Source: Patescibacteria group bacterium UBA7435 (GTDB taxonomy: Bacteria; Patescibacteriota; Minisyncoccia; Phycocordibacterales; UBA918). From it: DNA of 64,000 nt. Shown piece by piece: positions 1 through 64,000 of the stretch. The position numbers were made by a program, and so were the translations under genes. The stretch covers positions 87,188-151,187 of the forward strand of contig DLQJ01000007.1 in NCBI GenBank assembly GCA_002477545.1, in the 5' to 3' direction. Numbering within the stretch: position 1 is the first letter of the stretch; each line of letters starts with the position of its first letter. Under the pieces are notes generated by a model. It made no database searches and had not been told where the DNA came from. It saw only the letters and a list, made by a program, of their open reading frames with translations.

Positions 1-316
1 ATGTCTTCCCTACACTTCCGGTGATGGCAATGATTGTGGGTTTCTTTCGTTTGAGGAGAATTTTGGCCTCAAAGGTAAGGATAGCAACGACAATATTTTT
101 AAGGATTTGTTTCATTATAGTTTGGCAGGATTATAAGTTTATTTTAACATTTCTTAACTTAGTCTGTGAAATTTAGGACTGTATCAGTCACATCAAACGC
201 AAGAAATTCCTTTAGATACGATGCGGGTGAGGAATTGAGAGCGAGACGAACTTAATGTACGGTGAGTGCTCAATTACCGAAACCAACAAAGTAGATGAGA
301 TAATTTCTTGCATTTG

Positions 317-2035
317 TTACCTATCTGGAGGAAGGTTGTAGTAGTTGATTAAGAATTTTGTTACTTCCATAAACGGCTCAGTCAATGTCTCTGACGCATA
401 GCGAACCTCTTTTGGTTCAACAGTATACAAGAAAACTAAAAATTCAGGATCATAGCTGGGGAAATATCCGAAAAATGAGTGGAGGAACTTATCTTCATAA
501 TATCCACCATCTACTTCGTCAGCAATTTGTGCAGTTCCGGTCTTTGCTGCAACACTGTAATTCTCTAATTTTACATTCCCTCCTCGCAGTGCGTCATCTA
601 CTACAGCAGTAAGCATACGCGAAGCAGTTACACTCGCTTCTTCACTAAATACCTGTTCTCCTTCTGGATATTGCACCTCTTTGACAGTGCCGTCAAGATA
701 TTCAATACGTTTTACAATATGTGGAGTCACCAGCTTCCCTCCGTTGGCTAATGTGGAAAGCGCACGCACGGTCGCAATCGGTGTTAACGCAATTCCTTGC
801 CCAAATGATGCAGTTGCATATTCAACGTCGCGCGGTGAATCAAGGTTAGCAACAAGACCATATGCTTCGTTAGGTAAATCAATACCCGTTTCACTTCCAA
901 ATCTCAACGCTTTGAAATATGTCCGAAATTTCTCCTTCCCCATTTTATCTACAATAAACGCCACTCCGGTATTAAGTGACTGATTAAGCACCTCTTGCAT
1001 ATCCACCGTCCCCCGCCCTTTGCCGTCATAGTTACTAATGGTGTATGTGTCCAGATCAAGTGATCCAGAGTCGTAGTAAGTCGTATCTGGCGTTACAGCC
1101 CCACTATCAAGGCCAACCGCCATAGTTAATGCCTTAATAATAGAACCCATCTCATATACGTTCTCAACAAGCGGATTTTTAAAGTCATCAATGGTCGACC
1201 CGGTTCGATCATTGAGGTCAAATGTTGGAACAGCGTTAAGTGCGTAAATCTCACCATTTCGTGGATTGATAATGATTCCTCCGGTAACTTTACTGTTCCA
1301 TTGTTCCTGAGTCTTTGCTAACTCACGATCAAGCATACGCGCAACAGTGGGCTCAATGGTTGTCACGATGTCTCCGGTACGGGCATCAGTGGTATCAAAA
1401 ATAATACTTCCAAGGTTACTAAAGATCTCTGCAAAGAAGTTAACTGACAATTTACTATTATCTCGCGCAAGCACGTCTTCGTAGTACCGTTCGAGTCCAT
1501 AGCGTCCTGTTACACCAGTACCACTATCCGAAGTGAAACCGACAAAGCCAACCGTGCGAGCTGCAAGATCTTCTCCTGGGTAATATCGCCATTGATCGCG
1601 ATAGAGTTGTACTCCGTTGAGGTCGAGTGCTTCTACGTCATCAGCCTGTGCCTCTGAAAGTTCTGAGGCGATTTCATAATACGTCCGTTCCTTTTTCCCT
1701 GCGCGCAATAAAAAGGTTTCTTCATCAAGCGCGTAAACGCTATTAATTTGTTCGTATGTAAATGCTTCGTCTTCTATGCGTGTTGGATCTATTGAGAGCA
1801 GATACCCTGACTGTACAGTTGCTGCTGATACTTTTTCATCAGCTTTAGTAGAAAAATAGATACTCCCGCGAGAATAGAGATCACGTACGGTATGCACATA
1901 CTGTCGCTCTGCCTTCTCTTGGTAGATGTCATGTTGCATGATCTGTATTTGATACAGACGTACAATTAAAATAAGTGCTAAAAAAAGAACAGCACCAGTG
2001 ATGATGCGTATTCGGATAATTGCGTTCTTTCTCAT
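317..2035 (-). CDS. ftsI: class B penicillin-binding protein / peptidoglycan transpeptidase (FtsI-like)
   Basis: 572 aa with N-terminal TM anchor; SxxK (GSIIK), SxN and KTGT motifs; follows mraZ-rsmH-ftsL in dcw order. Confidence 0.85.
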   Translation of the reverse strand: MRKNAIIRIRIITGAVLFLALILIVRLYQIQIMQHDIYQEKAERQYVHTVRDLYSRGSIYFSTKADEKVSAATVQSGYLLSIDPTRIEDEAFTYEQINSVYALDEETFLLRAGKKERTYYEIASELSEAQADDVEALDLNGVQLYRDQWRYYPGEDLAARTVGFVGFTSDSGTGVTGRYGLERYYEDVLARDNSKLSVNFFAEIFSNLGSIIFDTTDARTGDIVTTIEPTVARMLDRELAKTQEQWNSKVTGGIIINPRNGEIYALNAVPTFDLNDRTGSTIDDFKNPLVENVYEMGSIIKALTMAVGLDSGAVTPDTTYYDSGSLDLDTYTISNYDGKGRGTVDMQEVLNQSLNTGVAFIVDKMGKEKFRTYFKALRFGSETGIDLPNEAYGLVANLDSPRDVEYATASFGQGIALTPIATVRALSTLANGGKLVTPHIVKRIEYLDGTVKEVQYPEGEQVFSEEASVTASRMLTAVVDDALRGGNVKLENYSVAAKTGTAQIADEVDGGYYEDKFLHSFFGYFPSYDPEFLVFLYTVEPKEVRYASETLTEPFMEVTKFLINYYNLPPDR

Positions 2036-2067
2036 ATAAGCATTGTATGTAAAATCACACTGCTACG

Positions 2068-2388
2068 CTAGCGCTGTGCACCATCTGATAACACCAAAGC
2101 TGGTGTTGTTCGATCTATAAATACCTTATGTGACGTCTGTGTATACCCTTGTAATGATGCAATATCAGAACTAACGCGGTGTTGTGCTTCAATAAATCGT
2201 CCTTCTAAAAGACTGATTTCTGAACTTCGCTTCTGTAATTCTTGATTTACCTCTGTTCGTATTACCACATGCACTATTGATGCGCTGATAAAGTAGACAT
2301 ACAACGCAAACAATGCGACGCACACAAACAACATACCTATGCAGATACGCTTCTGTAACATATGTTGTTGTTTGTTTTTAGTAGTCAT
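2068..2388 (-). CDS. ftsL: FtsL-like cell division protein
   Basis: 106 aa, single TM plus coiled coil; lies between rsmH and ftsI. Confidence 0.55.
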   Translation of the reverse strand: MTTKNKQQHMLQKRICIGMLFVCVALFALYVYFISASIVHVVIRTEVNQELQKRSSEISLLEGRFIEAQHRVSSDIASLQGYTQTSHKVFIDRTTPALVLSDGAQR

Positions 2389-2390
2389 TT

Positions 2391-3290
2391 TTATATTTTT
2401 TCGATCACTCGGTATTTCGCACTACGTGCTCTGGGGTTACTGTTTTGTTCTTCTGCACTTGGTGCCATTGGTTTTTTGAAAACTAAGACTCCTTTTTGAT
2501 CGCGTGCGTACTCCCTAAATGTTTGCTTAACGATCCGATCTTCCAAACTATGGAAAGAAATGATTCCCATGCGCCCACCGGGCTTTAGGACATCCATGCC
2601 TGAAGCTAACAGCTCCTTAAGTGCATCAAACTCATCATTTACTGCAATACGCAGTGCTTGGAATGATTTTGTTGCAGGATGGGTACGTTTTCGCCTGTAT
2701 GGAACTGGCACAGCATGATAAATGATGTCTGCAAGTTGTACGGATGAAGTAATTTCTTCTTCTTTACGCTTCTCAACGATTGCTTTTGCAATGCGTCGCG
2801 AGAAATGTTCTTCACCATATGCATAGACAACATTTGCTATGTCTTCTTCGTCCCATTCATTAACAATGTCGTGTGCAGTAAATGGGTAATCATTTGGTGA
2901 TCCAAAGGTCATGTGTAGAGGCTCATCTTCCTGAAAGGAAAATCCTCTTTTTTCACCTGAAGAACCGTCAAACTGTTCCATTCGCCAACCTAAGTCAGCT
3001 AATACTGCATCAACAGAGTTAATTCCTAGCGTCTCTAGTGTTTGTTTGATATCTCGGAAATTACTGTGTACCAGATGGATTGTTGCTTTGTACTCACTGT
3101 GGAGGTGAGTATTTGCTTCAATTGCCGTTTTGTCCGCATCAAGTCCTATATAAGTACCTTCTTTTCCGATTATCGAGAGGATTGTTTCTGCATGTCCCGC
3201 GCTACCCAAAGTACAATCCACAACAACTGAACCCTTTGACAGGTTCAGTTCATGAGTTGCTTCTTGTTGTAAGACCGTAATATGTCGCAT
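2391..3290 (-). CDS. rsmH: 16S rRNA (cytosine1402-N4)-methyltransferase RsmH/MraW
   Basis: 299 aa; N-terminal MraW signature (VVDCTLGSAGH); position after mraZ. Confidence 0.9.
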   Translation of the reverse strand: MRHITVLQQEATHELNLSKGSVVVDCTLGSAGHAETILSIIGKEGTYIGLDADKTAIEANTHLHSEYKATIHLVHSNFRDIKQTLETLGINSVDAVLADLGWRMEQFDGSSGEKRGFSFQEDEPLHMTFGSPNDYPFTAHDIVNEWDEEDIANVVYAYGEEHFSRRIAKAIVEKRKEEEITSSVQLADIIYHAVPVPYRRKRTHPATKSFQALRIAVNDEFDALKELLASGMDVLKPGGRMGIISFHSLEDRIVKQTFREYARDQKGVLVFKKPMAPSAEEQNSNPRARSAKYRVIEKI

Positions 3291-3388
3291 AGCGAATTGA
3301 TTACGTGGTCTGTAGGGTAGATGGAAGATCCATGCCCTGCCTCCAACACGACACTTCCCAATGTCGTCTGGTTGTTTCGGGCATAGAT

Positions 3389-3823
3389 CTACAGGACGCC
3401 GATATCGCCAAGTTTCTCAGCAAGCTGATCTGCCTGTGCTTCGATACGTCGTTTGTATTCCTCCCATTGCTTCTCATCCCAAATTTCTACACGATCATGG
3501 ATTCCTGCAAGCGTGACTTTACCGTCAAGATTTGCGAATTCCTTTAAAAAATCTGGAACGAGAATACGTCCAACACTATCTACCTCGACTTCAACCGCTC
3601 CTGATAAGAAGAATCGATTAAAGCTTCTCGTATCCGATTGTCCCAGTGGCAACTGTCCGATTTTCTCGGTAATCACCTGCCACTGTTTCAATGGATATAC
3701 AAAGAGACAATTATCAAGACCTCGAGTAACTACAAGTTTTCTCCCAAGTTCCTTCCGCCACTTGGACGGCATGGACAGCCGTTTCTTAGGATCCAACGTA
3801 TGTTTGTATTCACCGATTAACAT
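3389..3823 (-). CDS. mraZ: transcriptional regulator MraZ
   Basis: 144 aa; tandem MraZ/SpoVT-AbrB-like halves; first gene of the dcw cluster. Confidence 0.9.
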   Translation of the reverse strand: MLIGEYKHTLDPKKRLSMPSKWRKELGRKLVVTRGLDNCLFVYPLKQWQVITEKIGQLPLGQSDTRSFNRFFLSGAVEVEVDSVGRILVPDFLKEFANLDGKVTLAGIHDRVEIWDEKQWEEYKRRIEAQADQLAEKLGDIGVL

Positions 3824-3930
3824 GTCTTGATAGTTTTGAGTTGGTCTGAAGACCTACTGCAATTAAGTGGAGTAAATTACAGAGGGTATTCAAACCAACT
3901 CATCCCTGTATACTCTATTTCAAGAGTATA

Positions 3931-3982
3931 CCACTATCTCCCACCACGTGCACATTATATACCACTTTACCCCACTGTCTAA
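3931..3982 (-). promoter_or_regulatory. putative mraZ promoter with phased GTGG (MraZ-box-like) repeats
   Basis: On the minus strand: -35 TTAGAC (plus 3977-3982), 17-nt spacer, -10 TATAAT (plus 3954-3959). GTGG(G/T) repeats (plus-strand CCAC at about 3931, 3941/3944, 3962, 3971) lie about 10 bp apart, overlapping the promoter. Confidence 0.45.
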
Positions 3983-4054
3983 CACAGTTATACACAGTGT
4001 CCCGCCACAAGAAGCAAACAAAGGATTTATTACAGCCCTCAAACAAAGGATATT

Positions 4055-4096
4055 CGAAAACAACCACAGAAAACATGTTTTCTGTGGTTGTTTTCG
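4055..4096. terminator. 42-nt perfect palindrome (19-bp stem hairpin); likely bidirectional terminator or insulator between the mraZ promoter and the downstream small gene
   Basis: cgaaaacaaccacagaaaaca|tgttttctgtggttgttttcg is exactly self-complementary. Confidence 0.5.
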
Positions 4097-4347
4097 CACC
4101 AAAGTACGAACATCTGCCATATCCCACCGGTAAAAAAATATGGCTAAAAACAAGGTTCACTTGGACATAAAAAAACACCCAACAATTGTCAGGTATCTGT
4201 ATAGAGCATTGTGCTCAATGGTAGTGCATGCGGGGGCAAGTTTCACCTATACCCCCATCATCAAGCAAAATTTTTGATCCAACGAAAAGTTAGATCAGTA
4301 TCTGAATTCGTCATAATGAACGATTCGCATGAGTTTGGGACTCATTT

Positions 4348-4590
4348 TTATCCTCCTTTTGTTTCACCGGACATGCCGGCTGTTTTAATAATGTGCATGC
4401 CGTTGTTGAAATCGGCACTGTCTATACCTCGTAGTGTGTGCGGTTCTTGCTGACTACCTTCGATGACAAGGTCATCTCCGGCGACAAGGTGTCCGTAAAA
4501 AAACGGATCCTCCTGGGCAAGTCGTTCCCGTTCCCAATCTGGAAGACCAGTGCTAAAACCATCCGTTGATTCCTGTACTGCAGTGATCAT
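4348..4590 (-). CDS. hypothetical protein (80 aa)
   Basis: ORF with a GGAG-like SD 8 nt upstream; the overlapping plus-strand ORF has no RBS. Confidence 0.4.
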   Translation of the reverse strand: MITAVQESTDGFSTGLPDWERERLAQEDPFFYGHLVAGDDLVIEGSQQEPHTLRGIDSADFNNGMHIIKTAGMSGETKGG

Positions 4591-4710
4591 TCTTCATCTC
4601 CCCATAATTGCTAAATTCCTGATGTATTATACATGATTAATTAGTTTTGTCAATCTTTTACTAACTTAAATTTTATCCTTCCCTACTGGAAAAGGACGAC
4701 TGTGCCAAAG

Positions 4711-4747
4711 CATGAAAAAACCGCGGACAAATGTCCGCGGTTTTTGC
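4711..4747. terminator. bidirectional rho-independent terminator
   Basis: A-tract, then CCGCGGACA-AA-TGTCCGCGG hairpin, then TTTTTG. Confidence 0.8.
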
Positions 4748-4766
4748 ATTATAAACCAAAAGATTT

Positions 4767-4913
4767 TAATGCATAACCCAATGTTCGCTGATCAAAACCT
4801 CTGCCGATTGTAATCGGAATAAGAAGTGTACGTACAGCTTCAGAAAGTTCTTCTGCTTCTTTGTATGTGTAAACAACCATGACGTGCATCCTTTCACTTG
4901 TGCTTGTGTTCAT
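4767..4913 (-). CDS. possible small ORF (49 aa), unknown
   Basis: ORF below the track cutoff, between the uppS stop and the terminator; no clear RBS. Confidence 0.2.
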
Positions 4914-4939
4914 ATCAAACTGAATGACAAAACAAAAAG

Positions 4940-5668
4940 TTACACTTTCGTTCTCTGTCCTCCAAAAAGGCGTGAGCTGGGGTCAGCATAGGCGATAATT
5001 TTTTGCAGATGGTCCACTGTGAAATTTGGCCACAAAACTTCAGTTGACACACACACTGATTGAACGGACTGTAGCGGAAGAAATGCTGAACCTCGCCATT
5101 GTGACATCCCGCCACTTGCTTCAGGCATACCGGTGCGAATAATTATGTCAGGTTCGTTCCCTGCTTCTGTATCTAAATGTGATTGTACGTATTGAGCAGT
5201 AACATCATCTGGGGAAATATCATTTTGTAGTGCGTTTTTTACCATGCGGGCAACTTCGTCCACCCCGTCGTAATTCAATGCAATTTGTAATAATGTTCCA
5301 CTATTAGAAACAGATCGACGTTCAGCATCCTCGGATGCAGCAAGTACTGCATCAGGTAATCCTGACCGATCTCCAATAAGCTTAAAACGAACACCATCAT
5401 CTATGAGCCCTTTTAGATGGGTTGTTAAAAATTGTAAAAATAAAATCCAAATGCCGTCCACCTCACTCTTGTCTCTTTTCCAGTTAGCAATAGCGAAAGC
5501 AAACACACTAAGTGTTTGTACTCTGTTTTCTGGGCAAGTCTTAATAAGACCAAGTAACGCCCGAACACCTTCAGCATGACCTTCAAGACGTTCTTTTCCT
5601 TGCTGTGTCGCCCAGCGACCATTTCCGTCGAGAATAATCCCCACATGCAGTCCTTTTTTGATTTCCAT
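4940..5668 (-). CDS. uppS: undecaprenyl diphosphate synthase
   Basis: 242 aa; N-terminal GIILDGNGRWA cis-prenyltransferase motif. Confidence 0.9.
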   Translation of the reverse strand: MEIKKGLHVGIILDGNGRWATQQGKERLEGHAEGVRALLGLIKTCPENRVQTLSVFAFAIANWKRDKSEVDGIWILFLQFLTTHLKGLIDDGVRFKLIGDRSGLPDAVLAASEDAERRSVSNSGTLLQIALNYDGVDEVARMVKNALQNDISPDDVTAQYVQSHLDTEAGNEPDIIIRTGMPEASGGMSQWRGSAFLPLQSVQSVCVSTEVLWPNFTVDHLQKIIAYADPSSRLFGGQRTKV

Positions 5669-5703
5669 ATTGCTCTTATAACAAACCTATTCTTAATAAA
5701 GTT

Positions 5704-5746
5704 ATAACAAAAGTGTGTAAGGGTAGTCCTTACACACTTTTGTTAT
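5704..5746 (-). terminator. hairpin terminator downstream of lysK
   Basis: 18-bp inverted repeat taacaaaagtgtgtaagg/ccttacacacttttgtta. Confidence 0.55.
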
Positions 5747-5755
5747 TGCATGTCT

Positions 5756-7339
5756 TTAGACAACACCGCGCAATCGCTCAAGTACAAAATCTTTATCAAG
5801 TGTACTCATAAACCATCCAACTTTAGGACCACTCTCTTTTCCTAGGAATAATAGATACAGCGCAGTAAAGAATTCTTTTGGGCTCAGCTCTGACTCTTCT
5901 TTCACTTGGTGCGTGAGCTCGTGAATCGCTTGACCATCCATTGTCTCAAGACTCTCTAGCTTATCTGCAAAAAGTTTGATGGCGTTCTTCTGATCATCAG
6001 TAAGCACTAAAGCGGTTTCTGGTACTGCTTCTTGTAGTGCAAAGATAAATCGATCTTCTGCATATTGCGCAAGCCAACGCTTTGCGTATTCGCTTCGCAG
6101 ATCAATCTCAGCACGATCTTCCTCTGTTAATGGAGCTTCTTTCATTTTTTCTACCTCTTCATAGATATCCATGTGTGGCATCTGTACCAAGAATGCAATC
6201 TGTGAGAATCGTGGGAGGAACCGTTTTGGAATATTCGCCCGTTCTTCCGGTAAGTGTGCAAACCTAAATACTTGTGAGTCATCGTCTTCTACCCCACTCC
6301 ATACTTTCTGTGCAAGTCGATCGTATGTATCAAACAATACCGGCACCGCGTCACCCTCAGGATCGAAGTCCAACTGGCGATTAATTGGCGTCTTCAAAAG
6401 AAGTAACCGTAGGATGTGCGGCGGCAGTAGTTCAGTCATTTCCTTTGCCGTTGCAGCATTCCCCTTTGATGAAGACATTTTCTTCCCTCCTACTAAGAAA
6501 AACTCATTAAATACACCATATGGTGGCTGGTGCTCAAGCACTTCACGAGAAATAGCTTCAGCGACTTGCCGTGCGCCTCCCTTAGAATAATGATCCTTAC
6601 CTCCTCCTTCAAAATGCACACCGTTAGCCATGAACTTCGCAGCCCATTCTGGCTTCCATGGAAGTGATGCGTTTCCATCAAATGGAGAGATTCGTCCATT
6701 GTGACCACAGCCCTCTGCCCATTCAATCGTGTCTGAAGAACAGGTGTAGTCCACCATTTCCCCGTCCCAGCCAGTAATACGCGTCGCACTAAGATTCCCA
6801 CAGTTTTCGCACACCACATTAAGTGGGTACCAATCAGCAGCTCGTTCGCTTCCTGAAACTTCTTTATAGATCTTGTGGATGATTTCTTTCTTATCAAGTA
6901 CTGCACGGATTGCATCATTCATACGTCCACTTCTGTAAAGCTCAGTAGCTCGATACACTTCTGCGCCAAATCCGATACGTCCCACTACTTCTACATACTC
7001 CTGTCCGTAGAGTTCAGCAAAATTCTCATACCCTTCTACTGGAGATGGAATTGAATACAGAGGATGTCCCATGTACTTTTTGTACTCAGCTTCGTCCAAG
7101 TAGCCCGGGATACCATCCATCGGATCAAAATCATTAATTTCAAAAAGAAACTTCACCTTAATCCCTCGATCGTTAAGCACGTCAGCAACGATCGCGTGCA
7201 GTGCTGCACTACGAAGTGACCCAACATGTACCTGTCCTGATGCAGTCTTTTCATCTCGTACAATAATAGGTTCGCCTGTATCAATAACATGCTGATATTT
7301 TCGTACTACCTCATCTGCAATTTTATCTGCCCAAAACAT
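5756..7339 (-). CDS. lysK: class I (archaeal-type) lysyl-tRNA synthetase
   Basis: N-terminus MFWADKIADE; HIGH-like HVGSLR; KMSSSKG (KMSKS); Cys cluster. Start moved to the internal Met (MFWADK) at 7339. Confidence 0.8.
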   Translation of the reverse strand: MFWADKIADEVVRKYQHVIDTGEPIIVRDEKTASGQVHVGSLRSAALHAIVADVLNDRGIKVKFLFEINDFDPMDGIPGYLDEAEYKKYMGHPLYSIPSPVEGYENFAELYGQEYVEVVGRIGFGAEVYRATELYRSGRMNDAIRAVLDKKEIIHKIYKEVSGSERAADWYPLNVVCENCGNLSATRITGWDGEMVDYTCSSDTIEWAEGCGHNGRISPFDGNASLPWKPEWAAKFMANGVHFEGGGKDHYSKGGARQVAEAISREVLEHQPPYGVFNEFFLVGGKKMSSSKGNAATAKEMTELLPPHILRLLLLKTPINRQLDFDPEGDAVPVLFDTYDRLAQKVWSGVEDDDSQVFRFAHLPEERANIPKRFLPRFSQIAFLVQMPHMDIYEEVEKMKEAPLTEEDRAEIDLRSEYAKRWLAQYAEDRFIFALQEAVPETALVLTDDQKNAIKLFADKLESLETMDGQAIHELTHQVKEESELSPKEFFTALYLLFLGKESGPKVGWFMSTLDKDFVLERLRGVV

Positions 7340-7394
7340 AATGTCGTTAGTGTAGCTAATAATAAGGGTTTTGCAAATGTATAGAAACAATAAA

Positions 7395-7428
7395 CAAAAG
7401 AACGGCGCCAAAGGCGCCGTTCTTTTGT
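7395..7428. terminator. bidirectional terminator (greA / lysK)
   Basis: caaaagaacggcgcc-aaa-ggcgccgttcttttg perfect inverted repeat. Confidence 0.8.
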
Positions 7429-7436
7429 TCTCAGAT

Positions 7437-7904
7437 CTAGTCGATCTTCAACAATTTATATTTCTGCTTCCCTCCTGGTGTCTCAAATTCAATCTCCTCT
7501 CCCTTCTCCTTCCCCATCAATGCTTCACCAAGTGGTGAGAGATATGACAGCTTCTTTGCATGAATGTCAGCTTCTTCTGACCCTACAATTGTGTAGCAGA
7601 TGTTTCCCTTCTCTCCTGTCTTTTGGATACACACTTCGTTTCCGAGTCCTACAACATCTGACTTACTGTTAGTTACAATCTTAGCTTCTTTCATTACCTG
7701 TTCAAGATGTGTAATTCGTTCCTCGATAGCAGCCTGCATATCTCGTGCTTCTTGGTATTCTGCATTTTCAGAAAGGTCTCCCAGACTTCGTGCATACTCC
7801 AGCGATTCAGCAACTTCTTTCCGGCGTACTGTTTTTAAGTTTTCTAACTCTGTCTTAAGCTCTTCGAACTTCTCTTTGGTCAAAAATTCTTGTGTGTCAT
7901 TCAT
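7437..7904 (-). CDS. greA: transcription elongation factor GreA
   Basis: 155 aa; conserved GreA N-terminal coiled coil and C-terminal FKBP-like domain. Confidence 0.9.
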   Translation of the reverse strand: MNDTQEFLTKEKFEELKTELENLKTVRRKEVAESLEYARSLGDLSENAEYQEARDMQAAIEERITHLEQVMKEAKIVTNSKSDVVGLGNEVCIQKTGEKGNICYTIVGSEEADIHAKKLSYLSPLGEALMGKEKGEEIEFETPGGKQKYKLLKID

Positions 7905-7971
7905 ATAAATTTGTTTCGTCCATTATACGCGGAAAAAAATTCCGGTCAAACAGCGAAGTTTTCCACAGGTG

Positions 7972-9669
7972 TTATTCGGTGAGATCTTCAGTGATTTCAA
8001 GATACTCTGGAGCATTCTCGTGAATCCAATCCATAATATCTCCCGCCAAAGTAGTACCTCCAAGACTATTACTGTACGGCGCGTTCTCCATAAGTACCAC
8101 AAAAGAATACTGGGGATCTTCGTATGGCCAGAAACCAGCTGCCCACGTGTTTAAACGTGATTTAGCAGAGTCCAACTCTGCAGTCCCCGACTTTGCAGCA
8201 ATTTTTACATAATCCTTCTCAAGTGACCGAGCGGTACCTCCAGCATAGTAGGTCGTCATATGCATTCCTTCACGTACGATATCAAGTGCCCAAGGATCGA
8301 GTGCAACTTCACGATATTCACCAACCTTTCCTTTCTCTACATGTGGCACAAAAAACTTTCCACCGTTTGCCAAACCACCATAGGCAACAAGCATCTGCAA
8401 CGGTGTCACCTGCCAACCATACTGACCGATTGAGGTGAAGTAGGTGTCTCCCAGACGCCAGTCATCATCGAAATGCTCCCGCTTCCAATCCGGATTTGGA
8501 ACGGTTCCTGACTGCTCGTTTGCCAAATCAACATTTGTTCGTTCTCCAAATCCAAAGAGTGAGAAATACGTATTTATTTTCATAATACCAAGACCCTCCT
8601 GATCACGAAACCCGCCTCCAATAATATAGAAATACACATTCGACGAAAACGCGATAGCTTCTTTCATGGTCATCTTTCCGTGCGCTCGCCAGTCTCGGAA
8701 GACCGATGGGTTATTTGGATTGTATGGATTTGGAATCACAATCTCCCCAGTACTGACAATTATCTTGTTTGGACTGATGACATCTTCAACAAGTGCAGCG
8801 TATGCAACAAATGGTTTCACAATAGAACCAGGAGTGTATACACCTGCAAGTACTTTATTAAGAAATGGGAATCGTTCATCTGTATTGTATTGTGCGATGA
8901 GGTCTATATCATCTCCATCGGCCATTACTTCTGGGTCATACGATGGATAGCTTGTCATGGCGATAATTTCACCAGTGTGGATGTCCATAATAGCTGCTGC
9001 ACCACTACGAGAACCTGATTGTGCTGTAGAGGTCGCAATGATGTCGTGCATCGCTTCAGAGAGCCGTACATCAAGCGAGAGAGTTAGTTCCTTACCTGAC
9101 TTTGGTTGTTCTACAATGTGTTCCCCAATTACTTCACCTAATGCATCGGTTTCAATGAGTTGTTGTCCATTTTTACCACTAAGTAGCTCATTAAATGAGG
9201 ACTCAACTCCATTGCGCCCAATGTATTCAGTACGGTAATAAAAACCTCTTTTATCTTTCAATGGATAACTTACATACCCTATAAGTTGCCCTAATCCATT
9301 ACGATCGGTGTATGCGCGCACAGGAAAAGAATACGCTCCGTCTTTATCAGGTTCATTCCATGCGAGCAATTCTCCATTACGGTCATACACTACACCTCGC
9401 TCGGCGATAATGACTGTTTCATCAAGACTATTATTTTCACTAATGTCCCTAAACTCTGCACCTTGGGTTATCTGCAAAAGAAATAACTTACTCAAAAACC
9501 ATAACGCGATAAGTACAAAAAGGACCGCAACAACACCAACGTTGTAGCTGGTAATAGGGAGTTCTTTTTTCCCCTCCATACGTCCTTGATTAAAGGAAGG
9601 TAAATTTGAAGAATCCAATAAAATTTCTTCAAAAGAAACATCTTTTTTGTTTTTTCGTTTCCAAAACAT
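7972..9669 (-). CDS. mrdA: penicillin-binding protein 2 (elongasome transpeptidase)
   Basis: 565 aa; TM anchor; SxxK (GSIVK), SSN, KSGT; follows mreB-mreC. Confidence 0.8.
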   Translation of the reverse strand: MFWKRKNKKDVSFEEILLDSSNLPSFNQGRMEGKKELPITSYNVGVVAVLFVLIALWFLSKLFLLQITQGAEFRDISENNSLDETVIIAERGVVYDRNGELLAWNEPDKDGAYSFPVRAYTDRNGLGQLIGYVSYPLKDKRGFYYRTEYIGRNGVESSFNELLSGKNGQQLIETDALGEVIGEHIVEQPKSGKELTLSLDVRLSEAMHDIIATSTAQSGSRSGAAAIMDIHTGEIIAMTSYPSYDPEVMADGDDIDLIAQYNTDERFPFLNKVLAGVYTPGSIVKPFVAYAALVEDVISPNKIIVSTGEIVIPNPYNPNNPSVFRDWRAHGKMTMKEAIAFSSNVYFYIIGGGFRDQEGLGIMKINTYFSLFGFGERTNVDLANEQSGTVPNPDWKREHFDDDWRLGDTYFTSIGQYGWQVTPLQMLVAYGGLANGGKFFVPHVEKGKVGEYREVALDPWALDIVREGMHMTTYYAGGTARSLEKDYVKIAAKSGTAELDSAKSRLNTWAAGFWPYEDPQYSFVVLMENAPYSNSLGGTTLAGDIMDWIHENAPEYLEITEDLTE

Positions 9670-9670
9670 A

Positions 9671-9931
9671 TTATTGTTGATACATCAGCAGATACGGTTT
9701 AAGTGCTTGGATACATAGAAGTCCCACCCCAGTTACAAGCGTATACACATACATTCCACTACCGCCATATCCAAAATATGCGTCAATTATTGCAGCAAGT
9801 ACAATCAACTCAATTCCTGCATACAAAAATGCGTAGATTACAGCGGATACAACAAATACGACAACAGGGCCAGTGAGGCCAAGCACCGCCACCAAAACAA
9901 AAAGTGAAAATTGTAATGCGTTATTCTTCAT
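9671..9931 (-). CDS. small polytopic membrane protein, possibly reduced MreD
   Basis: 86 aa, 3 TM helices; sits in the mreD position between mreC and PBP2. Confidence 0.3.
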   Translation of the reverse strand: MKNNALQFSLFVLVAVLGLTGPVVVFVVSAVIYAFLYAGIELIVLAAIIDAYFGYGGSGMYVYTLVTGVGLLCIQALKPYLLMYQQ

Positions 9932-10880
9932 TTTCTTCTTCAGTTACGTCACTGGTACTCGACGTGGTTGTCCCATTTTCTAAATCAACCAAAATCGTGT
10001 CTGGCACTGGCACCGTAAACAAATCAGACTTTATCTCAGTGAGAATTGCTTGTGCTTCTTCAAAAGAAACACTCTGTATTGGTGTGATTCCAACCGACAC
10101 TAAGCGGATACTCGACAGAGGAACCTCTGGCGAAACATAACCATACTGCTCTGGACGTGATGCTTCAGATTGCACCACACTCACTTCACCATACACTCCT
10201 GAAGTGATAGACGGGAGTACCACCAAATCACCTTCTGAAATCTCAATTCCTTGTGGTACTCCCACACGTAATTGTCCACCACCGATCCCTACAGCATTAG
10301 TGTAAATGTCAGGACCTATGATGTATACCGTTGCTTCAAAGCCGGCAGTTGTTGCAAGCTCCACAAGCGCACTGTGTGCTGTGGCATGCTTCACAATTCC
10401 AATGACCGTATTTTCTCCTATAAATACTGGAGCACCGGTGACTACACCCTCTTGCGTTCCTCGATCAATCATCAGGGTGTCGTAGGGCAAAACACCTGGT
10501 CTTCCAATTACTCCTGCAAGTACCCGTTGTTCTCCATGGTCTCCCAAAAGACCTCGTAATTCTTTATTTTCTTTTACTAATGTATTGAGTGTAAAAATAT
10601 CACCCCCGACAGTAGCAAGCTCTTGTCGCAAAGTATGTATCTCATCAACTAACTCAGTTCGGTTACGTAAATACATTGGCAAACTTCCACCTGACTCTGC
10701 AACCCACGTCTTTACACCATTTATTGGTGCCACAACAACACTAAATACTACATGGAGCGCTTTAGGCACGAGAAAAAGGAGCACAAGACAAACAAGCGTA
10801 GTAACTACTATGCGTGTGAGATTCTTATTCTGAGAGGTGCGGCGATAATTCCCCCTCGTTATCGACGAGAATTTCTTCAT
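9921..10880 (-). CDS. mreC: rod shape-determining protein MreC
   Basis: 319 aa; TM, coiled coil and beta-rich MreC domain; acidic C-terminal tail. Confidence 0.8.
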   Translation of the reverse strand: MKKFSSITRGNYRRTSQNKNLTRIVVTTLVCLVLLFLVPKALHVVFSVVVAPINGVKTWVAESGGSLPMYLRNRTELVDEIHTLRQELATVGGDIFTLNTLVKENKELRGLLGDHGEQRVLAGVIGRPGVLPYDTLMIDRGTQEGVVTGAPVFIGENTVIGIVKHATAHSALVELATTAGFEATVYIIGPDIYTNAVGIGGGQLRVGVPQGIEISEGDLVVLPSITSGVYGEVSVVQSEASRPEQYGYVSPEVPLSSIRLVSVGITPIQSVSFEEAQAILTEIKSDLFTVPVPDTILVDLENGTTTSSTSDVTEEENEE

Positions 10881-11898
10881 AATTGTCCAAGTTCTCTAAT
10901 ACAATACCAGTTCCACGAACAACTGCACGCAATGGGTCAGGCACAATATATACAGGCACCTGCATAACTTCTTGCAAAAGAGATGCTAGACCAGGAATAA
11001 GCGCTCCTCCTCCGGCGATATGAATACCTCGCTGCATTACATCAGCAAGTACTTCTGGAGGTGTTTTTTCAAGCACCGAACGCACCGCCTCAACAATCGA
11101 ATCAACCGAGTGTGAAATTGCTTCTTTAATATCAGTGTCAGTAATAATTACCTCACGCGGGAGTCCTGTTACTACGTCACGCCCGCGTACCACCATTTCC
11201 TTTTCTTCATCATGACTAATAGATGCAAGCATTACCTTCGCATCTTCAGCTGTCTTGTCTCCAACGAGCACTTTAAATTGATCTCTGATGTAACTGATAA
11301 TTGCAGCACTTAAATGATCTCCCGCCACTCGAAGATTTTTTGCAACCACAATTCCATTAAGTGAGATTACTGCAATGTCTGTATTCCCACCTCCTATGTC
11401 TATAATCATGTTTCCAATAGCCTTCCCAACAGGAAGCTTTGCACCAATAGCAGCAGCCATTGGTTCTTCAATTAAAAATACTTCACGTGCCCCAGCATTA
11501 CGAGCCGCATCGCGTGCCGCCCGCATCTCTACATTCGTAATTCCCGACGGAACGCCTACAAGTACACGAGGAGCGATAATACTACGCGTGTCACTACGCA
11601 CTTTATTAATAAAGTACGCAAGCATTTCTTCGGTTACTTCAAAGTCCGAGATCACTCCATCAACCAGTGGGCGAATCACTTGAATATGGTTTGGCGTGCG
11701 CCCCATCATAACTTTCGCTTCGTTACCCACTGCAACAAGTTGCCCTGTTTTTTTATTCATTGCAACGATCGTCGGTTCATTTAACACAATGCCTTTACCC
11801 TTTACATACACAAGTGTATTTGCTGTCCCAAGGTCAATACCAATATCAGTTGATACCGCTTCCACCATTCTATCTATGTGTTTGAGTATTTTTTTCAT
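10825..11898 (-). CDS. mreB: rod shape-determining protein MreB
   Basis: Actin-fold motifs GIDLGTANT, GIVLNEPT, DIGGGTT; start chosen at MKKILKH (11898), 10 nt after the proS stop. Confidence 0.9.
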   Translation of the reverse strand: MKKILKHIDRMVEAVSTDIGIDLGTANTLVYVKGKGIVLNEPTIVAMNKKTGQLVAVGNEAKVMMGRTPNHIQVIRPLVDGVISDFEVTEEMLAYFINKVRSDTRSIIAPRVLVGVPSGITNVEMRAARDAARNAGAREVFLIEEPMAAAIGAKLPVGKAIGNMIIDIGGGNTDIAVISLNGIVVAKNLRVAGDHLSAAIISYIRDQFKVLVGDKTAEDAKVMLASISHDEEKEMVVRGRDVVTGLPREVIITDTDIKEAISHSVDSIVEAVRSVLEKTPPEVLADVMQRGIHIAGGGALIPGLASLLQEVMQVPVYIVPDPLRAVVRGTGIVLENLDNYEEILVDNEGELSPHLSE

Positions 11899-11908
11899 TA
11901 CAGTATAT

Positions 11909-13162
11909 TTACACAGCAAATTTGCTGTACAGTTCATCTTCAGTCATATAGGACACATCTCCAGTTGCGCGTGCAACCACTTCAAATTTTCCCTCCTCTT
12001 TCATTTTTTTACTTACCACTACACGATACGGCATACCAAGTAGATCCGAATCAGCAAATTTCTGCCCTGGTCGTGCATCACGATCATCATACAACGTTTC
12101 CACTCCTCGCTTTTGCAATGCACTATAAATACCATCAGCCCAATCTTTAATTTCTGAATCATCACCATTAAGACCAATGAGGTGCACTGTAAACGGAGCA
12201 ACACTTTCCGGCCAGACGATTCCTTTGTCGTCAGAAAGAAGATCAACCACCGTACCCATAGCGCGAGCAGGTCCAATACCGTATGAACCCATAATAACGG
12301 GTTGATCATTTCCTTCTTCATCTTTATACATAAGACCAATGGCTTCTGAGAATTTGGTTCCTAAAGAAAAAATATTTCCAACCTCAATACTCTTCCGTTT
12401 TTCTAAATCATCTTTAGTAACGCCAAGTTCTGAGAGGTCAGCTTCTTCAAGCACTTCTTCGTTTACTGCGATACCCTTCTCTTGATCTACATACACAATA
12501 TCTTCCCCAGCTTCAGCAAGTGTTTGAAACTCGTGGGAGAATTTTGTAAATGCACCTCCGGATGCAAATGTTTTGTATGTCACTTCTCCAATACCAATGC
12601 GGTCAAAAATCCGTGCATATGCCTGCGCACACGCTTCGTAAAATTCGTCATGCTGTTCTTGGGTTGCACAGAATGAATACAGATCTTTCATTGCAAACTC
12701 ACGGGTTCGCATGATTCCACTTTTAGCTCGCATTTCATTACGGAATTTCGTTTGAATCTGGTATGCAAAAAACGGCAGGTCTTTGTACGATGAAACATAC
12801 TGTCGCATCAGATCAGTAATCACCTCTTCATGAGTCCAAGCAAGTCCCACCTCACCACCTGCTTTAAGCTCAGACTTAAACCATACGTCAACATTCTCAT
12901 CACTCCACCGATCTGAAGTTTTCCAAAGTGCTGGATCTTGTAAAGATGGCATATGCATCTCTTGCCCTCCAATACCATTCATTTCTTCACGAATAATAGT
13001 ATTGATTTTTTCAATCACACGAAGACCTAATGGGAGAAATGAATACGCTCCAGCCATATTCTTGTAAATATATCCTCCTTGAATAAGTAACTGAGCATTT
13101 TTTGCTACCTCATCTGACGGTGCTTCTTTTTTTGTTTTACTAAAAAGTTGTGATTGTTTCAT
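11909..13162 (-). CDS. proS: prolyl-tRNA synthetase (class II, short form)
   Basis: Class II core motifs, anticodon-binding and C-terminal domains; start moved to the internal Met (MKQSQLF). Confidence 0.8.
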   Translation of the reverse strand: MKQSQLFSKTKKEAPSDEVAKNAQLLIQGGYIYKNMAGAYSFLPLGLRVIEKINTIIREEMNGIGGQEMHMPSLQDPALWKTSDRWSDENVDVWFKSELKAGGEVGLAWTHEEVITDLMRQYVSSYKDLPFFAYQIQTKFRNEMRAKSGIMRTREFAMKDLYSFCATQEQHDEFYEACAQAYARIFDRIGIGEVTYKTFASGGAFTKFSHEFQTLAEAGEDIVYVDQEKGIAVNEEVLEEADLSELGVTKDDLEKRKSIEVGNIFSLGTKFSEAIGLMYKDEEGNDQPVIMGSYGIGPARAMGTVVDLLSDDKGIVWPESVAPFTVHLIGLNGDDSEIKDWADGIYSALQKRGVETLYDDRDARPGQKFADSDLLGMPYRVVVSKKMKEEGKFEVVARATGDVSYMTEDELYSKFAV

Positions 13163-13170
13163 GTGGTTAT

Positions 13171-13209
13171 AAATTAGAGAGAGGGCCAAAAGCTGTGCTT
13201 TTGGCCCTC
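13171..13209 (-). terminator. hairpin terminator after the small membrane protein gene
   Basis: gagggccaaaagc-tgt-gcttttggccctc 13-bp stem. Confidence 0.6.
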
Positions 13210-13268
13210 TACACAGTTCCACTATAATACCCTTCCTTACCCGTTCTGACAATTTTAACGCTCGGGAG

Positions 13269-13511
13269 CTACGTCTCTTTTTTAAACGTCTTAGAAAAGG
13301 AATACGCTGAAGCGACTGCCCAGACTACATTCAAAATCAGGAACGGGACACTGTCGAGCAATATTGCATACACCACCAATATTCCAGGCCCCACAACATT
13401 CAGCAAATCATATATTCTTGATTTTGTAGAAAGAATGCCAAACTGATTGAGAACAAATCCAAAAAGCACAATTCCTGCTCCTGTTATTCCTAGTGTTGTA
13501 GTGAAATCCAT
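13269..13511 (-). CDS. small membrane protein (80 aa, 2-3 TM)
   Basis: Hydrophobic ORF directly downstream of rseP. Confidence 0.4.
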   Translation of the reverse strand: MDFTTTLGITGAGIVLFGFVLNQFGILSTKSRIYDLLNVVGPGILVVYAILLDSVPFLILNVVWAVASAYSFSKTFKKET

Positions 13512-13512
13512 A

Positions 13513-14607
13513 CTAGAAAATTTTAGTCAGGTCATTGAAAGTGACAAGAATCATCAGTAGCATAAGCAGCATGAACCCAGCAATATTCAATCGTGCAACC
13601 CACACTGGATTAATGGGCTTTCGTGTTACCACTTCAACACCCACCATGACCAAACGTCCTCCATCAAGTGCTGGGAACGGTAACATATTAATAACAGCAA
13701 GATTCAATGAGATCACTGCAGTAAACATAAGGAGTGACGTCAGACCAAACTCAGCTGCATCTCCTACTAATCCCACAATGCCAATTGGTCCTGCAACCTG
13801 TGAAAAGTCAGCAGTTCCTTGTACGCTTTGTCCGAGCAGTGTAGCAATTCCAATGGTGATCGCTTTAAGTGAAAACACAGTCGTCTTCGTTGCACTCCAA
13901 AGTGCTTCATGCACAGGCTCTTTCACCGTTTCAACAAGTGACAACGCTACTCCTACAGCAGCTCGTTCAGGATCATCAAGAATCAAACCTTTCTCTGGGG
14001 TTATTATTGCTTCTGCAGTCTGCCCATCAAGCGTGTACGCGATAGTCACTTCGTTTTCACCATTTGCCTGCGTAAATTCTGCAAACGCTGAGGGTGTAAG
14101 TTCGTCAGCAGCATCTCCATTTACTGAGAACCCTGTAACCTGTGCCCCAACAGGAAGCAGTGCAACGTCAGCAGGGCCTTCGTGCACCACGTGTACCACG
14201 GTTAATCGTGCACCATCAGTAGCAACATCTTCATCAACCGCCGTAGGAAGACCTACCATAAACACAATTGCGAACAAGAACCATGCAAAGATGATATTCA
14301 TTGTTACCCCTGCAATCAGTACTGCAGCCTGTGCCCATTTACTCTTTGCAGTAAAAGAGTCAGAAGGAATATCTCCATCGACAGTAACATCTTCAGCATT
14401 TTCACCTGCAATTCGGACAAACCCTCCAATAGGCAGCGCATTAAACGTGTACTCGGTTCCCCGCCATTTCTTACCAAATAATTTCGGTGGAAATCCAATA
14501 CCAAACTCATCTACCCGCATTCCTGTTTTCTTAGCAACAATAAAGTGCCCCCATTCATGTACTAGAATAAGTACAAAAAGTACCAGGAAGAATAATAGAA
14601 TAGTCAT
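13513..14607 (-). CDS. rseP: RIP site-2 zinc metalloprotease RseP
   Basis: HEWGH (HExxH) motif in the first TM; PDZ region; LDGG motif. Confidence 0.85.
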   Translation of the reverse strand: MTILLFFLVLFVLILVHEWGHFIVAKKTGMRVDEFGIGFPPKLFGKKWRGTEYTFNALPIGGFVRIAGENAEDVTVDGDIPSDSFTAKSKWAQAAVLIAGVTMNIIFAWFLFAIVFMVGLPTAVDEDVATDGARLTVVHVVHEGPADVALLPVGAQVTGFSVNGDAADELTPSAFAEFTQANGENEVTIAYTLDGQTAEAIITPEKGLILDDPERAAVGVALSLVETVKEPVHEALWSATKTTVFSLKAITIGIATLLGQSVQGTADFSQVAGPIGIVGLVGDAAEFGLTSLLMFTAVISLNLAVINMLPFPALDGGRLVMVGVEVVTRKPINPVWVARLNIAGFMLLMLLMILVTFNDLTKIF

Positions 14608-14609
14608 AA

Positions 14610-15158
14610 TTAGCGAGAGATTTCAATTTCTTTCTGTGTGTAGAGCGCTTCCAATTGTGTATTGATAGCTTCAACTTTCTTTTGGGCAGATTCCTTTTGT
14701 GTAAACTTCTCATCCTCACTAATATCTCCGTCTTTTTGTTGCTTCTCCAAGTCTTTCATAAACTCATCACGCACAGTACGTACTGATACACGTGCATCCT
14801 CAAGCTTACTTTTTCCAAGTTTCAATAATTGTTCACGTCGATCTGAGGTCAGTTCTGGGAAAATAACTCGCAAACCAGCAGAATCAGTCGCAACTGAAAT
14901 ACCTAAATCTGCTTCTCGTAATGCAGTTTCTATAGCAGTGATACTCCCTGCATCCCATGGAGAAATACGAAGTGTTCGTGCATCCTCAACACCCACTGAA
15001 CCAACTTGGTTTAATGGCATCATACTTCCGTAGTTCTCTACCTTAATACTATCCAAAAGTGCAGGCGTTGCCTGTCCTGTTCGAATACCAATATATGCGG
15101 TGCTTAACCACTCTAAAATTTCTTTTCCTCGTGCATCAATGTCTATCATATGTATCAA
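14610..15158 (-). CDS. frr: ribosome recycling factor
   Basis: 182 aa with full-length Frr similarity. Confidence 0.9.
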   Translation of the reverse strand: MIHMIDIDARGKEILEWLSTAYIGIRTGQATPALLDSIKVENYGSMMPLNQVGSVGVEDARTLRISPWDAGSITAIETALREADLGISVATDSAGLRVIFPELTSDRREQLLKLGKSKLEDARVSVRTVRDEFMKDLEKQQKDGDISEDEKFTQKESAQKKVEAINTQLEALYTQKEIEISR

Positions 15159-15185
15159 TTTATTTACGTATATATAGTAGCACAG

Positions 15186-15809
15186 CTACTGTTTTGGTAG
15201 TGCTAATGCTAACTCTTCACACAACATCTTCGCAGAAGCGCCCGGAGTTTTACTGTATTCTCTGATAAATAATACTGTCTTTAACAACAGTGCATTTTTT
15301 TGTGTATCTCCAGAAGCATACACTTCAGCTCCACAAAGCACATCCTCAAAAAATTGTATTTCTTTTTTCTTAGCCGCATCAGCAATGGAAGCGAGGCGTC
15401 CTGCATAATCATCTGCGACAAACATATCAAATGTATCATTGCTTAGCATTGCTATTGCACTGTCTGAGCTGATAATGGCTACACGTGATCGTAGTGTAGG
15501 AATAAGCATTCCCTCTTGTGGTATGACCAAATAAAATTGCGCGAATTCTGGTGGGTCTTCAAACAGTTTCAGTAAGGCGTTTTGTGATTCAATAGGCAAT
15601 ACTTTAACCACCAATACAAACACGCGCATATCTTGTTCAATTGGTTTTTGTAGTGCGTCAGTTGATAAGGTACGTGCATCAGCAATACTAAATCTATCAA
15701 GGACTATATGCGTAACATCACTTGATGATTTTTTATAAGCTTCAGGTACTCCAGAAGCTTCTAGGGTGGAAGCTATACAAACATTTGCGTGATGATCATC
15801 AGTAGTCAT
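15186..15809 (-). CDS. holB: DNA polymerase III delta-prime-like clamp-loader subunit (short)
   Basis: LLKLFEDPP (LLKTLEEPP box) and TLRSRVAI (SRC sensor) present; only 207 aa with no P-loop. Confidence 0.55.
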   Translation of the reverse strand: MTTDDHHANVCIASTLEASGVPEAYKKSSSDVTHIVLDRFSIADARTLSTDALQKPIEQDMRVFVLVVKVLPIESQNALLKLFEDPPEFAQFYLVIPQEGMLIPTLRSRVAIISSDSAIAMLSNDTFDMFVADDYAGRLASIADAAKKKEIQFFEDVLCGAEVYASGDTQKNALLLKTVLFIREYSKTPGASAKMLCEELALALPKQ

Positions 15810-15873
15810 GTCGATAAGTATACCAAAGGAAACCCCACAGTACGATTACTCGTACTGTGGGGTTGGTACTTAG

Positions 15874-17469
15874 TTATGCAACGGGTGTGTCGGTAAATTT
15901 TTTACCCAGAATGTGTTTAATAACGCGGCGCAGGTAATGTTCAAATGTCTCTCCATGTTCATGAAGAATTCCTTCTTCATACCGCCAGCCGTTCATATAA
16001 TCAGTGATACTGCGCTTGATTTGTGGTGTAGCTTCATCAAAACGTCCTGCGACAATCGCTGACATAGTCAGTTGTGAAAGTTTTTTATACAATGGGTGCT
16101 CAACTCCGCTTGGCCCTGTACCAAACAGTCCACTACTCTTAAACAGTCCCCATTCTGAAATAAGTTGATTCAAACCGTTTGTTACGTCAGGGGTCATCAG
16201 CGGATCAAGTGAAGCAATCTCAGCATCTTTTCGTTGCTTGTCAGTAACTGCAGCTTCTTGTTTTTGTGAAGTTAGAAGGTCCGCAATTTGTTTCTCTTTT
16301 GCAACTGACAGCATGTCTGAGGATGCATTTTCCACTTCTGGAACTACGGGGGCAACATTAGGCACGGGAGTAACTGCTAGTTTAGCAACTTCAGGGCTTG
16401 ATGCTACAGCAGGAGCAGGTGATGTCTCAACAACCGGTGATACCGTTTCTGCAACCACCTCTGGTACATGTGTTTGGTGTACCGAAGCAAAACCTGATAC
16501 CGCAGGAGCCGTAACGGGCGCCACGGGTTTCGAAGCATCGTCTGGCGCAATAGCAGCAGGTGTCGGTTCGACAATTGGTTCTGCTGGTACTTGTTCAATC
16601 TTTTTATTGGCTGAAGTTTCAGATACTGGTGCTGTTTTTTGTTCTGGGGGTACAGTATCTTGCACAATACCCTTTGAACCCACTGTTACTTGCACTGACG
16701 CAAATGCAGTCTCAAGACGCACCATTGCTGCTTCAACTTCTCCAGATGATCCGCCGTTAGTCTTCTTCATAGCGTCCAATAACGCACTCATGTACTCACG
16801 TCCAACTTCATTATTAACATCAATAAGATTTACCGGATTCCCAACCAGTGTATTAACTTCTTTTTTAATTTCTTTGATTCTATCTGCTGTTGATGTTGTT
16901 GATTCAGATCCAGAAGCCACAACTGGTTCTGGAGTAAGTACGTCAGGCACCTCTGCAGCAGGTTCATTAATAGGCTGTTCAGCTATCGGTTGCTCAGGTT
17001 CTGAAATTTCGACCTTTGTTGGTTCTACTGATTGAGCTACGGGTGCGACACGTGATGTTTGTGACGCTGTAGATATTGATGCTGGAGTAAATCGTGGTTG
17101 CATCCGAGTATTCCCCATACGATTCAAAGGTTTTTGTGTCTTCACTACTTCAGGAGTAAACACTTCCGATAATTCTTCCACAGCTGTAACGGCTTCTTCC
17201 TCTCCAAGTACCGTAAAACCATACTCAGCAAAGGTAGTCCGTAATGTGTCAGTTACTTGAGCATCAGGAACTGCGCGGAATGAAAAAATCATGTCACGCA
17301 ATTCATTTTTGGTGTCTACCGGTAGAATACTGTGGTGAATCTTTTTAAGAAGTTTGAGTACTGAAATTTCATCACGCAGGTAAAAGGCAACGCTTACTTT
17401 TTGCGTTGAAGAACCAATGGATGAAGAACCTCCTGTCATACTCGACATATCCCACACAGTATACACCAA
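15874..17469 (-). CDS. hypothetical protein with a ~250-aa Pro/Ala/Val/Glu-rich low-complexity linker
   Basis: 531 aa; structured N- and C-terminal segments; no TM; 41-nt gap to the upstream gene. Confidence 0.5.
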   Translation of the reverse strand: MVYTVWDMSSMTGGSSSIGSSTQKVSVAFYLRDEISVLKLLKKIHHSILPVDTKNELRDMIFSFRAVPDAQVTDTLRTTFAEYGFTVLGEEEAVTAVEELSEVFTPEVVKTQKPLNRMGNTRMQPRFTPASISTASQTSRVAPVAQSVEPTKVEISEPEQPIAEQPINEPAAEVPDVLTPEPVVASGSESTTSTADRIKEIKKEVNTLVGNPVNLIDVNNEVGREYMSALLDAMKKTNGGSSGEVEAAMVRLETAFASVQVTVGSKGIVQDTVPPEQKTAPVSETSANKKIEQVPAEPIVEPTPAAIAPDDASKPVAPVTAPAVSGFASVHQTHVPEVVAETVSPVVETSPAPAVASSPEVAKLAVTPVPNVAPVVPEVENASSDMLSVAKEKQIADLLTSQKQEAAVTDKQRKDAEIASLDPLMTPDVTNGLNQLISEWGLFKSSGLFGTGPSGVEHPLYKKLSQLTMSAIVAGRFDEATPQIKRSITDYMNGWRYEEGILHEHGETFEHYLRRVIKHILGKKFTDTPVA

Positions 17470-17510
17470 AGAGGTACGAGCTGTGCTCGCACCTCTTGTG
17501 GATACCTTTT

Positions 17511-17819
17511 CTAAACTCCCTGACTTTGAATACGAGAAACAAATTGTTGCATAAACGAATGCTGTTCTTCCTGCAGGATCGTGTTGAACGATGGATATGT
17601 TTGCTGAATATGGGCAAGTGTTGCATCAAAAGTGTCATACGATTCAATGGCATGTGTAAATGCATGCAGCTGATCTTCGGTTAGTGTATCCATCAAACGC
17701 ATAATGGATGCATCAAAAACTAATCCGCCAATTTTAGCCACAAATGCAGCTCGCTGTGTTGGTACATAATTCTCAATCCCAAGTACCTGTAGTTGTTCTG
17801 TTGTAAGTTGCACTGACAT
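17511..17819 (-). CDS. hypothetical protein (102 aa)
   Basis: ORF separated by 1 nt from the upstream gene. Confidence 0.45.
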   Translation of the reverse strand: MSVQLTTEQLQVLGIENYVPTQRAAFVAKIGGLVFDASIMRLMDTLTEDQLHAFTHAIESYDTFDATLAHIQQTYPSFNTILQEEQHSFMQQFVSRIQSQGV

Positions 17820-17820
17820 A

Positions 17821-19416
17821 CTATATATACTTAGTTACACTTTCAAAAAATGGCTGCAGGTTAATGCCGTTTTCATCCCCCTGAAAAACGGTGTGTATAT
17901 CTCCTGAATCAATTCCCATCTTTTTTGTAAGTTCGGTGTGTGCATTTGGATTTTTTTCTACATCAGCAATAAGTGCCCACATACCGGCAAGGAATTGTGC
18001 ATTGGAAACATCAAGGCCTTCAGCTATAGAATGGTCAGCTTTCCATGTTTCAAAAGCAGCTTCGGAAACTGTATCAATCACTTTACCTTCAGCGTTCTTT
18101 GCTCCCGAGAATACATATGAGACCTCTTGTTCACCTGGAGACATCTCAGAGGGAGCTGTATAGGTAGATGAAATACCTTCAGCTGAAACATGCGTGTTCA
18201 TTTCTGCTGCAGAAGTGAACATTGAACCGTCCAGTGTGGTAATGACGTCAGTCTGTTCTATAACCGTACCTTCTTCATTTATGGAAGATATCTGCTCTGA
18301 TTCAACTGACTGATTACCTATGTGTTTAATTCCTGAATCTGGTGTGGAAATATCATTTGTTGATGCATGTGCAGTTGGAACTTTAGGTATTGAAAAAGCT
18401 GGGTTAGACATATCTTCGTTATTAAGCATCGTTGGAAATGTCACTAAAGCAGCTAACCCTATGGCTTTGGCAGTACTCCAGAACCCCTTTCTGTCTTTTT
18501 TTATTTCACTAATTTTTTCAAAATATCCTCGTTCTGAAGCTCTTGTCTCAAGCGTAGCTTGCATCTCATTGAGTACTTCTTCAGGTTTTTCATTCTCAGA
18601 TAATTCGACCTTTTCAATAGGTTCACTTTCACTAGAAAAACCAACGAACTGATCGTCAGTCGCATCCTTAACACGCATATCGGGTGTTAACACAAGTCGT
18701 TCTGATTTTTTATTTTCCCCATCTGCTTCAGGTCCAACATTCTGAGAAAGTTCGTTAAGACGTTTAGTCTCAGACAGTTGAAATGCTTCAAACCCCTCTG
18801 CCGTATGCTTCATATCTGCATTATCATCTTCAGGAAGATCAAGATCACTTTCCACAGAAGTGACAGGTTGATCATCACTCAGGGCTAATGAGTCAGGTTC
18901 TACAATCTCTTGATTGACAGAATCTTCTTCATCTTCAGGAATAAGTGTTTCTAACTGCACTCCATTTTTTCTTGCAAAAGTTTCAACACGGTTACGCAAT
19001 TTTACCAATGCATTAAATTTAGTTTGTATATCTTGGACATCATCTTCCGTAAGAGCTGCATCACCTTGCTCTTTTGCTTTACGTGAGACTTCACCAAGCG
19101 CTTTCTTTAATTTTGCATACTGCATGCGAAGCGGGAAGTTTCCTTCCACTTCTTCTTTCGAGAGCCCCAGTCGGGGACTTTCATATCCTAAAGCAGTACG
19201 TATCTGATATCCTTCTGTAAAAAGTACAATTGCAGATTTAAACATCTCTTTTCTTCCTTCTTCAGTTTCTAAAGAGACCATTGGCATCTCAACTGCTTCT
19301 TGAGCAATTTTTGATTGCTCAGGTTTATCGCCTCCCGAACCAGAACCTTTCTCAGGTTCGTGTACCACGGAAAGATTAAACTCACCGTACCGTTTTTTGA
19401 AAGATTCTAAACCCAT
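17821..19416 (-). CDS. hypothetical acidic protein with a single central TM
   Basis: 531 aa; acidic coiled-coil-like N-terminal half; TM (GLAALVTFPTML); Ser/Thr-rich probable extracytoplasmic C-terminal half. Confidence 0.5.
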   Translation of the reverse strand: MGLESFKKRYGEFNLSVVHEPEKGSGSGGDKPEQSKIAQEAVEMPMVSLETEEGRKEMFKSAIVLFTEGYQIRTALGYESPRLGLSKEEVEGNFPLRMQYAKLKKALGEVSRKAKEQGDAALTEDDVQDIQTKFNALVKLRNRVETFARKNGVQLETLIPEDEEDSVNQEIVEPDSLALSDDQPVTSVESDLDLPEDDNADMKHTAEGFEAFQLSETKRLNELSQNVGPEADGENKKSERLVLTPDMRVKDATDDQFVGFSSESEPIEKVELSENEKPEEVLNEMQATLETRASERGYFEKISEIKKDRKGFWSTAKAIGLAALVTFPTMLNNEDMSNPAFSIPKVPTAHASTNDISTPDSGIKHIGNQSVESEQISSINEEGTVIEQTDVITTLDGSMFTSAAEMNTHVSAEGISSTYTAPSEMSPGEQEVSYVFSGAKNAEGKVIDTVSEAAFETWKADHSIAEGLDVSNAQFLAGMWALIADVEKNPNAHTELTKKMGIDSGDIHTVFQGDENGINLQPFFESVTKYI

Positions 19417-19420
19417 ATCC

Positions 19421-22195
19421 CTACATCATACCAAATGGATCGTCGATTTTGACTTCTGGTTTTTGATAACGCTGTGCGATATCTGCCTCAACCTCAGCTC
19501 TGGGCTTCCCGTACTTCTGGTAACTCATCTCGATCATTCGTGCAACTCGTGCATGATCAGTATCCTGTGGCGCATGCGTTGCCATACTAAATGGCTTTGT
19601 TGGAGTTCCATTGGCAAGTACTCGCATATACGCAGTACGATTAGGTACATTCATTAAGTCAGCACTTTCAAACGTTGGTGCAAATTGAGATTCAAGATAC
19701 TGTGCGTCCTCAGGTCCCGTACGGAACACCGCCATGGATCCAACGTTTCCAAATACTGCGTCTTTAATATCTTCATCAAGCTGTGCAATAAACTGGTGTG
19801 CAACGGTAAGACCAAGTTTATATTTTCGGGCTTCTGAGAGAATTGCGGAAATAGAATTTGTTGAAATATTCTGGAACTCATCCATGTGTAAGTAGAAGTC
19901 AGGGAAGCTCTTGGTAGGATCATCTACGCGCGAAAGAGCAGCCATAAGAATTTTTCCCACCATAATCATACCAATGAGATTCGCATTGATTTCACCAAGC
20001 CGTCCCTTTGAAAGATTTACCAACAGAATTTTCTTTTGATCCATCACCTCACGGAAATCAAACGCTGATTTCTGCTGTCCAATAATTGGACGCATGTAAT
20101 CGTTCGCGGTGAAGACATCAAATTTTGAAACAATGTAGGGCACAATATTTTCAAGTGAGGCTTCCCCTCCTGCCTTAGTTGCAATCTCCCTCCAGAACTG
20201 GACCACCACAGGGTTCTTAGCTTTCTCAAGTTTCATGCGACGGAATTTCGCATCAACCATGACGCGTGAGATGTCCATCAACGTACTTCCACTATCAGGA
20301 TCCTCCATAACCAACAATGTTGCATTACGAAAGTACTGCTCAAACATAGGACCCATGGATTCTGGATTTCCTCCATACAACTTTTGGAATATAGAAAAGA
20401 GTTCATTCACCACAAAGGTCTTCTGCTCAGGCTTATTAATATCGTATTCAAGCATATTAAACCCAACCACACGGTCCATACGTGACGGGTCAAAATAAAT
20501 CACGTCCTTCTCACGTTCAGGTGGAATTGAGCTCAAAATATCTTCAATATCCGTTCCATGAGGATCGATCATACACACCCCAGCTCCAGAAGCGATGTCT
20601 TGCGTGATCATGTTCTTCATCAATGTCGTCTTTCCTGTTCCTGTCTGTCCAATGATATAGAAGTGACGCAGTCGATCTTCTTGCGAAATGTATACAGGCC
20701 GATCAGAACCACGGTGCGAGTTGGTCCCAAGTAGCGTTCCGTCATGAGGCATCTCACTTGGTGCAGCAGCTGTCTTTGCGCGTGATTGCTTAAATTCGGG
20801 AGATGAATCAATGCCATCTGCAGGAAAGTGAACCATCGTCGCAAGCTCAATCAAAGAAAGAGGTAACGCACGCTTTGTTAAAAATTCACGAAATGAGAAG
20901 GCTTTTATTTCACGTTGCAGAGCCGTGCCTGAAAGATGTGTAAACGTAACCTTGTTTCCCCGTGTGTGCTCAAACTGATTAAAAGTAGCTTCAACCTCAC
21001 TAAGAATTTGCGTAGCTCGTGCACCATCTTTTGCCGAAACAGCAACACGAATATTTGCTTCGACAATCGGTGCAGTTCGTTTTTCTGAAAAGAGATCAAT
21101 AACGTCTTGGTCAGATTGTGCAGTAGGAAGGTGTTCGTCATTTTCTTTTTTCTTAGCACTCCCAGACACTAAGTCCTTCACACTCACAAACATGTCCCCA
21201 CTAAACGTACTACGTGCGATAGCTTCCTTAACCTTCATTCCTTTCTCAACACGCTTGATGATTCCTTCGTACTGCCCTTTGTATTTACCAGGCGCAGTTT
21301 TGATAACCACTTGTAGTGCAGCACCTCCTCCATCTTTCTCTATTTTTGAAAATGCGTTTAGAAGTACTGCAAACGGATCAGTTTCAAAATTTTCTTTTGA
21401 ACGAATTGGGTAAATTGGATGCTTAGCAAGCTTCGCCACTGCAACTTTGGAAGTCCCGCCTTCAACAAAGACATTGTAATCGTGTTTTTGTTCGGTAAGA
21501 ACCACGTCTGGGTAGAGGGAGAGAATCTGTTTTTGGAACAAGTCTATATATTGCGTTGGTATTGCCACATAAAAAATGATGTGATCACTCCCCTCTGGCG
21601 TGGCAACTTCAAGTACATAATGCTCATTTTTAGTATGTTGCCCTATAGCCTGCATTCCTGCATAAAATTGTTCCATCATGCCAAACAGCTCAGAGAGTTG
21701 TTGCTCATGTCCCTCTTTAGTGCGTATTTCAGGAAGTGCAACTTCAAAGAGTGTCATATGCAAAATATGCCATGGCGCAATGCCTTCTTTTAAATCCTGC
21801 ATTTGTGCACCTTCCTTAATAAGTTCAACTAAACGTCGATGTACCTCATCGGTTTCAAATGGGTTGTTACTCTTCTCCAGGACAGACAGTGCGTTGTGAA
21901 TTCCCTTTTCAAGTGCCAGTTGCAGCACTTCTTCAACAACATTGGTAGACGTAGTAATGTGCTCTGCGTGAGAAGTCACATCTTCGGGCTCCATTTGATG
22001 CTCAGAAGATAAAACCGTATTTGGGGTAAATGTGCCATATTCAAAAAGCTCCTGCTTTCCCACCGTTTCGAGTTCAAGTGTATCGGCCTCTGGAGCACGG
22101 TCTAAAAGCGTTCGCTCTTTCTCAGCGATCTGTTGACGTAAGTATGAAATTTCCTCCTCGGGAGAAGAAAATTGCTTGGGAACACCCTCGAGCAT
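19421..22195 (-). CDS. FtsK/HerA/TraD-VirD4-superfamily P-loop NTPase with a large novel N-terminal domain
   Basis: 924 aa; Walker A GQTGTGKTT; Walker B LHMDEFQ; ARKYKLGLTVAHQFIAQL translocase motif; ~480-aa N-terminal domain with no TM. Confidence 0.65.
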   Translation of the reverse strand: MLEGVPKQFSSPEEEISYLRQQIAEKERTLLDRAPEADTLELETVGKQELFEYGTFTPNTVLSSEHQMEPEDVTSHAEHITTSTNVVEEVLQLALEKGIHNALSVLEKSNNPFETDEVHRRLVELIKEGAQMQDLKEGIAPWHILHMTLFEVALPEIRTKEGHEQQLSELFGMMEQFYAGMQAIGQHTKNEHYVLEVATPEGSDHIIFYVAIPTQYIDLFQKQILSLYPDVVLTEQKHDYNVFVEGGTSKVAVAKLAKHPIYPIRSKENFETDPFAVLLNAFSKIEKDGGGAALQVVIKTAPGKYKGQYEGIIKRVEKGMKVKEAIARSTFSGDMFVSVKDLVSGSAKKKENDEHLPTAQSDQDVIDLFSEKRTAPIVEANIRVAVSAKDGARATQILSEVEATFNQFEHTRGNKVTFTHLSGTALQREIKAFSFREFLTKRALPLSLIELATMVHFPADGIDSSPEFKQSRAKTAAAPSEMPHDGTLLGTNSHRGSDRPVYISQEDRLRHFYIIGQTGTGKTTLMKNMITQDIASGAGVCMIDPHGTDIEDILSSIPPEREKDVIYFDPSRMDRVVGFNMLEYDINKPEQKTFVVNELFSIFQKLYGGNPESMGPMFEQYFRNATLLVMEDPDSGSTLMDISRVMVDAKFRRMKLEKAKNPVVVQFWREIATKAGGEASLENIVPYIVSKFDVFTANDYMRPIIGQQKSAFDFREVMDQKKILLVNLSKGRLGEINANLIGMIMVGKILMAALSRVDDPTKSFPDFYLHMDEFQNISTNSISAILSEARKYKLGLTVAHQFIAQLDEDIKDAVFGNVGSMAVFRTGPEDAQYLESQFAPTFESADLMNVPNRTAYMRVLANGTPTKPFSMATHAPQDTDHARVARMIEMSYQKYGKPRAEVEADIAQRYQKPEVKIDDPFGMM

Positions 22196-22198
22196 ATC

Positions 22199-22240
22199 TC
22201 CCTCTATTATAGGTGCTTAGTACGTAAATGACGTAGAGTG
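22199..22240 (-). promoter_or_regulatory. putative promoter of the ATPase operon (leaderless)
   Basis: Minus-strand TATAAT (plus 22206-22211) lies 10 nt from the ATG at 22195; weak -35 TTTACG. Confidence 0.3.
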
Positions 22241-22361
22241 TAAGTGGAAAAGAAATAACGATGCAGGATTGCGCCGTTATAATTCACAAAGATGAAGGCA
22301 TACATCATTGCGGGCGTGAGTTCAACAATCTAGCCATCATCTCACCATCAAACTCTCAATT

Positions 22362-23375
22362 TTACCGCTTCGTTAGGATTGTGCGCTTGTAGGTGTCTAG
22401 ATGTTCCAGAGCCACCCCAGTCCCCTTCGCGACACAAAACAGTGCCTGATCTGCAAGAAGTGCTTTCACTCCGGTACGGCGTCGGATCAATTCTGGAAAA
22501 TTCCGTAACTGTGACGTTCCTCCAGTCATAATAATTCCGTTGTCAATAATGTCTGCAGCAAGCTCAGGTGGTGTTTCTTGAAAAACATCCTTAATTGCCT
22601 TAACCATTTCTCGTAGTTCTCGCGAGATCGCACGCACAATTTCATTAGTTTTGATTTCTGTAGTTCGCGGTAGACCCGAAAGTAAGTCCCGTCCCTTAAT
22701 ATCCATAGTGATCTCTTCCTCAAGTGGCAACGCTGAACCCACCTTAATCTTTATGTCTTCCGCAGTTTTTTCTCCAATAGCAAGATTTCGCGTTTTCTTT
22801 ACATAATCAATGATCGCTGCGTCAATTCGGTTTCCTGCGCACTTTACTGAGTTCGCAGCCACAATACCGCCAAGTGAAATCACCGCAACATCGATTGTCC
22901 CTCCACCTATATCTACAATCATATGTCCCTGCGCTTCATATATAGGCACTCCCGCACCAATAGCAGCGAGAATTGGCTCCTTCACCACGTATGCATTTTT
23001 TGCACCAGCTTTTGCTGCTGCTTCTACTACCGCACGCTTTTCTGTAGAAGAAACTCCAGCTGGTACGGACACCATCACTTCAGGTCGAAAAATATTGTAT
23101 TTACTAAGTGTCTTCTTAAGAAAGTACCGGAGCATTGCTTCAGTCACTCGGTAGTCAGCAATCACTCCATCCTTCATAGGTCGGTACGCACGGATACTTT
23201 CCGGAGTTCGTCCAATCATACGCTTTGCTTCAGCACCTACAGCAAGCACCTGATTATCGTCAGAGACCGCCACCACTGACGGTTCGTTAAGTACCACTCC
23301 CTCACCAGGAACAAACACCAGTACATTAGTTGTACCTAAATCAATCCCAAGTTTTGGAGTAAATGATGAAAACAT
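22362..23375 (-). CDS. mreB: MreB paralog (actin-like ATPase)
   Basis: 337 aa; GIDLGTTN, DGVIADY, DIGGGT, MTGGTS motifs; second copy, 10.5 kb from the first. Confidence 0.85.
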   Translation of the reverse strand: MFSSFTPKLGIDLGTTNVLVFVPGEGVVLNEPSVVAVSDDNQVLAVGAEAKRMIGRTPESIRAYRPMKDGVIADYRVTEAMLRYFLKKTLSKYNIFRPEVMVSVPAGVSSTEKRAVVEAAAKAGAKNAYVVKEPILAAIGAGVPIYEAQGHMIVDIGGGTIDVAVISLGGIVAANSVKCAGNRIDAAIIDYVKKTRNLAIGEKTAEDIKIKVGSALPLEEEITMDIKGRDLLSGLPRTTEIKTNEIVRAISRELREMVKAIKDVFQETPPELAADIIDNGIIMTGGTSQLRNFPELIRRRTGVKALLADQALFCVAKGTGVALEHLDTYKRTILTKR

Positions 23376-23398
23376 TGAGCCTCAATAGTAGCCTGTTT

Positions 23399-23435
23399 TA
23401 GGAAAAAGAAAAGGGCGGATTAAGTATCCGCCCTT
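23399..23435 (-). terminator. rho-independent terminator
   Basis: aagggcggat-taagt-atccgccctt, T-tract on the minus strand. Confidence 0.7.
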
Positions 23436-23444
23436 ATCGTCAAA

Positions 23445-23666
23445 CTACGCAGCTTTATGTTTTCTTAAGACCTCGTCGAAGGTCCCCTTACAAACCAAAA
23501 AATTTACTGCGTCGGTTGTTTTAGAAGCAGTAAGATCAGCTGCAACTACAACACAAGCTTCTTCAGAAAATTTCCCGTTCGTATCAACAGGAAATAAATT
23601 TTTTCCGTTATTTTCATCACGCACTACACACCATATTTCCTGTGCTACATCACTACCATCATCCAT
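23445..23666 (-). CDS. hypothetical small protein (73 aa)
   Basis: ORF with its own terminator. Confidence 0.4.
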   Translation of the reverse strand: MDDGSDVAQEIWCVVRDENNGKNLFPVDTNGKFSEEACVVVAADLTASKTTDAVNFLVCKGTFDEVLRKHKAA

Positions 23667-23763
23667 TTTTCTACCTCCGAATCTGTAATGAAAAGACTAT
23701 ACCACAATATTTTTGATAGAGCAATTAATACTGTATATAGCGTTTGTGCTATAGTGCAGATAT

Positions 23764-25263
23764 ATGGATAATATTGGAAATCGAATCGCTTCCCTGCGCG
23801 AACAGGCACGCTTTACACAATCTGTCTTAGCAGAAAAAATCGGCACCACACAAAGTGCGGTGGCACGAATGGAAACAGGAAATCAAAATATCTCAACTGA
23901 AATGGTACGAAAAATAAGCAAAGCGTTAAATAAAAATCTCTTGACCGGAACACCTGGATCAGTAAATCTTCAAATTGAAGGTGGGGAGACGCTCTCGGGA
24001 ACTATCCAAACCAATACTTCGAAAAACGGTGCGGTTGGTCTTTTGTGTGCGTCATTACTAAATACAGGAACTACTACCCTACGTCGTATGCCTCGTATTG
24101 AAGAAGTATATCGCTTGATCGAAGTGCTTGAGAGTATCGATGTAAAAATCGAATGGGAGGGTGATCTAATGAAAATTACCCCACCGAAGAAATTCGATCT
24201 TTCGAAGATCAACGTAGAAGCAGCCCGCCGCACACGAAGTATCGTAATGTTTATTGGTCCACTAATGCATCACCTTAAAAAGTTCTCACTTCCACAATCG
24301 GGAGGTTGTAAACTTGGCAGTCGAACAGTGAGACCTCACTTCTACGCACTTGAACACTTTGGTGTGAATATCGAAACAACTGAGGACGCATTTGAAGTAA
24401 CTGCATCACCCGTATGTCCAAGTGAAATTATTCTCTACGAATCAGGTGATACGGTAACTGAAAATGCACTTTTTGCTGCAGCACTCTCCCCGTGCACAAC
24501 GACGATTAAATACTGTTCGGCGAACTATATGGTACAAGAAATGTGTGCCTTCCTTATTGCATGCGGGGTAAAAATTGAAGGAGTTGGAACCACAACACTT
24601 ACCATAACAGGTATACCTGAACTGGCACTGGATATTGAATACACACTGGCAGAAGATCCAACCGACTCGATGTTCTTCATTGCAACTGCGATTGTTACCA
24701 ACTCAGAACTCACTATCACACGTTGCCCTATTGATTTCCTTGAACTTGAGCTTCTGAAGCTTGGGAAGATGGGATTCAAATACACGCAATCAGAACCGTA
24801 TCTCAGTGATAATGGACTAACGCGTTTAGTAGACCTTGTAACCAAACCCTCTAAACTCACCTCACTGCACGAAAAAGTGTACGCTCGACCTTACCCAGGT
24901 CTGAATATCGATAACCTTCCCTTCTTTGCAGTTATTGCAACCCAAGCGGATGGGCAAACGCTCATCCATGATTGGGTATATGAAAAACGAGCAATTTACT
25001 TCACTGAACTTGATAAGCTCGGAGCTGAAACCATGCTTGCTGATCCACATCGCATCTACATCACCGGACCAACAAAACTACGAGCAAACGAGCTCGTATG
25101 CCCTCCTGCACTACGTCCTGCAACCATTCTGCTTATCGGAATGCTTGGCGCAACCGGAACATCAGTACTGCGTAATATCTATAGTATCAATCGAGGATAT
25201 GAAAATCTTGTAGAGCGCTTGCAGTCACTTGGTGCGAAGGTGTCGTATCTTGAGGAATTTTAA
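23764..25263 (+). CDS. murA: XRE-family HTH domain fused to UDP-N-acetylglucosamine 1-carboxyvinyltransferase
   Basis: N-terminal ~60 aa is a Cro/C1 HTH; remainder aligns to full MurA including the catalytic Cys (GGCKLGSR) and C-terminal RGYENL. Confidence 0.85.
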   Translation: MDNIGNRIASLREQARFTQSVLAEKIGTTQSAVARMETGNQNISTEMVRKISKALNKNLLTGTPGSVNLQIEGGETLSGTIQTNTSKNGAVGLLCASLLNTGTTTLRRMPRIEEVYRLIEVLESIDVKIEWEGDLMKITPPKKFDLSKINVEAARRTRSIVMFIGPLMHHLKKFSLPQSGGCKLGSRTVRPHFYALEHFGVNIETTEDAFEVTASPVCPSEIILYESGDTVTENALFAAALSPCTTTIKYCSANYMVQEMCAFLIACGVKIEGVGTTTLTITGIPELALDIEYTLAEDPTDSMFFIATAIVTNSELTITRCPIDFLELELLKLGKMGFKYTQSEPYLSDNGLTRLVDLVTKPSKLTSLHEKVYARPYPGLNIDNLPFFAVIATQADGQTLIHDWVYEKRAIYFTELDKLGAETMLADPHRIYITGPTKLRANELVCPPALRPATILLIGMLGATGTSVLRNIYSINRGYENLVERLQSLGAKVSYLEEF

Positions 25264-25287
25264 GAAATTGATGGCAACACAACAACA

Positions 25288-25325
25288 AAAGACCCGAAAG
25301 TCGAAGACTTTCGGGTCTTTTGTTA
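25288..25325 (+). terminator. rho-independent terminator
   Basis: gacccgaaagtc-gaa-gactttcgggtc then TTTTGTT. Confidence 0.8.
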
Positions 25326-25338
25326 TACTACCTATATT

Positions 25339-27225
25339 ATGTTTATTATCGAAGTGATTCCCCTATCTCGTGCTGGCATGATCGAATCACTTTCGTACTA
25401 CTGCGCTACAGCCTATCCTATAGGATCGTTCATCAGTGTCCCTGTGCGCAAAAAAGAAATCCAAGGTGTAGTTATTGGCACCAAACCTGTGTCTGCAGCA
25501 AAAACTGCCATCCGTGCAGCGACTTTTTCACTAAAAAAAATAGCTACTGTAGAAAACCCACCAGCGCTCCCAAAGAGCCTTATGGAAACCGCGCAAGAAC
25601 TCGCAAAAAATACCCCTGCACATATAGGAAGCATTCTCTTTGCATTACTGCCCCCTGATGTACGTTCTGGTGTACGCGAATACCCATACAGCACTAACTA
25701 CAGCAACAACGAAAGTTACACTCCATCGATTCTCACCGGAGTATCTAATGATCGTTTCATCTCGTATCGTAGCCATATACGTCAATGTTTTGCACATCGT
25801 GGATCAGTACTATTTGTTGTACCAACCTCAGCCTCCGTACACAGCGCAAAGGCAGCACTTGAAAACGGCATCGAAAAACGGGTGGTTACCTTCTCGAGCA
25901 CTCACACAAAGAAACAGATTGAAAAATCCTATGAAGCGTTCTCTGATTTAAGTACCGCAAAACTTATTATCACCACACCAAATTTTGCATTCTTAGACCG
26001 TCATGACATCACCAGTATTATTGTTGAAGAATGTGGATCTAATCATTACAAAACACGAACGCGCCCTTATCTAGATGCACGCGAGATCCTTAAGACGTAT
26101 GCCAAGGTAACAAAGCGGACTATCTTAATGGGAGATATACTACCTCGCACTGAAGAAGAAGCACTACGCCGCGATGACGTATACGAAACTCATGATGAAC
26201 ACCCCAAGCGATTAAGTATTGAAAGTTCCTTTACTGTTAGTGAACACGAAAAAACGGAAAGGGTAAAAGAATTTGCAATCTTTACACCTGAGCTTATTGA
26301 TTCTGTTAATCGAACTATCAAGGCCAAAGGAAGTGTATTCCTTTTTGCCGCTCGAAAAGGCCTTGCTCCATTGATAACCTGCTATGACTGTAGTCACATT
26401 TTCCGGTGCCCTGATTCAGGAGCTCCATACTCACTACTGCAGACCTATGAAAAAGGCGAAGAAAAACGTTGGTTCTTCTCATCTACCTCAGGAAAGAAAG
26501 TACGTGCTGACGATACTTGCCCGAAGTGTGGCTCGTGGCGCTTGCGTGAGCAAGGTATCGGCATTCAACAAGTAGTCATGCAAGCTCGAAAGTACTTTAA
26601 GGATGTGCCGTTGACCATCTTCGACCACACTTCAGCAACTACACATGTAAAAGCTAAGAGACTCACGAAACAATTTTATGAAGAGAAAGGTGCAATCATG
26701 ATTGGTACCACTATGGCGTTACCGTATCTCACCAAACCCGTAACTATCACCGCAGTTACATCATACGAAGCAGCACGCGCAATACCTACTTGGCGTGCAG
26801 AAGAAACATTGCTCAGTCTTCTGTTGACCTTGCGAGAAAAAACAACTAACGAATGTTTTGTACAAACGCGAACTGATCCTGATCAGCTTCTAAAATATGC
26901 AGGACGTGGATTAATTGACGAGTTCTATACCGAAGAGATCATGATGCGTCAGGTTCTTTCCTACCCTCCCTATGCCGTTTTCATTCTCCTTACGTGGGTA
27001 GGTACCCCAGAACAAATTCGTGAAGCAGAGGGATATATACAAACACAAATTCTCGGACATGAGATGCAGTGTTACAACGCACCTACTGTAACTACCAAGG
27101 GAATCACACGCTACGGGTTGATCCGTATTGCAAAAGAAGACTATCCTGACGCAAAACTTATCGATCAGTTGCGTCAACTTCCTCCTTCGGTAAAAATTGA
27201 GATTAATCCTGATAAAATTATTTAA
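25339..27225 (+). CDS. priA: PriA-like primosomal protein with degenerate helicase motifs
   Basis: PriA 3'-DNA-binding N-terminus and C-terminal domain present. Walker A absent, Walker B is EECG, no Arg finger; priA-def-fmt synteny. Confidence 0.6.
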   Translation: MFIIEVIPLSRAGMIESLSYYCATAYPIGSFISVPVRKKEIQGVVIGTKPVSAAKTAIRAATFSLKKIATVENPPALPKSLMETAQELAKNTPAHIGSILFALLPPDVRSGVREYPYSTNYSNNESYTPSILTGVSNDRFISYRSHIRQCFAHRGSVLFVVPTSASVHSAKAALENGIEKRVVTFSSTHTKKQIEKSYEAFSDLSTAKLIITTPNFAFLDRHDITSIIVEECGSNHYKTRTRPYLDAREILKTYAKVTKRTILMGDILPRTEEEALRRDDVYETHDEHPKRLSIESSFTVSEHEKTERVKEFAIFTPELIDSVNRTIKAKGSVFLFAARKGLAPLITCYDCSHIFRCPDSGAPYSLLQTYEKGEEKRWFFSSTSGKKVRADDTCPKCGSWRLREQGIGIQQVVMQARKYFKDVPLTIFDHTSATTHVKAKRLTKQFYEEKGAIMIGTTMALPYLTKPVTITAVTSYEAARAIPTWRAEETLLSLLLTLREKTTNECFVQTRTDPDQLLKYAGRGLIDEFYTEEIMMRQVLSYPPYAVFILLTWVGTPEQIREAEGYIQTQILGHEMQCYNAPTVTTKGITRYGLIRIAKEDYPDAKLIDQLRQLPPSVKIEINPDKII

Positions 27226-27287
27226 TTATTGACATACCAACTAATTAGTGTTTAATTATGCTAGTAGAAGAAAGTTAGGAGAATGCA

Positions 27288-27653
27288 GTGCAGTTTGAAA
27301 AATTTCGTCTCGAAATAATCGTTCCTTATCACGGTGAAATGAAAGGCATCAAAAAAGCTATCTTCGTCGGCTTGGTGGACTTATATGTTACCCAAATACC
27401 GCGTATCGGAGAATTAATTAACACTGAAAATCTTACTTTCCCTGGATTTTCTGGTGATTTGATTGTGACAACAATTGAACACACCCCACTTTTGGCTGAA
27501 TCTAAATTAAGTATTGATAGGCCTCATATCTGGGTTACAGCACAACTCGAGAATGAAGAAAGGGCAGACACGAAGGAGATTTACGACTACTTAGAAAAAA
27601 ACGATAAATCTACCGAGAAAGATCGTCATTGGGAGTATTCAGGTGACCAATAG
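27288..27653 (+). CDS. hypothetical protein (121 aa), GTG start
   Basis: AGGAG SD 9 nt upstream of the GTG. Confidence 0.45.
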   Translation: MQFEKFRLEIIVPYHGEMKGIKKAIFVGLVDLYVTQIPRIGELINTENLTFPGFSGDLIVTTIEHTPLLAESKLSIDRPHIWVTAQLENEERADTKEIYDYLEKNDKSTEKDRHWEYSGDQ

Positions 27654-27665
27654 GTTGTGTCAGTC

Positions 27666-27698
27666 AGAAAAGGCTGTTCACAGCCTTTTCTTTTTTAT
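27666..27698 (+). terminator. rho-independent terminator
   Basis: aggctg-ttca-cagcct then TTTCTTTTTT. Confidence 0.75.
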
Positions 27699-27725
27699 AT
27701 TAAAACGTTATAGTACCAATCATAT

Positions 27726-28256
27726 ATGGCTACACTCGTCCCAGAAAATCACCCAGTACTACATGCTATTGCGGAAGAAGTAACGCAGAAGGAAATTGAG
27801 AATGGTTTTGTAGACAAGTTGATTAAAGACATGAAAAAGGCACTCAAAAGTTACAGTGTCGATGGTTTTACTGCGGTTGCAATTGCTGCGCCCCAAATTG
27901 GCGTATCAAAGCGCGTATTTATTATCGAAGATCAGAGCAATGATCGCGATGCACTTCCCTCTTTTGCTGCAATAAATCCTCAGATTATAAAGACCTCAAA
28001 GAAAACACACATCGTTGGGGAAGGATGTCTGTCACTGCCTGAAATGTACGGAGAGGTAAAACGGCACAAGAATGTCACCATGCGGGCACTGGATGAAAAC
28101 GGAAACGTCTTTGAACGTGGTGCTGGTGGACTACTCGCTCAAATCATCCAACACGAAAACAATCACCTGGACGGAATTCTCTTTATCGACATTGCCGAAA
28201 AGGTGTATTCAAAAGAAGAGATGAAAAAACGTGGGTTAAGTGAAGCTAAAGGATAA
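27726..28256 (+). CDS. def: peptide deformylase
   Basis: GIAAPQIG-like, EGCLS, QHENNHL (HExxH) motifs. Confidence 0.9.
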   Translation: MATLVPENHPVLHAIAEEVTQKEIENGFVDKLIKDMKKALKSYSVDGFTAVAIAAPQIGVSKRVFIIEDQSNDRDALPSFAAINPQIIKTSKKTHIVGEGCLSLPEMYGEVKRHKNVTMRALDENGNVFERGAGGLLAQIIQHENNHLDGILFIDIAEKVYSKEEMKKRGLSEAKG

Positions 28257-29143
28257 TGTCAGAACAATCACCAAACTTTGTATACTTCGGAGGTGAACCT
28301 ATTGGTGTACCTGTATTAAACGAACTTGAAGCATGTGGCTTGGTTCCCTCACTGATTGTTTGTAATCCTGACCGACCTGTTGGACGTAAACAAGTCTTCA
28401 CTGCCCCGCCGGTTAAACAATGGGCTCTGGAACGAAATATCGAAGTACTGCAACCTGAGACACTCAAAGAAAAAGAGGCCTTAAGTGCAGTCACAGAAAG
28501 ACAATTCGATTTGTTTGTTGTGGTCGCATACAATAAAATAATGCCCAAGTGGCTGATCGATAGCCCTACTCGTGGAACGCTTAACGTACACCCTTCTCTA
28601 TTACCACTACTTCGTGGCGCAAGTCCAATCCGCTCTACGATCCTTGGCGACATGCGGCAACAGTGTGGCGTGAGTATCATGCAAATGGATGAAAAAATGG
28701 ACCACGGGCCGATTGTGGCCCAACAGATCATGGATATAGAAGAAGCACAGTGGCCAATACACGGCAATGAACTTGATATTGCACTGGCAAATATCGGTGG
28801 AGCACTCCTTGCAAGCATTATCCCTCAGTGGATGGCGGGTGATATCGATCCGCAGGAACAGGATCACGATCAAGCAACGTTTTGTGGAAAACTCGATCGC
28901 TCCTCCGGCGAACTTGAATTAGATCCATGCAATCTCCCTACTGGCAAGGAAGCATACCAAACACTGTTGAAAATACGTGCATTTGAAGGATACCCAGGGA
29001 CATTTTTTATATATGAAAACAAGCGCGTTAAGGTAATTGATGCAGTACTCAGTGAGAGTGGCACACTGGAAATAAACCAGGTAGTTCCTGAGGGTAAAAA
29101 ACAAATAGCGTTCCAATTATATTTGGACGGGCTAGCTAGATAA
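28256..29143 (+). CDS. fmt: methionyl-tRNA formyltransferase
   Basis: Formyltransferase N-terminal (HPSLLP) and C-terminal domains; overlaps the def stop. Confidence 0.9.
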   Translation: MSEQSPNFVYFGGEPIGVPVLNELEACGLVPSLIVCNPDRPVGRKQVFTAPPVKQWALERNIEVLQPETLKEKEALSAVTERQFDLFVVVAYNKIMPKWLIDSPTRGTLNVHPSLLPLLRGASPIRSTILGDMRQQCGVSIMQMDEKMDHGPIVAQQIMDIEEAQWPIHGNELDIALANIGGALLASIIPQWMAGDIDPQEQDHDQATFCGKLDRSSGELELDPCNLPTGKEAYQTLLKIRAFEGYPGTFFIYENKRVKVIDAVLSESGTLEINQVVPEGKKQIAFQLYLDGLAR

Positions 29144-29145
29144 AC

Positions 29146-29622
29146 CTATTGTACAAATAATTCACTGAAATACCCCCTATGGACTTCTTGTTGCATATAT
29201 TTTACTTTATCAACGTCAGAAAAGTATTCCTTGCTCATTGTCCGTCGTAACTCACTGCGGACTTGAGAAATTGCACGTGAAAAACGATGTGAATTTGAAA
29301 CAGCATAGTACGTTTGTGTATCAGTCTCCAGACGCACTAAGACACAATATACGACACCACTCCATGTACGAGTGATTTTACGAATAACAACATCACACAC
29401 AGCCCCCCTGCCTCCATTAACCAGACGTGTTAACGGGGTTAGCTTTTTAATAATTTGAAGATTTTGATCATCAGTAAGCTCTACGTTTATTACTTTTATG
29501 TGCACCTTTTGAGATAGCATAGGCAATAAACTTATTCTACTAATGCGAAACGAATCGGAATGATACGTAAAGGGAGTGGTAGTCAAGATCAGGTCGAGAC
29601 GTTTGTACCTAAAGTATGACAC
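29146..29622 (-). CDS. hypothetical protein
   Basis: 158-aa ORF; real start may be the internal MLSQK. Confidence 0.35.
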   Translation of the reverse strand: MSYFRYKRLDLILTTTPFTYHSDSFRISRISLLPMLSQKVHIKVINVELTDDQNLQIIKKLTPLTRLVNGGRGAVCDVVIRKITRTWSGVVYCVLVRLETDTQTYYAVSNSHRFSRAISQVRSELRRTMSKEYFSDVDKVKYMQQEVHRGYFSELFVQ

Positions 29623-29667
29623 ATTTTATTTCTAAATAAAACTTTGAAATACTTTTTGTCATATGTC

Positions 29668-29700
29668 AAAAAAAGACGGGTTGGAAACCCATCTTTTCTA
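29668..29700 (-). terminator. probable terminator downstream of hpf
   Basis: aagacgggtt-ggaa-acccatctttt, imperfect stem. Confidence 0.4.
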
Positions 29701-29706
29701 TTTAGA

Positions 29707-30078
29707 CTACTGAGAGCCAAATCGCATCATTTCTTTGATTCTTCGACCCCCACGCTTGAGCATCGTTTCTTTCTTCTTATTAGAACGGCGGAGTTCTTTA
29801 TCAAGTTCGTTACGTACTTCATCAATTGCTTCTTCAAATGTCGTTTCAGTTGATTCTGCTCGGTAGAGCGTACCATCGATATAGAGATTCACCTCAATAC
29901 GGTATATTTTACCTGAAGTTTGCGCAGTCACTTTTTCAAACTCAGCTTGGCAAGTGAGATCAGTCTGATCTTCAGCAATATATTTTGTAAGTGAATGAAG
30001 TTTTTGCTCTAGAATATCTTGCAACTCTCCGATTAGTTCAGTATTGGTTGCTTTAAATTGAATCATTGGAAATGACAT
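29707..30078 (-). CDS. hpf: ribosome hibernation promoting factor (short HPF/RaiA)
   Basis: 123 aa; beta-alpha-beta-beta-beta-alpha HPF pattern with basic C-terminus. Confidence 0.8.
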   Translation of the reverse strand: MSFPMIQFKATNTELIGELQDILEQKLHSLTKYIAEDQTDLTCQAEFEKVTAQTSGKIYRIEVNLYIDGTLYRAESTETTFEEAIDEVRNELDKELRRSNKKKETMLKRGGRRIKEMMRFGSQ

Positions 30079-30107
30079 AATCTATATATTATTGTAGTAA
30101 TCTGCTT

Positions 30108-30416
30108 CTACTGGCATGTATCGCACGCCTCCTCACTCTTGTGCACCTTCACACCGTTAAAGTCATCAGAGCTCGTTCCGTCTTTGTAGTGCTCTTGCAA
30201 ATATGTGACGATATCTCCCGATTCATACATTCCAACATTACGATCGGAATCAACTAAATACGGCACCATGCGCTTTCCTCCACGCTCAATCAATTCATTA
30301 GCAAGAGCTGGATCTGCTGAAATATCTTTTAAGTCAAATTTAACACCCAAGTCTTCAGCTTCGCCTAATACGCGCTGGCAGAAAGGACAAGTGGGTTTAA
30401 AATATAATGTAAGCAT
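30108..30416 (-). CDS. glutaredoxin-like protein
   Basis: CPFC active site near the N-terminus; thioredoxin fold length. Confidence 0.75.
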   Translation of the reverse strand: MLTLYFKPTCPFCQRVLGEAEDLGVKFDLKDISADPALANELIERGGKRMVPYLVDSDRNVGMYESGDIVTYLQEHYKDGTSSDDFNGVKVHKSEEACDTCQ

Positions 30417-30471
30417 ACGTTGTGTAGTTATCTTGATAAGTACCTATACAGTATACTACGCATCACAAAAA

Positions 30472-31107
30472 TTATTGTGTCATGCGCGTATAGTACCCGA
30501 CAAGTTCAGCGTTTTGAAGCATATGTTGTTTTGCACGATCTTCAACCTCATCAAGCGTTGGTGTTTTATCAAACATAAGCATTTTTGACAACGCATATAC
30601 ACGAAAAACATATGCGTGTGTCTTTGGTTCGTATTGTGGAGGAGGACACGGGCCTGAGTATTTCTCTTCCCCACGTGAATTTTTTCCTGCAATACCAATA
30701 GGCTCAATCTCAGGATTGTTATAGTAATTCTCAGGCAATAATTCCCCGTCTTCAGTGATAGGAATGTTGTACTCAACCCAGTGGTTGAATTTAGTAATAC
30801 CCATGGTGTTTTTTATCTCTTGTGGGAGATCAGAATCGTCCATGACTACCACAAACGATTTAGTTCCTTCAGGAACATCACTGACTGAAAGTGGCGGGTT
30901 GGAACCCTCACCGTCACAGGTGTATTTAGATGGAATAGTAGCTCCGTGCTCAAACGCTGTCGATGTAAGTTTCATTGGCATAGTATTTTCAATTACCCCT
31001 AATAACTCCTCATCCACCGTGGGAGCATGTGCTTGGTTAAGCAGTACAAACGCACCACCAAATACAAACAAAAATGTCATTCCCAACAGTGTGTACGCAT
31101 TTTTCAT
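30472..31107 (-). CDS. PEBP/YbhB-YbcL family protein, secreted
   Basis: Signal/TM N-terminus; CDGE..PPL, HW..YNIP and GPCPP..YEP..H.Y.F.VYAL motifs. Confidence 0.75.
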   Translation of the reverse strand: MKNAYTLLGMTFLFVFGGAFVLLNQAHAPTVDEELLGVIENTMPMKLTSTAFEHGATIPSKYTCDGEGSNPPLSVSDVPEGTKSFVVVMDDSDLPQEIKNTMGITKFNHWVEYNIPITEDGELLPENYYNNPEIEPIGIAGKNSRGEEKYSGPCPPPQYEPKTHAYVFRVYALSKMLMFDKTPTLDEVEDRAKQHMLQNAELVGYYTRMTQ

Positions 31108-31159
31108 ACCTATTTAGTATACACAAAATAAGCGAACATAATATAAAAACCCACCAAGC

Positions 31160-31597
31160 TTAGCTTGGCGGGATTTTCTTCATAAAGTCTTCATCAAAAA
31201 TTCGATGAGAGACATACACGTTGATCAGAATATATATACAATTCATAATTGCCTGCGCAAAAGTTGTATTCATATGATAATACGCAATCAACACATGCAA
31301 TCCCGCAAAAGTGAGGAATTGGTTTGATAGGTGTAGTGTTACGTGTTGAAGCATCTCTTTTCGTAGTTCACCTTCACTTCTAAACGCTACATATCTAATG
31401 AAAACAAAATTCACTATCCAGTAGCAGACAAAAGCCACAGCTGATGAAATCATGTAATGAGCGCCGGTAGCATCCATATACAGAAAAACAATCCAAAAGG
31501 TAAAAAACGGTGGAATTCCTGAAAGAACATAGCGGGTCAACCGATATGCACTAACTTTAGTTATATGCATATCGCTCTCCTGTTTAAAACTAGGCAT
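31160..31597 (-). CDS. GtrA-like 4-TM membrane protein
   Basis: 145 aa, 4 TM helices; LTRYVLSG motif. Confidence 0.45.
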   Translation of the reverse strand: MPSFKQESDMHITKVSAYRLTRYVLSGIPPFFTFWIVFLYMDATGAHYMISSAVAFVCYWIVNFVFIRYVAFRSEGELRKEMLQHVTLHLSNQFLTFAGLHVLIAYYHMNTTFAQAIMNCIYILINVYVSHRIFDEDFMKKIPPS

Positions 31598-31653
31598 ACA
31601 CTACCTTATTAGCTTTAGTTTTCCTAACAAAAACAAGCAATGAACACACCCAG

Positions 31654-31681
31654 TTGAAAAAATAACAAAACGCTGTACAAT
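31654..31681 (+). promoter_or_regulatory. sigma70-type promoter for tRNA-Asn
   Basis: TTGAAA, 16 nt, TACAAT, about 50 nt upstream of the tRNA. Confidence 0.5.
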
Positions 31682-31730
31682 ACCACTACTCAATTACCGG
31701 TGGTCATTGAGCACCAAGAAAACCACACAT

Positions 31731-31803
31731 TCCGGCGTAGCTCAGCTGGTAGAGCAGTTGACTGTTAATCAATTTGTCGCAGGTTCGAGTCCTGCCGCCG
31801 GAG
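31731..31803 (+). tRNA. tRNA-Asn (GTT)
   Basis: Cloverleaf with 7-bp acceptor, D-arm GCTCAGCTGGTAGAGC, anticodon loop CTGTTAA, T-arm GCAGGTTCGAGTCCTGC; CCA not encoded. Confidence 0.9.
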
Positions 31804-31810
31804 CAACGAA

Positions 31811-31840
31811 AATGAGCCCCAATTACAGGGCTCATTTTTA
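31811..31840 (+). terminator. rho-independent terminator after the tRNA
   Basis: aatgagccc-caattaca-gggctcatt then TTTTA. Confidence 0.7.
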
Positions 31841-31860
31841 GTAGGATAGTTGGTGGTTCG

Positions 31861-31901
31861 AACCTAAATGTATTGACATACGTTTAGGTTATATGTACAG
31901 T
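31861..31901 (+). promoter_or_regulatory. promoter with flanking 8-bp inverted repeat (possible operator)
   Basis: AACCTAAA...TTTAGGTT brackets TTGACA (31873-31878); 17 nt; TACAGT (31896-31901). Confidence 0.4.
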
Positions 31902-31958
31902 CTTGTTAGATTCAGCGATTTGCTGATGGAATACCGTTCAACAACAGGGGAATATACC

Positions 31959-32462
31959 ATGTTCAGATTTAGTCGTGACAAACGATTTTATTCCAGAATC
32001 TCATTCGAAGAGTTCTTTCAGGTGGCAACTACACTCGTAGCAATGGTCAAGAAAGCGAGGTCAAGTGCAATCGTAGAAATCCTTACGACCGAGGACACTC
32101 ACACCCACCTGTACTCGCAGGTCACCTTCATGGCAGACGAGGTCACTGAGGCGCTCAAGGGACGAAAGTCTTACTCACTCGAAGAATTCACCAATGAAGT
32201 CTATAGTCGTTCGATGAGTGTGCAATTGACACTCAAGGATGAAGCTGACTCGAAACCTTTTATGATTTGTCTTTCGCTGGACAAGGATGAGTCACGGAGT
32301 ATGAAGTTCTACGGACAAGCTGTTGAACAGGAACTCGTCAACCTCATCCACGACTCCTTCTCCAGCCCAAGCTTCTTCTACAAGGTTGGCGACGGCTATT
32401 CGAAGCCCTCGGCTTTCAACTTTGCTTTCGGTCAGAGACTCACAGGTATTCGCTTGAAGTAA
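31959..32462 (+). CDS. hypothetical protein
   Basis: ORF open from 31893; start chosen at the ATG with an AGGGG SD 8 nt upstream, because the -10 overlaps 31893. Confidence 0.45.
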   Translation: MFRFSRDKRFYSRISFEEFFQVATTLVAMVKKARSSAIVEILTTEDTHTHLYSQVTFMADEVTEALKGRKSYSLEEFTNEVYSRSMSVQLTLKDEADSKPFMICLSLDKDESRSMKFYGQAVEQELVNLIHDSFSSPSFFYKVGDGYSKPSAFNFAFGQRLTGIRLK

Positions 32463-32603
32463 GTCTCATAACATTATCCTCATCGCTCAGGCGGTGGGGT
32501 TTTTTACACCAGAACTCCATCATCTTGCAGGTCAGGAAGCATCACATTGATATCATTTTGAGCATAAAAAGTTCGAACAGCCTCAAAGGTCCGGAGCAAT
32601 ATA

Positions 32604-32628
32604 AAAGTCCCCTTTTGGGGGCTTTTTT
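32604..32628 (+). terminator. rho-independent terminator
   Basis: agtcccc-tttt-gggggct (one G.U) then TTTTTAC. Confidence 0.55.
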
Positions 32629-32645
32629 ACTTGTTCCGGCGGAGA

Positions 32646-32679
32646 AAGTGACTAAACGTCAGTTTCGCCAGGACTCGAA
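32646..32679 (+). repeat. bipartite motif copy 1 (AAGTGACTAAAC-N14-GACTCGAA)
   Basis: Identical 12-nt and 8-nt blocks with identical 14-nt spacing recur at 32985-33018; about 27 nt upstream of the small ORF. Confidence 0.6.
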
Positions 32680-32706
32680 AAGGTTGCCTGGCATTTTCTT
32701 TAGAAA

Positions 32707-32937
32707 ATGGCGACAACCTATACTGCGCCTGTGAAGCGAGAACCCTGCCCCCCATCGAAACAAGTAAAAGTAAAACATAGCCAGAAATCACAATTAATGT
32801 ATACTGCTGGCATGGCAAAACGATCAACAAAATTAACGCAAACATATGGGTCACGACATTCCCATAAAACAAAGAAGCGTCTAGAAACAAAATACGAAAT
32901 GCTTGCTGAAAAAGCGAGTAAAGGAAGCAAGAAGTAA
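32707..32937 (+). CDS. small Lys-rich basic protein (76 aa; or 46 aa from the internal ATG at 32799), unknown
   Basis: ORF with terminators on both sides; motif copy 1 upstream; no SD. Confidence 0.3.
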   Translation: MATTYTAPVKREPCPPSKQVKVKHSQKSQLMYTAGMAKRSTKLTQTYGSRHSHKTKKRLETKYEMLAEKASKGSKK

Positions 32938-32938
32938 G

Positions 32939-32972
32939 CTAAAACCACCGTTAGGGTGGTTTTTTCGTTTTG
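32939..32972 (+). terminator. rho-independent terminator
   Basis: aaccacc-gttag-ggtggtt then TTTTCGTTTT. Confidence 0.7.
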
Positions 32973-32984
32973 GATCCAGTGGAA

Positions 32985-33018
32985 AAGTGACTAAACACCA
33001 CCTTGACTAAGACTCGAA
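32985..33018 (+). repeat. bipartite motif copy 2 (AAGTGACTAAAC-N14-GACTCGAA)
   Basis: Second copy of the motif; no ORF follows before the terminator at 33071. Confidence 0.6.
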
Positions 33019-33070
33019 CCGACAATGAATGATACCGGCGAATACCCTGTACATAAATCATTGAAATAGT

Positions 33071-33108
33071 AAAAAGGGCTGCACATGTGCAGCCCTTTCT
33101 GTTTTTTA
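33071..33108. terminator. bidirectional terminator (phoH2 / putative short + strand transcript)
   Basis: agggctgcaca|tgtgcagccct perfect palindrome with T-tracts on both sides. Confidence 0.75.
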
Positions 33109-34638
33109 TAGACGCTCTTCTGCCAAAGTAGCAAACGCACTGCGTTCACCGCTTTGGAGCGTAACGTGTCCCGTAATCATTGCAGTGCGCAATGTACGGA
33201 TGTATACCGACAAACCACAGGTATGTTCTGTCAGATACGGGTCATCAATCTGGGCTACGTTGCCTAGAAAAACTATTTTTGAATCCATTCCTACACGCGT
33301 TGAGATCATTTTCAACTTCTTGACGGTGAGATCTTGTGTCTCATCAACAATAATCAGCGTGTTGGCGATACTGCGACCCTTCATGAAATTCAGGGCCTTG
33401 ATTTGAATAAGCTTTCTGATTGCTTCGTCTGAAGCATTCTGCTCACCTTCACCACGCAGTTCTAACAAAGACTCTAGATTGTCATAGAGTCCACCCATCC
33501 AAGGAGCAAGCTTCTCTTCTTCAGTTCCGGGTAAAAATCCAATGTCTTCATCAGACCCAAACATGGAACGAGTAAAAATGATTCGCTTGTACACTCCTCT
33601 CCTTAGTAGATGTAGACCAGCAGCAAGTGTCAAAAATGTTTTACCACTACCAGCCTTACCTGCGAGTGACACTGCAGGCAAATTTATATCAAGTAACAGT
33701 TGCAATGCAATTGCCTGCTCAATATTCCTAGGAACAACATTAATCTCCTTAAGGTCAGAGTGATGAGAGAATGTCTGCGCAACCACATTTGTCGTGCTAT
33801 TTTTTGAGATAACACGAAGTGGCTCTTGCTCAGGAATGAGCAAGAACTCATTACAGGTAACCTTAGCCAAATCAGGATGCTCAAATGTGTATTGAGAAAC
33901 ACCCTTGGCACTTTCAGGATTACCAACATTGCTGTCGAAGAAATCTGACGGCATAGTATGGAAACCTGGAGTGAGATCTTCCTCACCCTCAACAAGACCT
34001 ACCGTGTCACTAAGATACTCCTCAGCATCTAAGCCAACAACACTTGCCTTAATCCGGCAGCTACCATCGTTTGATACCAAGACAACTCGTTTTCCTTCTT
34101 CCTTAAGCGCCAAACAAATCAGAATAATCCGATTGTCTGGATGATTAAGATCCAGATCGAACTCCTTGTGAGCCACCGGTTTAGTGAAATCAAAGTGAAG
34201 TGTCCCAGTGTGTGGCTTCCCATTGATCAACTCAGATGGGGGTACTAGTTGTACTCCTTTCTGAATATCTTGCGTGGACTTGCCTTCAAGCAGTGTGCCG
34301 ATTGCTCGGATTGCTTGCCGGACATTCCATGCTTCTGGGGTGTGACCTTTCTTATGTGTATCAAGCTCCTCAAGAACCTGACTTACAATACACACATCAT
34401 GTTCTTCGAACTTAAACAGCGAATCCCATGCAGACATGATCACGTTCGTATCAAGTACGTAAGTAATTACGCTCTTTGTGTCAACTGATATGCGACGAAA
34501 CTTAGCTGGGATACTTTGCTTTGTATGCCAGCTTTCTGCCTGAGTCTGCCTCTTACTCACTTTATGGTGAGGTGGTTTTCCATTTCCTTTGCCCCGAGGT
34601 GAACCGCCCGGGTTCTTCATTCCATTTGTGTGTGGCAT
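33106..34638 (-). CDS. PhoH2: PIN-domain plus PhoH-like P-loop ATPase
   Basis: N-terminal PIN (VLDTNVI); C-terminal Walker A AGKAGSGKT; PhoH family length. Confidence 0.8.
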   Translation of the reverse strand: MPHTNGMKNPGGSPRGKGNGKPPHHKVSKRQTQAESWHTKQSIPAKFRRISVDTKSVITYVLDTNVIMSAWDSLFKFEEHDVCIVSQVLEELDTHKKGHTPEAWNVRQAIRAIGTLLEGKSTQDIQKGVQLVPPSELINGKPHTGTLHFDFTKPVAHKEFDLDLNHPDNRIILICLALKEEGKRVVLVSNDGSCRIKASVVGLDAEEYLSDTVGLVEGEEDLTPGFHTMPSDFFDSNVGNPESAKGVSQYTFEHPDLAKVTCNEFLLIPEQEPLRVISKNSTTNVVAQTFSHHSDLKEINVVPRNIEQAIALQLLLDINLPAVSLAGKAGSGKTFLTLAAGLHLLRRGVYKRIIFTRSMFGSDEDIGFLPGTEEEKLAPWMGGLYDNLESLLELRGEGEQNASDEAIRKLIQIKALNFMKGRSIANTLIIVDETQDLTVKKLKMISTRVGMDSKIVFLGNVAQIDDPYLTEHTCGLSVYIRTLRTAMITGHVTLQSGERSAFATLAEERL

Positions 34639-34774
34639 TTGTACTCCCTTTCAAAATTGCAGTCTGCATCCACAGTACCCCCAGTGGGAAGTATTGGCAA
34701 GAGCCAGCAATAAATGTTGTATCCATTTGCTCACCATTTCTATGGACCGCATGATGCATGTAGTGCATTTATAT

Positions 34775-34802
34775 TTGACAAAGTGTTAATACGTGCTATA
34801 GT
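34775..34802 (+). promoter_or_regulatory. cspA promoter with extended -10
   Basis: TTGACA, 16 nt, TGcTATAGT; about 80-nt 5'UTR, as typical for csp genes. Confidence 0.5.
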
Positions 34803-34881
34803 GTGTCTAATCAGATACAAGCTGAGTTTGACGGCACAGTATTCAATGTTTGATAACTTAGTAAACTAATTTCTAATTAAT

Positions 34882-35082
34882 ATGCAATCAGGAAAAATCG
34901 CAAATGTAACAGACCGAGGTTTTGGTTTTATCTCTCAAGAAGGTGAGGAGAAAGAACTTTTCTTCCACTCAAACGAGCTTAAGAACGTACAGTTCGACGA
35001 GCTACGTGAAGGTGACGAAGTTACATTTGAAGTTGCTGAAGGTCCAAAAGGGCTAAACGCAATCAACGTAAACAAGGCGTAA
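34882..35082 (+). CDS. cspA: cold-shock protein (CSD)
   Basis: 66 aa; RNP1 GFGFI and RNP2-like motifs. Confidence 0.9.
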   Translation: MQSGKIANVTDRGFGFISQEGEEKELFFHSNELKNVQFDELREGDEVTFEVAEGPKGLNAINVNKA

Positions 35083-35087
35083 GCCTA

Positions 35088-35127
35088 AAAATAAAACCCC
35101 TGCCATTGGCAGGGGTTTTATTTTATT
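35088..35127. terminator. bidirectional terminator (cspA / phnA-like)
   Basis: aaaacccctgcc-attg-gcaggggtttt with flanking A- and T-tracts. Confidence 0.8.
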
Positions 35128-35143
35128 GATTTCCCTCACTCAC

Positions 35144-35386
35144 CTAGGCCTTCTTTACATATTCTGGCTTGATATAAATTCCCTTCATGCCGTCGATTTT
35201 CCCCGTAAGTCCTTCTAATTCATCAGTCAGGCGTATATTCTTTACTTTCGTCCCACGTTTTAACCCTGAAGAACTCCCTTTGACCTTCAAATCCTTGATT
35301 ACCAGAACCGTATCTCCATTTTTTAGAATGTTTCCATTGCCATCTTTCACCCCTAACTCCCCTATTCCTTCATTTTCATCTTCCAT
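35144..35386 (-). CDS. PhnA-like protein, C-terminal domain only
   Basis: 80 aa; [41 protein letters not shown] matches the PhnA C-terminal domain; N-terminal zinc ribbon absent. Confidence 0.75.
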
Positions 35387-35493
35387 ATATAATTCTAGAT
35401 TATTCGTAATTGTGTGCAGTATATACCAATTACACTTTATATTAATGCTAGTATAAATGGAGTAGAGCGTTATAAGTTTAGATATCACATTTT

Positions 35494-35655
35494 ATGTCTA
35501 CATTATTTATGCTGTTTAATATTGCGGTGTTGCTCATTGGTTTGATGATGGTTCTGAAGCACAGCTCCAGAGGATGGATGACCCCACCTGTACTTAGCGG
35601 AATCGCTTTTATACTCATTGCACTTCCCAGTGTCCTGATGTATTTAGGATTGTAG
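35494..35655 (+). CDS. small two-TM membrane protein (54 aa), not in the ORF track
   Basis: [25 protein letters not shown]...; strong terminator downstream; opposite-strand track ORF judged spurious. Confidence 0.4.
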   Translation: MSTLFMLFNIAVLLIGLMMVLKHSSRGWMTPPVLSGIAFILIALPSVLMYLGL

Positions 35656-35671
35656 AAGATCATACGTCACA

Positions 35672-35712
35672 TCAAAAAAACACCGGCAGGTTCCTGACGG
35701 TGTTTTTGTTTT
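35672..35712 (+). terminator. rho-independent terminator
   Basis: aacaccg...cggtgtt stem with inner cagg/cctg, then TTTTGTTTTATTTT. Confidence 0.7.
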
Positions 35713-35798
35713 ATTTTAAAAGTAGTGAATTCTCTCCAAGCTACAGAAAATACAACTCAGCACACTCAGAAAATAACGAGTGCTGGTATACTTAAACC

Positions 35799-36197
35799 AT
35801 GAACGATACATACAACTGGTACCAAACGCTTATGAAGCCTGAATGGGCACCTCCCTCTTGGTTATTCGGACCGGTATGGAGTGTATTGTACACCATCATT
35901 GGTATTTCTTTTGGATATGTAGCATACATATATTTCAAAGGCGGTATTCCTTTTATTGTACTCCTACCTTTTATTCTCAACCTTATTTTTAACGCTGCGT
36001 TCACACCACTTCAATTTGGACTACAGAACAATCTACTTGCCTCATTGGACATCCTATTGGTTCTGGGAACATTAATCTGGGCGCTGTATGCAATATATCC
36101 ATACATTCCCTTGGTTACATACGTGAATATCCCCTACCTTTTATGGGTTTCATTCGCGTCTGTCCTACAGCTAACTATCACCTATTTAAATCTATAA
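35799..36197 (+). CDS. tspO: TspO/MBR family protein
   Basis: WY..LMKPEWAPPSWLFGPVWSVLY N-terminal signature; 132 aa (short). Confidence 0.7.
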   Translation: MNDTYNWYQTLMKPEWAPPSWLFGPVWSVLYTIIGISFGYVAYIYFKGGIPFIVLLPFILNLIFNAAFTPLQFGLQNNLLASLDILLVLGTLIWALYAIYPYIPLVTYVNIPYLLWVSFASVLQLTITYLNL

Positions 36198-36200
36198 TAT

Positions 36201-36608
36201 ATGTCATCACTTCATTTCGTCTATCTCTATCTACTGACTATTCCAATATTAGCGCTACTTGATATTCTTTGGCTTGGTTTTATAGCAAATGATTTTTATC
36301 AAACTCGACTAATGCATTTACTTGGTCCGGTACAATGGCCTGCTGCAATTGCTTTTTATTTTATATTTATTGCTGGGTTACTGTTCTTTGCAGTGGCCCC
36401 TGCACTAGATGGACAATCACTTAGTAAAGCAATAATTTTAGGCACTCTCTTTGGATTCTTTACCTACGCAACCTACGACCTTACTAATCTTGCAACACTT
36501 ACAGACTGGTCGTTATCGGTAGTATTTGTAGACATTATTTGGGGAGCGATACTTTCAGGCTCTATTGCAGCAATAAGTTACAGTATTGGTAAATGGTTAT
36601 TCCTCTAG
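36201..36608 (+). CDS. integral membrane protein (4 TM), DUF-type
   Basis: 135-aa hydrophobic ORF, 3 nt after tspO. Confidence 0.5.
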   Translation: MSSLHFVYLYLLTIPILALLDILWLGFIANDFYQTRLMHLLGPVQWPAAIAFYFIFIAGLLFFAVAPALDGQSLSKAIILGTLFGFFTYATYDLTNLATLTDWSLSVVFVDIIWGAILSGSIAAISYSIGKWLFL

Positions 36609-36618
36609 TAAAAGTGCG

Positions 36619-37122
36619 ATGAAGACCATAATTGTCACAGACGCGATGCAATCACACTACACATACACCCGAACAGAAAAAGTTGGGAAGAATTTTCATA
36701 CTGATTTCAAACCGCACCTTACCCCACAAGAAATGCTCTCTATGGGTATTTTTGGCGGCCTGTATTTTAGTGACACACCTGATGAATTCCCGAAAGCTTG
36801 GTTTGCAAAAGCACCGCTTTCCCCAGACAAGAAAGTCCACAAGGAACTTAACTACTACAAAGTAAACGCCAGTCAAGATCTCTCTATCTGGAAAGTGAAG
36901 GGTTGGATCCATACAGATGATCCCCGGGGATGGTTTCAGTGGTACTGTAGATACTACCTCGGGCGTCGACATGAGGACGATGCACGTCAAATTAAACGGT
37001 GGAAAGCTATCACCCGACATGCTTCACAGATAGTGCACAACTGCCGTCCTGGAGATCAGCACTGCCGTCCCAGACAACGTCAAGCCATACTGCACTGGTC
37101 GTATGATGCGCGCAATCTATAA
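36619..37122 (+). CDS. hypothetical protein (Trp/Arg-rich C-terminus)
   Basis: ORF; start moved to MKTIIV to avoid overlap. Confidence 0.4.
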   Translation: MKTIIVTDAMQSHYTYTRTEKVGKNFHTDFKPHLTPQEMLSMGIFGGLYFSDTPDEFPKAWFAKAPLSPDKKVHKELNYYKVNASQDLSIWKVKGWIHTDDPRGWFQWYCRYYLGRRHEDDARQIKRWKAITRHASQIVHNCRPGDQHCRPRQRQAILHWSYDARNL

Positions 37123-37181
37123 CTATGCGTGATGGCGCTAGTTTGGTATATTTGAAAGATATTGGTTAACCCACTAACACT

Positions 37182-37388
37182 ATGAAAACTATGAAATGTG
37201 ATCTATGTGATCACACTGCACAAGGAGAGACGTTTGAAGAATGGATGAACGCACTAAAGCCACACTACATGACTGCTCATGCAGATGTGATGGCACAGCA
37301 CGCTGGGAATCCTGAAGAGATGAAAGCAAAAATGGGGGCATGGATGAAAGAGAATCAAGAACGATTCAATGCAGCTATAACGACATAA
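37182..37388 (+). CDS. DUF1059-like small metal-binding protein
   Basis: KCDLCDHTAQGETFEE..H..AH pattern. Confidence 0.55.
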   Translation: MKTMKCDLCDHTAQGETFEEWMNALKPHYMTAHADVMAQHAGNPEEMKAKMGAWMKENQERFNAAITT

Positions 37389-37398
37389 ATGCTAGTTG

Positions 37399-37424
37399 AA
37401 AAGACACCCGAAGGGTGTTTTTTG
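37399..37424 (+). terminator. rho-independent terminator
   Basis: gacaccc-gaa-gggtgtt then TTTTGA. Confidence 0.65.
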
Positions 37425-37492
37425 ATAGTTACAGAATAAACTTGACACAATAATTAATAGTGTTATTGTACCTTTAGTACATGTTCTAACTT

Positions 37493-38488
37493 ATGGAGGT
37501 ACCTATGAAAGGTATAGCTTTACAAACACTAAACAGTTCCCTTCATGCCGTGTCTGAAGCAAACAATGCAAAGCCCTCAAATGAGGTTCCGGATCTCATT
37601 TGCCGCCTGCGACGGTGGCGCAGCGCTTCTGAATATGGCGAACTGATTGATCAAAAACTTCGTGAGGAGTATCATCGATTCCCTCTTGACGCATTCGCTG
37701 CATTCTCATTTGATGAACTATGCAAACTGAAATATTCGACCATTATGATGATGTCTCGAAGTGTCGATGAGTTGTTTGGCAACCCAAAGGAGGATGCCGA
37801 TTTCGCTGAACATGAGGTAGTCCGAAAAGTTGAAAACTCAATGTGGCGATACTCATTTGCCGGCGACAACTGGAATGAGGTGGTGGAAGCACACACAGCA
37901 ATTCGCAATTTTTCACTTGATTTTGGTTCTGAATTTGAGATTCGTCTGGATTATACAACGGGATGTAATCAGTTTGGTTACTCTCAATTCAGCCGAACAT
38001 TTCTCGATGGTGTGTTTGGTTTTCTGGTACACCATAAGGGTGTTCACGTGATGACTATTGGTTTTTCAGTCCTCGCAGACAGAAAAATTCTACTACAACA
38101 GGTACAGTTGAAGGAAAGGCTGGGGAATCGCTGGTTATACAAACTATCAAAACCACGTCTTGAACTTGTAGTGGGTGCATTCTTGCAGAGTTTCCCTAAG
38201 CATAAGGTATATCTGGTTGATGGTCGCTCACTACACTCAAAAACAATAGGCGACTACCGAGATGCACTGCATCGCACTGAAGAAAAACGTCGTCGTAGTC
38301 CGCATGACAAGGATTACGTGGAAGAATGTCGTCTACTGAATGAATGTCTTTCCCATTTAAGTGAATCAAAGGAGCGAATAACGCGTTTCTATGCGGACGC
38401 AGGCCGGTTCCATCTTGGAGAGATGCTTGAGTCAATTGCTGGGCTACGGTACTATAAAATCGAAAACAACGTAGCAATAGCTGCCTAA
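37493..38488 (+). CDS. hypothetical protein (331 aa)
   Basis: ORF with a TTGACA-type promoter upstream; no recognisable motif. Confidence 0.5.
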   Translation: MEVPMKGIALQTLNSSLHAVSEANNAKPSNEVPDLICRLRRWRSASEYGELIDQKLREEYHRFPLDAFAAFSFDELCKLKYSTIMMMSRSVDELFGNPKEDADFAEHEVVRKVENSMWRYSFAGDNWNEVVEAHTAIRNFSLDFGSEFEIRLDYTTGCNQFGYSQFSRTFLDGVFGFLVHHKGVHVMTIGFSVLADRKILLQQVQLKERLGNRWLYKLSKPRLELVVGAFLQSFPKHKVYLVDGRSLHSKTIGDYRDALHRTEEKRRRSPHDKDYVEECRLLNECLSHLSESKERITRFYADAGRFHLGEMLESIAGLRYYKIENNVAIAA

Positions 38489-38563
38489 GCAACTAAAACC
38501 GTTCATACTATGGGCGGTTTTTTTGATGATATACTAAAATCATAATAACTAACAAGTAACGAT

Positions 38564-38947
38564 ATGGAAGAAATTATCGCAAACGTCAACTGGATTGCAG
38601 TTGTTGTAGGTGCCGTGGTCTCCTTCGCACTTGGATGGCTGTGGTACTCTCCAAAAATGTTTGGAGAAAAATGGTTGCACGGTATCGGTATCTCATTTGA
38701 TGATCAAACATCAATGATGCCGGCAATGATCACCCAAATAGTAGGAACATTTCTCTTTGCATGGGTTATTGGATTAACGGCCACAACTGATTCATTACTC
38801 ACGGCAATACTTATCACGCTCACTATTGCAGTGCTTATTAAGGCAAATGGCTTATTTAGCAAAAAAAGTCACTATGCAATTAAGGTTGAGGTTGGATTTA
38901 TTATTGTTATGGCAATTATTATGATCGCGACACACGCAGTCATTTAA
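38564..38947 (+). CDS. membrane protein (4 TM), DUF-type
   Basis: 127-aa hydrophobic ORF. Confidence 0.5.
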   Translation: MEEIIANVNWIAVVVGAVVSFALGWLWYSPKMFGEKWLHGIGISFDDQTSMMPAMITQIVGTFLFAWVIGLTATTDSLLTAILITLTIAVLIKANGLFSKKSHYAIKVEVGFIIVMAIIMIATHAVI

Positions 38948-38955
38948 TAATTTCA

Positions 38956-38998
38956 TATATGACAAAAAGAACGCCTTTGGCGTTCTTTTTGTCATATA
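38956..38998 (+). terminator. strong hairpin terminator
   Basis: 20-bp perfect stem tatatgacaaaaagaacgcc-ttt-ggcgttctttttgtcatata. Confidence 0.8.
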
Positions 38999-39028
38999 TA
39001 GAGAAACACTAGATGCTATACTGAAATT

Positions 39029-39541
39029 ATGAACACACTATGGAATTCAGTAACAAAACTATCCCAAATACTTGCGATAGTTTTAGGACTCTGTATTTTT
39101 GCACTTGGTTTCTATCTGGGACAACAATCAAACAAAGTTGTTGAATCAGAAATTGAAGGTGCTTTATACAATGCACAAATTGATGAGCTGGAGAACCAAT
39201 ACGTTGGGAAAATCACTACACTTAAGGAACGTGCTGATGCACCAACCGAATATCCAGAAACGTCTTCAGAAAGTACCGGCACCATTGCGGTCTCTGCATC
39301 AAATACAACGAGCGTTGCAGTCACAATTATCGGTGAAAATCAAACCAACCCTGCAGAACTTGTTGCAACGGTAGTACATGGAACAGTGACCGAAATTCAT
39401 ATTATCAGCGGAGGATCTGGTTACACACAGAAACCAACGCTTGAAATACCCGGTCTTGGAATACTCGGTGCTGACATCACTCTTTTATCATCCGGAGATG
39501 CTGACCTAGACGGATCGATTGAAAGCGTTACGCTAAAGTAA
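39029..39541 (+). CDS. membrane-anchored hypothetical protein
   Basis: N-terminal TM, coiled coil, Thr/Ser-rich beta segment. Confidence 0.5.
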   Translation: MNTLWNSVTKLSQILAIVLGLCIFALGFYLGQQSNKVVESEIEGALYNAQIDELENQYVGKITTLKERADAPTEYPETSSESTGTIAVSASNTTSVAVTIIGENQTNPAELVATVVHGTVTEIHIISGGSGYTQKPTLEIPGLGILGADITLLSSGDADLDGSIESVTLK

Positions 39542-39959
39542 CTACTTCTCTTCCCCATCCGGTGGTACTCCACATCCTCTCGTGTACATAATACAGTGAT
39601 AGTTTCGTCACTACTTCAACACTTCCAATGGAAGCAGCTATTCCTACATCACCGGTAACAATGATTGCCAATGTCATAGTGTCTAATGCACCCAGCAAAC
39701 GCCATGTTATCGCTTTAAATGCACCGGTGCTCCACAACGGTACCTTAGGAGCCTTCTTCTGCCATATCCGTGGGATACGCACCCAAGCTCGTTCGTGTAC
39801 GTAATAGAGCGCTGATTTAGTAATCAACTCAAGTGAAGCAATGGTAAGTGCAGCAGTAATACTTCCAGTAAAAATCCATGAGAGCAGCAACGTGTCGGTG
39901 CTTGCGATACATCGCCACGTAATTCCTTTTAGGAGACTTCGTCTTTTCGTGTCTTGCAT
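39528..39959 (-). CDS. DUF2061-like membrane protein (internal tandem duplication)
   Basis: Two repeats of K.ITWR....DT..L....TG....A...S.E...K..LYYVHER.W. Confidence 0.55.
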   Translation of the reverse strand: MQDTKRRSLLKGITWRCIASTDTLLLSWIFTGSITAALTIASLELITKSALYYVHERAWVRIPRIWQKKAPKVPLWSTGAFKAITWRLLGALDTMTLAIIVTGDVGIAASIGSVEVVTKLSLYYVHERMWSTTGWGREVVTLA

Positions 39960-40018
39960 AGAGATTTACTGAAAGTAGTAAGGCTCCATAGTACCATGAT
40001 GAAGTCATTTCAATTTAT

Positions 40019-40051
40019 TAAAAACCGTCGGATTTCTCCGACGATTTTTCT
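40019..40051. terminator. bidirectional terminator
   Basis: aaaaac-cgtcgga-tttc-tccgacg-atttttc. Confidence 0.7.
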
Positions 40052-40061
40052 TTCATTCTAC

Positions 40062-42095
40062 CTACAGCCCACTTTGCCCTGCCGGGAATGATGTCGTTGG
40101 TGGACCAACTCGAATCATCTGTCCATCTTCATGATCTTCTGTAGGTTCAACGTAGTTAGGATCTTGCACGATTCGAATCTCAACCTCACCTACCTTACCA
40201 AACCCACAACCATTGGGAGCCGGGTCAGGCGTTGGATAACCCATAGTATTAACTGCAGCACCAGCACCGGGATGATAATGATCACCGTCACAGTTTGGTG
40301 CGTGCCCCGTAACAACGTCAAGATTACCCAAGGGAATTTCATAATCCATATACATCAACACTTGAATCTCTCCAGGTAATAATGAGATATAATCTTCTTC
40401 TTTAGTAATAGATAGACAAATGTTTCGTCCATCCTCGCCGTCTTTACCATCGTCTGCACCACCTTGGCCGCCTTTACCTCCCTTTCCTTCAGTACATCCA
40501 TCACCCCCGTTTCCACCATTTCCTCCATCATCTCCAATTATCCCACCGTCGGGAGCACGTCCATTTTTACCAAAGCCACCTTTACCGTCTTTACCATTAC
40601 TATCACCACCTTTGCCTCCATCGCCACCTTTTGCAGTCTCGTCACACGACCCACCGGTACCTCCAATTCCACCATAGGAATCAACTAACCCTCCAGCACC
40701 ACCAATATCATTAGCCACATCCATTCGTCGTGCACCGCCGGAAACAGTCAGCCTAGCGTCTCCACCGTCGCCACCTTTAGCTACAGCTTTACCACCAGGT
40801 CCACCAGCAACACCACACGTATCAGCGTCACCACCAGCACCCCCTTCAGCTATGGCTGTACCACCAAGTCCACCAACTGCGTCACCAAACTGTACATTAC
40901 TAGTACCTGCAACTGTTCCACTTACCGTTAACTTCTTTTTATTATCTGAACCTTCTCCTCCTGTTGCGTTTGCGTCACCTCCTTTTTCGCTAGGTTCACC
41001 AACTTTTCCTTTAGCGGTTGCACTCCCTCCTGCCCCTCCCCATCCTGGATGAATAATAAATGCACCCGTGATAGAGAAATTCTGACTTCCGACCATCCGG
41101 AAGTTTCCAGGTTTTCCACCTTTACCACCCTTAGCTTTCGCATCATCACACCCATCACCTGTAACTGCCTCACCCCCCTCTCCACCATCACCAAGAATCA
41201 GTGTAAAGTTGTTAACCTCTAGGTTCGGTGCAAAGGCGTTAAATCGAAATGCATCTTCACCGTCTTTTCCTATTACATCACATGAACCAGTATCAGCATC
41301 TCCAGCACGTCCCTTCGGACCTTCTAATTCAAAGTCTTGCACGATTACCTCAGGAGTATTTGGAAAATCAAAAACTACTATTCGACGTGATCCCTGTGGT
41401 GGTGTATCAACTTTAATTTTCCCGCTGACCCGGATCGGTTCGCCAGTAAGATTTACCGTGGTTGTACCATTATCTACCTGAGCATGCGCCACATTCACAA
41501 ATGGGAACATCCAAGATACCGCTTCATTAGTACTGGGATCATCAGCTTCCTCCGGAATAGTGTCAGATGAGCCATCATCAGCCAACAACGGCCCCACTGA
41601 AACACCAGTATCTGATACTGTCTCTGTTTGATCATACAAAGCATCTAATTCTTCATTGGAACGTACAGATGAAAGACTATCGACAATCTGTACATTACCC
41701 GTAGCAATAATTTCTGCGTCCGGCGCCATAGTAAGTCCGCCAGTAGCCACAATAGTCACATCTCCACCTTCTTCAGACTCGCATACAACCAGATCATTGA
41801 TAGTGAGTGCTCCGCTTGTGACCACCGTGAGTGACCCATCACGACAACCAAGCGCACCATCAATAATAAGGTCAGCTTGACTGGTTAACTGTGCACCGCC
41901 AATTAGCACAGTAGCTTCCCCGGCAATAATCGTTGTATCTACAGTTAACTCGGCATCAGCTGCATACACCACTGTTTCAGTATATGCAGTAAGCGCCAGT
42001 TCTTTGACCTCTTCTGATTTCTTATTAAAAGATAAATACCCACCTAATAACACCAAAAGTGCTATTACAACAAAAAGAATATGTTTAAGATTCAT
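40062..42095 (-). CDS. large glycine-rich repeat surface protein (beta-helix-like N-terminal region plus GGxGG repeat region)
   Basis: Start at MNLKHILFVVIALLVLLGG (signal/anchor). About 300 aa of GG[A/D/K/N/T]GG repeats, then a Cys-containing C-terminal domain. Confidence 0.65.
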   Translation of the reverse strand: MNLKHILFVVIALLVLLGGYLSFNKKSEEVKELALTAYTETVVYAADAELTVDTTIIAGEATVLIGGAQLTSQADLIIDGALGCRDGSLTVVTSGALTINDLVVCESEEGGDVTIVATGGLTMAPDAEIIATGNVQIVDSLSSVRSNEELDALYDQTETVSDTGVSVGPLLADDGSSDTIPEEADDPSTNEAVSWMFPFVNVAHAQVDNGTTTVNLTGEPIRVSGKIKVDTPPQGSRRIVVFDFPNTPEVIVQDFELEGPKGRAGDADTGSCDVIGKDGEDAFRFNAFAPNLEVNNFTLILGDGGEGGEAVTGDGCDDAKAKGGKGGKPGNFRMVGSQNFSITGAFIIHPGWGGAGGSATAKGKVGEPSEKGGDANATGGEGSDNKKKLTVSGTVAGTSNVQFGDAVGGLGGTAIAEGGAGGDADTCGVAGGPGGKAVAKGGDGGDARLTVSGGARRMDVANDIGGAGGLVDSYGGIGGTGGSCDETAKGGDGGKGGDSNGKDGKGGFGKNGRAPDGGIIGDDGGNGGNGGDGCTEGKGGKGGQGGADDGKDGEDGRNICLSITKEEDYISLLPGEIQVLMYMDYEIPLGNLDVVTGHAPNCDGDHYHPGAGAAVNTMGYPTPDPAPNGCGFGKVGEVEIRIVQDPNYVEPTEDHEDGQMIRVGPPTTSFPAGQSGL

Positions 42096-42188
42096 ACGTA
42101 CACGAATGTTAACAAGTAATAGTCTTACCCTACTCCTCAGACAGCATATTGGCAATGGTGACAGAATACTTGGTATACTGTATTTATT

Positions 42189-42509
42189 ATGGCTGGTTTA
42201 TTTTCTCAACGTGTCACCGAATTAGCACTTTCTATTCCCGAAGGCAGGATCACTACATACGGTGCCCTAGCTAAAGCTGCCGGAGGTGGAGGTCAGGCTG
42301 CGCGGAGTGTGAGCAGTATTCTCAGCAAGTATCCAAACCAAGGCGTTATTCCATGGCACCGTATTGTATACGCAGGAGGGAAAGTGTGGATCACTCCAGA
42401 ACGTGAAGCGCGAAGAAAAGAACTCTATGAGCTGGAGGGTATTTTCATAAACGAAAAAGGCATTATTCAAAATTTTGAAGATGTCTTTTACGATTGCACT
42501 GGTGACTAA
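42189..42509 (+). CDS. alkyltransferase-like protein (ATL; MGMT fold lacking the acceptor Cys)
   Basis: 106 aa; HTH of the MGMT DNA-binding domain; motif IPWHRIV with Trp in place of Cys in PCHRV. Confidence 0.75.
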   Translation: MAGLFSQRVTELALSIPEGRITTYGALAKAAGGGGQAARSVSSILSKYPNQGVIPWHRIVYAGGKVWITPEREARRKELYELEGIFINEKGIIQNFEDVFYDCTGD

Positions 42510-42524
42510 GTTAAGAGTTTGGTG

Positions 42525-43733
42525 TTATCCTGGCACACAGGCTAATGCACTACTATTCGGAGGCATTTTGCACGTACCAGAGAGCGTCCCCTGTGGCGTG
42601 GTAACTGTGCAGCTGCTATTTGATGATTTACCAGAACATGCAGTAATTGCTTCAGCTGGAGGTCCGTCGTTGCTTGAGGAACCAGTCTGTCCTTCTGGCG
42701 CAAGAGCTGAACCGCCTGCTTGTCCGCCAGTATCAGGACCTTTCTGGAAAGTGCTATCAAGCGTACCGTGTACGCACCGTGTAATACGTGGGAACGAGTC
42801 AGTCATAATATATACGTATTCCCCATCGATGTATGTCCCATTACACTCATCAAGATTACCCAACCCTTTCACATATTCATAATCTTGAGTATATTTTCCA
42901 TCATATACTCCTCCGGGCCCACTTGGTCGAGTTCCGGACTTAACCTGATAGCTCGCACTATACGCATTGGATTGCGAGTAGTACATCGGGAACCCATCAG
43001 CAGCCCACGCGAGATGAATCATGTCTCCCGACTGATCGGTAAGTGCCGTCTCGAGTAGACCTTCAGGTGTTGCGTGATAATGATAGGTACCACCTGGTTG
43101 CACGTGCGCATTTGACCAGTCGATACCAAGCCCTGCAACTCCGTTATAGAAAGCTTCTTCATTCCAGCCTGAAGTTCGGTCGTTGTTGTAGAATTCTCCT
43201 GTTCCAGCCTCAAGCGGAATTCCATTAAGTGCTACTCCTGCAAGTTGTGCATTGGTGACTGTTGATTTGTACACTGGTACCATTGGCACCTTATAGTCAT
43301 GATCTTGGGCACTTATTGCATTAGGATTGCCACTATTAGGAAATGTGCCTGGCTCATGTTCTGGAATACCGTCTGAGGTAATGTACCGATAGATGCCATC
43401 AGTAGTAATAACTGCAGACCCATATCCACCATTTTTTATAAACAATGAAGGAGTAACTGCCGGTTCTGGAACGACATCTTGAATATCTTCAGCTTGTACC
43501 TCAGGTGTCGTTTCATTTGGTGTTGATTGAGTAGTTACCTCCTGTTGCAACACCCTATCTTTCACAGCGATATACTCACTATGAGGATGTTCATGTGTAT
43601 CCTCATAATCTTCATGCACAGCTTGATGATCATAGGCATCTTCATTTTTTTCAGCAATTAGTTCGTAATAAGCGAGTGCCCCGACTGCTCCAATAAGAAG
43701 TACGAGAATATACACAAGAATTTTTGTAATCAT
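42525..43733 (-). CDS. YHYH-motif secreted protein
   Basis: N-terminal TM/signal; GTYHYHATPEG motif. Confidence 0.65.
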   Translation of the reverse strand: MITKILVYILVLLIGAVGALAYYELIAEKNEDAYDHQAVHEDYEDTHEHPHSEYIAVKDRVLQQEVTTQSTPNETTPEVQAEDIQDVVPEPAVTPSLFIKNGGYGSAVITTDGIYRYITSDGIPEHEPGTFPNSGNPNAISAQDHDYKVPMVPVYKSTVTNAQLAGVALNGIPLEAGTGEFYNNDRTSGWNEEAFYNGVAGLGIDWSNAHVQPGGTYHYHATPEGLLETALTDQSGDMIHLAWAADGFPMYYSQSNAYSASYQVKSGTRPSGPGGVYDGKYTQDYEYVKGLGNLDECNGTYIDGEYVYIMTDSFPRITRCVHGTLDSTFQKGPDTGGQAGGSALAPEGQTGSSSNDGPPAEAITACSGKSSNSSCTVTTPQGTLSGTCKMPPNSSALACVPG

Positions 43734-44021
43734 ATACAGGTAATAGTACCATTCCAGTCATCACAACATTGACATCCATGTATATATACTAGATACTGCT
43801 TTTGAAACAGAAGGAGAAACAGGCAGATGAAAACAACTAGTGTACCAACTGATGACGGCGTCGGGTATTGTATACACAAAGAAGAAAGAGGACATTCTCG
43901 GGCCACCCAGAGGTTCTTAAGTATTCTGTTTCTTTTCACTGTACCTTTATGTATATGTGCAGAGGAAATATACGAATATTTCAAGAAAAAGTAACTTAAA
44001 TAGGCTCACCACTTGGTGTGT

Positions 44022-45170
44022 CTATTCTTTTATTTCAAAATCTAGCGATTCATGCTGTACACCGTTTATCTGCAGAGTTAATCTATGCTTCCCTGGATAT
44101 AATGTAAATGTTGTTGCGTTAGCAAGCAAACGGTGATTCTTACTAATCTCGACACATTCCCCTTTTTGTATATCAATTTTCTTAAGTTTAAATACTTTTG
44201 GTTTTGTCTGCCCATTAGCCTTCACAAAATCAATCACGTAGTCAATCATCAGTTTTTCATTCTTTTGTGCCGTTACTGTAAACGAAAAAGTGAGGGGATC
44301 CCCGGGAACGATCTTCTTTGAGTCAGAACTTAAAGAAAATTGTTCTACTGTAATCTTAGGCTTTGTGTGATATCCCAATAATTCTAATGCCCCACTGTGA
44401 CCCTGCTTAAGTAATGTACGCAGCGAATGTCGAGTCATCCAATCAAGCTCCATTACATCTTGCTTTTCTTCCTTTTTCCACCGCAACAGTGTCTGGACAA
44501 CCAAATCTGATTCAATTTTTGCGATGTCGTTCATATGATTCGCAATCGATCGGGTGACGTATCGGGTACCATCCGCGTGGAGTGCATCGAGAAATGGCAA
44601 CGGTACGCTAACGGGAATATTCAAGCGCCCCGACCAAGGTAACAAGGGTCGTGTTCCTTCACTTACCAAACGTCGTACGTGATAGCTTGTGTGTCCTATC
44701 CATGATTCCAATTCTTGAAGTGTATCTTCTTCAAATGTATTGATAAAGTAACGAATAGAATCTTCCATCGAAAACCGCTGGGTAATCTCCTGCAGTGTTG
44801 CAAGTGAAGTGGCGACATTATTTTTCCGCAATCCATTACGCACAACATACTCTCCAAGTGGGGCAAATATAAAATCACCAAAATCGTCATCAGTTTTTGT
44901 CGGATCAAGAGGTGGTGGTAATGCTTTAATGATGATTTTGCTTGCTTTTTTAAAATCTTTTGGTAACTGTGCCTCAAGACCTTCGGTAATACATACAACC
45001 CTTTGCTTAAGTTCAAGTACAGGTAATGTAGTCATCACTTTTTCTACAAATATTTCAGCGTTAAAATTTACGTCTACCGCAGCAAAGCGATCCCCCAGTC
45101 CCCGAACTTTTTGTTCATTAAAAAGATGATCCTTGAGACTAAATCCCTTTCCGTTTGTATTACGAGCCAT
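44022..45170 (-). CDS. putative DNA alkylation repair protein (AlkC/AlkD-like HEAT repeats plus Ig-like C-terminal domain)
   Basis: Helical repeat architecture with a VRR-containing helix; beta-rich C-terminal ~110 aa; start at MARNT. Confidence 0.4.
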   Translation of the reverse strand: MARNTNGKGFSLKDHLFNEQKVRGLGDRFAAVDVNFNAEIFVEKVMTTLPVLELKQRVVCITEGLEAQLPKDFKKASKIIIKALPPPLDPTKTDDDFGDFIFAPLGEYVVRNGLRKNNVATSLATLQEITQRFSMEDSIRYFINTFEEDTLQELESWIGHTSYHVRRLVSEGTRPLLPWSGRLNIPVSVPLPFLDALHADGTRYVTRSIANHMNDIAKIESDLVVQTLLRWKKEEKQDVMELDWMTRHSLRTLLKQGHSGALELLGYHTKPKITVEQFSLSSDSKKIVPGDPLTFSFTVTAQKNEKLMIDYVIDFVKANGQTKPKVFKLKKIDIQKGECVEISKNHRLLANATTFTLYPGKHRLTLQINGVQHESLDFEIKE

Positions 45171-45282
45171 AATTACTACAGTATACAGAAATGTGTAAGA
45201 AATGTGATTCTCATGCGTCATAGATGTCGGCCAGAGAACATCTCTGGAAACAGTTCAACAACATCGACAAGGAATTTACGTA

Positions 45283-45750
45283 ATGACGAAGACTATTTTA
45301 GGTGCACTCTTGGTTTCCCTGCTGTGCATTTCTTCAGGAAAAGCACACGCTGAAGCTCAGTATGCACACCTCTATGCAGATCCAGACGCGCAAACTGCGT
45401 TTATGAAAGAAAAAATCCGCATAACGTTCCAAAAATATGGGGAGCGTGTCGTCCGGCAAGCTATACGCGTCGCTTCATGTGAAACAAGTGGCGTGCCAAA
45501 TGGACACATACTCCAATGGGATGCAAAGGGTAACCTTCTTCCAAACAAGAAAGGTGGACAAGCTCGGGCATCTTTTCAAGTAATGAGCAGACTACACAAA
45601 CCAGACTTTGACCGCAAAGGTCTCAAGATTGAAGTACTTGCTGATTACCTCGTTTTTGTTGAATATCTTTTCAACAGAAATAAAAATAGTTTTCAAGACT
45701 GGTACCCATCTAAACATTGCTGGCGCAACGTACAAGTTGCGCAAAAATAA
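45283..45750 (+). CDS. secreted hypothetical protein
   Basis: Signal peptide MTKTILGALLVSLLCISSGKAHA. Confidence 0.5.
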   Translation: MTKTILGALLVSLLCISSGKAHAEAQYAHLYADPDAQTAFMKEKIRITFQKYGERVVRQAIRVASCETSGVPNGHILQWDAKGNLLPNKKGGQARASFQVMSRLHKPDFDRKGLKIEVLADYLVFVEYLFNRNKNSFQDWYPSKHCWRNVQVAQK

Positions 45751-45753
45751 AAT

Positions 45754-45784
45754 AAAGGCGGCGAGAATTTCTCGTCGCCTTTTC
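45754..45784 (+). terminator. rho-independent terminator
   Basis: aggcggcgag-aattt-ctcgtcgcct then TTT. Confidence 0.65.
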
Positions 45785-45842
45785 CTGTTACCCTCCTCAA
45801 ACTGCTGAAAGACATATGGTACTATGCGCGTAGTAACATAAT

Positions 45843-47216
45843 ATGCATATCATCAAATCAAATGTCCTGGTGCTGGGAAGCGGTACTGCAGGAAGTAACG
45901 CGGCTCGTGCGGCTGTTAAAGCAGGAGCTGAAAAGGTAATAATTATACAACCTCGAGGTCTTATTAACACCTGTGTGGAGGAAGGTTGTATGCCCAGCAA
46001 GAGCATTCTTGCTGGAGCACACCAAAATCTCTCTTTAGAACAAGTGCTTAAGGATCGTGATGCTCATATTACTCGTCTGAAAAAGGCTTTAACTGACGGC
46101 TTGGAAAGCGAAGCATTTGAAATAGTTCTTGGTACTGCAGTATTCATTGATAATCATACTGTTGCAGTCACTGACCAAAAAAATGTACAACACTACACCG
46201 CAGACAGTATTATCATTGCAACAGGATCTCGTCCATTTGTTCCAGTAATCGAAGGACTTGATAGTATCGGAAGCTCTCTTCTAATAAGTGACGACGTTGT
46301 TTCAAACAAAGCGCAATTTACTGCAGTACCCAAAAAGGTACTCACTATTGGTGGCGGGCCTATCGGTCTTGAGCTTTCAACATTCTTTCACGATATGGGA
46401 TCGCAGGTACGCGTACTACAACGTAAAGCTGCACTTGGTCTGTTTGACCCAGAATTTGGGGATGAACGAGTGCGTGCATCAAAAGACTCCACAAGCTTCC
46501 CTATTGATCTTAATGCTAATTTAGTAAAAGTAGAAAAACACGATGGTGCGGTCTTTTGTCATATTCAATGTAATGAAGATATACGTGTTGAGCAATATGA
46601 TGCTGTCTTAGTGGCAACAGGACGGCGAGCGAACACGGACACATTGAACCTCGAAAAAACTGGTGTCTCATTGGATGCACGTGGAAATATTGAACACAAT
46701 GAACAAATGCAAACATCGGTTCCTTCTATATATATTGCAGGTGACGTAACAGGACATCACCAGATCCTTCACTTCGCTGCGGAGATGGGCAAGATCGCAG
46801 GATATAATGCAACAAATCCAGAAGATCCTATCAGCATGGACTACGATCGGCATATGCTTGCAGTTTCATTCGACCAATTCCCTTCAGCGTTAATTGGTTT
46901 AACCGAACAAGAAGCAATTAAACGTGGGATGGATGTCATAAGCGCGAGCAAGGAATTTAAAAGTATTGGTCTTGGAATTCTTAAGCGGCAGGAGTACGGT
47001 CTGTGGAAAGTAGTAGCCGACGCTAAGACGGGTGAAATTCTTGGTTCACAAATTCTTGGACCAGACAGTTCGGGTGAGCTTATCCAAATTCTGGTACCAA
47101 TTCTCGCAAATGCAAACACGTATGAAGATATTCTGCACATGACCTGGTATCACCCCACGTATGCAGAAATATTAAAATCAATCGCACGTGACCTTGAGAA
47201 GAAACACGTTACATAA
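45843..47216 (+). CDS. class I pyridine nucleotide-disulfide oxidoreductase (Lpd/Gor/MerA family)
   Basis: GSGTAG FAD motif; redox CVEEGC (CxxxxC); second Rossmann GGGPIG; dimerisation domain with HP. Confidence 0.8.
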   Translation: MHIIKSNVLVLGSGTAGSNAARAAVKAGAEKVIIIQPRGLINTCVEEGCMPSKSILAGAHQNLSLEQVLKDRDAHITRLKKALTDGLESEAFEIVLGTAVFIDNHTVAVTDQKNVQHYTADSIIIATGSRPFVPVIEGLDSIGSSLLISDDVVSNKAQFTAVPKKVLTIGGGPIGLELSTFFHDMGSQVRVLQRKAALGLFDPEFGDERVRASKDSTSFPIDLNANLVKVEKHDGAVFCHIQCNEDIRVEQYDAVLVATGRRANTDTLNLEKTGVSLDARGNIEHNEQMQTSVPSIYIAGDVTGHHQILHFAAEMGKIAGYNATNPEDPISMDYDRHMLAVSFDQFPSALIGLTEQEAIKRGMDVISASKEFKSIGLGILKRQEYGLWKVVADAKTGEILGSQILGPDSSGELIQILVPILANANTYEDILHMTWYHPTYAEILKSIARDLEKKHVT

Positions 47217-47249
47217 CAAAAGACCATGCGCATGCGCATGGTCTTTTGT
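47216..47249. terminator. bidirectional terminator
   Basis: aaaagaccatgcgcatgcgcatggtctttt. Confidence 0.8.
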
Positions 47250-47266
47250 TATAAACTCTTCCTATA

Positions 47267-47725
47267 TTACATCTGTTCATTCATGTGCTGTGGAGCTTCG
47301 GGGGTTTCTGGTACTGGTCGCGCAGTGACCACTGTTTCAGGAACCTCAGCGTGCGATTTGATCATGAGTGCAGCACCAATCATTGCCATCGCCACAAAAA
47401 ATTCTCGTACATCAAAGTATGAACTCATGACATTTGAAAAAATCGCCATGGCAAGCCACACAAGAGCAATAGCAGTCGCGCTTCGAGAGACCGCCTTGTT
47501 TACTGCGATACCGAACCCAGCGCCCGTGAAAATACATCCAACAAGAACCACCAGCAATGGTGCCAGCATATCAGGCACAAAACTGGGAGCCCAGCTGGCA
47601 AATGATTTTGCGTTAAGAATACTGTACAGCCCCAGCGCAAGAAAAGAAATACCAAACATCACTCTTCCCTGTACCATACTCGAGCCGAAGTCCTGTTTCA
47701 TTGCTTCATTAATTACGTCTTTCAT
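47267..47725 (-). CDS. DoxX-like membrane protein
   Basis: 4-TM 152-aa ORF. Confidence 0.5.
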   Translation of the reverse strand: MKDVINEAMKQDFGSSMVQGRVMFGISFLALGLYSILNAKSFASWAPSFVPDMLAPLLVVLVGCIFTGAGFGIAVNKAVSRSATAIALVWLAMAIFSNVMSSYFDVREFFVAMAMIGAALMIKSHAEVPETVVTARPVPETPEAPQHMNEQM

Positions 47726-47947
47726 AGAGAATATAATTAACTAATAACTCTCTATACCCTACTCCAATACATGGGTATTGCAAGGCATCTTCTGACCCAA
47801 TGTGCCGTATACTAAATATATGAAACAAGTCATTATTGCAGTAGGTTTGTTTATTGCATTACTCATCGTCAATGCATATCTTTCGTAGACACTACAAAAG
47901 AAATAATGTGTGATACTATAGCCGCCTAATAACAATAACTACCTACA

Positions 47948-48913
47948 ATGGACGAATACGCCATATCCCTTCTACTGATATTACTCTCTGCCCTTTTCTC
48001 GGGTCTTACCCTCGGGTATTTCACCCTCAACACGCAAAACCTTAAACGTCAGGCGAAACTTGGTAATGCAGAAGCTATTGCGATCCTTCCAGTGCGCACA
48101 AAAGGCAACCAGCTTCTTACCACCCTCCTTCTTGGAAATGTTGCGGTAAACGCAGCTCTTTCGGTTTATCTATCTTCATTGGCAAGTGGCCTTGTAGCGG
48201 CTCTTTCGGCGACTGTACTCATCTTCCTCTTTGGGGAAATTATTCCACAGGCGGTGCTCTCACGTCATGCCATGTGGTTTGGTTCTCGAGCTGCACCGTT
48301 TATTAAAATAGTGATGTTCATAACCGCTCCTGTGACACTCCCCATTGCTTGGGCACTTGACCGTCTCCTTGGTGAAGAAATGCAAACAACATACAGTGCT
48401 CACGAACTTATGGAAATTGTTTCTGAGCACGAAGATTCAGAACATAGCACGATTGATGAAGACGAAGAACGAATCGTGCATGGCGCACTACAATTCTCAC
48501 ACCGTACGGTACGTGAAGTGATGACATCCAAAGAAAAGGTTATTTCTTTTGAAATTAATCAGCGTCTTACTGAAAATTTTTTTGAGCTCGTTACTGATCA
48601 TGGTCACTCTCGGTATCCTATATATAGCGGAAATACCGAAAATATAACTGGTATGCTCTTCACTAAGGAACTCCTTACTGAAGACGACGGTATAACCATC
48701 GAAGAAACTGACGAAGCATACGAGGACACGTACATCACTGCACGTCCAAACGAAAAACTTGATGTGGTCCTAGCGCGCATGCTTAAAAAACATCAGCACA
48801 TGTGCATTGTGAAGAACAAGAACGACATGTTTATGGGAGTTATCACCCTTGAGGACATCATTGAAGAGATCATACAACAGGAAATTACCGATGAAGATGA
48901 TGAACCAAAATAA
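47948..48913 (+). CDS. CNNM/CorC-family protein (DUF21 TM domain plus CBS pair)
   Basis: N-terminal 4-TM DUF21; two CBS domains; acidic tail. Confidence 0.8.
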   Translation: MDEYAISLLLILLSALFSGLTLGYFTLNTQNLKRQAKLGNAEAIAILPVRTKGNQLLTTLLLGNVAVNAALSVYLSSLASGLVAALSATVLIFLFGEIIPQAVLSRHAMWFGSRAAPFIKIVMFITAPVTLPIAWALDRLLGEEMQTTYSAHELMEIVSEHEDSEHSTIDEDEERIVHGALQFSHRTVREVMTSKEKVISFEINQRLTENFFELVTDHGHSRYPIYSGNTENITGMLFTKELLTEDDGITIEETDEAYEDTYITARPNEKLDVVLARMLKKHQHMCIVKNKNDMFMGVITLEDIIEEIIQQEITDEDDEPK

Positions 48914-48948
48914 CAAAAAGGCCACTCTCTGAGAGTGGCCTTTTTTAC
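48914..48948. terminator. bidirectional terminator
   Basis: aaaaaggccactctc-t-gagagtggccttttttt. Confidence 0.8.
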
Positions 48949-49421
48949 TATCGGAGATTATCTTTTTCAAACTCCTTCTGTGAGTCTTTCTTTGACTTCA
49001 CAAACGTTTCGTACTTAAAGGCATACACCGCCACCAAACCAAGAGCCAGGCCAGCAAGGACCATCTGCATGTGTTCAGTGTAGGTCACAGAGTTGAAGAG
49101 TAACTCAAGGATACACGCGATGATACCGATTTCAAGCATAAACTTCATATCTATATGTCGAAACCTCATGTACTCAACGAGAATCCGATACGCCTTCATC
49201 AAGACAATCAAGACCGCAACGTTGTGAAGAAAATCTCCGTTAATAGTGTTAAAGATAGCCTGTCTCTCAGATGGTTCTAGGAAAACCGTATCAAACATTA
49301 ATAACGACACATCGAACATTCCTGATACGAATGCAATTAACATATAAACTACAAGAGCAAGTGCGGTGACAAATGCCACAAACGAAATACATCCGTTCAA
49401 AAAAGGTACTGTTCTTTCCAT
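48948..49421 (-). CDS. PsiE-like membrane protein
   Basis: 4-TM protein with a PsiE-like amphipathic central region. Confidence 0.45.
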   Translation of the reverse strand: MERTVPFLNGCISFVAFVTALALVVYMLIAFVSGMFDVSLLMFDTVFLEPSERQAIFNTINGDFLHNVAVLIVLMKAYRILVEYMRFRHIDMKFMLEIGIIACILELLFNSVTYTEHMQMVLAGLALGLVAVYAFKYETFVKSKKDSQKEFEKDNLR

Positions 49422-49510
49422 ATGTGTACTATCCTATCACGAGGTGATCCCTGTACGTCTTATTTTTTCCACGGTACACTTATAGTATATTATTTAACTA
49501 TATAAAAGTT

Positions 49511-49996
49511 ATGAAAGAGATTGCATCGTGGCGTCGAAATAAAAAGTCTCGACTCGGAATCATTGTTGGTCTATTGGTACTTGTAGCAATCATCGGTTTC
49601 TTCTTTGAAGCCACAAGAATCTGGATGATTGGAGTTGGCCTAGTGCTCTTAGTTGCACTTGGATTTGAGGCTGCTAATACTGATGTTGATCTTAACTCAG
49701 TAATGCAGGGCGAATCAATTTCTGACTCAGTTATTGAGCGGGATATTGATGGAAATCTAAAAGCATCAGAAGATGGTGGTTTCTTAACACGAGTATTGCG
49801 AGACAGAGAAGGTAACGTCGTAACTGAGGGTTCTGCAAATGCAAAGTACACGGATGAATACAACTGTGACGACTTCAATACACAACCTGAAGCACAACGC
49901 TTTTATGAAAAAGCCGGCGGTGTTGAAGGAGATGTAAATAGACTCGACGGCAACAAAGACGGGGTTGCCTGTCAAGCACTTCCAGCAGGAACATAA
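49511..49996 (+). CDS. membrane-anchored protein with C-terminal Excalibur Ca-binding domain
   Basis: [36 protein letters not shown] motif. Confidence 0.65.
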
Positions 49997-50001
49997 ACAC
50001 A

Positions 50002-50036
50002 TTAAAAACCGCCTCATCACGAGGTGGTTTTTCTGA
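50002..50036 (+). terminator. rho-independent terminator
   Basis: aaccgcctc-atcac-gaggtggtt then TTTTCTG. Confidence 0.7.
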
Positions 50037-50071
50037 TACAATAGATTTCTATCAAAATAGTAATACAAGCT

Positions 50072-50479
50072 ATGTCATATTCAATTGAAGAAGTTGAAGG
50101 AATTGGACCAGAATTTGGTCAAAAACTACGAGCTGTAGACATCCAGACTACAGAGGATTTACTACGACGTTGTGGAGACAAAAAAGGACGAGAGGGGGTT
50201 TCCACAGAAACGGGTATCAGTGAAAAGCATTTACTGGAATGGGTAAACCTTTCCGACCTTATGCGCATCAATGGTGTTGGTGAAGAATTTGCTGACCTAC
50301 TTGAAGAAGCAGGTGTAGATACGGTAAAAGAACTCGCTACGCGTAATGCAGAAAATCTAGCAGTTGCACTGGCGGAGTGTAACGAAAAGAAGAATCTGAC
50401 TAATCGTGTACCTTCTGCTGAAACAGTTCAGAAGTGGATTGATGAGGCCGGAACTATGGATGCTGTTGTGAGTCACTAG
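50072..50479 (+). CDS. HhH-repeat (DUF4332-like) protein
   Basis: Two VEGIGPEFGQKL / INGVGEEFADLL helix-hairpin-helix-like repeats. Confidence 0.45.
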   Translation: MSYSIEEVEGIGPEFGQKLRAVDIQTTEDLLRRCGDKKGREGVSTETGISEKHLLEWVNLSDLMRINGVGEEFADLLEEAGVDTVKELATRNAENLAVALAECNEKKNLTNRVPSAETVQKWIDEAGTMDAVVSH

Positions 50480-50491
50480 TTCAAACAGACA

Positions 50492-50535
50492 AAAGTAAAT
50501 GGCTGAGAGTTTCACTCTCAGCCATTTACTTTTGG
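50492..50535 (+). terminator. rho-independent terminator
   Basis: 18-bp stem aaagtaaatggctgagag / ctctcagccatttacttt. Confidence 0.8.
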
Positions 50536-50602
50536 TATTAAATATGTTATAATACTTTCGGAAAGCTGGTACGAAAATCAGCTAAAAAGAGAGGCAGCTC
50601 CA

Positions 50603-50995
50603 ATGATTAATGTATTATCACTAGGCACAATCGTGGCTCTACAGTGCTTATGTCCAGAATGGGATGGTGTGACTACTTATCCCTATGTTGAGGATGTTAT
50701 CTATCCTGATGACGGACTTGAGTATCGTGAGTTGCAAAAACCCGTGATTACAGGTGTACACCCAAAGTTCGTTGAAACTATTGGTGACACCGACTACATC
50801 ACCTGCGAACTAGAGATCGATTATCGAGTTCTTGAAAAGGGTGAGGGTATCTACACTGAAGGAGATAGTTTCGGTGAAGTGGAGTATCTTGGAATTTTTC
50901 ATCACCCTGATGACATTCCGGCATATGTCGCAACCTACGGATGTGAACTTACGGAAACCCCTGATCTTGAAGGACAGGATGTCTCACAAGAATAA
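50603..50995 (+). CDS. hypothetical protein (130 aa)
   Basis: ORF with an SD-like aagagagg upstream. Confidence 0.45.
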   Translation: MINVLSLGTIVALQCLCPEWDGVTTYPYVEDVIYPDDGLEYRELQKPVITGVHPKFVETIGDTDYITCELEIDYRVLEKGEGIYTEGDSFGEVEYLGIFHHPDDIPAYVATYGCELTETPDLEGQDVSQE

Positions 50996-50996
50996 C

Positions 50997-51028
50997 GAAA
51001 AAGGCGCTCCGATTTGAGCGCCTTTTCC
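50997..51028 (+). terminator. rho-independent terminator
   Basis: aaaaggcgctc-cgattt-gagcgcctttt. Confidence 0.75.
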
Positions 51029-51098
51029 ATTAATTTTAAAGAAATCAACTGTACAAGAAAATGGATCTGTGAGAAGGTTCAACTAAGGAGGATTTGAA

Positions 51099-51374
51099 AT
51101 GAAAAATATTATTGTAATACTTGCGTTGTTGTTCACAGTGAACATGGCACATGCGGATATCATTTTTGTGAAAATATCTGGTGTTTCAGTTACACGAGTA
51201 GAGTTATATGATATAAAAAGCTACCATGGCAACCACTGTTTAGCTCAGCTTGCTTTTCCCAAAGAGAAGACACTAGACCATAAAATATACAGAGGCGAAG
51301 TGGCCTACACGAGCAAGCAACAAATCATTAACGCAATAGATGCAGAATCGTGTAAAATGAAAGACGGTTCATGA
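51099..51374 (+). CDS. small secreted protein
   Basis: Strong SD AAGGAGG; signal peptide MKNIIVILALLFTVNMAHA. Confidence 0.55.
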   Translation: MKNIIVILALLFTVNMAHADIIFVKISGVSVTRVELYDIKSYHGNHCLAQLAFPKEKTLDHKIYRGEVAYTSKQQIINAIDAESCKMKDGS

Positions 51375-51378
51375 TACT

Positions 51379-51406
51379 AAGAGCGACCCCTGGGTCGCTC
51401 TTTTAT
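51379..51406 (+). terminator. rho-independent terminator
   Basis: gagcgacc-cctg-ggtcgctc then TTTTAT. Confidence 0.75.
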
Positions 51407-51426
51407 ATATATGGTACGCTACACGC

Positions 51427-52242
51427 ATGCAAAAGTATTTATCTCTAGAAAAAAAAGTCGGACAGACTCCCCTGCAATGTGTTGAACTATACAAATCTAC
51501 ACACCCAGAACTACAAGGTGTGTCTATGTCGTATGCGGGACGTCTAGACCCAATGGCTTCAGGAACACTTCTTATTCTATTGGGTGAGGAATGTAAGAAT
51601 CAAAAGGAGTATCATAATCTTGATAAAGAATACGAATTCGAAATTCTTTTTGGCCTTTCTTCTGACACCGCTGATGTACTTGGTCGACTTACTGAAAATA
51701 CTGAGCTTCCTACAATCACTCAGGAACAAATCAAAAAAGTGACCAAAGGACTTATTGGTGAGCTAGACCTTCCCTACCCACACTTCTCTTCCAAGACGGT
51801 ACAGGGGAAACCATTACACACATGGACACTTGAGGGTCGTATTGATGAAATAGAAATCCCTACGAAAAAATCACAGATTCACACACTAACATGCACTAAT
51901 CTATACAAAGAGACACGAAAGCAGGTGTACACATATGCAAGTACTAAAATTGAAACAATTCCTCCAGTTACTGAACTACGTAAAGCTATTGGTAACGACT
52001 TCCGCAGAGTTGACGTCCGTAAGGATTGGGAGACATTTATTGAAAATGGTTCCTTTGAAGATATCTTTTATGTTGCAACGTTTACCTGTACCGCTTCTTC
52101 AGGTACATACATGCGCACGTTAGCTGAGGTCATCGCAAAAGCGTGTGACACTACGGGACTCGCATATGCTATCCACCGAAATACCGTAGGTACATACAAG
52201 AAACTTCCCTTGCTTGGTGGAATTTGGACTAAGAAATATTAA
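51427..52242 (+). CDS. truB: tRNA pseudouridine(55) synthase TruB-like
   Basis: GRLDPMASGTLLILLGE catalytic Asp motif; TruB length. Confidence 0.7.
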   Translation: MQKYLSLEKKVGQTPLQCVELYKSTHPELQGVSMSYAGRLDPMASGTLLILLGEECKNQKEYHNLDKEYEFEILFGLSSDTADVLGRLTENTELPTITQEQIKKVTKGLIGELDLPYPHFSSKTVQGKPLHTWTLEGRIDEIEIPTKKSQIHTLTCTNLYKETRKQVYTYASTKIETIPPVTELRKAIGNDFRRVDVRKDWETFIENGSFEDIFYVATFTCTASSGTYMRTLAEVIAKACDTTGLAYAIHRNTVGTYKKLPLLGGIWTKKY

Positions 52243-52994
52243 TACGGACGATCACCATTGTTGCCCGATGGATTGTACTGACAGACCCACATTTGAGTTA
52301 AGCGATCACCATCATCGCACACTGACACTCCACATCCAACTTGTGTTGTTTCTTTCCAAACTGCCTGAGTGTAATGTCCACATTGCTCACCTGCCTGACA
52401 GGTGTTTTTGCTGTAATTGTAATACTGCTCTTCATCAAGCCACCAGAAAACAGCTTGGGTTGGGTCGAGTGTCTGAGTCTTTGCGGTAGTCCAACTGAAA
52501 TACAAGTTTTCTCCATACGGCCCATCACTGTGCTCAAGAATACAACCTCGACCAGCTAGATTATCAGCCCATGCTTGGGCACTTTTAGCCACTGAAGGTG
52601 CATAGGTCAATGGAGACAGGCCTTTGCCTGCACGAGTAGTGTTATGTCCAGCAAGGATGCTCTGAATATGTACCGAAGTGACTCCAGACATCGAAGGAGT
52701 AGGTACAGGGGATGGTGGCACAATCTCCTCCTTCTCTTGGTTTGGTGTAACGGGAACCACCATAGGGACAACCGCAGACTCAGTCTCCTGTGTCTCTAAA
52801 TCAAGCACAGAACTTGATGCCGAACTATGTATAGCATCAGTTGTTGTAGTCAGAGATGTTTGATCCTCAATCTTGTCAGAATCGGAGATAACGGCAGTTG
52901 TATCAGTTGTATTTTTACCAAAAATAAATATAAGCACCATACACAATACTGCAAGGACAATAAGTATTTCCCAAATATATTTTGATACCTTCAT
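52239..52994 (-). CDS. CAP/SCP/PR1-domain secreted protein
   Basis: TM anchor, Thr-rich linker; CAP motifs HNTTR, GHYTQAVW, CGHY. Confidence 0.8.
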   Translation of the reverse strand: MKVSKYIWEILIVLAVLCMVLIFIFGKNTTDTTAVISDSDKIEDQTSLTTTTDAIHSSASSSVLDLETQETESAVVPMVVPVTPNQEKEEIVPPSPVPTPSMSGVTSVHIQSILAGHNTTRAGKGLSPLTYAPSVAKSAQAWADNLAGRGCILEHSDGPYGENLYFSWTTAKTQTLDPTQAVFWWLDEEQYYNYSKNTCQAGEQCGHYTQAVWKETTQVGCGVSVCDDGDRLTQMWVCQYNPSGNNGDRPY

Positions 52995-53034
52995 ATCTTT
53001 CTAAAATACCACAACTGGTACCTCTTGGTAAGAA

Positions 53035-55011
53035 CTATTTTTTTTCTGAAAGCTCAGCATGTTTCTTCAAATACTCGTCAACAGTAATAACAAACTCAGC
53101 ATGACTCCACGTCAACGGTGCAGTAGAAAGATGTTCGCCGGTGTGCGGGTGCATCTGCTCAGCAAGTACGCCACTTTCAGTTGCATGCTCGCATGTCCAT
53201 TCTAAAATCTGGTACGCTTGCTCTAAGCCTTTAAGACTCTCTGCGGCCATAATGCAGTACTGTGCCATCCATAAGGTTGTAATCACCCAAGGGTTTGGAG
53301 TCCCCGTGTCTTGCAGAGTGTAGTAGGTATCATTTTCATACCGTACATATCCGATGCTTTTGGCATCTACTCGTAATCGGTCTTCAACGGTCTGTAGTGC
53401 TTTACGTACACGCGGATCATGTGGCTCTACTACTCCGAAGTACACGGGGCCAAAGAAACTACTCATATCAACCGTCGTGTCTCGAACATCGTCTTTATCA
53501 TCATATGCACGAATCTGCTTAATGAACATCCCCTGCTCTTCATCATATAAATGTTCCATGATCGCACCTTGGATTCGCTGTGCCACAGCACTATAGGTAC
53601 GTGCAGCTTCTTCTTTACCAAGCATATTTGCAAACTGTGCTGCGCTACTTAACGCAGCGTACACGGACGATGCTGTATAGGTTGAAATACCAAACTTTTC
53701 TTCCCAGAGATCAAATGAATTATTTGGAAGACCCAGACGTGACTCTACAAATTCGGTCATGAAGTCTGCTGCTTTTTCGATAAACGGATTATAGAGTGAT
53801 TCAATATATTCCAAGTCTTTAGCGATCTCATAGTGCTTCCAAAGCATATGAAGCACCAACGCAGTTTCGTCTTCTTGAATTGGAAACTCTGGTTCACCTT
53901 CAATAATCCACGGATGCCAAGAACTTCCTAGACATCCATCAGAACGATACTTGTGCATGAAATATCCACCGCGCTCCAACTTGTCCGTCATAAACGTAAA
54001 GAAGCGTCGAGCGACATCAGAGTGTCCTGTGCGATCAAGTGAGTTAGCAATCAAAGCAGCATCGCGTGGCCACACATAACTATATGTGTCTCGGCCATGA
54101 TGCAACATATCGGTGTCACTTGAGGCAATGATTCCCCCTCGGTTATCAGTATGTACACGAATAGTGGTGAGCGAACGTTTATAGAGTGTTTGCAACGGTA
54201 CAGATAAGAGCGAGAGATCACGCTCGTCAGCATCCACCCACGCCTTCCAATAGTTTTCCGTTGATCGCAACAAACGTTTTGGTGTTTCTTCTAACACATA
54301 CGCATTAAGGTCGTGTGCTTCTGCCATATCTTCAGCGCACACAATCCAATAATCAATATCAGCAGATTTTTTTGCGTTTAGTTTAACTTCAACGCCGATA
54401 ACTGAATCAACCGACCCATGTTCAATAGGATTCTTTTCAAGAATGCCATCATTGGCGTCAAAATAGGTACCTTCTCTTCCTTCAATACCAAACAGTCCAA
54501 TATTGTATTCAGTGAATTGCTTTCCCTCATGCATGGCGTTCATAAGAAACGTATGCTTTCCTTTATAGTGAATTACCGCATTTACTCGAGGATCATAAAA
54601 ACCAGTGTCTCCCCTGCGCGATTCTGAAATACGAAACTGCTGTGAGAAAAATACTTTCACCGCGCGCGTATCTTTAGTCATATTTGTGACCGTAAATGAG
54701 CGGATAAAAACGTTCTTTTCATTATGTACAATATCAACACTTGAAAGCGTAATACCTAGTTCGTTGTTTACCGCACTCATAGTACCCACCACTGTCTCAG
54801 CGTCACACCCTACGGTGATCTGCCACTGTGGGTCATCTAACCATGAAATAGTATCATCAACGTAAATACCGATACGGTGTACAAAACTTCCACTTGCTCC
54901 ACTGATATGGTTGCTAAACCCGACAAACGGATAGTACAGATCACGAACCTGCCCACGGTAATCTAACCCGACAAGTATGTTTCCGTTTCCTAATGTGACT
55001 GCTCGTGACAT
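53035..55011 (-). CDS. glycoside hydrolase family 15 (glucoamylase / glucodextranase / trehalase-like)
   Basis: 658 aa; (alpha/alpha)6 core with YSYVWPRDAA, DLWEE and LTWSHAE. Confidence 0.8.
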   Translation of the reverse strand: MSRAVTLGNGNILVGLDYRGQVRDLYYPFVGFSNHISGASGSFVHRIGIYVDDTISWLDDPQWQITVGCDAETVVGTMSAVNNELGITLSSVDIVHNEKNVFIRSFTVTNMTKDTRAVKVFFSQQFRISESRRGDTGFYDPRVNAVIHYKGKHTFLMNAMHEGKQFTEYNIGLFGIEGREGTYFDANDGILEKNPIEHGSVDSVIGVEVKLNAKKSADIDYWIVCAEDMAEAHDLNAYVLEETPKRLLRSTENYWKAWVDADERDLSLLSVPLQTLYKRSLTTIRVHTDNRGGIIASSDTDMLHHGRDTYSYVWPRDAALIANSLDRTGHSDVARRFFTFMTDKLERGGYFMHKYRSDGCLGSSWHPWIIEGEPEFPIQEDETALVLHMLWKHYEIAKDLEYIESLYNPFIEKAADFMTEFVESRLGLPNNSFDLWEEKFGISTYTASSVYAALSSAAQFANMLGKEEAARTYSAVAQRIQGAIMEHLYDEEQGMFIKQIRAYDDKDDVRDTTVDMSSFFGPVYFGVVEPHDPRVRKALQTVEDRLRVDAKSIGYVRYENDTYYTLQDTGTPNPWVITTLWMAQYCIMAAESLKGLEQAYQILEWTCEHATESGVLAEQMHPHTGEHLSTAPLTWSHAEFVITVDEYLKKHAELSEKK

Positions 55012-55014
55012 ATA

Positions 55015-55479
55015 TTAAAAACTGTAATTACGTAAGGTGCGTACTATGACTGTTCGCGCTGAAGATGGCTTGCGACTTCGACGTAGCTCATCGGCACAAG
55101 TTTCATCTTTAAGAATATGCTCTACCCAATCTGCGAAGTCATTTTTTTCTTTAGTTACATGGTGCAGAAACACTTCCTCCTGCATAGATCCAAACGCCAT
55201 CTGTAGATGATTAAGATCTTCCAAAACTTTTCCGTCAGTTGTCCAGAAGCAATGTTCAGGGTCGGCACACACTAGAGCTCGCACTTGTTTCTTATTTCCG
55301 GATACCTTCTTTGCAGGTGCCTTCTTTGCTGCTTTTTTGACAGCTTTTTTAGGAGTTGATTTCTTCACAGTTTTCTTAGCTACTTTTTTTACAGCTGTTT
55401 TTTTCACTGCTTTTGAAGCAGTTTTTTTAGGAGCGATTTTCTCTCCCACTTTTTTTGAAACTTTTTTAAATATAGACAT
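55015..55479 (-). CDS. histone H1-like Lys/Ala-repeat protein with Cys/His-containing C-terminal domain
   Basis: N-terminal (A/T/V)KK(A/T/V) repeats over ~65 aa; C-terminal VCADPEHCFW...H..H domain; lies between the GH15 and GH57 genes. Confidence 0.55.
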   Translation of the reverse strand: MSIFKKVSKKVGEKIAPKKTASKAVKKTAVKKVAKKTVKKSTPKKAVKKAAKKAPAKKVSGNKKQVRALVCADPEHCFWTTDGKVLEDLNHLQMAFGSMQEEVFLHHVTKEKNDFADWVEHILKDETCADELRRSRKPSSARTVIVRTLRNYSF

Positions 55480-55484
55480 AAGAA

Positions 55485-56816
55485 CTAATTAGAAAACTTG
55501 ATAAAGAGTAACGCGCGCGTCACGAGGTGTTTCAGATACTGCACGATACGTTCGTACCATGGCATCATCACCTCCTGAGAATCCTCTGCATTAATCATCT
55601 CTTCTTGTTGCTTTTGAGCAACTGCATGTTGTACTCGTAATTGTAAGTCACTTAAGGCATTCATGAAAGCGACATACGCATCATATGGGGATTCGTATGG
55701 AGAGAAATACGCATGCACATCTCCATCATCTGACCACTTTGTACACATATAGTAGAAATGATCGGAAGTTTGTAACTTACGCCAGACTTCAACAAGTTCG
55801 GTATCTCCCGTAGACATCACATCTTTCTCCATTCCATAGATTGCCGCTATGGCATCTTTTTGAATGTCGTTACCTGTCCATGCAGTTAAATCGCGGTCAG
55901 TATCTGCCCACGTAAGAATATCTGGTACATCAATCTCCCCTACTGAATCATAGCTTTCAATGGTTTCTGATGGAGTTTTAAATGAAGTGTCTGGGTGACG
56001 TAATAAAATTTCGGGTAATGCACTAATGAAATTAAAAATTCCTGTGTCCTCCCACTGGTGTTCACCAAAGGTCTCATAATCCATAAAGAGGTTAATTGTA
56101 TTCCCATCCCCATGATGTGCATGAATCCAGTCAGCGTACGTCTCAGCGGTTAGAGGATGACTTGCCCATCCTTTATTACCAAAACGAAAGGCTACGTCAT
56201 CAGAGAGCTTATAGTTCTTAAGCAGTACCTTGATACGATTACATCCAACCGGTGAGTACACATGATTAGGACTACGCCATCCTAAGACCGGGTCCCAACC
56301 CTCAGCCATGATCCCTAGGTACCCATTGTCTTCACACCATTTAGCCAGATCGTTACGATACGACAGCTCTGTATTGCGGAACACACGCGGTGACACTCCA
56401 AACAACTCATGTACACGCTTTGCGTGTTGCGCTACTTGTCGTTCAAATTCAGGTACTGAGTAGAAGAATGCAAGTGAGTGATGATAGGTATCTGCAAGAA
56501 TTTCAACACGTCCGGTTGCTACTAGCTTTTGAAAACTTTCCAAAACATCAGGTGCATACGCCTCAAACTGGTCGAGTACAGTTCCAGAAAATGAAAGTGC
56601 GAAACAAAACTCGGGATGCTTCTCGAGAAGTTCCATAAGCTTTGCGTTCATTGGACGGTATGACTTATGTGCCACTTTCTCTATAATCTTCCGATTATTC
56701 AAATCAGCTTCAGAAGAATCATTAAAATACTCGTTATCGTTACCTATATCAAAAACCCGGAATTTCTTAATCCGATACGGTTGATGTACATGAAAATAAG
56801 GACAGACAGTTAACAT
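55485..56816 (-). CDS. glycoside hydrolase family 57 alpha-glucan enzyme
   Basis: N-terminal HQP motif; FMDYETFGEH catalytic region. Confidence 0.75.
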   Translation of the reverse strand: MLTVCPYFHVHQPYRIKKFRVFDIGNDNEYFNDSSEADLNNRKIIEKVAHKSYRPMNAKLMELLEKHPEFCFALSFSGTVLDQFEAYAPDVLESFQKLVATGRVEILADTYHHSLAFFYSVPEFERQVAQHAKRVHELFGVSPRVFRNTELSYRNDLAKWCEDNGYLGIMAEGWDPVLGWRSPNHVYSPVGCNRIKVLLKNYKLSDDVAFRFGNKGWASHPLTAETYADWIHAHHGDGNTINLFMDYETFGEHQWEDTGIFNFISALPEILLRHPDTSFKTPSETIESYDSVGEIDVPDILTWADTDRDLTAWTGNDIQKDAIAAIYGMEKDVMSTGDTELVEVWRKLQTSDHFYYMCTKWSDDGDVHAYFSPYESPYDAYVAFMNALSDLQLRVQHAVAQKQQEEMINAEDSQEVMMPWYERIVQYLKHLVTRALLFIKFSN

Positions 56817-56817
56817 A

Positions 56818-58029
56818 TTATTTTACCCATTCTAACAGATGCTGATATAAGTCACGGACTTTGCTTGCTACGCCTTTCCAAGAAAGTCGTTTCACTTCAC
56901 GTTGACCTTCCCGAACCAATTGTTGATGCATTACCGGATACCGCATTGTGGCAAGAATTTTATTAGCCATATCCTCAACATCCCAAAAATCAACTTTTAG
57001 TACATGGGTTACCACCTCAGCAACACCGGACTGTTTGGAAATAAGCGACGGTGCACCGTGTTGAATTGCTTCCAGTGGCACCAAACCAAACGGTTCAGAT
57101 ACTGATGGCATCACCACCAAATCGACACTCTGATACATTTGATCACGTTCTTCGTACCAAAGTGCCCCTGCAAACAAAATATGTTGTGAAAGACCCAGTG
57201 CCCCCACCTGTCGCATGATCTGTGCAGTCATGTCCCCTTTGCCTGAAATGACAAAGATAATATTTGGATCATGCTCAATTACTTTCTGTGCAGCTTGGAC
57301 AAAATAATCCACCCCTTTTTGAATCGTGATTCGTCCGTGATACAGAACAATCTTTTTGCCTTGTGCTCGCAGTTCTTGTAGCGTTGGTTCATGTCGCTTT
57401 GGCTCTTGGACATGTACCCCGTTATGCATAACCTGCACTTTCTCTGGATCAGTACCGTACTTATCAACGATAATATTTTTAGTAAATTGACTTACTGCAA
57501 TAACTCGATCGGCCGCATTAAATGCTTCCTGCTCTATACCAAACACCGTTGGGTCAACACTGTTTCCGGCAGCCTGATCAAATGATGTCGCGTGTACGTG
57601 GAGAATCAATGGTCTTCCTGTAGCAACTTTTGCTGCAACTCCAGCAAGATACGAAGTCCAATCGTGTGCATGAATAAGATCAAATGTTTCATTTTTTGCA
57701 ATCTCTGATGCTTTATGAGCAAACGCATGCACTTCAGCAATAAGAGTACTCTGGTACATGCGCCGCACCCCATACTCATCATATACATCCATGCGCGTTT
57801 CTGAGCCTAAATACGGTGCAATAGAAGAGTTAACCTCGTGCACACGGACCATGTGTTCAATGTCAGCAAAAATGAAACGGCCTGACCCTTCTACTGCTTG
57901 TGTTTTTGGCAATACAAAAATAACCTCAACGCCTTGTTCGGCGAGTTCACGTGTCAGACCTTGGCATGCTACGCCGAGTCCTCCTGTTGTGTGTGGCGGG
58001 AAATCCCAACCAAAAGTAAGAACTTTCAT
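56818..58029 (-). CDS. GT-B glycosyltransferase (GT4/GT5), glycogen/alpha-glucan synthase-like
   Basis: 403 aa with N- and C-terminal Rossmann halves; 1 nt from GH57. Confidence 0.65.
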   Translation of the reverse strand: MKVLTFGWDFPPHTTGGLGVACQGLTRELAEQGVEVIFVLPKTQAVEGSGRFIFADIEHMVRVHEVNSSIAPYLGSETRMDVYDEYGVRRMYQSTLIAEVHAFAHKASEIAKNETFDLIHAHDWTSYLAGVAAKVATGRPLILHVHATSFDQAAGNSVDPTVFGIEQEAFNAADRVIAVSQFTKNIIVDKYGTDPEKVQVMHNGVHVQEPKRHEPTLQELRAQGKKIVLYHGRITIQKGVDYFVQAAQKVIEHDPNIIFVISGKGDMTAQIMRQVGALGLSQHILFAGALWYEERDQMYQSVDLVVMPSVSEPFGLVPLEAIQHGAPSLISKQSGVAEVVTHVLKVDFWDVEDMANKILATMRYPVMHQQLVREGQREVKRLSWKGVASKVRDLYQHLLEWVK

Positions 58030-58147
58030 TGCACTAATACACAGATATCACCTTATATAAATTATACATAAAGCGGCCGTCTCAGACGACGCTGTAAGCA
58101 CATTTTAGCATGTACACAGTCTTTATATATTCTCCTTAGTGCGCGTA

Positions 58148-58176
58148 TTGACTCTGGCCACCCACTCTGGTAGTAT
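58148..58176 (+). promoter_or_regulatory. sigma70-type promoter of rpmG (leaderless)
   Basis: TTGACT, 17 nt, TAGTAT; ATG begins 9 nt after the -10. Confidence 0.55.
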
Positions 58177-58185
58177 TTCGCCACT

Positions 58186-58365
58186 ATGTCACAAGATAGA
58201 CTCATTAAGATGATAACAAAGGGAGACGCCAAAGGCGTTGGTAAAGGTCACGTGTACTACACAGTTTTCAATAATAAAAATAAAAAGGATCCAGGAGCGA
58301 AGCACACAGAACGAAAATACAATCCAGTAGCTAAAGCGCATACAGACTACACACAGAAAAAATAA
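58186..58365 (+). CDS. rpmG: 50S ribosomal protein bL33 (Cys-free form), not in the ORF track
   Basis: 59 aa MSQDRLIKMITKGDAKGVGKGHVYYTVFNNKNKK...RKYNPVAKAHTDYTQKK matches the L33 pattern; promoter and terminator present. Confidence 0.7.
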   Translation: MSQDRLIKMITKGDAKGVGKGHVYYTVFNNKNKKDPGAKHTERKYNPVAKAHTDYTQKK

Positions 58366-58367
58366 AT

Positions 58368-58398
58368 AAAGGCCCGCAAGGGCCTATTATTTATTTTG
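58368..58398 (+). terminator. terminator after rpmG
   Basis: aggccc-gcaa-gggcct plus T-rich tail. Confidence 0.55.
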
Positions 58399-58610
58399 CT
58401 CCCGATTTGTACCATCCTAGGACAAATCGCTGGAACCGGAAGTGCAAAATTACGATGAAGATCCATTTACTAACCACAAAGAAGGCCACAAATACAATGA
58501 TAACCAAAAGAAAAGACTCATAGTTGTGTGTCTTTTTTTTGGTTATTTCTTTTGCATTCTTTCATATATTTTGCTATTGTTCAAAATAGAAATTGACCGA
58601 AGGATGAACT

Positions 58611-58964
58611 ATGCATATAGTAAAAAAAGTATCCCCCAGTGGCGTTTGGTGTGAATTTCGCTTTCCCTTCAGAATCGGAAAAATTGAGGAGAACCGATAC
58701 TGGCAACGTTTTTCCACAACATCGCTTACCGGTGGACTGACGAAAAATGAAGATCAACTGATGGCCATCGAAAAACTTAAGATTTTTGGGGAATTGCTCA
58801 AAATATCAAGATTGCCTGTTGACAGAGTCGATATTTGTAATCAGTTCGATAATGCTCTCGAAGTAAAAATTGAAGATGGTCCCAATGCAACTGCCGTAAT
58901 CATATTCAGTGCCGTGGATAAACTTTTAGAACAAGCTTTCCAGCTGGAGGTTACGGTTAAGTAA
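58611..58964 (+). CDS. hypothetical protein (117 aa)
   Basis: ORF with SD aaggatg. Confidence 0.45.
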   Translation: MHIVKKVSPSGVWCEFRFPFRIGKIEENRYWQRFSTTSLTGGLTKNEDQLMAIEKLKIFGELLKISRLPVDRVDICNQFDNALEVKIEDGPNATAVIIFSAVDKLLEQAFQLEVTVK

Positions 58965-58981
58965 CTGTTTTATATTGGCAC

Positions 58982-59009
58982 GATACATAGCAAAAAGGCC
59001 TCCTTGGAG
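58982..59009. terminator. bidirectional terminator
   Basis: aaaaaggcctcc-tt-ggaggcctttttt. Confidence 0.8.
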
Positions 59010-59024
59010 GCCTTTTTTAGAATC

Positions 59025-60053
59025 TTATGCTTCCATCGATGGGTCGTATGTTCCCTGATCCGCCATACTATTCAATCGTAATCGTTTAAGCAAGGCTTCT
59101 TGTGCTGCAGGGATATTTTCATCTTTCCCCATCCAGGCTTGCTGTACCGGCTGTTCGATTCCTCGTGAGAATGAAAATGCGAGCTCCCATGGTAATCCTC
59201 CCATCTGTTCCTCTTGCTCAGCTAATGCGTCAAGATTCTCTGTAGCTCGCTGTGGTGTCTGTCCTCCTGAAAGAAAGACAATTCCCGGTACTGTATCTGG
59301 CACAGTCTTCTGAAAGGTTCGGATAGAGGCTTCAGCGACACCTTTAGGGCTGGTTTGATCTGGATGTTCACTTCCGGCAAGTACCATACTTGATTTAAGG
59401 ATCACTCCTCGTAAATCAACCTTGTACCAAGACATAATTTCAAAAAGTTTCTTCAGTACCTGTGTAGTCACTTCTTCAGCCCGTTCCAATGAATGAGGTC
59501 CGCTAAAGATAATCTCAGGCTCTACAATTGGCACAATACCAACTTCGTGACACAGTGCTGAATATCGCGCTAATGTCATACAGTCGAACAGTGTATTTTG
59601 CTCTGTTGGTGTCGTGTCTGAGATATTAAATACTGTACGGAATTTTGCACCGCGTGCACCCATATCATAATATTCCTGTAAACGATCCTGCAGTCCATCA
59701 AGTCCTTGAGTAACCACCTCCCCTTCAAATCCGTGATGTGGGACTGTTCCCGTATCTACCTTGATGATTGGAATAATTCCTTTAGCAACAAGTAGGTCAG
59801 AAAATTGAACCTGGTCATCAGTGTGGTTACGAATGGTTCCATCATGCAAAATAACACCAGTAACAAATTCTTCGATACCTGGAGTGGTAAACATTAATTG
59901 TCGATACTTCCGTCGGAGCTCAGCTTCAGGTGGTAGCCCTAGGGCTTCAAGTTGTTTATTCATCGTTCGTGGACTCTGGTCCGCTGCTAAAATACCTTTG
60001 TGTGGCGACACGAGCTGCAATGCGATCTCATGGAGTTTTTCTATGTTTGACAT
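59025..60053 (-). CDS. fba: fructose-bisphosphate aldolase, class I
   Basis: GILAADQSPRTMNKQL signature; Schiff-base Lys region; 342 aa. Confidence 0.8.
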   Translation of the reverse strand: MSNIEKLHEIALQLVSPHKGILAADQSPRTMNKQLEALGLPPEAELRRKYRQLMFTTPGIEEFVTGVILHDGTIRNHTDDQVQFSDLLVAKGIIPIIKVDTGTVPHHGFEGEVVTQGLDGLQDRLQEYYDMGARGAKFRTVFNISDTTPTEQNTLFDCMTLARYSALCHEVGIVPIVEPEIIFSGPHSLERAEEVTTQVLKKLFEIMSWYKVDLRGVILKSSMVLAGSEHPDQTSPKGVAEASIRTFQKTVPDTVPGIVFLSGGQTPQRATENLDALAEQEEQMGGLPWELAFSFSRGIEQPVQQAWMGKDENIPAAQEALLKRLRLNSMADQGTYDPSMEA

Positions 60054-60321
60054 GCTTATAGTGTATCAGTAGAACCCTCTCTCGTTAGGACTCCCTGTGG
60101 GTACAAAATCTAACGGGCCAAGTTTCTAATTCATTATATTCATAAGAACTTCCTTTCTTACAGAAACTGTTTAGGTTGTCGCTCTGAAGATCTGGCAACC
60201 TCTTGCGAAAGTATTTTGATACTTTCTCACCCGGCCTCGACTGTTTTTATATTGTGAATAATAAAAACATGTCTCCGACTGTCAAAAGAGTCCAAAAGCA
60301 AAACTGTTTGCTTTCTAGAAT

Positions 60322-60351
60322 AAAACCTGAATTCGTATGAATTCAGGTTTT
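60322..60351. terminator. bidirectional terminator
   Basis: aaaacctgaattc-gtat-gaattcaggtttt. Confidence 0.75.
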
Positions 60352-60360
60352 ATTCTACTC

Positions 60361-61122
60361 TTACGACCTAATCTTCCATCCAATCTTAAATAGATGATTG
60401 ACCAGCGATGCCAGCCCAACAACCAATCCAATGATCAAGAATGCACCAAACGTAGTATCCGCTTCACTTACACCGATCATACTGCTACGAATACCATCTG
60501 CAAAGTAGAAAAATGGATTCCAAAGTGTAATTGTCTGAGCGACCTCTGGAAGCATTGTAATTGAGTAGAAAATACCACCTAAGTATGTCAGCGGTGTAAT
60601 TACAAACGTATTGAGTACTGTCAGCTGTTCAAAACTCTCAGCCCATAATGCGACGATCAATCCCAGCATAGAAAAGATCGCAGCAATTGCAGACACGTAG
60701 AGAATAAAGGCAATTGGGTTAACGAGTGTAACCGCGCCAAAGAAAAGTCCCGTGATAAGAATCAAGAATGCCACCATTAGTGAACGAGCGATTGATCCCG
60801 CAACAAATCCAAAGATCATCTCAAGATATGAAAATGGCGCGATCAAAATCTCCTCAAGTCCTCGTGTAAAGCGCATAAAGTACAGCGAAGATGATGCACT
60901 AGAGAATGATGCATTAATAATTGAGAGCATCAAAACCCCCGGAAATACAAAGGAGATGTATGGCACTCCCGCAATACTATCAATTTTTGATCCAATAACT
61001 GTTCCAAAAATAAAAATGTACAGCGCTGCTGAGATTACCGGTGCAATCAATGTTTGTACAACCACACGGAATGTCCTTTGTACCTCACGTCGAATCATCG
61101 TGTATAAGCCTATTCCATTCAT
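60361..61122 (-). CDS. ABC-2 type transporter permease
   Basis: 253 aa, 6 TM; 2 nt after the ATPase gene. Confidence 0.7.
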   Translation of the reverse strand: MNGIGLYTMIRREVQRTFRVVVQTLIAPVISAALYIFIFGTVIGSKIDSIAGVPYISFVFPGVLMLSIINASFSSASSSLYFMRFTRGLEEILIAPFSYLEMIFGFVAGSIARSLMVAFLILITGLFFGAVTLVNPIAFILYVSAIAAIFSMLGLIVALWAESFEQLTVLNTFVITPLTYLGGIFYSITMLPEVAQTITLWNPFFYFADGIRSSMIGVSEADTTFGAFLIIGLVVGLASLVNHLFKIGWKIRS

Positions 61123-61124
61123 AA

Positions 61125-61877
61125 TTACGATTTTTTATTATCTTCGCGAGTAATTGCAAGGTATGCATCTTCAACTGATTTACCGTCTTTCATAAAGCTT
61201 TCCTTAGTCCCCTGTGCCACAATCCGTCCATGATTGATAATCGCAATGTCCTTACATAGATACTGAATCTCTTCCAAATAGTGTGAGGTAAGAATAATGG
61301 TCTTCCCTCGTTCGTTCATTTCCTTCAGGTATTCCCAGAGATCATGCCGTTGCTCAACATCAACTCCAGCAGTAGGCTCATCAAGAATCAGTAGGTCGGG
61401 TGTATGAATAAGTGCGCGCCCGAGCATTGCTCGCCGTTTCAACCCTCCTGAGAGTTTTTGAAACTTCATATGACGATGATCCTGAAGGTCAAATCGTTCA
61501 ATCATTTCATCAATACGTTCCTGTCGTTCCTTTGCAGGCACACCATAGTATCCGCCCATATAATCCATGAGTTGTTCTGGTGTTGCGAAAATATCCACAT
61601 TGAATTCCTGTGGTGAAAGTCCAACTTTTGTTCGTGCTTCCTTGTAGTCCTTGACTACATCCGTTCCATCAATAGTGATCGTTCCTGAAGTAGGTTGTGC
61701 AATTCCTGTAATACAATGAATTGTCGTGCTCTTCCCTGCCCCATTGGGACCAAGGAGTCCAAAGAAACTCCCCTTTGGAATAGACAATGAAACATTATCT
61801 ACCGCCGTCTTCTCATCCTTCCCCTTCCCATATTTCTTCACGAGATTAGTAATCTCAAGCATTGGTATATCTGACAT
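61125..61877 (-). CDS. ABC transporter ATP-binding protein
   Basis: Walker A GPNGAGKST, LSGG signature, Walker B ILDEPT; start at MSDIPMLEITNL. Confidence 0.85.
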   Translation of the reverse strand: MSDIPMLEITNLVKKYGKGKDEKTAVDNVSLSIPKGSFFGLLGPNGAGKSTTIHCITGIAQPTSGTITIDGTDVVKDYKEARTKVGLSPQEFNVDIFATPEQLMDYMGGYYGVPAKERQERIDEMIERFDLQDHRHMKFQKLSGGLKRRAMLGRALIHTPDLLILDEPTAGVDVEQRHDLWEYLKEMNERGKTIILTSHYLEEIQYLCKDIAIINHGRIVAQGTKESFMKDGKSVEDAYLAITREDNKKS

Positions 61878-61984
61878 GGTAGTAGTATAGCAAAAAAGTA
61901 TCTGGGCGCATCTATGGAGAATTTCTACAGTGATTAGTTTGTTTGATTGACTTTCATTCACTTAAAACGCATAGTTCCTAGACT

Positions 61985-62710
61985 ATGGATCAAGAAGAAC
62001 AGTGGCTACTTACTGAAAAGTACAAAGGCATGGAAAGCGAAGCTTTCCATGCCGACCTGACGCGTCTGCGCGATGGTGAACCGCTTGGGTATGTTATTGG
62101 CTCTGTTCCATTTATAAACTGTGATATCGCTCTTGATTCACACCCGCTGATCCCACGAGTAGAGACTGAATATTGGACTGAAAAAGCCATTACTGAAATA
62201 CAAAAAACAAAAAACTCTACAATGCTCGATCTTTGTGCTGGTTCTGGAGCTATCGGGACGGCGGTTGCTAAAGCAATTCCCGATGTACACGTCACCTTTG
62301 GTGAAATTGATCCTGTACACCTCCCTACTATAATCAGAAATGCTGAGCTCAACGAAATCACACCTGAACGTCTCACTGTAACTGAAAGTAATCTCTTTAA
62401 AAACATTTCGGGGACTTTTGATTTTATCCTGACCAACCCGCCATACATAGACCCCGCGGTTGATCGTGCGGAAGACTCGGTAAAAATGCACGAACCGCAC
62501 CTTGCGCTGTATGGAGGAACTGGTGGGATGGAATGTATTACTCGTATTATCGAGGAAGCTCCGCAGTATCTAAATAAAGACGGACAGCTTTGGATTGAAC
62601 ACGAACCGGAGCAATCAGAAGCCATTACCGCCCTTGCAAACAAAGCTGGATTCCACTGCATTACACACAAAGATCAATACCGTATAGAGCGTTATTCGGT
62701 GCTACAATAA
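61985..62710 (+). CDS. prmC: HemK/PrmC-family SAM-dependent methyltransferase
   Basis: DLCAGSGAIG SAM motif; NPPY motif. Confidence 0.6.
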   Translation: MDQEEQWLLTEKYKGMESEAFHADLTRLRDGEPLGYVIGSVPFINCDIALDSHPLIPRVETEYWTEKAITEIQKTKNSTMLDLCAGSGAIGTAVAKAIPDVHVTFGEIDPVHLPTIIRNAELNEITPERLTVTESNLFKNISGTFDFILTNPPYIDPAVDRAEDSVKMHEPHLALYGGTGGMECITRIIEEAPQYLNKDGQLWIEHEPEQSEAITALANKAGFHCITHKDQYRIERYSVLQ

Positions 62711-62714
62711 ACCC

Positions 62715-62933
62715 ATGATAGACAACACATTTATTACCGATATGCTTCCTATGTTATTTGAAGGAAGTTTTTTTGTGGTTATGCTTGTATTTGTAGGGTT
62801 TTCTTTAAGTATCGCCTATCACTGGTTTTCATACAGTTCAAGTAAATCAACAACAATGATCGCATTATGTGTATACCTCGCAGTCAGTGCAGTATTGTTT
62901 CTTACCATGGCAATAACACTTAACACACTATAG
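62715..62933 (+). CDS. small membrane protein (72 aa)
   Basis: Two TM helices. Confidence 0.4.
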   Translation: MIDNTFITDMLPMLFEGSFFVVMLVFVGFSLSIAYHWFSYSSSKSTTMIALCVYLAVSAVLFLTMAITLNTL

Positions 62934-62935
62934 GT

Positions 62936-63505
62936 ATGTTATACGAAAAAATTCAATTAGAGCGTGATGAAAAAATCATTAAAATTGCACACCGTCACTG
63001 GTTTATATTTTTCACCATAACGTTTAACATTGCCGTTGTATCACTTGCTCCACTACTGGCATGGTTCGCACTGAGTATGCTGACACAAAGTTACGATGCG
63101 ACCATCCACATAGATCTATCTCTATACACCAACTATTTTGTATATTTCTATAGCTTCTGGCTGTTGCTTAACTGGATGACTCTCGCGCATTTATGGACCA
63201 CGCATCATCTAGATATTTGGGTGATTACAGACCGTCGTCTTATCCTTATCGAGCAGATTTCTCTCTTTAAGCGACAGATAGGGAGTTTCCGACTTGAAAA
63301 ACTACAAGACGTTAATATAGAAGTAAACGGTATTATTGCCACCTTCCTTGGGTTCGGAACTATTGAGGCACAAACTGCTGGTGGAAGTGAGACTGAATTT
63401 AGAACCAAACATCTCCCCCGCCCTCGAGAACTTAAGTCGGTCATTCTAAAAGCAGCTGATGAACGCATGAACACACAAAGTGACGTTGACCGAAATGGTG
63501 AATAG
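62936..63505 (+). CDS. membrane protein with bacterial PH (bPH_2/YdbT-like) domain
   Basis: Two N-terminal TM helices then a PH-like domain (WVITDRRLILIEQ). Confidence 0.55.
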   Translation: MLYEKIQLERDEKIIKIAHRHWFIFFTITFNIAVVSLAPLLAWFALSMLTQSYDATIHIDLSLYTNYFVYFYSFWLLLNWMTLAHLWTTHHLDIWVITDRRLILIEQISLFKRQIGSFRLEKLQDVNIEVNGIIATFLGFGTIEAQTAGGSETEFRTKHLPRPRELKSVILKAADERMNTQSDVDRNGE

Positions 63506-63541
63506 TTTGCAATACTAATCTTACTCAACTAAAATCTATAC

Positions 63542-64000
63542 ATGACTAAACTAACAACCAATCCGTATAAAGGCGTACGAGATTTCTATCCTGAAGATAT
63601 GGCAGCACAGCGATACATGTTTGATGTATGGCGAATGACTGCTGAGCATTTTGGTTTTGAACAATACGATGCGTCTATTCTTGAACCTTCAGAGCTCTAC
63701 AAGAGCAAAGGTGCAGTAAATGAGGAAATGGTTAACGAACAAACGTATACATTTACCGATCGTGGGGACCGTGAAGTGACACTACGTCCTGAGATGACAC
63801 CGACTGTCGCGCGGATGGTTGCACACAAACGCCGTGACCTACACTTCCCCGTTCGTTGGTACTCAATTCCAAACCTCTTCCGATACGAACGTATGCAGAG
63901 AGGACGCCTTCGTGAACACTGGCAGTTGAACTGTGATATTTTTGGTGTGGATGATGTTTCTGCTGATATTGAAATCATCTTGCTTGCGAACGAAATCTTC
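63542..64000 (+). CDS. hisS: histidyl-tRNA synthetase, 5' partial (runs off the window)
   Basis: GVRDFYPEDMAA, TLRPEMTPTVAR, FRYERMQRGRLREHWQLNCDIFG class II HisRS motifs. Confidence 0.8.
   Translation, partial: MTKLTTNPYKGVRDFYPEDMAAQRYMFDVWRMTAEHFGFEQYDASILEPSELYKSKGAVNEEMVNEQTYTFTDRGDREVTLRPEMTPTVARMVAHKRRDLHFPVRWYSIPNLFRYERMQRGRLREHWQLNCDIFGVDDVSADIEIILLANEIF

Follow-up and report, generated by a model that had tools for sequence, protein, structure and literature searches.

According to our best reading, the ATPase encoded in this locus is a hybrid, in which a VirB4-like N-terminal domain is joined to a VirD4-like ATPase domain. Together with a large acidic, usually membrane-tethered and hypervariable protein (P2) and a DUF5663 protein of ~100 aa (P3) it likely forms a real module, judging from the genes that recur beside it. 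We regard the ATPase, with moderate confidence, as a chromosomally fixed ("domesticated") member of a type IV coupling protein (T4CP) lineage that has no transmembrane (TM) segment and is tethered or adapted by lineage-specific partners.

Much of bacterial diversity belongs to the ultra-small Patescibacteria, nearly all of which carry coupling protein homologues with no assigned job. A survey of 3,035 Patescibacteria genomes found 5,713 orphan VirD4-type T4CP homologues in 2,918 of them (about 96%), of which only 148 are near virB4; these orphans have no adjacent relaxase and were called "possibly exapted" (Quinonero-Coronel et al., 2025; PMC12102498). The ATPase studied here matches these orphans in its profile signatures and in its source annotations ([quoted passage not shown], "TraG/TraD family ATPase VirD4"), and shares with them a chromosomal location, near-universal presence and the lack of an adjacent relaxase. 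Matched in this way, and not by accession, its family appears to be that of the published orphans. The preliminary description could match the system to nothing nameable, yet the family has thus already been catalogued (Pfam DUF8128 plus DUF87/T4SS-DNA_transf). The published account includes neither the N-terminal domain nor the split or fused helical module nor the partner genes (PMC12102498). What we add is this domain anatomy and the likely partners, function not being among the additions; they make the idea of exaptation testable.

The coordinates of the genes and domains within the window, i.e., the whole 64,000-nt stretch of DNA that was analyzed, are collected in Table 1.

Table 1. Genes and ATPase domains of the locus, with their positions in the window.
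Feature	Position (nt)	Strand	Description and evidence
frr	14610-15158		After holB-like gene
holB-like	15186-15809		After P4
P4, 521 aa, cytoplasmic	15874-17439 (ORF to 17469, 531 aa)	-	Gene callers choose the ATG at 17439
P3, 102 aa, acidic, helical, DUF5663	17511-17819	-	PF18908, 24.8 bits vs. 23.7 (marginal); 1-nt gap to P2
P2, 531 aa, acidic	17821-19416	-	4-nt gap to ATPase; homologue search; composition
ATPase, 924 aa, soluble P-loop protein	19421-22195	-	PF01935, PF10412 and PF02534 above cut-offs; PF26449 (DUF8128) precomputed
ATPase N-terminal helical module, aa 1 to ~130	21806-22195	-	HMM match and AF2 helices
ATPase DUF8128 alpha/beta domain, aa ~145-455	20831-21763	-	Fold of VirB4/TrwK N-terminal domain (predicted model)
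ATPase T4CP-type nucleotide-binding domain, aa ~495-880	19556-20713	-	PF02534, aa 508-809; NF045973 (VirD4-like), aa 498-831; TraG-D_C, aa 768-825
Walker A, GQTGTGKT	20627-20650	-	In nucleotide-binding domain
Walker B, HMDEFQ	19871-19891	-	In nucleotide-binding domain
MreB2 (MreB paralogue), 337 aa	22362-23375	-	PF06723, 433.9 bits vs. 27; TIGR00904, 432 vs. 366
MreB1	10825-11937		43% identical to MreB2

The minus-strand ORFs and the two MreB paralogues are located as first described, except that four and not five genes lie between mreB2 and the holB-like gene. As all four proteins have homologues they are taken to be real genes, and the three downstream of the ATPase are indeed uncharacterized, with only P3 matching a Pfam family. 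The short spacings given for the downstream genes also hold (P3 to P4 is 41 nt, or 71 nt with the ATG start of P4), and the ATPase-P2 and P2-P3 gaps suggest translational coupling. The gap between MreB2 and the ATPase, however, is 166 nt and not 1-5 nt. MreB2 adjoins the ATPase in 56 loci, several of which have extra genes inserted between the two, and ATPase orthologues with no more than about 50% identity have lost the adjacency. The suggested operon of five genes with MreB at its head is therefore not upheld; MreB2 appears to be a syntenic neighbour, and a functional component only as a candidate. Promoter- and terminator-like matches in the region 14500-24000 were no more frequent than in shuffled sequence and therefore do not mark where an operon begins or ends.

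A Pfam scan of 36 window ORFs (nearly all ORFs of at least 150 aa on both strands) confirmed that T4SS, pilus, NurA and Par genes are lacking among them. Neither these ORFs nor 80 related loci contain a relaxase or a T4SS near the ATPase. No VirB3-, VirB6- or VirB8-like genes adjoin it, P2, P3 and P4 having no such Pfam matches.

From its N-terminus the ATPase comprises a helical module, the DUF8128 domain and a VirD4/TraD-type nucleotide-binding domain. The last scores above the Pfam cut-offs for PF02534 (25.6 bits vs. 20.1) and PF10412 (29.9 bits vs. 20.5), which agrees with the FtsK-HerA-VirD4 clade named in the preliminary description, and its best profile matches in PDB are TrwB and DotL. 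It thus resembles TrwB/VirD4/TraD (PDB 1e9r) and includes a TraG-D_C-like region, yet it scores far below the specific TraD/VirD4 equivalogs of NCBIfam (TIGR03743, 51.3 vs. 366 bits; TIGR03754, 36.5 vs. 647; NF045973, 35.1 vs. 250). The Walker motifs quoted earlier are present, and G516-K522 (Walker A), D772-Q775 (Walker B), R790, K791, H800 and Q801 do not vary among 22 homologues. Some 250 aa separate Walker A from Walker B, the place expected for the all-alpha domain of T4CPs. Membership of FtsK/SpoIIIE was rejected (PF01580, 18 bits vs. 24, confined to the P-loop region; no TM segment), as was that of the HerA-NurA system (NF040819, 16 vs. 970 bits; HerA_C, 14.1 vs. 22; no NurA among the window ORFs scanned). 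Canonical T4CPs bear an N-terminal transmembrane domain, in place of which this ATPase has a soluble region of 490 aa. As previously noted, its N-terminal part has no TM segment; aa 1-490 contain no hydrophobic segment, and the protein's sole peak of hydrophobicity (aa 736-754) falls between Walker A and B, within the ATPase domain.

The N-terminal ≈480 aa had been considered novel and free of motifs, but they contain DUF8128 (PF26449), a precomputed match on the identical protein and on all of the at least 120 homologues listed. An AF2 model made without any P-loop domain, of moderate confidence (pLDDT 69, pTM 0.68), was assigned to the VirB4 N-terminal-domain fold by two methods, the fold seen in TrwK of R388 (PDB 7o42, 8rtb, 8rtd). 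In this predicted model the DUF8128 domain is a VirB4-type N-terminal domain. A profile of the same region found no sequence in PDB. Unlike VirB4, the ATPase domain scores as a T4CP, and the VirB4 profiles TIGR00929 (aa 509-532, 14.8 vs. 643 bits) and NF045975 match its P-loop only; AAA_10 and CagE_TrbE_VirB were not among the matches. This orphan T4CP family would thus have a VirB4-type docking domain in place of a membrane anchor.

Ahead of this domain, AF2 predicts helices at aa 12-127. An HMM built from the upstream genes of loci of a sister subfamily (ATPases of ~800 aa) matches aa 7-124 of the ATPase (E = 1.9e-15). In that subfamily the module is a separate gene of ~135 aa directly upstream of the ATPase, and a small upstream gene of this kind was found in 59 of the 78 short-form ATPase loci. 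Profile matching thereby shows fusion or fission of the module with a separate gene across sister lineages.

The ATPase family is present in at least 554 species genomes, and more than 120 clusters have homologues with 64-89% identity across the full length. Its neighbours are housekeeping genes, its dN is 0.07, and IMG/VR viral contigs yielded no relatives. At the sequence level it is under strong purifying selection in a single-copy core location. Homologues with the same two-domain architecture are found on conjugative plasmids of monoderm bacteria, e.g., the TM-less DUF87/T4CP proteins WP_121549396.1 (Bacillus subtilis plasmid NZ_CP032854) and WP_331738717.1 (Embleya plasmid NZ_CP108778). 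These align from aa ~200 to ~880, N-domain included (22-27% identity; BLASTP E = 9e-39 over 705 columns), and also lack an N-terminal TM domain. They differ from the window ATPase in missing the first ≈140 aa, in having no P2, P3 or P4 homologues nearby and in adjoining Replic_Relax, TcpC, TcpE or PrgI and an AAA_10 VirB4 gene. In one plasmid the homologue is placed between ParM and Replic_Relax-TcpC-TcpE-AAA_10; in another it follows TrbL-like, PrgI and VirB4-like genes and precedes Replic_Relax and NlpC/P60. Homologues outside Patescibacteria thus hold the coupling protein position in Gram-positive conjugation clusters, beside a relaxase-like gene, a context that is gone in the Paceibacteria-type genome. 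As to a known conjugation system, which the preliminary description wanted checked, the link exists for the plasmid homologues, and the window locus is without a T4SS.

Two parts of P2 are conserved, an N-terminal helical domain (P2N, aa 57-175) and the C-terminal ≈90 aa. Between them lie an acidic linker, a hydrophobic anchor that is weak (aa 313-331) and a Ser/Thr-rich region that is hypervariable. A search of 5.8 billion proteins found only one homologue of P2. P2N nevertheless recurs at 15 other loci in the protein encoded at position 2, and position-2 proteins also share type-A C-terminal domains. P2 changes much faster than its neighbour (dN 0.45 vs. 0.07; 28% identity where that of the ATPase is 80%), with a dN/dS of about 0.67 in aa 313-440, a value that is only rough because dS is saturated. 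The central TM segment described earlier is weak (Kyte-Doolittle 1.17 over 19 aa and 1.41 over 17 aa), but it is kept in relatives, with K, R and W residues upstream of it. Many long P2 proteins have a hydrophobic hairpin of two segments, and as such a hairpin would keep both ends in the cytoplasm they look like resident membrane proteins. A LysM domain suspected by eye at the C-terminus of P2 was not supported, there being no PF01476 match in the window P2 or seven relatives even at E ≤ 5.

P3 has no TM segment. DUF5663 proteins recur beside short-form ATPases, a P3 homologue at one such locus scoring 19.7 bits on the DUF5663 profile. The presence of P3 goes with position-2 proteins that are long and membrane-tethered (Fisher p = 8.5e-9, without phylogenetic correction). 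The trio of ATPase, DUF5663 protein and large acidic protein, the last with one or two Gly/Ala-rich hydrophobic segments, turns up in three distinct contexts and with its genes in two different orders; examples are the non-syntenic arrangements RecJ-ATPase-P2-P3-RNaseH-ComEC and P2-P3-135aa-ATPase. Since the trio survives changes in both context and order, a smaller functional module is supported, and P2- and P3-type proteins are concrete candidates for partners.

The links among the ATPase, P2, P3 and P4 all rest on gene neighbourhood, and neighbourhood is not conserved everywhere. Among the close loci, about half lack P2/P3 or have them replaced. In 11 neither lies between the ATPase and P4, and about 13 others carry a short P2 devoid of hydrophobic segments. 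The ATPase of several lineages of ~50% identity is partnerless among Adk-MAP or Ndk genes, and there are also lineages in which only GtrA and DnaX flank it. Membrane tethering by P2 can therefore not be universal, and these loci count against our preferred explanation as well. The conservation of the gene block, proposed earlier as a check, thus fails for the original set and persists for the trio. One could take this to mean that there is no module, the ATPase working alone or with a T4SS encoded elsewhere and P2, P3 and P4 being unrelated, fast-evolving neighbours that are kept adjacent by conserved gene order in small, co-directional genomes. The stretch from MurA-HTH to MreC is wholly syntenic within the clade, P4 is missing outside it, and the lack of enriched promoter- or terminator-like matches fits this as well. 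We consider such a reading unlikely, as the non-syntenic return of a DUF5663 protein and a large acidic protein beside the ATPase, the covariation of P3 with P2 type and the 4- and 1-nt gaps all argue against it.

P4 was described with a single disordered linker of ≈250 aa. AF2 instead predicts three small helical modules (aa 15-90, 180-255 and 380-515; pLDDT > 90) joined by two Pro/Ala/Val/Glu-rich disordered linkers (about aa 91-180 and 258-378 in the 521-aa form; pLDDT < 55). None of its 694 homologues has a Pfam family or an informative name, and neither a fold nor a sequence match was found in PDB. All 49 loci with P4 belong to the long-form clade. As holB, frr, rseP, proS and mreB1 are equally syntenic in the P4-bearing clade, the linkage of P4 to the ATPase may be inherited gene order, which is a further point against giving it a role in the preferred explanation.

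If the ATPase is indeed a domesticated coupling protein, it would act as an ATP-driven translocase or substrate receptor through a VirD4/TraD-type hexameric domain with intact catalytic motifs. Lacking a membrane anchor of its own, it may dock through its VirB4-like N-terminal region. In VirB4 of R388 the N-terminal region contacts VirB3, VirB8 and the membrane. Here the docking partners would be lineage-specific: P2, which is acidic and usually tethered to the membrane, and the small acidic P3, the latter as a possible adaptor or chaperone, with P4 as a probable further scaffold or adaptor in the P4-bearing clade only. The cargo could be protein or DNA, either handed to an unlinked Patescibacteria T4SS or moved independently of a T4SS. 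The concept is the same as that of TraJ of pIP501 and its proposed anchor TraI, a separate small membrane protein that recruits the coupling ATPase (PMC12857230); yet TraI is small with two TM segments, P2 is large, acidic, modular and hypervariable without sequence kinship to it, and the role of P2 is inferred. The weak anchor of the window P2 and the moderate AF2 model of the N-domain weigh against the explanation, as does the report that in S. epibionticum the T4SS is essential and a t4cp homologue, which may not be an orthologue of the DUF8128 ATPase, is non-essential (PMC12102498).

It is rather improbable that the ATPase, a tethered acidic partner and a DUF5663 adaptor make up a minimal T4SS-independent translocation machine, a stand-alone inner-membrane motor that is essential to Paceibacteria-type Patescibacteria and a living VirB4/VirD4 intermediate. 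Such a machine might serve, e.g., in DNA or protein exchange with the host or in the placement of surface molecules.

A cytoplasmic DNA translocase acting in the manner of FtsK/SpoIIIE in segregation, resolution or division, with MreB2 and P4 as cytoskeletal or divisome adaptors, would fit a TM-less member of the FtsK-HerA-T4CP superfamily that is conserved like a core gene. Envelope and division genes abound in its window neighbourhood (mraW, two class-B PBPs, mreB1-mreC, murA-like), the replication genes priA and holB are near the ATPase, as is dnaX in the short-form clade, and the likeness of P4 to linker-rich divisome adaptors is one of architecture only. On the other side, FtsK is reportedly named in a paper on Saccharibacteria, a mention that does not in itself establish its presence. 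We find this reading quite unlikely given the sub-threshold PF01580 score, the absence of a gamma/KOPS-type domain, the loss of MreB adjacency outside one clade and the recurrence of membrane-tethered partners.

By analogy with IcmS/IcmW-DotL or VirE1-VirE2, P2 and perhaps P4 could be the cargo, as hypervariable host-interaction proteins recognized by the coupling protein, with P3 as dedicated chaperone or adaptor. The extreme divergence of P2 is in line with this, as is a P3 of ~100 aa, acidic and helical, that occurs only alongside long P2 proteins. The C-terminal helices of P2-type proteins and of P4 also look alike, e.g., (T)F-E-x-(Y/L)-(L/F)-x-R, but the likeness between type-A P2 and P4 falls short of significance (hhalign probability 1%, P = 0.05). 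Together with the resident-membrane look of the two-segment hairpins and the saturated dS, this makes cargo status very unlikely.

VirB4-type ATPases act in the import systems ComB of H. pylori and Ced of archaea. A comparable DNA-uptake motor pulling DNA through ComEC in natural transformation, which the RecJ-to-ComEC arrangement of one lineage and a Wolfebacteria short form three genes from ComFC-like and PilMNO-PilB-PilT-PilC-pilin-PilD genes might suggest, is scarcely probable, since these are only two of many mostly housekeeping contexts, no ComEA, ComFA or ComEC is near the ATPase in the window, and ComEC is reportedly dispensable for the viability of S. epibionticum (PMC12857230) whereas the ATPase looks strongly constrained. 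The VirB4-like/VirD4-like hybrid itself is common to Gram-positive and archaeal plasmid homologues and also bears on the divergence of the two conjugation ATPases.

The 924-aa ATPase is a domesticated coupling protein, made of a VirB4-like N-terminal domain and a VirD4-like ATPase domain, with newly delineated candidate partners, and its locus is not a categorically new system. The preliminary description could match the architecture to no system it could name; its observation was confirmed in part and its interpretation is partly supported. The window comes from the chromosomal core of a Patescibacteria genome of the Paceibacteria type, and the sequences nearest to it carry the labels Kaiserbacteria, Nomurabacteria or Paceibacterota.

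The ATPase gene follows mreB2, a MreB paralogue gene, and precedes the genes for three proteins referred to as P2, P3 (DUF5663 family) and P4. These are followed in order by holB-like, frr, rseP, proS, mreB1 (the other MreB paralogue), mreC and a PBP2-type gene, all on the minus strand. Where five genes had been placed between mreB2 and holB, we counted four. The intergenic gaps are 166 nt (mreB2-ATPase), 4 nt (ATPase-P2), 1 nt (P2-P3) and 41 nt (P3-P4; 71 nt with the ATG start), so the tight spacing described earlier is limited to ATPase-P2-P3 and does not extend to mreB2. A promoter and terminator scan of the locus gave matches that were not enriched compared to shuffled sequence. The only strong hairpin of the scan is terminator-like (10-bp stem with 6 GC pairs, T-run) and represents the sole clear transcription boundary near the locus. 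Ahead of the ATPase start lie a TATAAT-like hexamer and a ribosome-binding site, GAGGGAG. Besides one tRNA-Asn, no RNA-like elements were found in the window.

Positions of the locus genes and other features of the window
Feature	Position	Strand	Remark
MurA-HTH_3 gene	23764-25263	plus	divergent to mreB2
Terminator-like hairpin	23411-23435	minus	just upstream of mreB2
mreB2	22362-23375	minus	first in gene order
ATPase	19421-22195	minus	924 aa
P2	17821-19416	minus	531 aa
P3	17511-17819	minus	102 aa
P4	15874-17469/17439	minus	531/521 aa (521 aa with ATG start)
holB-like	15186-15809	minus	207 aa
PIN-PhoH gene	33106-34638	minus	510 aa
Gly-rich ORF	40062-42155	minus	697 aa

The nucleotide-binding domain (NBD) of the ATPase (aa ~495–830) could be assigned to the coupling-protein branch, with PF02534, PF10412 and PF01935 all above cut-offs. 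The VirD4-like NCBIfam model aligns to aa 498–831 and TraG-D_C to aa 768–825; the ATPase falls far short of the NCBIfam equivalog cut-offs. When the family profile was compared with PDB sequences, TrwB, a canonical coupling protein, and DotL scored best. The strings reported earlier (Walker A, Walker B and ARKYKLGLTVAHQ) were all found, and they are invariant in 22 homologues. The N-terminal half is Pfam DUF8128 (PF26449), both in the identical protein and in every listed homologue. This domain was modelled from aa 1–485 alone, with the P-loop domain excluded (17 homologues; pLDDT 69, pTM 0.68), and in a Foldseek search with the model 14 chains of TrwK, the VirB4 of R388, ranked top (E 1e-5 to 2e-3). 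No match to the N-domain could be found among PDB sequences. Drawn from the fold matches and the profile results, the predicted body plan of the ATPase is that of VirB4, in which a TrwB-like NBD comes after a soluble N-terminal domain. The NBD of the ATPase nevertheless scores as VirD4/TraD, and the protein contains no transmembrane domain.

VirD4-type homologues of type IV coupling proteins (T4CP) have been described in 2,918 of 3,035 Patescibacteria genomes (5,713 homologues, only 148 of them near virB4). The homologue in S. epibionticum was reported as not essential, and the authors could not exclude exaptation (Quinonero-Coronel et al., 2025; PMC12102498). We found no discussion of MreB, DUF8128 or DUF5663 in that paper or elsewhere in the literature searched, and searches on DUF8128, DUF5663 and Paceibacteria with MreB returned nothing relevant. 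As a phenomenon, then, the family is already known; its anatomy and partners are not. Orphan T4CPs being already published, it is the anatomy of the ATPase and its partner set that render the phenomenon testable.

Among 1.84 billion proteins searched, 823 cluster representatives match the N-terminal 490 aa of the ATPase. The matches come in two sizes, a long form of ~905–935 aa and a short form of ~790–840 aa that starts near window residue 145 and is labeled at source as VirD4/TraG-type or DUF8128 proteins of Wolfebacteria. In 59 of the 78 short-form loci the next gene upstream, in the same orientation, encodes ~135 aa. The long form is thus a fusion of this small helical protein with the DUF8128 ATPase, or the short form a product of fission, because the HMM of these upstream genes matches aa 7–124 of the window ATPase (E = 1.9e-15). 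The occurrence of the helical module in both split and fused form argues that it cooperates with the enzyme.

Relatives are also present outside Patescibacteria. Using tblastn against PLSDB, 354 plasmids were found to match aa ~200 to ~880 of the ATPase with 22–27% identity, including those of Bacillus (97), Streptomyces (73), Staphylococcus (32), Clostridium, haloarchaea and Sulfolobus. An 886-aa homologue from a 24.7-kb B. subtilis plasmid aligns over 705 columns, N-domain included (BLASTP E = 9e-39), and is followed by genes for Replic_Relax, TcpC, TcpE and an AAA_10 VirB4. The order in an Embleya plasmid is TrbL-like, PrgI, VirB4-like ATPase, homologue, Replic_Relax and NlpC/P60. Judged by their neighbors, these two plasmid homologues occupy coupling-protein positions in monoderm conjugation clusters. 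HMMs of P2, P3 and P4 had no matches in these clusters. On the B. subtilis plasmid NZ_CP032854 (L170, 3893–9466) an actin-like ParM/StbA gene divergently precedes the homologue. This recalls the adjacency of mreB2 and ATPase, but with ParM being a partition gene the resemblance is probably coincidental. A mobile-element or viral origin of the locus itself was rejected, as a search of IMG/VR viral contigs found no relatives and base composition, GC content included, is flat over the locus.

The gene neighborhood was compared in 80 species-level loci out of at least 554 with an ATPase relative, using our own ORF calls searched by phmmer and HMMs. Loci with an ATPase of at least ~56% identity (close loci) have the order MurA-HTH(-), then MreB2-ATPase-(P2-type protein of 200–1850 aa, or nothing)-(P3 or nothing)-P4-HolB-Frr-RseP-ProS-MreB1-MreC. 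P4 is present in 49 close loci, and in several the mreB2-ATPase interval holds extra genes. At ~50% identity the surroundings differ; one arrangement is Adk-MAP-ATPase-Ndk-DUF2238-RNaseJ-like-SLOG with the partners absent, and another is RecJ-ATPase-937-aa protein-DUF5663-RNaseH-ComEC (L067, long form). At least 10 short-form loci have an acidic protein of 600–1155 aa that carries one or two Gly/Ala-rich hydrophobic segments, followed by DUF5663, the 135-aa gene and the ATPase; the neighbors at other short-form loci are PMT_2, GtrA, DnaX, CysS, MAP or Ndk. In short-form lineages the second gene downstream of the ATPase is dnaX and not holB. A trio of ATPase, large acidic (usually tethered) protein and DUF5663 protein persists across contexts and gene orders. 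What would link P4 and MreB2 to the ATPase is synteny, in a clade where the housekeeping genes are equally syntenic, and the P4 HMM had no matches outside the long-form clade. That there is no module at all is unlikely: 11 complete close loci do without P2 and P3, as such a view would have it, and the trio speaks for a module.

It is quite unlikely that the ATPase has an FtsK-like role in segregation; the VirB4, FtsK and HerA models match it at the P-loop only. Identities as HerA/NurA, FtsK, competence or plasmid-partition proteins were rejected, with profiles below cut-offs and no partner genes among the window ORFs scanned. The reported lack of T4SS, pilus, NurA and partition genes held for all 36 window ORFs scanned with Pfam.

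P2 has a net charge of -48, with D+E up to 0.28 in aa 161–312 and S+T of 0.25 in aa 332–450, and a search of 5.8 billion proteins yielded a single homologue. Compared to a genome with an 80%-identical ATPase, identities are 92% for MreB2, 87% for MurA-HTH, 82% for ProS, 80% for Frr, 51% for P4, 39% for P3 and 28% for P2. Relative to the closest genome, dN rises from 0.07 (ATPase) through 0.08 (P3), 0.22 (HolB) and 0.31 (P4) to 0.45 (P2), and aa 313–440 of P2 are almost unconstrained with the ends conserved; dS is saturated and the ratios are rough. The N-terminal helical domain of P2 (P2N, aa 57–175) is also found in short soluble position-2 proteins (P2-type proteins at other loci) and in one long one. 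A ~100-aa "type A" C-terminal domain is common to 27 position-2 proteins, those of the RecJ/ComEC context included; the window P2 has a different C-terminus, common to a few relatives. In many of the long type-A proteins a pair of hydrophobic segments, separated by 80–120 aa, would place both termini in the cytoplasm, which agrees with the short forms being soluble. The window P2 has a single weak hydrophobic segment after KKDRKGFW, conserved in relatives. A LysM domain suggested by eye in the P2 C-terminus ("YTVKRGD...IYPGD", L169 orthologue) had no Pfam match in eight proteins.

P3 is a ~100-aa acidic helical protein with no TM. Some 20 close loci have a long P2 with hydrophobic segments and P3 alongside, and ~13 have a short P2 (268–605 aa) with no hydrophobic segment and no P3 (Fisher p = 8.5e-9 for the association of long P2 and P3, uncorrected for phylogeny). 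This pairing would also fit P2 as a cargo and P3 as its chaperone, which we regard as very unlikely.

P4 has three helical modules modelled with confidence, two disordered linkers and 694 homologues, none annotated. Its function could be assigned neither by fold (best Foldseek E against PDB 0.03, noise from helical bundles, for example the DnaK lid) nor by sequence (best profile E against PDB sequences 1.6). Homology of its C-terminal module to the type-A domain, suggested by motifs colinear by eye, was rejected and is a lead only (HMM search none; hhalign probability 1%, P = 0.05). The match of the holB-like protein is to PRK08485, a family of short delta' proteins (profile length 206), and not to the usual ~330-aa delta'. 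P4 is not the lost N-terminal part of a short holB, because this NCBIfam family matches the 207-aa protein by itself.

The ATPase is an intact, strongly constrained T4CP-type enzyme that carries a domain like the VirB4 N-terminal domain and itself lacks an anchor, and it has conjugative relatives of the same architecture, a split or fused N-terminal module and a recurrent trio of neighbors. Its N-terminal region could serve as a docking platform, with the enzyme tethered or adapted by P2. P3, linked to the tethered forms of P2, would be an adaptor or chaperone, and P4 might be a flexible scaffold in this clade. We give this overall reading about an even chance. Least probable is a DNA-uptake motor. 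In a Wolfebacteria-type contig (L086, 9602–22379) a short-form ATPase, its 135-aa gene separate and upstream, is three genes away from a ComFC-like gene, past which there is a complete type IV pilus cluster, PilM-(N)-PilO-PilB-PilT-PilC-pilin-PilD. Together with the RecJ and RNaseH-ComEC neighbors at L067 this could point to a connection with DNA uptake, in two contexts only.

The 697-aa ORF of the window, which has no Pfam match, combines an N-terminal hydrophobic anchor or signal with a long region of Gly-rich repeats, GGxGG(D/K), and sits in the sole compositional outlier of the window (40–42 kb, GC 0.47, GC skew -0.32). The 510-aa protein is a fusion of a PIN domain and a PhoH-like ATPase. 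The gene divergent to mreB2 encodes an enzyme of the MurA/EPSP-synthase family that carries an HTH_3 (XRE-type) DNA-binding domain at its N-terminus. This fusion is conserved (499–543 aa) in ~50 related loci and is unusual for an enzyme of peptidoglycan-precursor synthesis.

Follow-up and report, generated by a model that had tools for sequence, protein, structure and literature searches.

An XRE-type helix-turn-helix fused to MurA in Paceibacteria/Parcubacteria, and the conserved palindrome that makes it a likely repressor of its own gene

The HTH-murA locus and the architecture of its product

The window (the whole stretch of DNA analyzed, 64 kb in length) contains an HTH-murA gene whose neighbors are a divergent mreB, a unique 73-aa ORF without family, and priA (table 1). 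The gene joins in frame an XRE helix-turn-helix (HTH), a short disordered linker, and a full-length MurA domain. An earlier sequence-only reading had claimed precisely this, namely an XRE HTH fused in frame to a full-length MurA with its catalytic Cys, and the claim is upheld by the ORF, Pfam, and the residue alignment; the features it quoted (an HTH of ~60 aa, GGCKLGSR, and the C-terminal RGYENL...LGAKV) are all found exactly as given in the translation of the 499-aa protein.

Table 1. Features of the HTH-murA locus, in positions of the window
Feature	Position	Strand	Basis
mreB, divergent neighbor	22362..23375	-	Pfam MreB_Mbl, E 3.9e-130
Operator-like palindrome, TATAGCGTTTGTGCTATA	23736..23753	.	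inverted repeat; core ATAGCG-N4-TGCTAT at 23737-23752
Extended -10, TGcTATAGT, overlapping the right palindrome arm	23747..23755	+	sequence; 77 aligned loci
Predicted TSS, on the A of the ATG or 1-2 nt 5' of it (inferred)	23762..23764	+	-10 ends at 23755, ATG at 23764
HTH-murA CDS, 499 aa + stop	23764..25263	+	ORF list; Pfam HTH_3 + EPSP_synthase; NCBIfam MurA subfamily
Start codon (ATG) of the HTH-murA ORF	23764	+	direct sequence reading
XRE/Cro-C1 HTH, aa 4-55, four helices	23773..23928	+	Pfam, AF2, dN/dS
TTQSAVARMETG, containing the recognition helix (aa 30-38)	23845..23880	+	translation checked
Flexible linker TGTPG, aa 61-65	23944..23958	+	AF2 pLDDT <50; MurA alignments start at aa 61-70
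Full-length MurA domain, aa 66-499	23959..25260	+	alignment to solved MurA structures, Foldseek, catalytic residues
GGCKLGSR	24301..24324	+	translation checked
Codon of catalytic Cys182	24307..24309	+	translation checked
Hairpin, 20-bp stem, after the murA stop, likely terminator	25283..25325	.	terminator scan

The HTH is recognized by HTH_3 (PF01381) over aa 8–59 (E 1.1e-12; 48.2 bits for a cutoff of 23) and by PF13560 (36.6 bits for a cutoff of 27), the HTH models that match the window protein being HTH_3, HTH_31, and HTH_19. In the AF2 model, its helices span aa 4–14, 19–26, 30–38, and 45–55, with pLDDT of 73–90. The MurA half is covered by EPSP_synthase (PF00275) from aa 72 to 486 (E 4.3e-37; profile positions 2–417 of 417), and solved MurA structures align with it end to end. 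The model as a whole (pLDDT 86.9) shows a confident MurA fold, and its top 45 Foldseek matches are all MurA or NikO, with target-normalized TM-scores of 0.84–0.92. Neither in the structure alignments nor in the Foldseek search does any solved MurA carry an HTH domain. Because no confident contact or interface between the two domains appears in the AF2 model, it offers no structural hint of allostery.

Downstream, the hairpin that follows the murA stop codon overlaps a leaderless-type promoter of priA (TGtTATACT, with the ATG at 25339). On the basis of the terminator scan, HTH-murA is thus predicted, with good likelihood, to be monocistronic and to have its own terminator.

Distribution of the fusion and competence of the enzyme

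A fusion of this kind could be an artefact, in which two genes were joined or translation in fact begins past the HTH, and an in-frame TTG at codon 60 could be invoked in favor of the latter. However, this TTG lacks a Shine-Dalgarno (SD) motif and the HTH upstream of it is constrained, no ATG occurs between codons 46 and 109, and the promoter lies directly 5' of the first ATG. The codons of the HTH show a dN/dS of 0.04–0.27, as compared with 0.03–0.16 for the enzyme domain; the HTH is under purifying selection, similar to that of the enzyme, which makes an internal start unlikely. As for an assembly or frameshift error, the identical protein is found on contigs assembled independently from separate samples, and the same uninterrupted ORF of ~500 aa recurs in hundreds of independent assemblies. 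The two outcomes that the sequence-only reading had named as able to refute the fusion, an assembly error and an internal Met start, are both ruled out on these grounds, and an artefact is all but excluded.

Proteins of the same length and domains form at least 120 clusters at 90% identity, and a relative is found in 309 GTDB species genomes. The fused architecture of ~500 aa is present in all of the best 80 loci, 77 of these species matches being essentially full length and the 3 shorter ones abutting the end of their locus. The HTH proved to be conserved in orthologs of related genomes, as the sequence-only reading had proposed to check, with T18, Q19, T29, Q30, S31, A32, A34, R35, E37, and G39 invariant among 59 sequences. 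Its statement that the architecture is not canonical holds for bacteria in general but calls for a correction, since HTH-MurA is the standard form of MurA across Paceibacteria/Parcubacteria.

With regard to enzyme identity, the protein scores barely above the cutoff of the NCBIfam MurA subfamily NF006873 (298.8 bits vs. 297) and below those of the stricter MurA equivalog TIGR01072 (285.5 vs. 392.7) and of NF009470 (202.8 vs. 552). Its score under the TIGR01072 cutoff marks it as a divergent MurA. The equivalents of nine catalytic or substrate-binding residues (K22, N23, R91, C115, R120, D305, R331, R371, and R397 in Escherichia coli numbering) are all present in the window protein, invariant in the alignment of 78/78 orthologs, and intact in 115 of 123 more distant fused homologs. 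D369 is not conserved, a Pro or Ala standing in its place within a PPALR motif. The E. coli reference used for this numbering had the expected length and numbered residues. From the conserved residues and the fold, we infer that the MurA domain is catalytically competent; that it carries out enolpyruvyl transfer and serves as the sole, essential MurA is likewise an inference.

An alternative would be that the protein functions in essence as a transcription factor whose MurA-like domain acts only as a ligand sensor, with the true MurA encoded elsewhere in the genome. There is a precedent within the family, as a small derived subgroup (P0132, P0133, P0142, P0286–P0290, and others) appears to be exactly such a regulator: it has lost C115, R120, R91, R371, and mostly R397, and a canonical murA adjoins the degenerate gene at each of the three loci examined, with murB beside murA in two of them. 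In L085 and L087, a palindrome (see below) lies in the intergenic region between the divergent murA–murB pair and the operon of the regulator; this operon also carries a mur ligase at both loci and ddl at L085. At L083, the palindrome immediately precedes the regulator, murA being ~2 kb upstream; in this subgroup, it is thus found within or beside clusters of cell-wall genes. Loss of catalytic residues is seen next to a canonical murA, whereas these residues are invariant in 78/78 species of the clade of the window. Against this alternative, moreover, no second MurA was found in the 64-kb window, and no EPSP-type neighbor was noted within ±4 kb of the 78 orthologs, the rest of the genome being outside this scope. 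The closest relatives without a fused HTH (46–59% identity) are stand-alone MurAs of the ordinary kind, and the two whose contexts were looked at (P0123 and P0130) sit in housekeeping gene contexts. On balance, we consider a pure transcription factor unlikely for the window protein.

A conserved palindrome over a leaderless-type promoter

The region just 5' of HTH-murA combines a promoter element with an operator-like palindrome. The promoter element, an extended -10 of the form TGnTATAnT, is conserved in 77 aligned loci at T11 (99–100%), G12 (100%), and T19 (92%), and it stands 6–9 nt before the ATG in 56 of these 77 loci, the end of the palindrome being 9–12 nt from the ATG. With no room for an SD motif and this conserved placement of the -10, a leaderless mRNA is predicted. 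A simple sigma-70 scan did not call the promoter, as it found no -35, and the argument therefore rests on the conserved extended -10. The sequence-only reading had proposed both the extended -10 and a likely leaderless transcript, and both are supported by inference from sequence alone; it should be added, however, that a leaderless start is probably the norm in this genome and not special to HTH-murA, given that an SD-like motif precedes only 8 of 58 window genes and that a -10-like box lies 5–10 nt before the start of 22 of them.

In its family form, the palindrome reads (T)ATAGCA-N4-TGCTAT(A), with TATAGCATATATGCTATA as consensus, and its half-sites are 10 bp apart from center to center, that is, one helical turn. 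The exact pattern ATAGC-N6-GCTAT is found in 67 of 80 species loci, once per locus (~9.5 kb) and always just 5' of the gene, for a calculated expectation of ~0.01 per locus; when variants are allowed, all of the usable orthologous loci (77/77) have a palindrome before the gene. In the 64-kb window, the site is the only match at ≤1 mismatch and the top match to the position weight matrix (PWM), with 17.8 bits against 4.8 for the next best. The window copy is nevertheless among the least perfect ones, with three asymmetric positions, and is not significant by itself when compared with shuffled sequences, so that its significance is purely comparative. As for a regulon beyond its own gene, neither the search at ≤1 mismatch nor the PWM revealed a second site in the 64-kb window, and the only additional sites in ~730 kb of related loci were cognate ones and, in L072 and L081, second copies.

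The palindrome is not restricted to the orthologs of the window gene. In the GC-rich genome of Nonomuraea, a homolog is preceded by the palindrome in the form ATCTCATATGTGAGAT, and the degenerate homologs that lack catalytic residues have it upstream as well; no such site precedes either of the two unfused relatives examined. Otherwise unrelated genes that encode the same type of HTH also share it. Indeed, among 120 metagenome loci that contain the exact 18-mer, 77 encode an XRE HTH of the family type ≤800 nt downstream, when the other 509 kb of the same loci hold just three, which amounts to a calculated enrichment of ~79-fold per base. The XRE-HTH genes found behind the 18-mer are mostly of antitoxin type, and the small XRE proteins share 39% identity with the window HTH (E 2e-12). 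Furthermore, the recognition-helix residue 29 covaries with position 4 of the half-site: with a T at this residue, 134 of 136 half-sites are ATAGCA, and with an S, 18 of 24 are AT(A/C)TCA, although few independent lineages underlie this covariation. As the 18-mer is also found before other XRE-HTH genes, it probably serves this HTH subfamily as its cognate operator, an assignment that rests on comparative evidence only, in the absence of binding data.

A competing view holds that the palindrome reflects promoter architecture only, as the back-to-back -10 elements of mreB and murA, or that another regulator binds it, with the HTH acting elsewhere or nonspecifically. In its favor, mreB lies divergently upstream of HTH-murA in 70 of 78 loci (with 65–162 nt from start to start in 43 of these 70), the window palindrome has no significance of its own, and TGcTATAcT is the common extended -10 of this genome. 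As the right arm matches this consensus extended -10 of the organism, its conservation must in part be that of a promoter. Yet the position that mirrors T19 on the left side, which would be the essential final T of a -10 on the minus strand, is conserved in only 36% of the 77 aligned loci, and we have downgraded a bidirectional -10 origin of the palindrome on this account. The palindrome, besides, is associated exclusively with this HTH subfamily and tracks the HTH rather than MurA or mreB: both Nonomuraea and the degenerate group have it without an adjacent mreB, and the unfused MurAs examined are not preceded by it; the occurrence of the 18-mer before unrelated operons with the same HTH subfamily and the covariation of the helix residue with the half-site speak against this view as well, and we regard it as improbable.

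The recurrent mreB neighbor raises another possibility, that the HTH is a protein–protein module, which would anchor MurA to the elongation machinery of MreB in the manner of RodZ. RodZ binds MreB through an XRE-like HTH. However, the window protein has no match to the RodZ-type HTH_25 model at E≤0.01 (Pfam) and no transmembrane segment, MurA following directly after the HTH; the canonical DNA-reading residues are invariant, the cognate palindrome is conserved, the same type of HTH is found in antitoxins, and loci without an adjacent mreB retain both the fusion and the palindrome. We consider this possibility very unlikely, although it would not exclude DNA binding. As a gene divergent from the putative operator, mreB may possibly be co-regulated, but it has not been shown to be a target.

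A putative enzyme-repressor and its known counterparts

The explanation that we favor is that the protein is both an active MurA and, through its N-terminal HTH, likely the repressor of its own gene, with a logic resembling that of BirA. In this explanation, two HTH domains would bind the two half-sites of TATAGCA-N4-TGCTATA, and, the right half-site being the extended -10 of the leaderless promoter, the bound protein would exclude RNA polymerase, such that MurA would keep its own level in check through direct negative feedback. More speculatively, whether the enzyme carries substrate or product (UDP-GlcNAc, PEP, or the tightly bound UDP-MurNAc/PEP-adduct complex) may tune DNA binding, in which case the enzyme would be its own sensor, as in BirA. 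The sequence-only reading had merely suggested autoregulation or moonlighting DNA binding; autoregulation is now backed, still by inference, by the palindrome that overlaps the -10 of the gene and is conserved in all 77 usable loci. DNA binding, repression rather than activation, dimeric binding, and ligand control are all inferred, as there are no experiments on binding or on oligomeric state. MurA is usually monomeric, and the basis of a dimeric binding of HTH-MurA hence remains unexplained.

In a bolder and only possible reading, the state of MurA, open or closed or in the “dormant” UDP-MurNAc/PEP-adduct form, would gate the occupancy of the operator by two molecules. If this reading were true, MurA transcription would be set directly by the flux through the MurA enzyme, the divergent mreB would possibly be controlled likewise in most species, and the pseudo-enzymes found beside murA–murB, ddl, and mur-ligase genes would represent the same sensor after the loss of catalysis.

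Several known systems resemble parts of this arrangement. BirA, the group II biotin protein ligase (PMC4016012, PMC6391492), is likewise an essential enzyme with an N-terminal HTH that acts on a palindromic operator at a promoter of its own pathway, in a one-protein loop. It differs from HTH-MurA in enzyme fold and pathway, and its HTH is a winged HTH, which is another class than XRE. BirA also represses the bio operon and not strictly itself, whereas the palindrome described here overlaps the extended -10 of HTH-murA and hence the promoter of the very gene that encodes the HTH; finally, co-repressor-induced dimerization has been demonstrated for BirA, when ligand control is merely hypothesized for HTH-MurA. 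In RbkR (PMC5397151), a metabolic enzyme is likewise joined to a DNA-binding domain, through which it regulates genes of its own pathway. NadR and PutA are further enzymes with a DNA-binding domain controlling same-pathway genes. None of these three acts in peptidoglycan synthesis or contains MurA, and to our knowledge none of these trigger enzymes uses an antitoxin-type XRE HTH/operator cassette. The canonical stand-alone MurAs of E. coli, E. cloacae, Listeria, and others resemble HTH-MurA in fold (target-normalized TM 0.86–0.92) and in catalytic residues, among them Cys115 on a flexible loop, but share only ~23–28% identity with HTH-MurA in structural alignments and lack its extra 65 aa of HTH and linker. 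In Firmicutes, the level of MurA is set by PrkA–ReoM–ClpCP proteolysis (PMC7286690, PMC8959180); this also determines the amount of MurA, but through a kinase, an adaptor, and proteolysis, hence several proteins, where HTH-MurA would rely on transcriptional self-repression.

MurA catalyzes the committed, fosfomycin-targeted step of peptidoglycan synthesis, the known level control of which is post-translational and involves several proteins. Here, a radiation of ultra-small, mostly uncultivated bacteria apparently uses one polypeptide as both the enzyme and the repressor of its own promoter, which would extend the few pathways known to be governed by enzyme-repressor fusions to the synthesis of the cell wall. 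HTH-MurA is abundant in databases, yet the full-text literature searched contained no description of the fusion or of its operator, and we found no paper on such a control of MurA. Database names read MurA or “HTH domain-containing protein,” so that the regulatory half is currently invisible there. The 18-bp operator, the 60-aa HTH, and the predicted specificity residue also provide a testable cis/trans pair, which is rare in Patescibacteria, and the putative series from active enzyme-repressor to pseudo-enzyme regulator would show, in nature, an enzyme turning into a sensor domain.

Finally, the closest counterparts of the regulatory half are HigA-like XRE antitoxins, partners of Gp49/HigB-like toxins, and XRE proteins of ~95 aa, which have the same HTH subfamily and the same GT[TK]QSxIxRxESG helix. 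Their operons bear the identical 18-bp palindrome just upstream, such that the autoregulatory cassette looks common to both. Unlike these antitoxins, HTH-MurA has no adjacent toxin gene, and its HTH shares one polypeptide with a housekeeping enzyme. Under the bolder reading, an operator common to HigA-like antitoxins could allow a cross-wiring of cell-wall synthesis to toxin–antitoxin modules; a toxin sequence examined in this context matches Gp49 (Pfam E 1.2e-16).

Fusion of an XRE-type HTH domain to a complete MurA

The fused gene HTH-murA opens with an ATG and encodes a 499-aa protein in which Pfam recognizes an HTH_3 domain (aa 8-59, E 1.1e-12) and an EPSP_synthase domain covering the entire profile (aa 72-486, E 4.3e-37). 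Translation confirmed TTQSAVARMETG and GGCKLGSR, and all the sequence features that an earlier sequence-only reading had quoted for this ORF were found to hold. The C-terminal part scores 298.8 bits against the NCBIfam MurA subfamily model NF006873 (cutoff 297), and the protein falls below the cutoff of the strict equivalog TIGR01072 (285 vs 392.7), and is therefore a divergent MurA. The AlphaFold2 model is confident (mean pLDDT 86.9) and displays a four-helix HTH (aa 4-55), disordered residues 61-65, and a complete MurA fold with a flexible Cys loop (aa 182-185), with Foldseek TM scores of 0.86-0.92 against solved MurAs (target-normalised). The solved relatives are all plain MurAs aligning to aa 61/70-498, and neither PDB sequence nor Foldseek searches returned a chain spanning both domains. 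By sequence, fold, and residues, the protein belongs to the MurA and XRE-HTH families.

Both halves are under selection. K22, N23, R91, C115, R120, D305, R331, R371, and R397 (numbered on E. coli MurA, the alignment reference) are all present and invariant in 78/78 orthologs; D369 is not kept, the motif reading PPALR. Conservation is somewhat lower in the HTH than in the enzyme (mean identity to our protein of 57% vs 76%), with Nei–Gojobori dN/dS values of 0.04-0.27 for HTH codons and 0.03-0.16 for enzyme codons; dS is near saturation, but omega is nonetheless clearly <<1. As the HTH codons are so constrained and the classical DNA-reading positions invariant in the ortholog alignment, a translation start located after the HTH is not credible.

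That the fusion is an artefact is all but excluded: the identical protein is encoded on contigs of different samples, and the best 120 clusters among 5.8 billion proteins are nearly all of ~499 aa, with HTH_3 plus EPSP_synthase, at 76-87% identity. Scanning one genome per GTDB species yielded 309 relatives, and 77 of the best 80 match over essentially their full length, the three shorter ones abutting the end of their locus; titles among these 80 include Kaiser-, Nomura-, and Taylorbacteria and Paceibacteria/Parcubacteria. A further search, seeded with a distant fused homolog, gave 1881 matches at E<=1e-20; its top 120 are without exception HTH+MurA proteins of ~500 aa from Patescibacteria, among them Lipton-, Colwell-, and Doudnabacteria. 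When 50%-identity representatives were searched exhaustively with HMMER, fused members were retrieved down to 32-36% identity. The claim that this architecture is not canonical is hence only partly upheld: it is unusual across bacteria overall, yet it is the normal form of MurA in this Patescibacteria radiation. Abundant in sequence databases, where it sits without comment, HTH-MurA is neither described nor characterised in the literature that we searched, which offered analogues only.

One fused cluster (53% identity) comes from cultured actinomycetes of the genus Nonomuraea, and is labelled in RefSeq as MurA or 'helix-turn-helix domain-containing protein'. Its representative in Nonomuraea sp. 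NEAU-A123 (WP_214634277.1, locus L084, 5001-6530) is catalytically intact and adjoins a phage-type integrase and an XRE gene, in a group of hosts with genomes of 11-13 Mb. This suggests a horizontal transfer between Patescibacteria and Actinomycetes. HTH-MurA is presumably an additional MurA copy in Nonomuraea, where it offers a cultivable experimental system.

A conserved palindrome and a predicted leaderless promoter

Comparing, across 76 orthologous loci, the 100 nt that precede the start codon revealed a single conserved element in otherwise unalignable DNA, the palindrome (T)ATAGCA-N4-TGCTAT(A). In 67/80 species, the ~9.5-kb locus has one and only one exact match to ATAGC-N6-GCTAT, always just 5' of the gene, against a calculated chance expectation of ~0.01 per locus; once the variants ATATCA and ATCTCA are allowed, a site is present in 77/77 loci having enough upstream sequence. 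In the window, the palindrome has no second match within the 64 kb when <=1 mismatch is allowed, and it ranks first by PWM (17.8 bits, the runner-up reaching 4.8), but taken alone it is not significant against shuffles, and the evidence is comparative. The half-sites lie 10 bp apart, centre to centre, a spacing that would suit two HTH domains binding as a dimer along the same side of the helix.

Together with the next three bases, the right arm of the palindrome forms an extended -10, TGcTATAnT. The final T of the hexamer, outside the palindrome, is 92% conserved and its left mirror position only 36%, and a true plus-strand promoter element is therefore superimposed on the symmetric site; the same 36% argues against an origin of the palindrome as two back-to-back promoters. 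In 56/77 loci, 9-12 nt separate the end of the palindrome from the ATG, and 6-9 nt the end of the -10, so that transcription is predicted to start on the ATG or no more than 1-2 nt away from it, leaving no room for a Shine–Dalgarno sequence. A leaderless transcript, as had been proposed, is supported by this inferred promoter position, but is not peculiar to HTH-murA. On crude gene calls, an SD-like motif precedes only 8/58 genes of the window, whereas a -10-like box stands 5-10 nt ahead of the start codon in 22/58, often TGnTAnnnT and with the TG extension in 11 of them; the 22 genes include priA (25339), 15809(-), 19416(-), 35799, 39029, and 43733(-). Leaderless expression is thus likely the default in this organism, as far as can be inferred from sequence alone. 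The hairpin following the murA stop makes HTH-murA look monocistronic.

Features of the HTH-murA region in the window, and degenerate fused genes at other loci (L numbers)
Feature	Position	Strand	Remarks
924-aa ATPase	19421-22195	-	HerA/DUF87, TrwB, T4SS-DNA_transf matches; like type IV coupling protein
Terminator-like hairpin of 73-aa ORF	23411-23435		
73-aa ORF	23445-23666	-	between mreB and HTH-murA; strong GGAGG 7 nt upstream
Palindrome TATAGCGTTTGTGCTATA	23736-23753		inverted-repeat and pattern search
Extended -10 TGcTATAGT	23747-23755		direct sequence reading; ATG at 23764
HTH-murA	23764-25263	+	499 aa
20-bp-stem hairpin	25283-25325		after murA stop; terminator scan, sequence
Degenerate HTH-MurA-like gene, L083	3498-5003		catalytic Cys, Arg lost
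Degenerate HTH-MurA-like gene, L085	5001-6503		catalytic Cys, Arg lost
Degenerate HTH-MurA-like gene, L087	5001-6530		catalytic Cys, Arg lost
Degenerate HTH-MurA-like gene, L210	5001-6554		catalytic Cys, Arg lost

Two side features of the upstream DNA may be mentioned. The more divergent loci L072 (3896 and 3920) and L081 (3672 and about 3797) have two palindromes 5' of the gene rather than one, possibly cooperative or tandem operators. In many orthologous loci, a motif rich first in T and then in C (consensus about TTTTCCCCA) lies 18-28 nt upstream of the palindrome, with a catagtac-like sequence further left; in minus-strand orientation it looks like a spacer and -10, possibly those of a conserved mreB promoter.

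The palindrome, the HTH subfamily, and a degenerate branch

The palindrome could in principle merely reflect promoter architecture, or be bound by another factor, but this is unlikely in view of its distribution. It was not found upstream of close unfused MurA-domain relatives (46-49% identity), which lie in the housekeeping contexts infB-rbfA and rpsF-ssb-rpsR, and the fused Nonomuraea gene, in a GC-rich genome and among quite different neighbours, has ATCTCATATGTGAGAT 13 nt ahead of its ATG. Scanning metagenome contigs for the exact 18-mer TATAGCATATATGCTATA returned at least 120 loci, and 120 were analysed (L088-L207). HTH-murA stands directly behind the 18-mer in 24 of them (tblastn), and a separate clustering of first ORFs identified an XRE protein of ~95 aa, its helix reading GT[KT]QSVISRLESG, in 43. 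A Gp49/HigB-like toxin gene follows in 22 loci, at least 10 of which have an XRE HTH about 280-500 nt from the palindrome (tblastn). Overall, an HTH matching the profile of the MurA-fused HTH lies within 800 nt downstream of the 18-mer in 77/120 loci, when the remaining 509 kb contain only three matches; the window HTH is 39% identical to the small XRE proteins (E 2e-12). Furthermore, covariation links half-site position 4 to residue 29, located where the recognition helix begins: T goes with ATAGCA in 134/136 half-sites and S with AT(A/C)TCA in 18/24, which is supportive only, given the few independent lineages. Taken together, these comparative observations indicate that the palindrome is probably the cognate operator of this XRE subfamily and follows the HTH, not MurA or the neighbourhood. 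The subfamily is otherwise typical of self-repressing antitoxin cassettes; were such modules to reside in the same genomes as HTH-murA, cross-talk might arise. An antitoxin identity was rejected for the window protein itself, which has no toxin partner. In the ~95-aa family (helix GTKQSVISRLESG), the last A of the palindrome is often the A of the called ATG.

A second rival holds that HTH-MurA is a pure sensor-regulator, the real MurA being encoded elsewhere in the genome. This does seem to apply to a derived, degenerate branch: eight of 123 distant fused homologs (P0132, P0133, P0142, P0286-P0290) lack C115, R120, R91, R371, and mostly R397, P0148, P0151, and P0253 are further degenerate cases, and the degenerate homologs score under every MurA cutoff. 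A canonical unfused murA lies near each of the three such genes examined (L083, L085, L087); the only one scanned, in L085, exceeds the cutoff with 325 bits. The regulator gene of L085 and L087 points away from murA-murB, with the palindrome in the shared 60-85-nt intergenic region; a mur-ligase gene comes after the regulator in both loci, accompanied by ddl in L085. In L083, where no murB was seen, the palindrome just precedes the regulator and murA lies ~2 kb upstream, past a Mur ligase and a small ORF, and in L210 (P0151) the site stands before an operon of NUDIX, nucleotidyl-transferase, and regulator genes. From sequence and context, we infer that degenerate fused copies with a separate MurA present have become pure regulators of cell-wall genes. 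Conversely, the loci with an invariant catalytic set showed no second murA nearby, and this contrast argues that the fused protein is likely the working MurA in the window lineage, its activity being inferred, and makes the rival unlikely there. On our reading, the putative regulatory role would be the constant feature of the family.

Proposed autorepression and the mreB neighbourhood

We therefore favour HTH-MurA as a likely bifunctional MurA/autorepressor, DNA binding and repression being inferred. HTH dimers would occupy the palindrome and block the extended -10 of the leaderless promoter, an occlusion exerting direct negative feedback on MurA level. The autoregulation suggested by the sequence-only reading is in this respect supported by the conserved palindrome over the gene's own promoter, on comparative evidence and without binding data. 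More speculatively, the ligand state of the MurA domain may modulate DNA binding: solved MurAs among the Foldseek targets trap UDP-MurNAc and a PEP-Cys adduct (3swd, 3su9, 3swe, 3swg), which makes the idea attractive, but the AlphaFold2 model shows no interface between the two domains. BirA, RbkR, NadR, and PutA likewise combine an enzyme with a DNA-binding domain governing its own pathway. The proposed control differs from PrkA-ReoM-ClpCP proteolysis, a known control of MurA, and is unlike every MurA control mode described in the literature searched.

mreB lies divergently upstream of HTH-murA in 70/78 loci, with only 65-162 nt from start to start in 43 of those, so that the operator usually falls inside a compact mreB/HTH-murA control region, from which mreB might also be regulated. 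This proximity recalls a RodZ-like tether to MreB, a very unlikely reading as the window protein has no HTH_25 match and no TM segment. priA is downstream in 68/78 loci, and the ATPase just past mreB, with a homolog in 53/78, is part of the conserved neighbourhood. The 73-aa ORF, which has no Pfam family, is unique among the 78 genomes: none of the other 77 orthologous loci has it, and in these mreB usually lies directly against the operator region. Within 25283-25349, the post-murA hairpin and the extended -10 (TGtTATACT) of the downstream priA-like gene overlap, so that a terminator and the promoter after it have sequence in common. Finally, the ORFs at 13513-14607 (-, 364 aa) and 13535-14665 (+, 376 aa) overlap almost completely on opposite strands, and at most one of them is likely to be real.

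What the first reader, a model, noticed from the sequence alone, without database searches (positions are those of the whole stretch)
25339..27225. PriA-like protein lacking Walker A, DExH and arginine-finger motifs
Alignment to PriA is clear in several places:
- the N-terminal 3'-DNA-binding domain (MFIIEVIPLSRAG...VPVRKKEIQGVVIG);
- one Cys4 knuckle (CYDC...CPKC);
- the C-terminal domain (IMIGTTMALPY...MMRQVLSYPPY);
- conserved priA-def-fmt synteny.

The helicase positions are degenerate. The P-loop is TGVSNDRF instead of GxTGSGKT, Walker B is IIVEECGS instead of DEEH, the motif VI arginines are absent, and the second zinc knuckle is lost. This predicts an ATPase-dead PriA that may act as a DNA-structure-binding or primosome-loading scaffold rather than a helicase.
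Basis: partly seen in the sequence, partly recalled or inferred. Interest (0 to 1): 0.6.

Follow-up and report, generated by a model that had tools for sequence, protein, structure and literature searches.

The report
ATPase-dead PriA of Parcubacteria (pseudohelicase)
This gene is the replication-restart protein PriA of an uncultured ultra-small (CPR/Parcubacteria) bacterium; it and hundreds of related lineages keep the PriA fold and DNA- and partner-binding surfaces but have lost the ATP-binding motor motifs, making a second and much larger natural case, after Deinococcus, of PriA working as a scaffold rather than a helicase.

Summary
Window 25339-27225 (+) is an intact 628-aa ORF with the PriA fold: AF2 pLDDT 89.6, and the top nine PDB matches are all PriA at TM about 0.7. 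The order priA-def-fmt is present.

Compared with E. coli PriA:
- Walker A GVTGSGKT is GVSND-RF.
- DEEH is EECG.
- SAT is DIL.
- Motif VI has a 5-residue deletion that removes the first arginine.
- The inner zinc site is gone and the winged-helix domain is absent.

This is not decay. All 449 unique full-length relatives I collected (26-86% identity, Parcubacteria-group MAGs) share the motif I and VI lesions. Synonymous sites are saturated while dN is 0.088. Locus synteny is conserved in about 70 of 78 genomes.

The kind is already known. Deinococcus-Thermus PriA is a proven pseudohelicase, and E. coli K230R PriA still assembles primosomes. I read this as a new, larger and more degenerate variant of that kind, most likely a fork-recognition and helicase-loading scaffold. 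No biochemistry was possible, and I could not search a whole genome for a second priA.

The parts
25339..27225 (+). priA-like gene, 628 aa plus stop: PriA pseudohelicase of a Parcubacteria-group bacterium
   Evidence: ORF list. Pfam, NCBIfam and PDB hits to PriA. AF2 pLDDT 89.6 and Foldseek top hits all PriA. An identical protein is found on 17 metagenome contigs.
25339..25653 (+). 3'-DNA-binding domain (aa 1-105)
   Evidence: PF17764, E 6.3e-8. L18, Y20 and G29 are conserved in over 97% of the family. Ec D17 is replaced by S or T.
25654..25722 (+). short linker (aa 106-128) where E. coli PriA has its winged-helix domain; that domain is absent here
   Evidence: Predicted coil in AF2. The Walker A position is 91 residues earlier than in E. 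coli. The model matches the E. coli winged-helix deletion structure 6dcr at TM 0.72. This is the least conserved segment.
25729..25767 (+). motif I (Walker A) remnant ILTGVSNDRFISY; R139 replaces K230
   Evidence: HMMER and MAFFT alignments. R in 448 of 449 relatives; GK[ST] in 0 of 449.
26014..26040 (+). motif II (Walker B) remnant SIIVEECGS; EECG in place of DEEH
   Evidence: The first acidic residue is E or D in 449 of 449; the following positions vary.
26047..26082 (+). motif IIa / aromatic-rich junction loop YKTRTRPYLDAR, largely retained
   Evidence: Aligns to canonical YKQ..P[RC]YHAR. P243 is conserved in 328 of 333, and Y or F at position 244 in 309 of 333. Its role as a fork-junction wedge comes from PMC5175346 and PMC10175261.
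26125..26148 (+). motif III remnant LMGDILPR (SAT -> DIL); D266 is conserved
   Evidence: Asp at the Ec S356 position in 427 of 449.
26374..26550 (+). cysteine-rich region (aa 346-404). The outer Zn site C348/C351/C394/C397 is kept. The inner site is lost (only C357 remains). The conserved face D350 ... S399-W400-R401 is equivalent to the E. coli PriB-docking site.
   Evidence: Cys patterns. D350 in 447 of 449, W400 in 448 of 449, and CGSWRLREQGIG is the most conserved 12-mer of the family. E. coli docking residues are from PMC10175261.
   Evidence: Aligns to Ec ILIGTQMLAKGHHF. It is the second most conserved 12-mer of the family.
26815..26871 (+). motif VI remnant SLLLTL-----REKTTNECFVQTR. 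A 5-residue deletion removes the first arginine finger. R499 aligns with Ec R587.
   Evidence: The deletion is present in 449 of 449, and Arg at the R587 position in 395 of 449.
26896..27222 (+). C-terminal domain (aa about 520-628), including the invariant R537 and Y542-P543-P544
   Evidence: Aligns to Ec RRMMQLPPW. AF2 predicts a confident alpha/beta domain. Foldseek alignments span the full length.
27726..28256 (+). def (peptide deformylase), the conserved downstream neighbour
   Evidence: PF01327, E 1e-41. Downstream of priA in 74 of 78 related loci.
28256..29143 (+). fmt (methionyl-tRNA formyltransferase), a conserved neighbour
   Evidence: PF00551 and PF02911. Present in 69 of 78 loci.

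Best explanation
This is the orthologous priA of a Parcubacteria-group (CPR/Patescibacteria) bacterium, and it is a pseudohelicase.

What it keeps and what it has lost (shown): it keeps the PriA architecture of 3'-end-binding domain, two RecA-like lobes, cysteine-rich region and C-terminal domain. It has lost the residues that bind and hydrolyse ATP: the P-loop, most of motif II, motif III, and the first arginine of motif VI. It also lacks the winged-helix domain, and in this subclade the inner zinc site.

Proposed mechanism (inferred by homology to E. coli PriA-fork structures):
1. [quoted passage not shown]
2. The retained loop after motif II wedges at the fork junction, and lobe 2, the CRR and the CTD hold lagging-strand ssDNA.
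3. The strongly conserved CRR face (D350, S399-W400-R401, next to the retained zinc knuckle) recruits the next factor. That factor is either the replicative helicase DnaB directly, as reported for Deinococcus PriA, or a still unidentified adaptor.

The outcome would be that the replisome is reloaded without PriA unwinding any DNA. The conserved charged residues left in the former ATP cleft (R139, E230, D266, R499) probably hold the two lobes together in place of nucleotide. This last point is inference only.
For: Shown:
- PriA homology and fold.
- Loss of motifs I, II, III and VI, against a positive control of six canonical PriAs that keep them at comparable divergence (34% against 32% mean identity).
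- The lesions are universal in 449 unique full-length relatives down to 26% identity: K230->R in 448 of 449, no GK[ST] in any, motif VI deletion in 449 of 449.
- The family has 771 clusters at 50% identity with E <= 1e-30. Every named member belongs to the Patescibacteria or Parcubacteria group: Kaiserbacteria, Nomurabacteria, Taylorbacteria, Paceibacteria, Minisyncoccia.
- Purifying selection: against the 86%-identical orthologue, 299 codons differ synonymously and 86 non-synonymously, dN is 0.088 and dS is saturated.
- It sits in the orthologous slot: MreB / HTH-MurA / priA / def / fmt / HPF / Grx is conserved in about 70 of 78 species-level genomes.
- Only one PriA-like ORF per locus, and none other in the window.
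- The most conserved segments are the CRR C-terminal knuckle and the face equivalent to the PriB-docking site, then motif V, then motif IV with the first knuckle.

From the literature:
- E. coli K230R (priA300) lacks ATPase and helicase activity but is nearly wild type and assembles primosomes (PMC5778457).
- K230A PriA loads DnaB in vitro, and ATPase is not needed for the PriA-PriB pathway (PMC10175261).
- D. radiodurans PriA, also K->R, has no ATPase or helicase activity but binds forks and DnaB (PMC4504706).
Against: - No biochemical measurement exists for any member. A non-canonical nucleotide site cannot be formally excluded: an acidic Walker B residue, R139 and R499 persist, and a second weak nucleotide site has been proposed for E. 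coli PriA.
- The partner is unknown. No DnaB, loader, SSB, PriB or DnaT gene lies in the window.
- Ec D17, which is important for 3'-end binding, is Ser or Thr here, so 3'-end recognition may differ.
- The absence of a second, intact priA elsewhere in the genome was not checked genome-wide.
Confidence: 0.75

Rival explanations
1. The protein is still an NTPase or translocase that uses a non-canonical active site. For example, R139 would act in place of the Walker lysine, E230/E231 as Walker B, and R499 as the arginine finger.
For: An acidic residue at the D320 position is kept in 449 of 449. Arg at the K230 position is kept in 448 of 449, and Arg at the R587 position in 395 of 449. This query keeps EE at the DE positions. 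Such strict conservation of cleft residues needs some explanation.
Against: - The glycine-rich P-loop is absent and one residue shorter, and the position before R139 is acidic (D/E/N in 420 of 449), which would repel phosphate.
- K230R alone abolishes ATPase in E. coli PriA.
- The catalytic Glu position (E321) is freely variable across the family: R, K, E, N, S, H.
- Motif III is lost, and the GRAG of motif VI is deleted in all members.
- Precomputed Pfam annotation shows no DEAD, ResIII or Helicase_C hit in any relative.
Confidence: 0.07
2. It is a neofunctionalised paralogue, and a canonical, active PriA is encoded elsewhere in these genomes. The pseudohelicase would then have some accessory role rather than being the restart initiator.
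For: Only 64 kb of the source genome and about 16 kb around each of 78 relatives could be inspected. A whole-genome search was not possible with the tools.
Against: - The gene occupies the classical priA-def-fmt position in about 70 of 78 genomes.
- A canonical-PriA profile finds exactly one ORF per locus, and it is always this family.
- Sources annotate only this protein as primosomal protein N' in these MAGs.
- CPR genomes are about 1 Mb with little redundancy (general knowledge).
- In Deinococcus the pseudohelicase is treated as the organism's PriA (PMC4504706).
Confidence: 0.07
3. It is a decaying pseudogene or a non-functional relic in a reduced genome.
For: Multiple catalytic motifs, a zinc site and a whole domain are lost. 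The score falls below every NCBIfam PriA cutoff.
Against: - The full-length ORF is intact in 78 of 78 GTDB loci and in 449 unique proteins of nearly constant length (median 631 aa).
- There are no frameshifts or internal stops.
- Purifying selection is strong.
- There are dozens of invariant positions and a confident AF2 fold.
Confidence: 0.01
4. It retains fork and DNA-structure binding but has shifted to a different cellular job. It might be the general DnaB-loading adaptor (including at oriC), or a fork-protection or blocking factor, rather than acting specifically in replication restart.
For: The partner-docking CRR face is the most conserved element, yet its residues differ from E. coli (W400 and R401 against T482 and H483). 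The winged-helix domain that contacts parental duplex in E. coli is missing. No known restart partners were seen nearby.
Against: There is no positive evidence for any alternative role. The simplest reading of orthology, synteny and the Deinococcus and priA300 precedents is retained restart function.
Confidence: 0.1

Closest known systems
Deinococcus-Thermus PriA pseudohelicase (D. radiodurans PriA; Lopper, Boone & Morrow 2015, PMC4504706)
   Same: A natural PriA orthologue with poor motif I and II matches and Arg in place of the Walker A lysine. Experimentally it has no ATPase or helicase activity but binds ssDNA, fork DNA and DnaB. The same functional logic is proposed here.
   Different: - The host lineage is different (Parcubacteria group against Deinococcus-Thermus), and the radiation is far larger: 771 or more clusters at 50% identity.
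- The lesions here go further: a shortened P-loop with no glycines, loss of motif III, a 5-residue deletion in motif VI, no winged-helix domain, and loss of the inner zinc site in this subclade.
- Whether the two losses are independent was not tested, because no Deinococcus-Thermus sequence was obtainable.
E. coli PriA K230R / K230A (priA300), engineered ATPase-dead variants
   Same: Both have a Lys->Arg change at the Walker A lysine. The E. coli variants still assemble primosomes, support the PriA-PriB restart pathway and load DnaB in vitro (PMC5778457; PMC10175261). This shows that a PriA scaffold without motor activity is sufficient for restart.
   Different: These are single-residue laboratory mutants of an otherwise intact helicase with PriB and DnaT partners. 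They are defective in the PriA-PriC pathway and in Mu transposition. The protein here is a natural, multiply degenerate form in organisms whose partners are unknown.
Canonical PriA replication-restart helicase (TIGR00595; structures 4NL4, 6DGD, 8FAK)
   Same: Same overall fold and domain order of 3'BD, HD1, HD2, CRR and CTD (Foldseek E 2.6e-35, TM about 0.7). Same genomic context of priA-def-fmt. The outer zinc knuckle, motifs IV and V, the junction loop and the CTD 'R...PP' element are retained.
   Different: Motifs I, II, III and VI are not conserved. There is no winged-helix domain. This protein has one zinc site instead of two. It scores 146.7 bits against the 230.35 cutoff of TIGR00595 and has about 20% identity to canonical PriAs.
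E. coli PriA winged-helix deletion construct (PDB 6DCR)
   Same: It is among the best structural matches to the model (TMq 0.72, TMt 0.71), consistent with a natural PriA architecture that lacks the winged-helix domain.
   Different: 6DCR is an engineered deletion of an active helicase. Here the missing domain is the native state of a whole family with a median length of 631 aa.

Membership tests
PriA (primosomal protein N' / replication restart helicase, TIGR00595) | N-terminal 3'-DNA-binding domain | tested here: met
   PF17764, E 6.3e-8, above the gathering score (32.8 against 22.7), residues 19-105. Ec Y18 and G29 equivalents are conserved in over 97% of the family. The Ec D17 equivalent is Ser or Thr.
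PriA (primosomal protein N' / replication restart helicase, TIGR00595) | Two RecA-like SF2 helicase lobes with the PriA-specific CRR inserted in lobe 2, followed by a C-terminal domain (overall fold) | tested here: met
   AF2 pLDDT 89.6, pTM 0.88. The Foldseek top nine PDB hits are all PriA, TM 0.64-0.73, and the next hits (Mfd, DEAD-box) are at TM 0.38 or below.
PriA (primosomal protein N' / replication restart helicase, TIGR00595) | Intact SF2 ATPase motifs: I (GxxGSGKT), II (DExH), III (SAT), VI (QxxGRxGR) | tested here: not met
   The motifs read GVSND-RF, EECG, DIL and TL-----RE. The same holds in 449 of 449 relatives. Six canonical controls keep all four motifs.
PriA (primosomal protein N' / replication restart helicase, TIGR00595) | Cysteine-rich region binding two zinc ions (eight Cys) | tested here: not met
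   Five Cys remain. The outer site (four Cys) is intact and the inner site is reduced to C357. 249 of 449 relatives still have all eight. Zinc content itself cannot be tested here.
PriA (primosomal protein N' / replication restart helicase, TIGR00595) | [quoted passage not shown] | tested here: not met
   Only a 23-residue coil links the 3'BD to lobe 1. The protein is about 100 aa shorter than E. coli PriA. I did not establish whether this domain is universal among canonical PriAs.
PriA (primosomal protein N' / replication restart helicase, TIGR00595) | Score above the curated equivalog cutoff | tested here: not met
   TIGR00595 scores 146.7 bits against a 230.35 cutoff. All 14 NCBIfam PriA models fall below their cutoffs.
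PriA (primosomal protein N' / replication restart helicase, TIGR00595) | Orthologous genomic position (priA-def-fmt). This is supportive rather than defining. | tested here: met
   def and fmt lie immediately downstream. The arrangement is conserved in 69-74 of 78 related genomes.
PriA (primosomal protein N' / replication restart helicase, TIGR00595) | DNA-dependent ATPase and 3'-5' helicase activity; primosome assembly at forks | not testable with these tools
   Requires purified protein. The sequence predicts no ATPase activity.
PriA pseudohelicase (as defined for Deinococcus-Thermus, PMC4504706) | Clearly derived from PriA, but the Walker A lysine is replaced by Arg and motifs I and II match the consensus poorly | tested here: met
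   R139 at the K230 position (448 of 449 relatives), no GK[ST] in any, and DEEH -> EECG or a variable sequence.
PriA pseudohelicase (as defined for Deinococcus-Thermus, PMC4504706) | No ATP hydrolysis or duplex unwinding, while fork and ssDNA binding and the DnaB interaction are retained | not testable with these tools
   Biochemical criteria. Only the conservation of the DNA-binding and CRR surfaces could be shown.
PriA pseudohelicase (as defined for Deinococcus-Thermus, PMC4504706) | Belongs to the same evolutionary lineage as the Deinococcus-Thermus proteins (a single loss event) | not tested
   No Deinococcus or Thermus PriA sequence was reachable: the plasmid search returned none and AFDB was unavailable. 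The host taxa differ (Parcubacteria group), so I consider independent loss more likely.

The most novel reading that the evidence does not exclude
Loss of PriA motor activity is ancestral to, and universal in, the Parcubacteria (possibly a larger part of the CPR), and arose independently of Deinococcus-Thermus. Under this reading:
- The former ATP cleft has been turned into a fixed inter-lobe charge network (R139-E230 and D266-R499) that locks the protein in one fork-binding conformation.
- The nearly invariant CRR face (D350, S399-W400-R/K401) recruits either DnaB directly or a CPR-specific adaptor that has not been described.

This would make scaffolding, not unwinding, the core and sufficient function of PriA across a substantial fraction of bacterial diversity. 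It would also point to an undiscovered helicase-loading pathway in CPR bacteria.
Probability: 0.25. Interest if true: 0.7.

Novelty: new variant of a known kind. Interest (0 to 1): 0.55.

Why it matters
[quoted passage not shown] Here a second lineage lacks the ATPase motifs in every member sampled, and it is far more diverse: the Parcubacteria group of the Candidate Phyla Radiation, with 771 or more clusters at 50% identity. The protein remains under strong selection.

This strengthens the view, so far based on E. coli priA300 and one Deinococcus protein, that fork recognition and partner recruitment are the indispensable functions of PriA and that unwinding is an optional extra.

It also gives a natural minimal PriA for structural and biochemical work: no winged helix, one zinc site, no motor. 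It flags a strongly conserved CRR surface as the likely docking site for an unknown partner in organisms whose helicase-loading machinery is uncharacterised.

On the practical side, these proteins fall below the NCBIfam equivalog cutoffs and are often annotated as 'hypothetical protein', so genome surveys may wrongly score Parcubacteria as lacking priA.

Tried and rejected
- Pseudogene reading: rejected on intact ORFs, constant length, saturated dS against dN of 0.088, and many invariant sites.
- Alignment artefact or a hidden P-loop: rejected. HMMER pairwise, MAFFT auto and L-INS-i with six canonical controls all agree. A regex for GK[ST] near motif I finds 0 of 449. A Walker A pattern occurs anywhere in only 4 of 333 proteins, and none of those lies at motif I.
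- My own interim idea that the aromatic-rich loop was remodelled (W333->P): rejected after the control showed that Pro is the canonical residue there and E. coli Trp is the outlier.
- A formal dN/dS value could not be obtained because dS is saturated for all available pairs. I used raw codon counts instead.
It therefore samples only relatives at 43% identity or above.
- Cluster look-ups gave almost no taxon names.
- AFDB Foldseek was unavailable.
- The search of the plasmid collection for a Deinococcus or Thermus PriA found none, so independence from that lineage is untested.
- D266/R499 covariation was inconclusive, because both positions are almost invariant.
- orf121, downstream of priA, was examined as a possible partner. 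It has no family or PDB hit, it is absent from all 78 related loci, and its single-sequence AF2 model has pLDDT 52, too poor for a fold search. I rejected it as a core partner.
- No DnaB, loader or SSB gene is in the window.
- Literature searches for PriA together with Patescibacteria, CPR or Parcubacteria found no description of this family.
Full report
**1. What is at the coordinates**

Window 25339-27225 (+) is a single intact ORF of 628 codons with an ATG start. Homologues begin at the same residue and have the same length, so the start is well supported.

The protein is unmistakably related to PriA:
- Pfam finds the PriA 3'-DNA-binding domain above its gathering score (E 6.3e-8, residues 19-105).
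- NCBIfam TIGR00595 'replication restart helicase PriA' matches residues 145-564 at E 8e-43.
- phmmer against PDB sequences finds only PriA chains of K. pneumoniae and E. coli (E about 5e-16).
- An AlphaFold2 model built on 63 homologues is confident (pLDDT 89.6, pTM 0.88).
- By Foldseek, its nine best PDB matches are all PriA structures (E down to 2.6e-35, TM 0.64-0.73). The next hits (Mfd, DEAD-box proteins) have TM of 0.38 or below.

At the same time, the protein misses every curated PriA cutoff (146.7 bits against 230.35 for TIGR00595).

**2. The motif losses are real**

I took E. coli K-12 PriA from the annotated genome. I aligned it by HMMER pairwise, by MAFFT with 120 close homologues, with about 145 distant representatives, and by L-INS-i together with five further canonical PriAs fetched from public records: Listeria, Parabacteroides, Acaryochloris, Sinorhizobium and Acetoanaerobium. 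All alignments agree.

| Motif | E. coli | This protein | Note |
|---|---|---|---|
| I (Walker A) | GVTGSGKT | GVSND-RF | one residue shorter; K230->R139, T231->F140 |
| II (Walker B) | DEEH | EECG | |
| III | SAT | DIL | |
| VI | QVAGRAGRAG | TL-----RE | deletion removes G583-R584-A585-G586 |

The six canonical proteins share only 34% mean identity, yet they keep GxTxSGKTE, DE[EC]H, SATP and QVxGRAGR perfectly. The family of the query has a comparable internal divergence (32%) and has none of these. The loss is therefore not a by-product of divergence or misalignment.

- An arginine aligned with the second motif VI arginine (Ec R587) survives as R499.
- 'IMIGTTMALPY' is helicase motif V, not the C-terminal domain.
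- The first Walker B acidic residue is retained.

In addition, the winged-helix domain of E. coli PriA is absent. A 23-residue predicted coil joins the 3'BD to lobe 1. The model superposes on the engineered E. coli winged-helix deletion structure about as well as on any other PriA structure (TM 0.72).

**3. It is a conserved family, not decay**

- The word-indexed search found 909 proteins.
- The exhaustive search of 1.84 billion representatives found 771 clusters at 50% identity with E <= 1e-30. The best 150 are almost all about 630 aa long, at 28-47% identity.
- With two further searches I assembled 449 unique full-length members, 26-86% identical to the query and with a median length of 631 aa.

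In that set of 449:
- The Walker A lysine position is Arg in 448.
- No sequence has GK[ST] at motif I.
- The motif VI deletion is present in all 449.
- The motif III Ser position is Asp in 427.
- The Walker B Asp position is Glu or Asp in all 449, but the catalytic Glu position is freely variable.

Against the closest orthologue (86% identical) there are 299 synonymous against 86 non-synonymous codon differences. Third positions are only 43% identical. dN is 0.088 and dS is saturated. This is strong purifying selection on a protein that cannot have a canonical ATP site.

**4. The zinc story is more nuanced than the finding suggests**

The outer zinc site (Ec C436, C439, C476, C479) is invariant in the family. 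The inner site (Ec C445, C448, C463, C466) is fully retained in 249 of 449 members. It is lost in the query's subclade, where it is replaced by a conserved Cys-free segment (CPDSGAPYSL...RWF.SSTSGK), and it is lost in part in a few other branches.

So motor loss is the ancestral state of the family, and loss of the second zinc knuckle is a later and narrower event.

**5. Who carries it, and in what context**

A scan of one genome per GTDB species returned 78 loci. They come from MAGs labelled Candidatus Kaiserbacteria, Nomurabacteria, Paceibacteria or Paceibacterota, Parcubacteria, Minisyncoccia and 'Patescibacteria group'. Names attached to more distant members add Taylorbacteria and Paceibacter. 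NCBI taxonomy places these in the Patescibacteria group, Parcubacteria group.

A few labels are probably mis-binning or loose labelling, because the loci are collinear with the rest: 'Patiriisocius', 'Azotimanducaceae' and 'uncultured Ca. Saccharibacteria'.

The gene order T4CP-like ATPase / MreB / HTH-MurA / priA / def / fmt / HPF / glutaredoxin is conserved in about 70 of 78 loci. The window shows priA-def-fmt by Pfam. This is the classical priA neighbourhood, so the gene is the orthologue and not a stray paralogue.

A profile built from canonical PriAs finds exactly one ORF per locus, and none other in the window. The rest of the window encodes typical CPR housekeeping genes and no DnaB, loader, SSB, PriB or DnaT. 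I could not search a whole genome.

**6. What remains conserved points to the mechanism**

Ranked by column entropy, the three most conserved 12-residue windows of the family are:
- CGSWRLREQGIG (aa 397-408), the C-terminal zinc knuckle and the strand leaving the CRR.
- IMIGTTMALPYL, motif V.
- KGLAPLITCYDC, motif IV plus the first knuckle.

In the E. coli PriA/PriB/fork cryo-EM structure, fork binding pivots the CRR. [quoted passage not shown] The equivalent positions here are D350 (447 of 449), S399 (374), W400 (448) and R/K401 (417). That face is under the tightest constraint in the protein, although its chemistry differs from E. coli, as expected if the partner is different.

Other retained elements:
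- The loop after motif II wedges into the fork junction in E. coli (PMC5175346 and PMC10175261). It is retained as RP[YF]xDxR against the canonical P[RC]YHAR.
- The core of the 3'BD is conserved (L18, Y20, G29). The residue equivalent to Ec D17, implicated in 3'-end binding, is Ser or Thr.

The most likely mechanism is that the protein recognises an abandoned fork or D-loop through these retained surfaces and presents the CRR face to recruit the replicative helicase or an adaptor, without unwinding. The steps are inferred by homology. None was measured.

**7. Comparison with what is known**

The concept is not new.
- E. coli priA300 (K230R) has no ATPase, helicase or translocase activity. Its cells are nevertheless nearly wild type, and the protein works in restart assays. 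Helicase activity is needed only for the PriA-PriC route and for Mu transposition (PMC5778457). K230A PriA is routinely used to load DnaB in vitro.
- Lopper et al. showed that PriAs of the Deinococcus-Thermus phylum have poor motifs I and II with the same Lys->Arg change. [quoted passage not shown]
- The 2018 review still lists Deinococcus as the sole exception to helicase conservation.
- Full-text searches combining PriA or 'primosomal protein' with Patescibacteria, CPR or Parcubacteria found no description of the present family.

I therefore classify it as a new variant of a known kind. It has the same functional logic as the Deinococcus case. It differs in sitting in a different and far more diverse lineage, and in having deeper lesions: the P-loop glycines are gone, motif III is lost, motif VI is deleted, there is no winged helix, and in this subclade there is only one zinc site. 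I could not test whether the two lineages lost the motor independently, because no Deinococcus-Thermus sequence was obtainable.

**8. Rivals**

- A cryptic non-canonical NTPase is unlikely. Acidic residues precede R139, the catalytic Glu position is variable, and half of motif VI is missing. But the strict conservation of R139, E/D230, D266 and R499 does call for an explanation. My preferred one is a salt-bridge network replacing nucleotide, and it is untested.
- A paralogue coexisting with an intact PriA is unlikely, given the synteny and the single copy per locus. It was not excluded genome-wide.
- A decaying pseudogene is excluded.
- A shift to a different DNA-structure-binding role cannot be excluded.

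**9. Verdict**

Interest is moderate. A specialist would not be astonished by an ATPase-dead PriA. But finding that a major bacterial radiation uniformly lacks the PriA motor, with a sharply conserved candidate partner-docking face and unknown partners, is a useful and testable extension.

Noticed in passing
window 27288-27653 (+), with a hairpin at 27666-27691: A 121-aa ORF sits between priA and def and is followed at once by a terminator-like hairpin, so priA and this ORF may form one transcript here. It is called as a gene in the ENA record but has no Pfam, NCBIfam or PDB match. It is absent from all 78 related loci, where def follows priA directly. Its single-sequence AF2 model is mostly beta but has a pLDDT of only 52.
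   Followed up: partly
window 25283-25325: A 20-bp near-perfect palindromic hairpin flanked by A- and T-runs (bidirectional terminator-like) lies in the 75-nt gap between the murA-like gene and priA. It ends 13 nt before the priA start codon. A TATACT box follows it, and no obvious Shine-Dalgarno sequence is present.
   Followed up: partly
window 23764-25263 (+): A 499-aa fusion of an XRE-type HTH_3 domain to a MurA/EPSP-synthase-fold enzyme lies immediately upstream of priA. It is conserved in that position in 74 of 78 related genomes. This is an unusual architecture for a cell-wall enzyme.
   Followed up: partly
window 19421-22195 (-), and 15874-19416 (-): A 924-aa P-loop ATPase with HerA/DUF87, TrwB and VirD4-like coupling-protein signatures is conserved near priA in 50 of 78 loci. 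It is followed by three ORFs (531, 102 and 524 aa) with no Pfam hits. This may be a CPR-typical secretion or DNA-translocation module.
   Followed up: no
window 22362-23375 (-) and 10825-11937 (-); also 9921-10880, 7972-9669 and 317-2035: Two MreB paralogues, MreC and two PBP transpeptidases lie in one 64-kb stretch, next to a mraZ-rsmH cluster. This amounts to a full rod-shape and elongation toolkit in an ultra-small bacterium.
   Followed up: no
window 15186-15809 (-): A short (207 aa) DNA polymerase III delta/delta-prime-like protein. Only the C-terminal part of the PF13177 profile matches (positions 65-156 of 161). It is the only other replication protein seen in the window.
   Followed up: no
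window 40001-42000 (ORF 40062-42095, -): The highest GC (0.472) and strongest negative GC skew (-0.316) of the window coincide with a 677-aa ORF that starts with a signal or transmembrane-like segment and has no Pfam hit.
   Followed up: no
window 33106-34638 (-): A 510-aa PIN-domain plus PhoH-like ATPase fusion.
   Followed up: no
loci L002, L018, and L003/L006-L008 and others: Contigs carrying the Parcubacteria-type MreB / MurA / priA / def / fmt locus are deposited under the names 'Patiriisocius sp.' (Flavobacteriaceae), 'Candidatus Azotimanducaceae' and 'uncultured Candidatus Saccharibacteria'. This looks like mis-binning or loose taxonomic labelling in public MAGs.
   Followed up: partly
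family alignment (proteins P0137-P0456), CRR columns equivalent to Ec C445, C448, C463 and C466: Besides the query's subclade, other branches show partial loss of the inner zinc ligands. The Cys patterns are CCCxCxCC (33 members), CCxxCxCC (30) and CCxxxxCC (26). This suggests repeated erosion of the second zinc site once motor activity was gone.
   Followed up: partly
proteins P0182, P0184 and P0237 (family members): A few family members still read DEEH, DDEH or EEEH at motif II although they have no P-loop. These may be vestiges of the ancestral Walker B.
   Followed up: no
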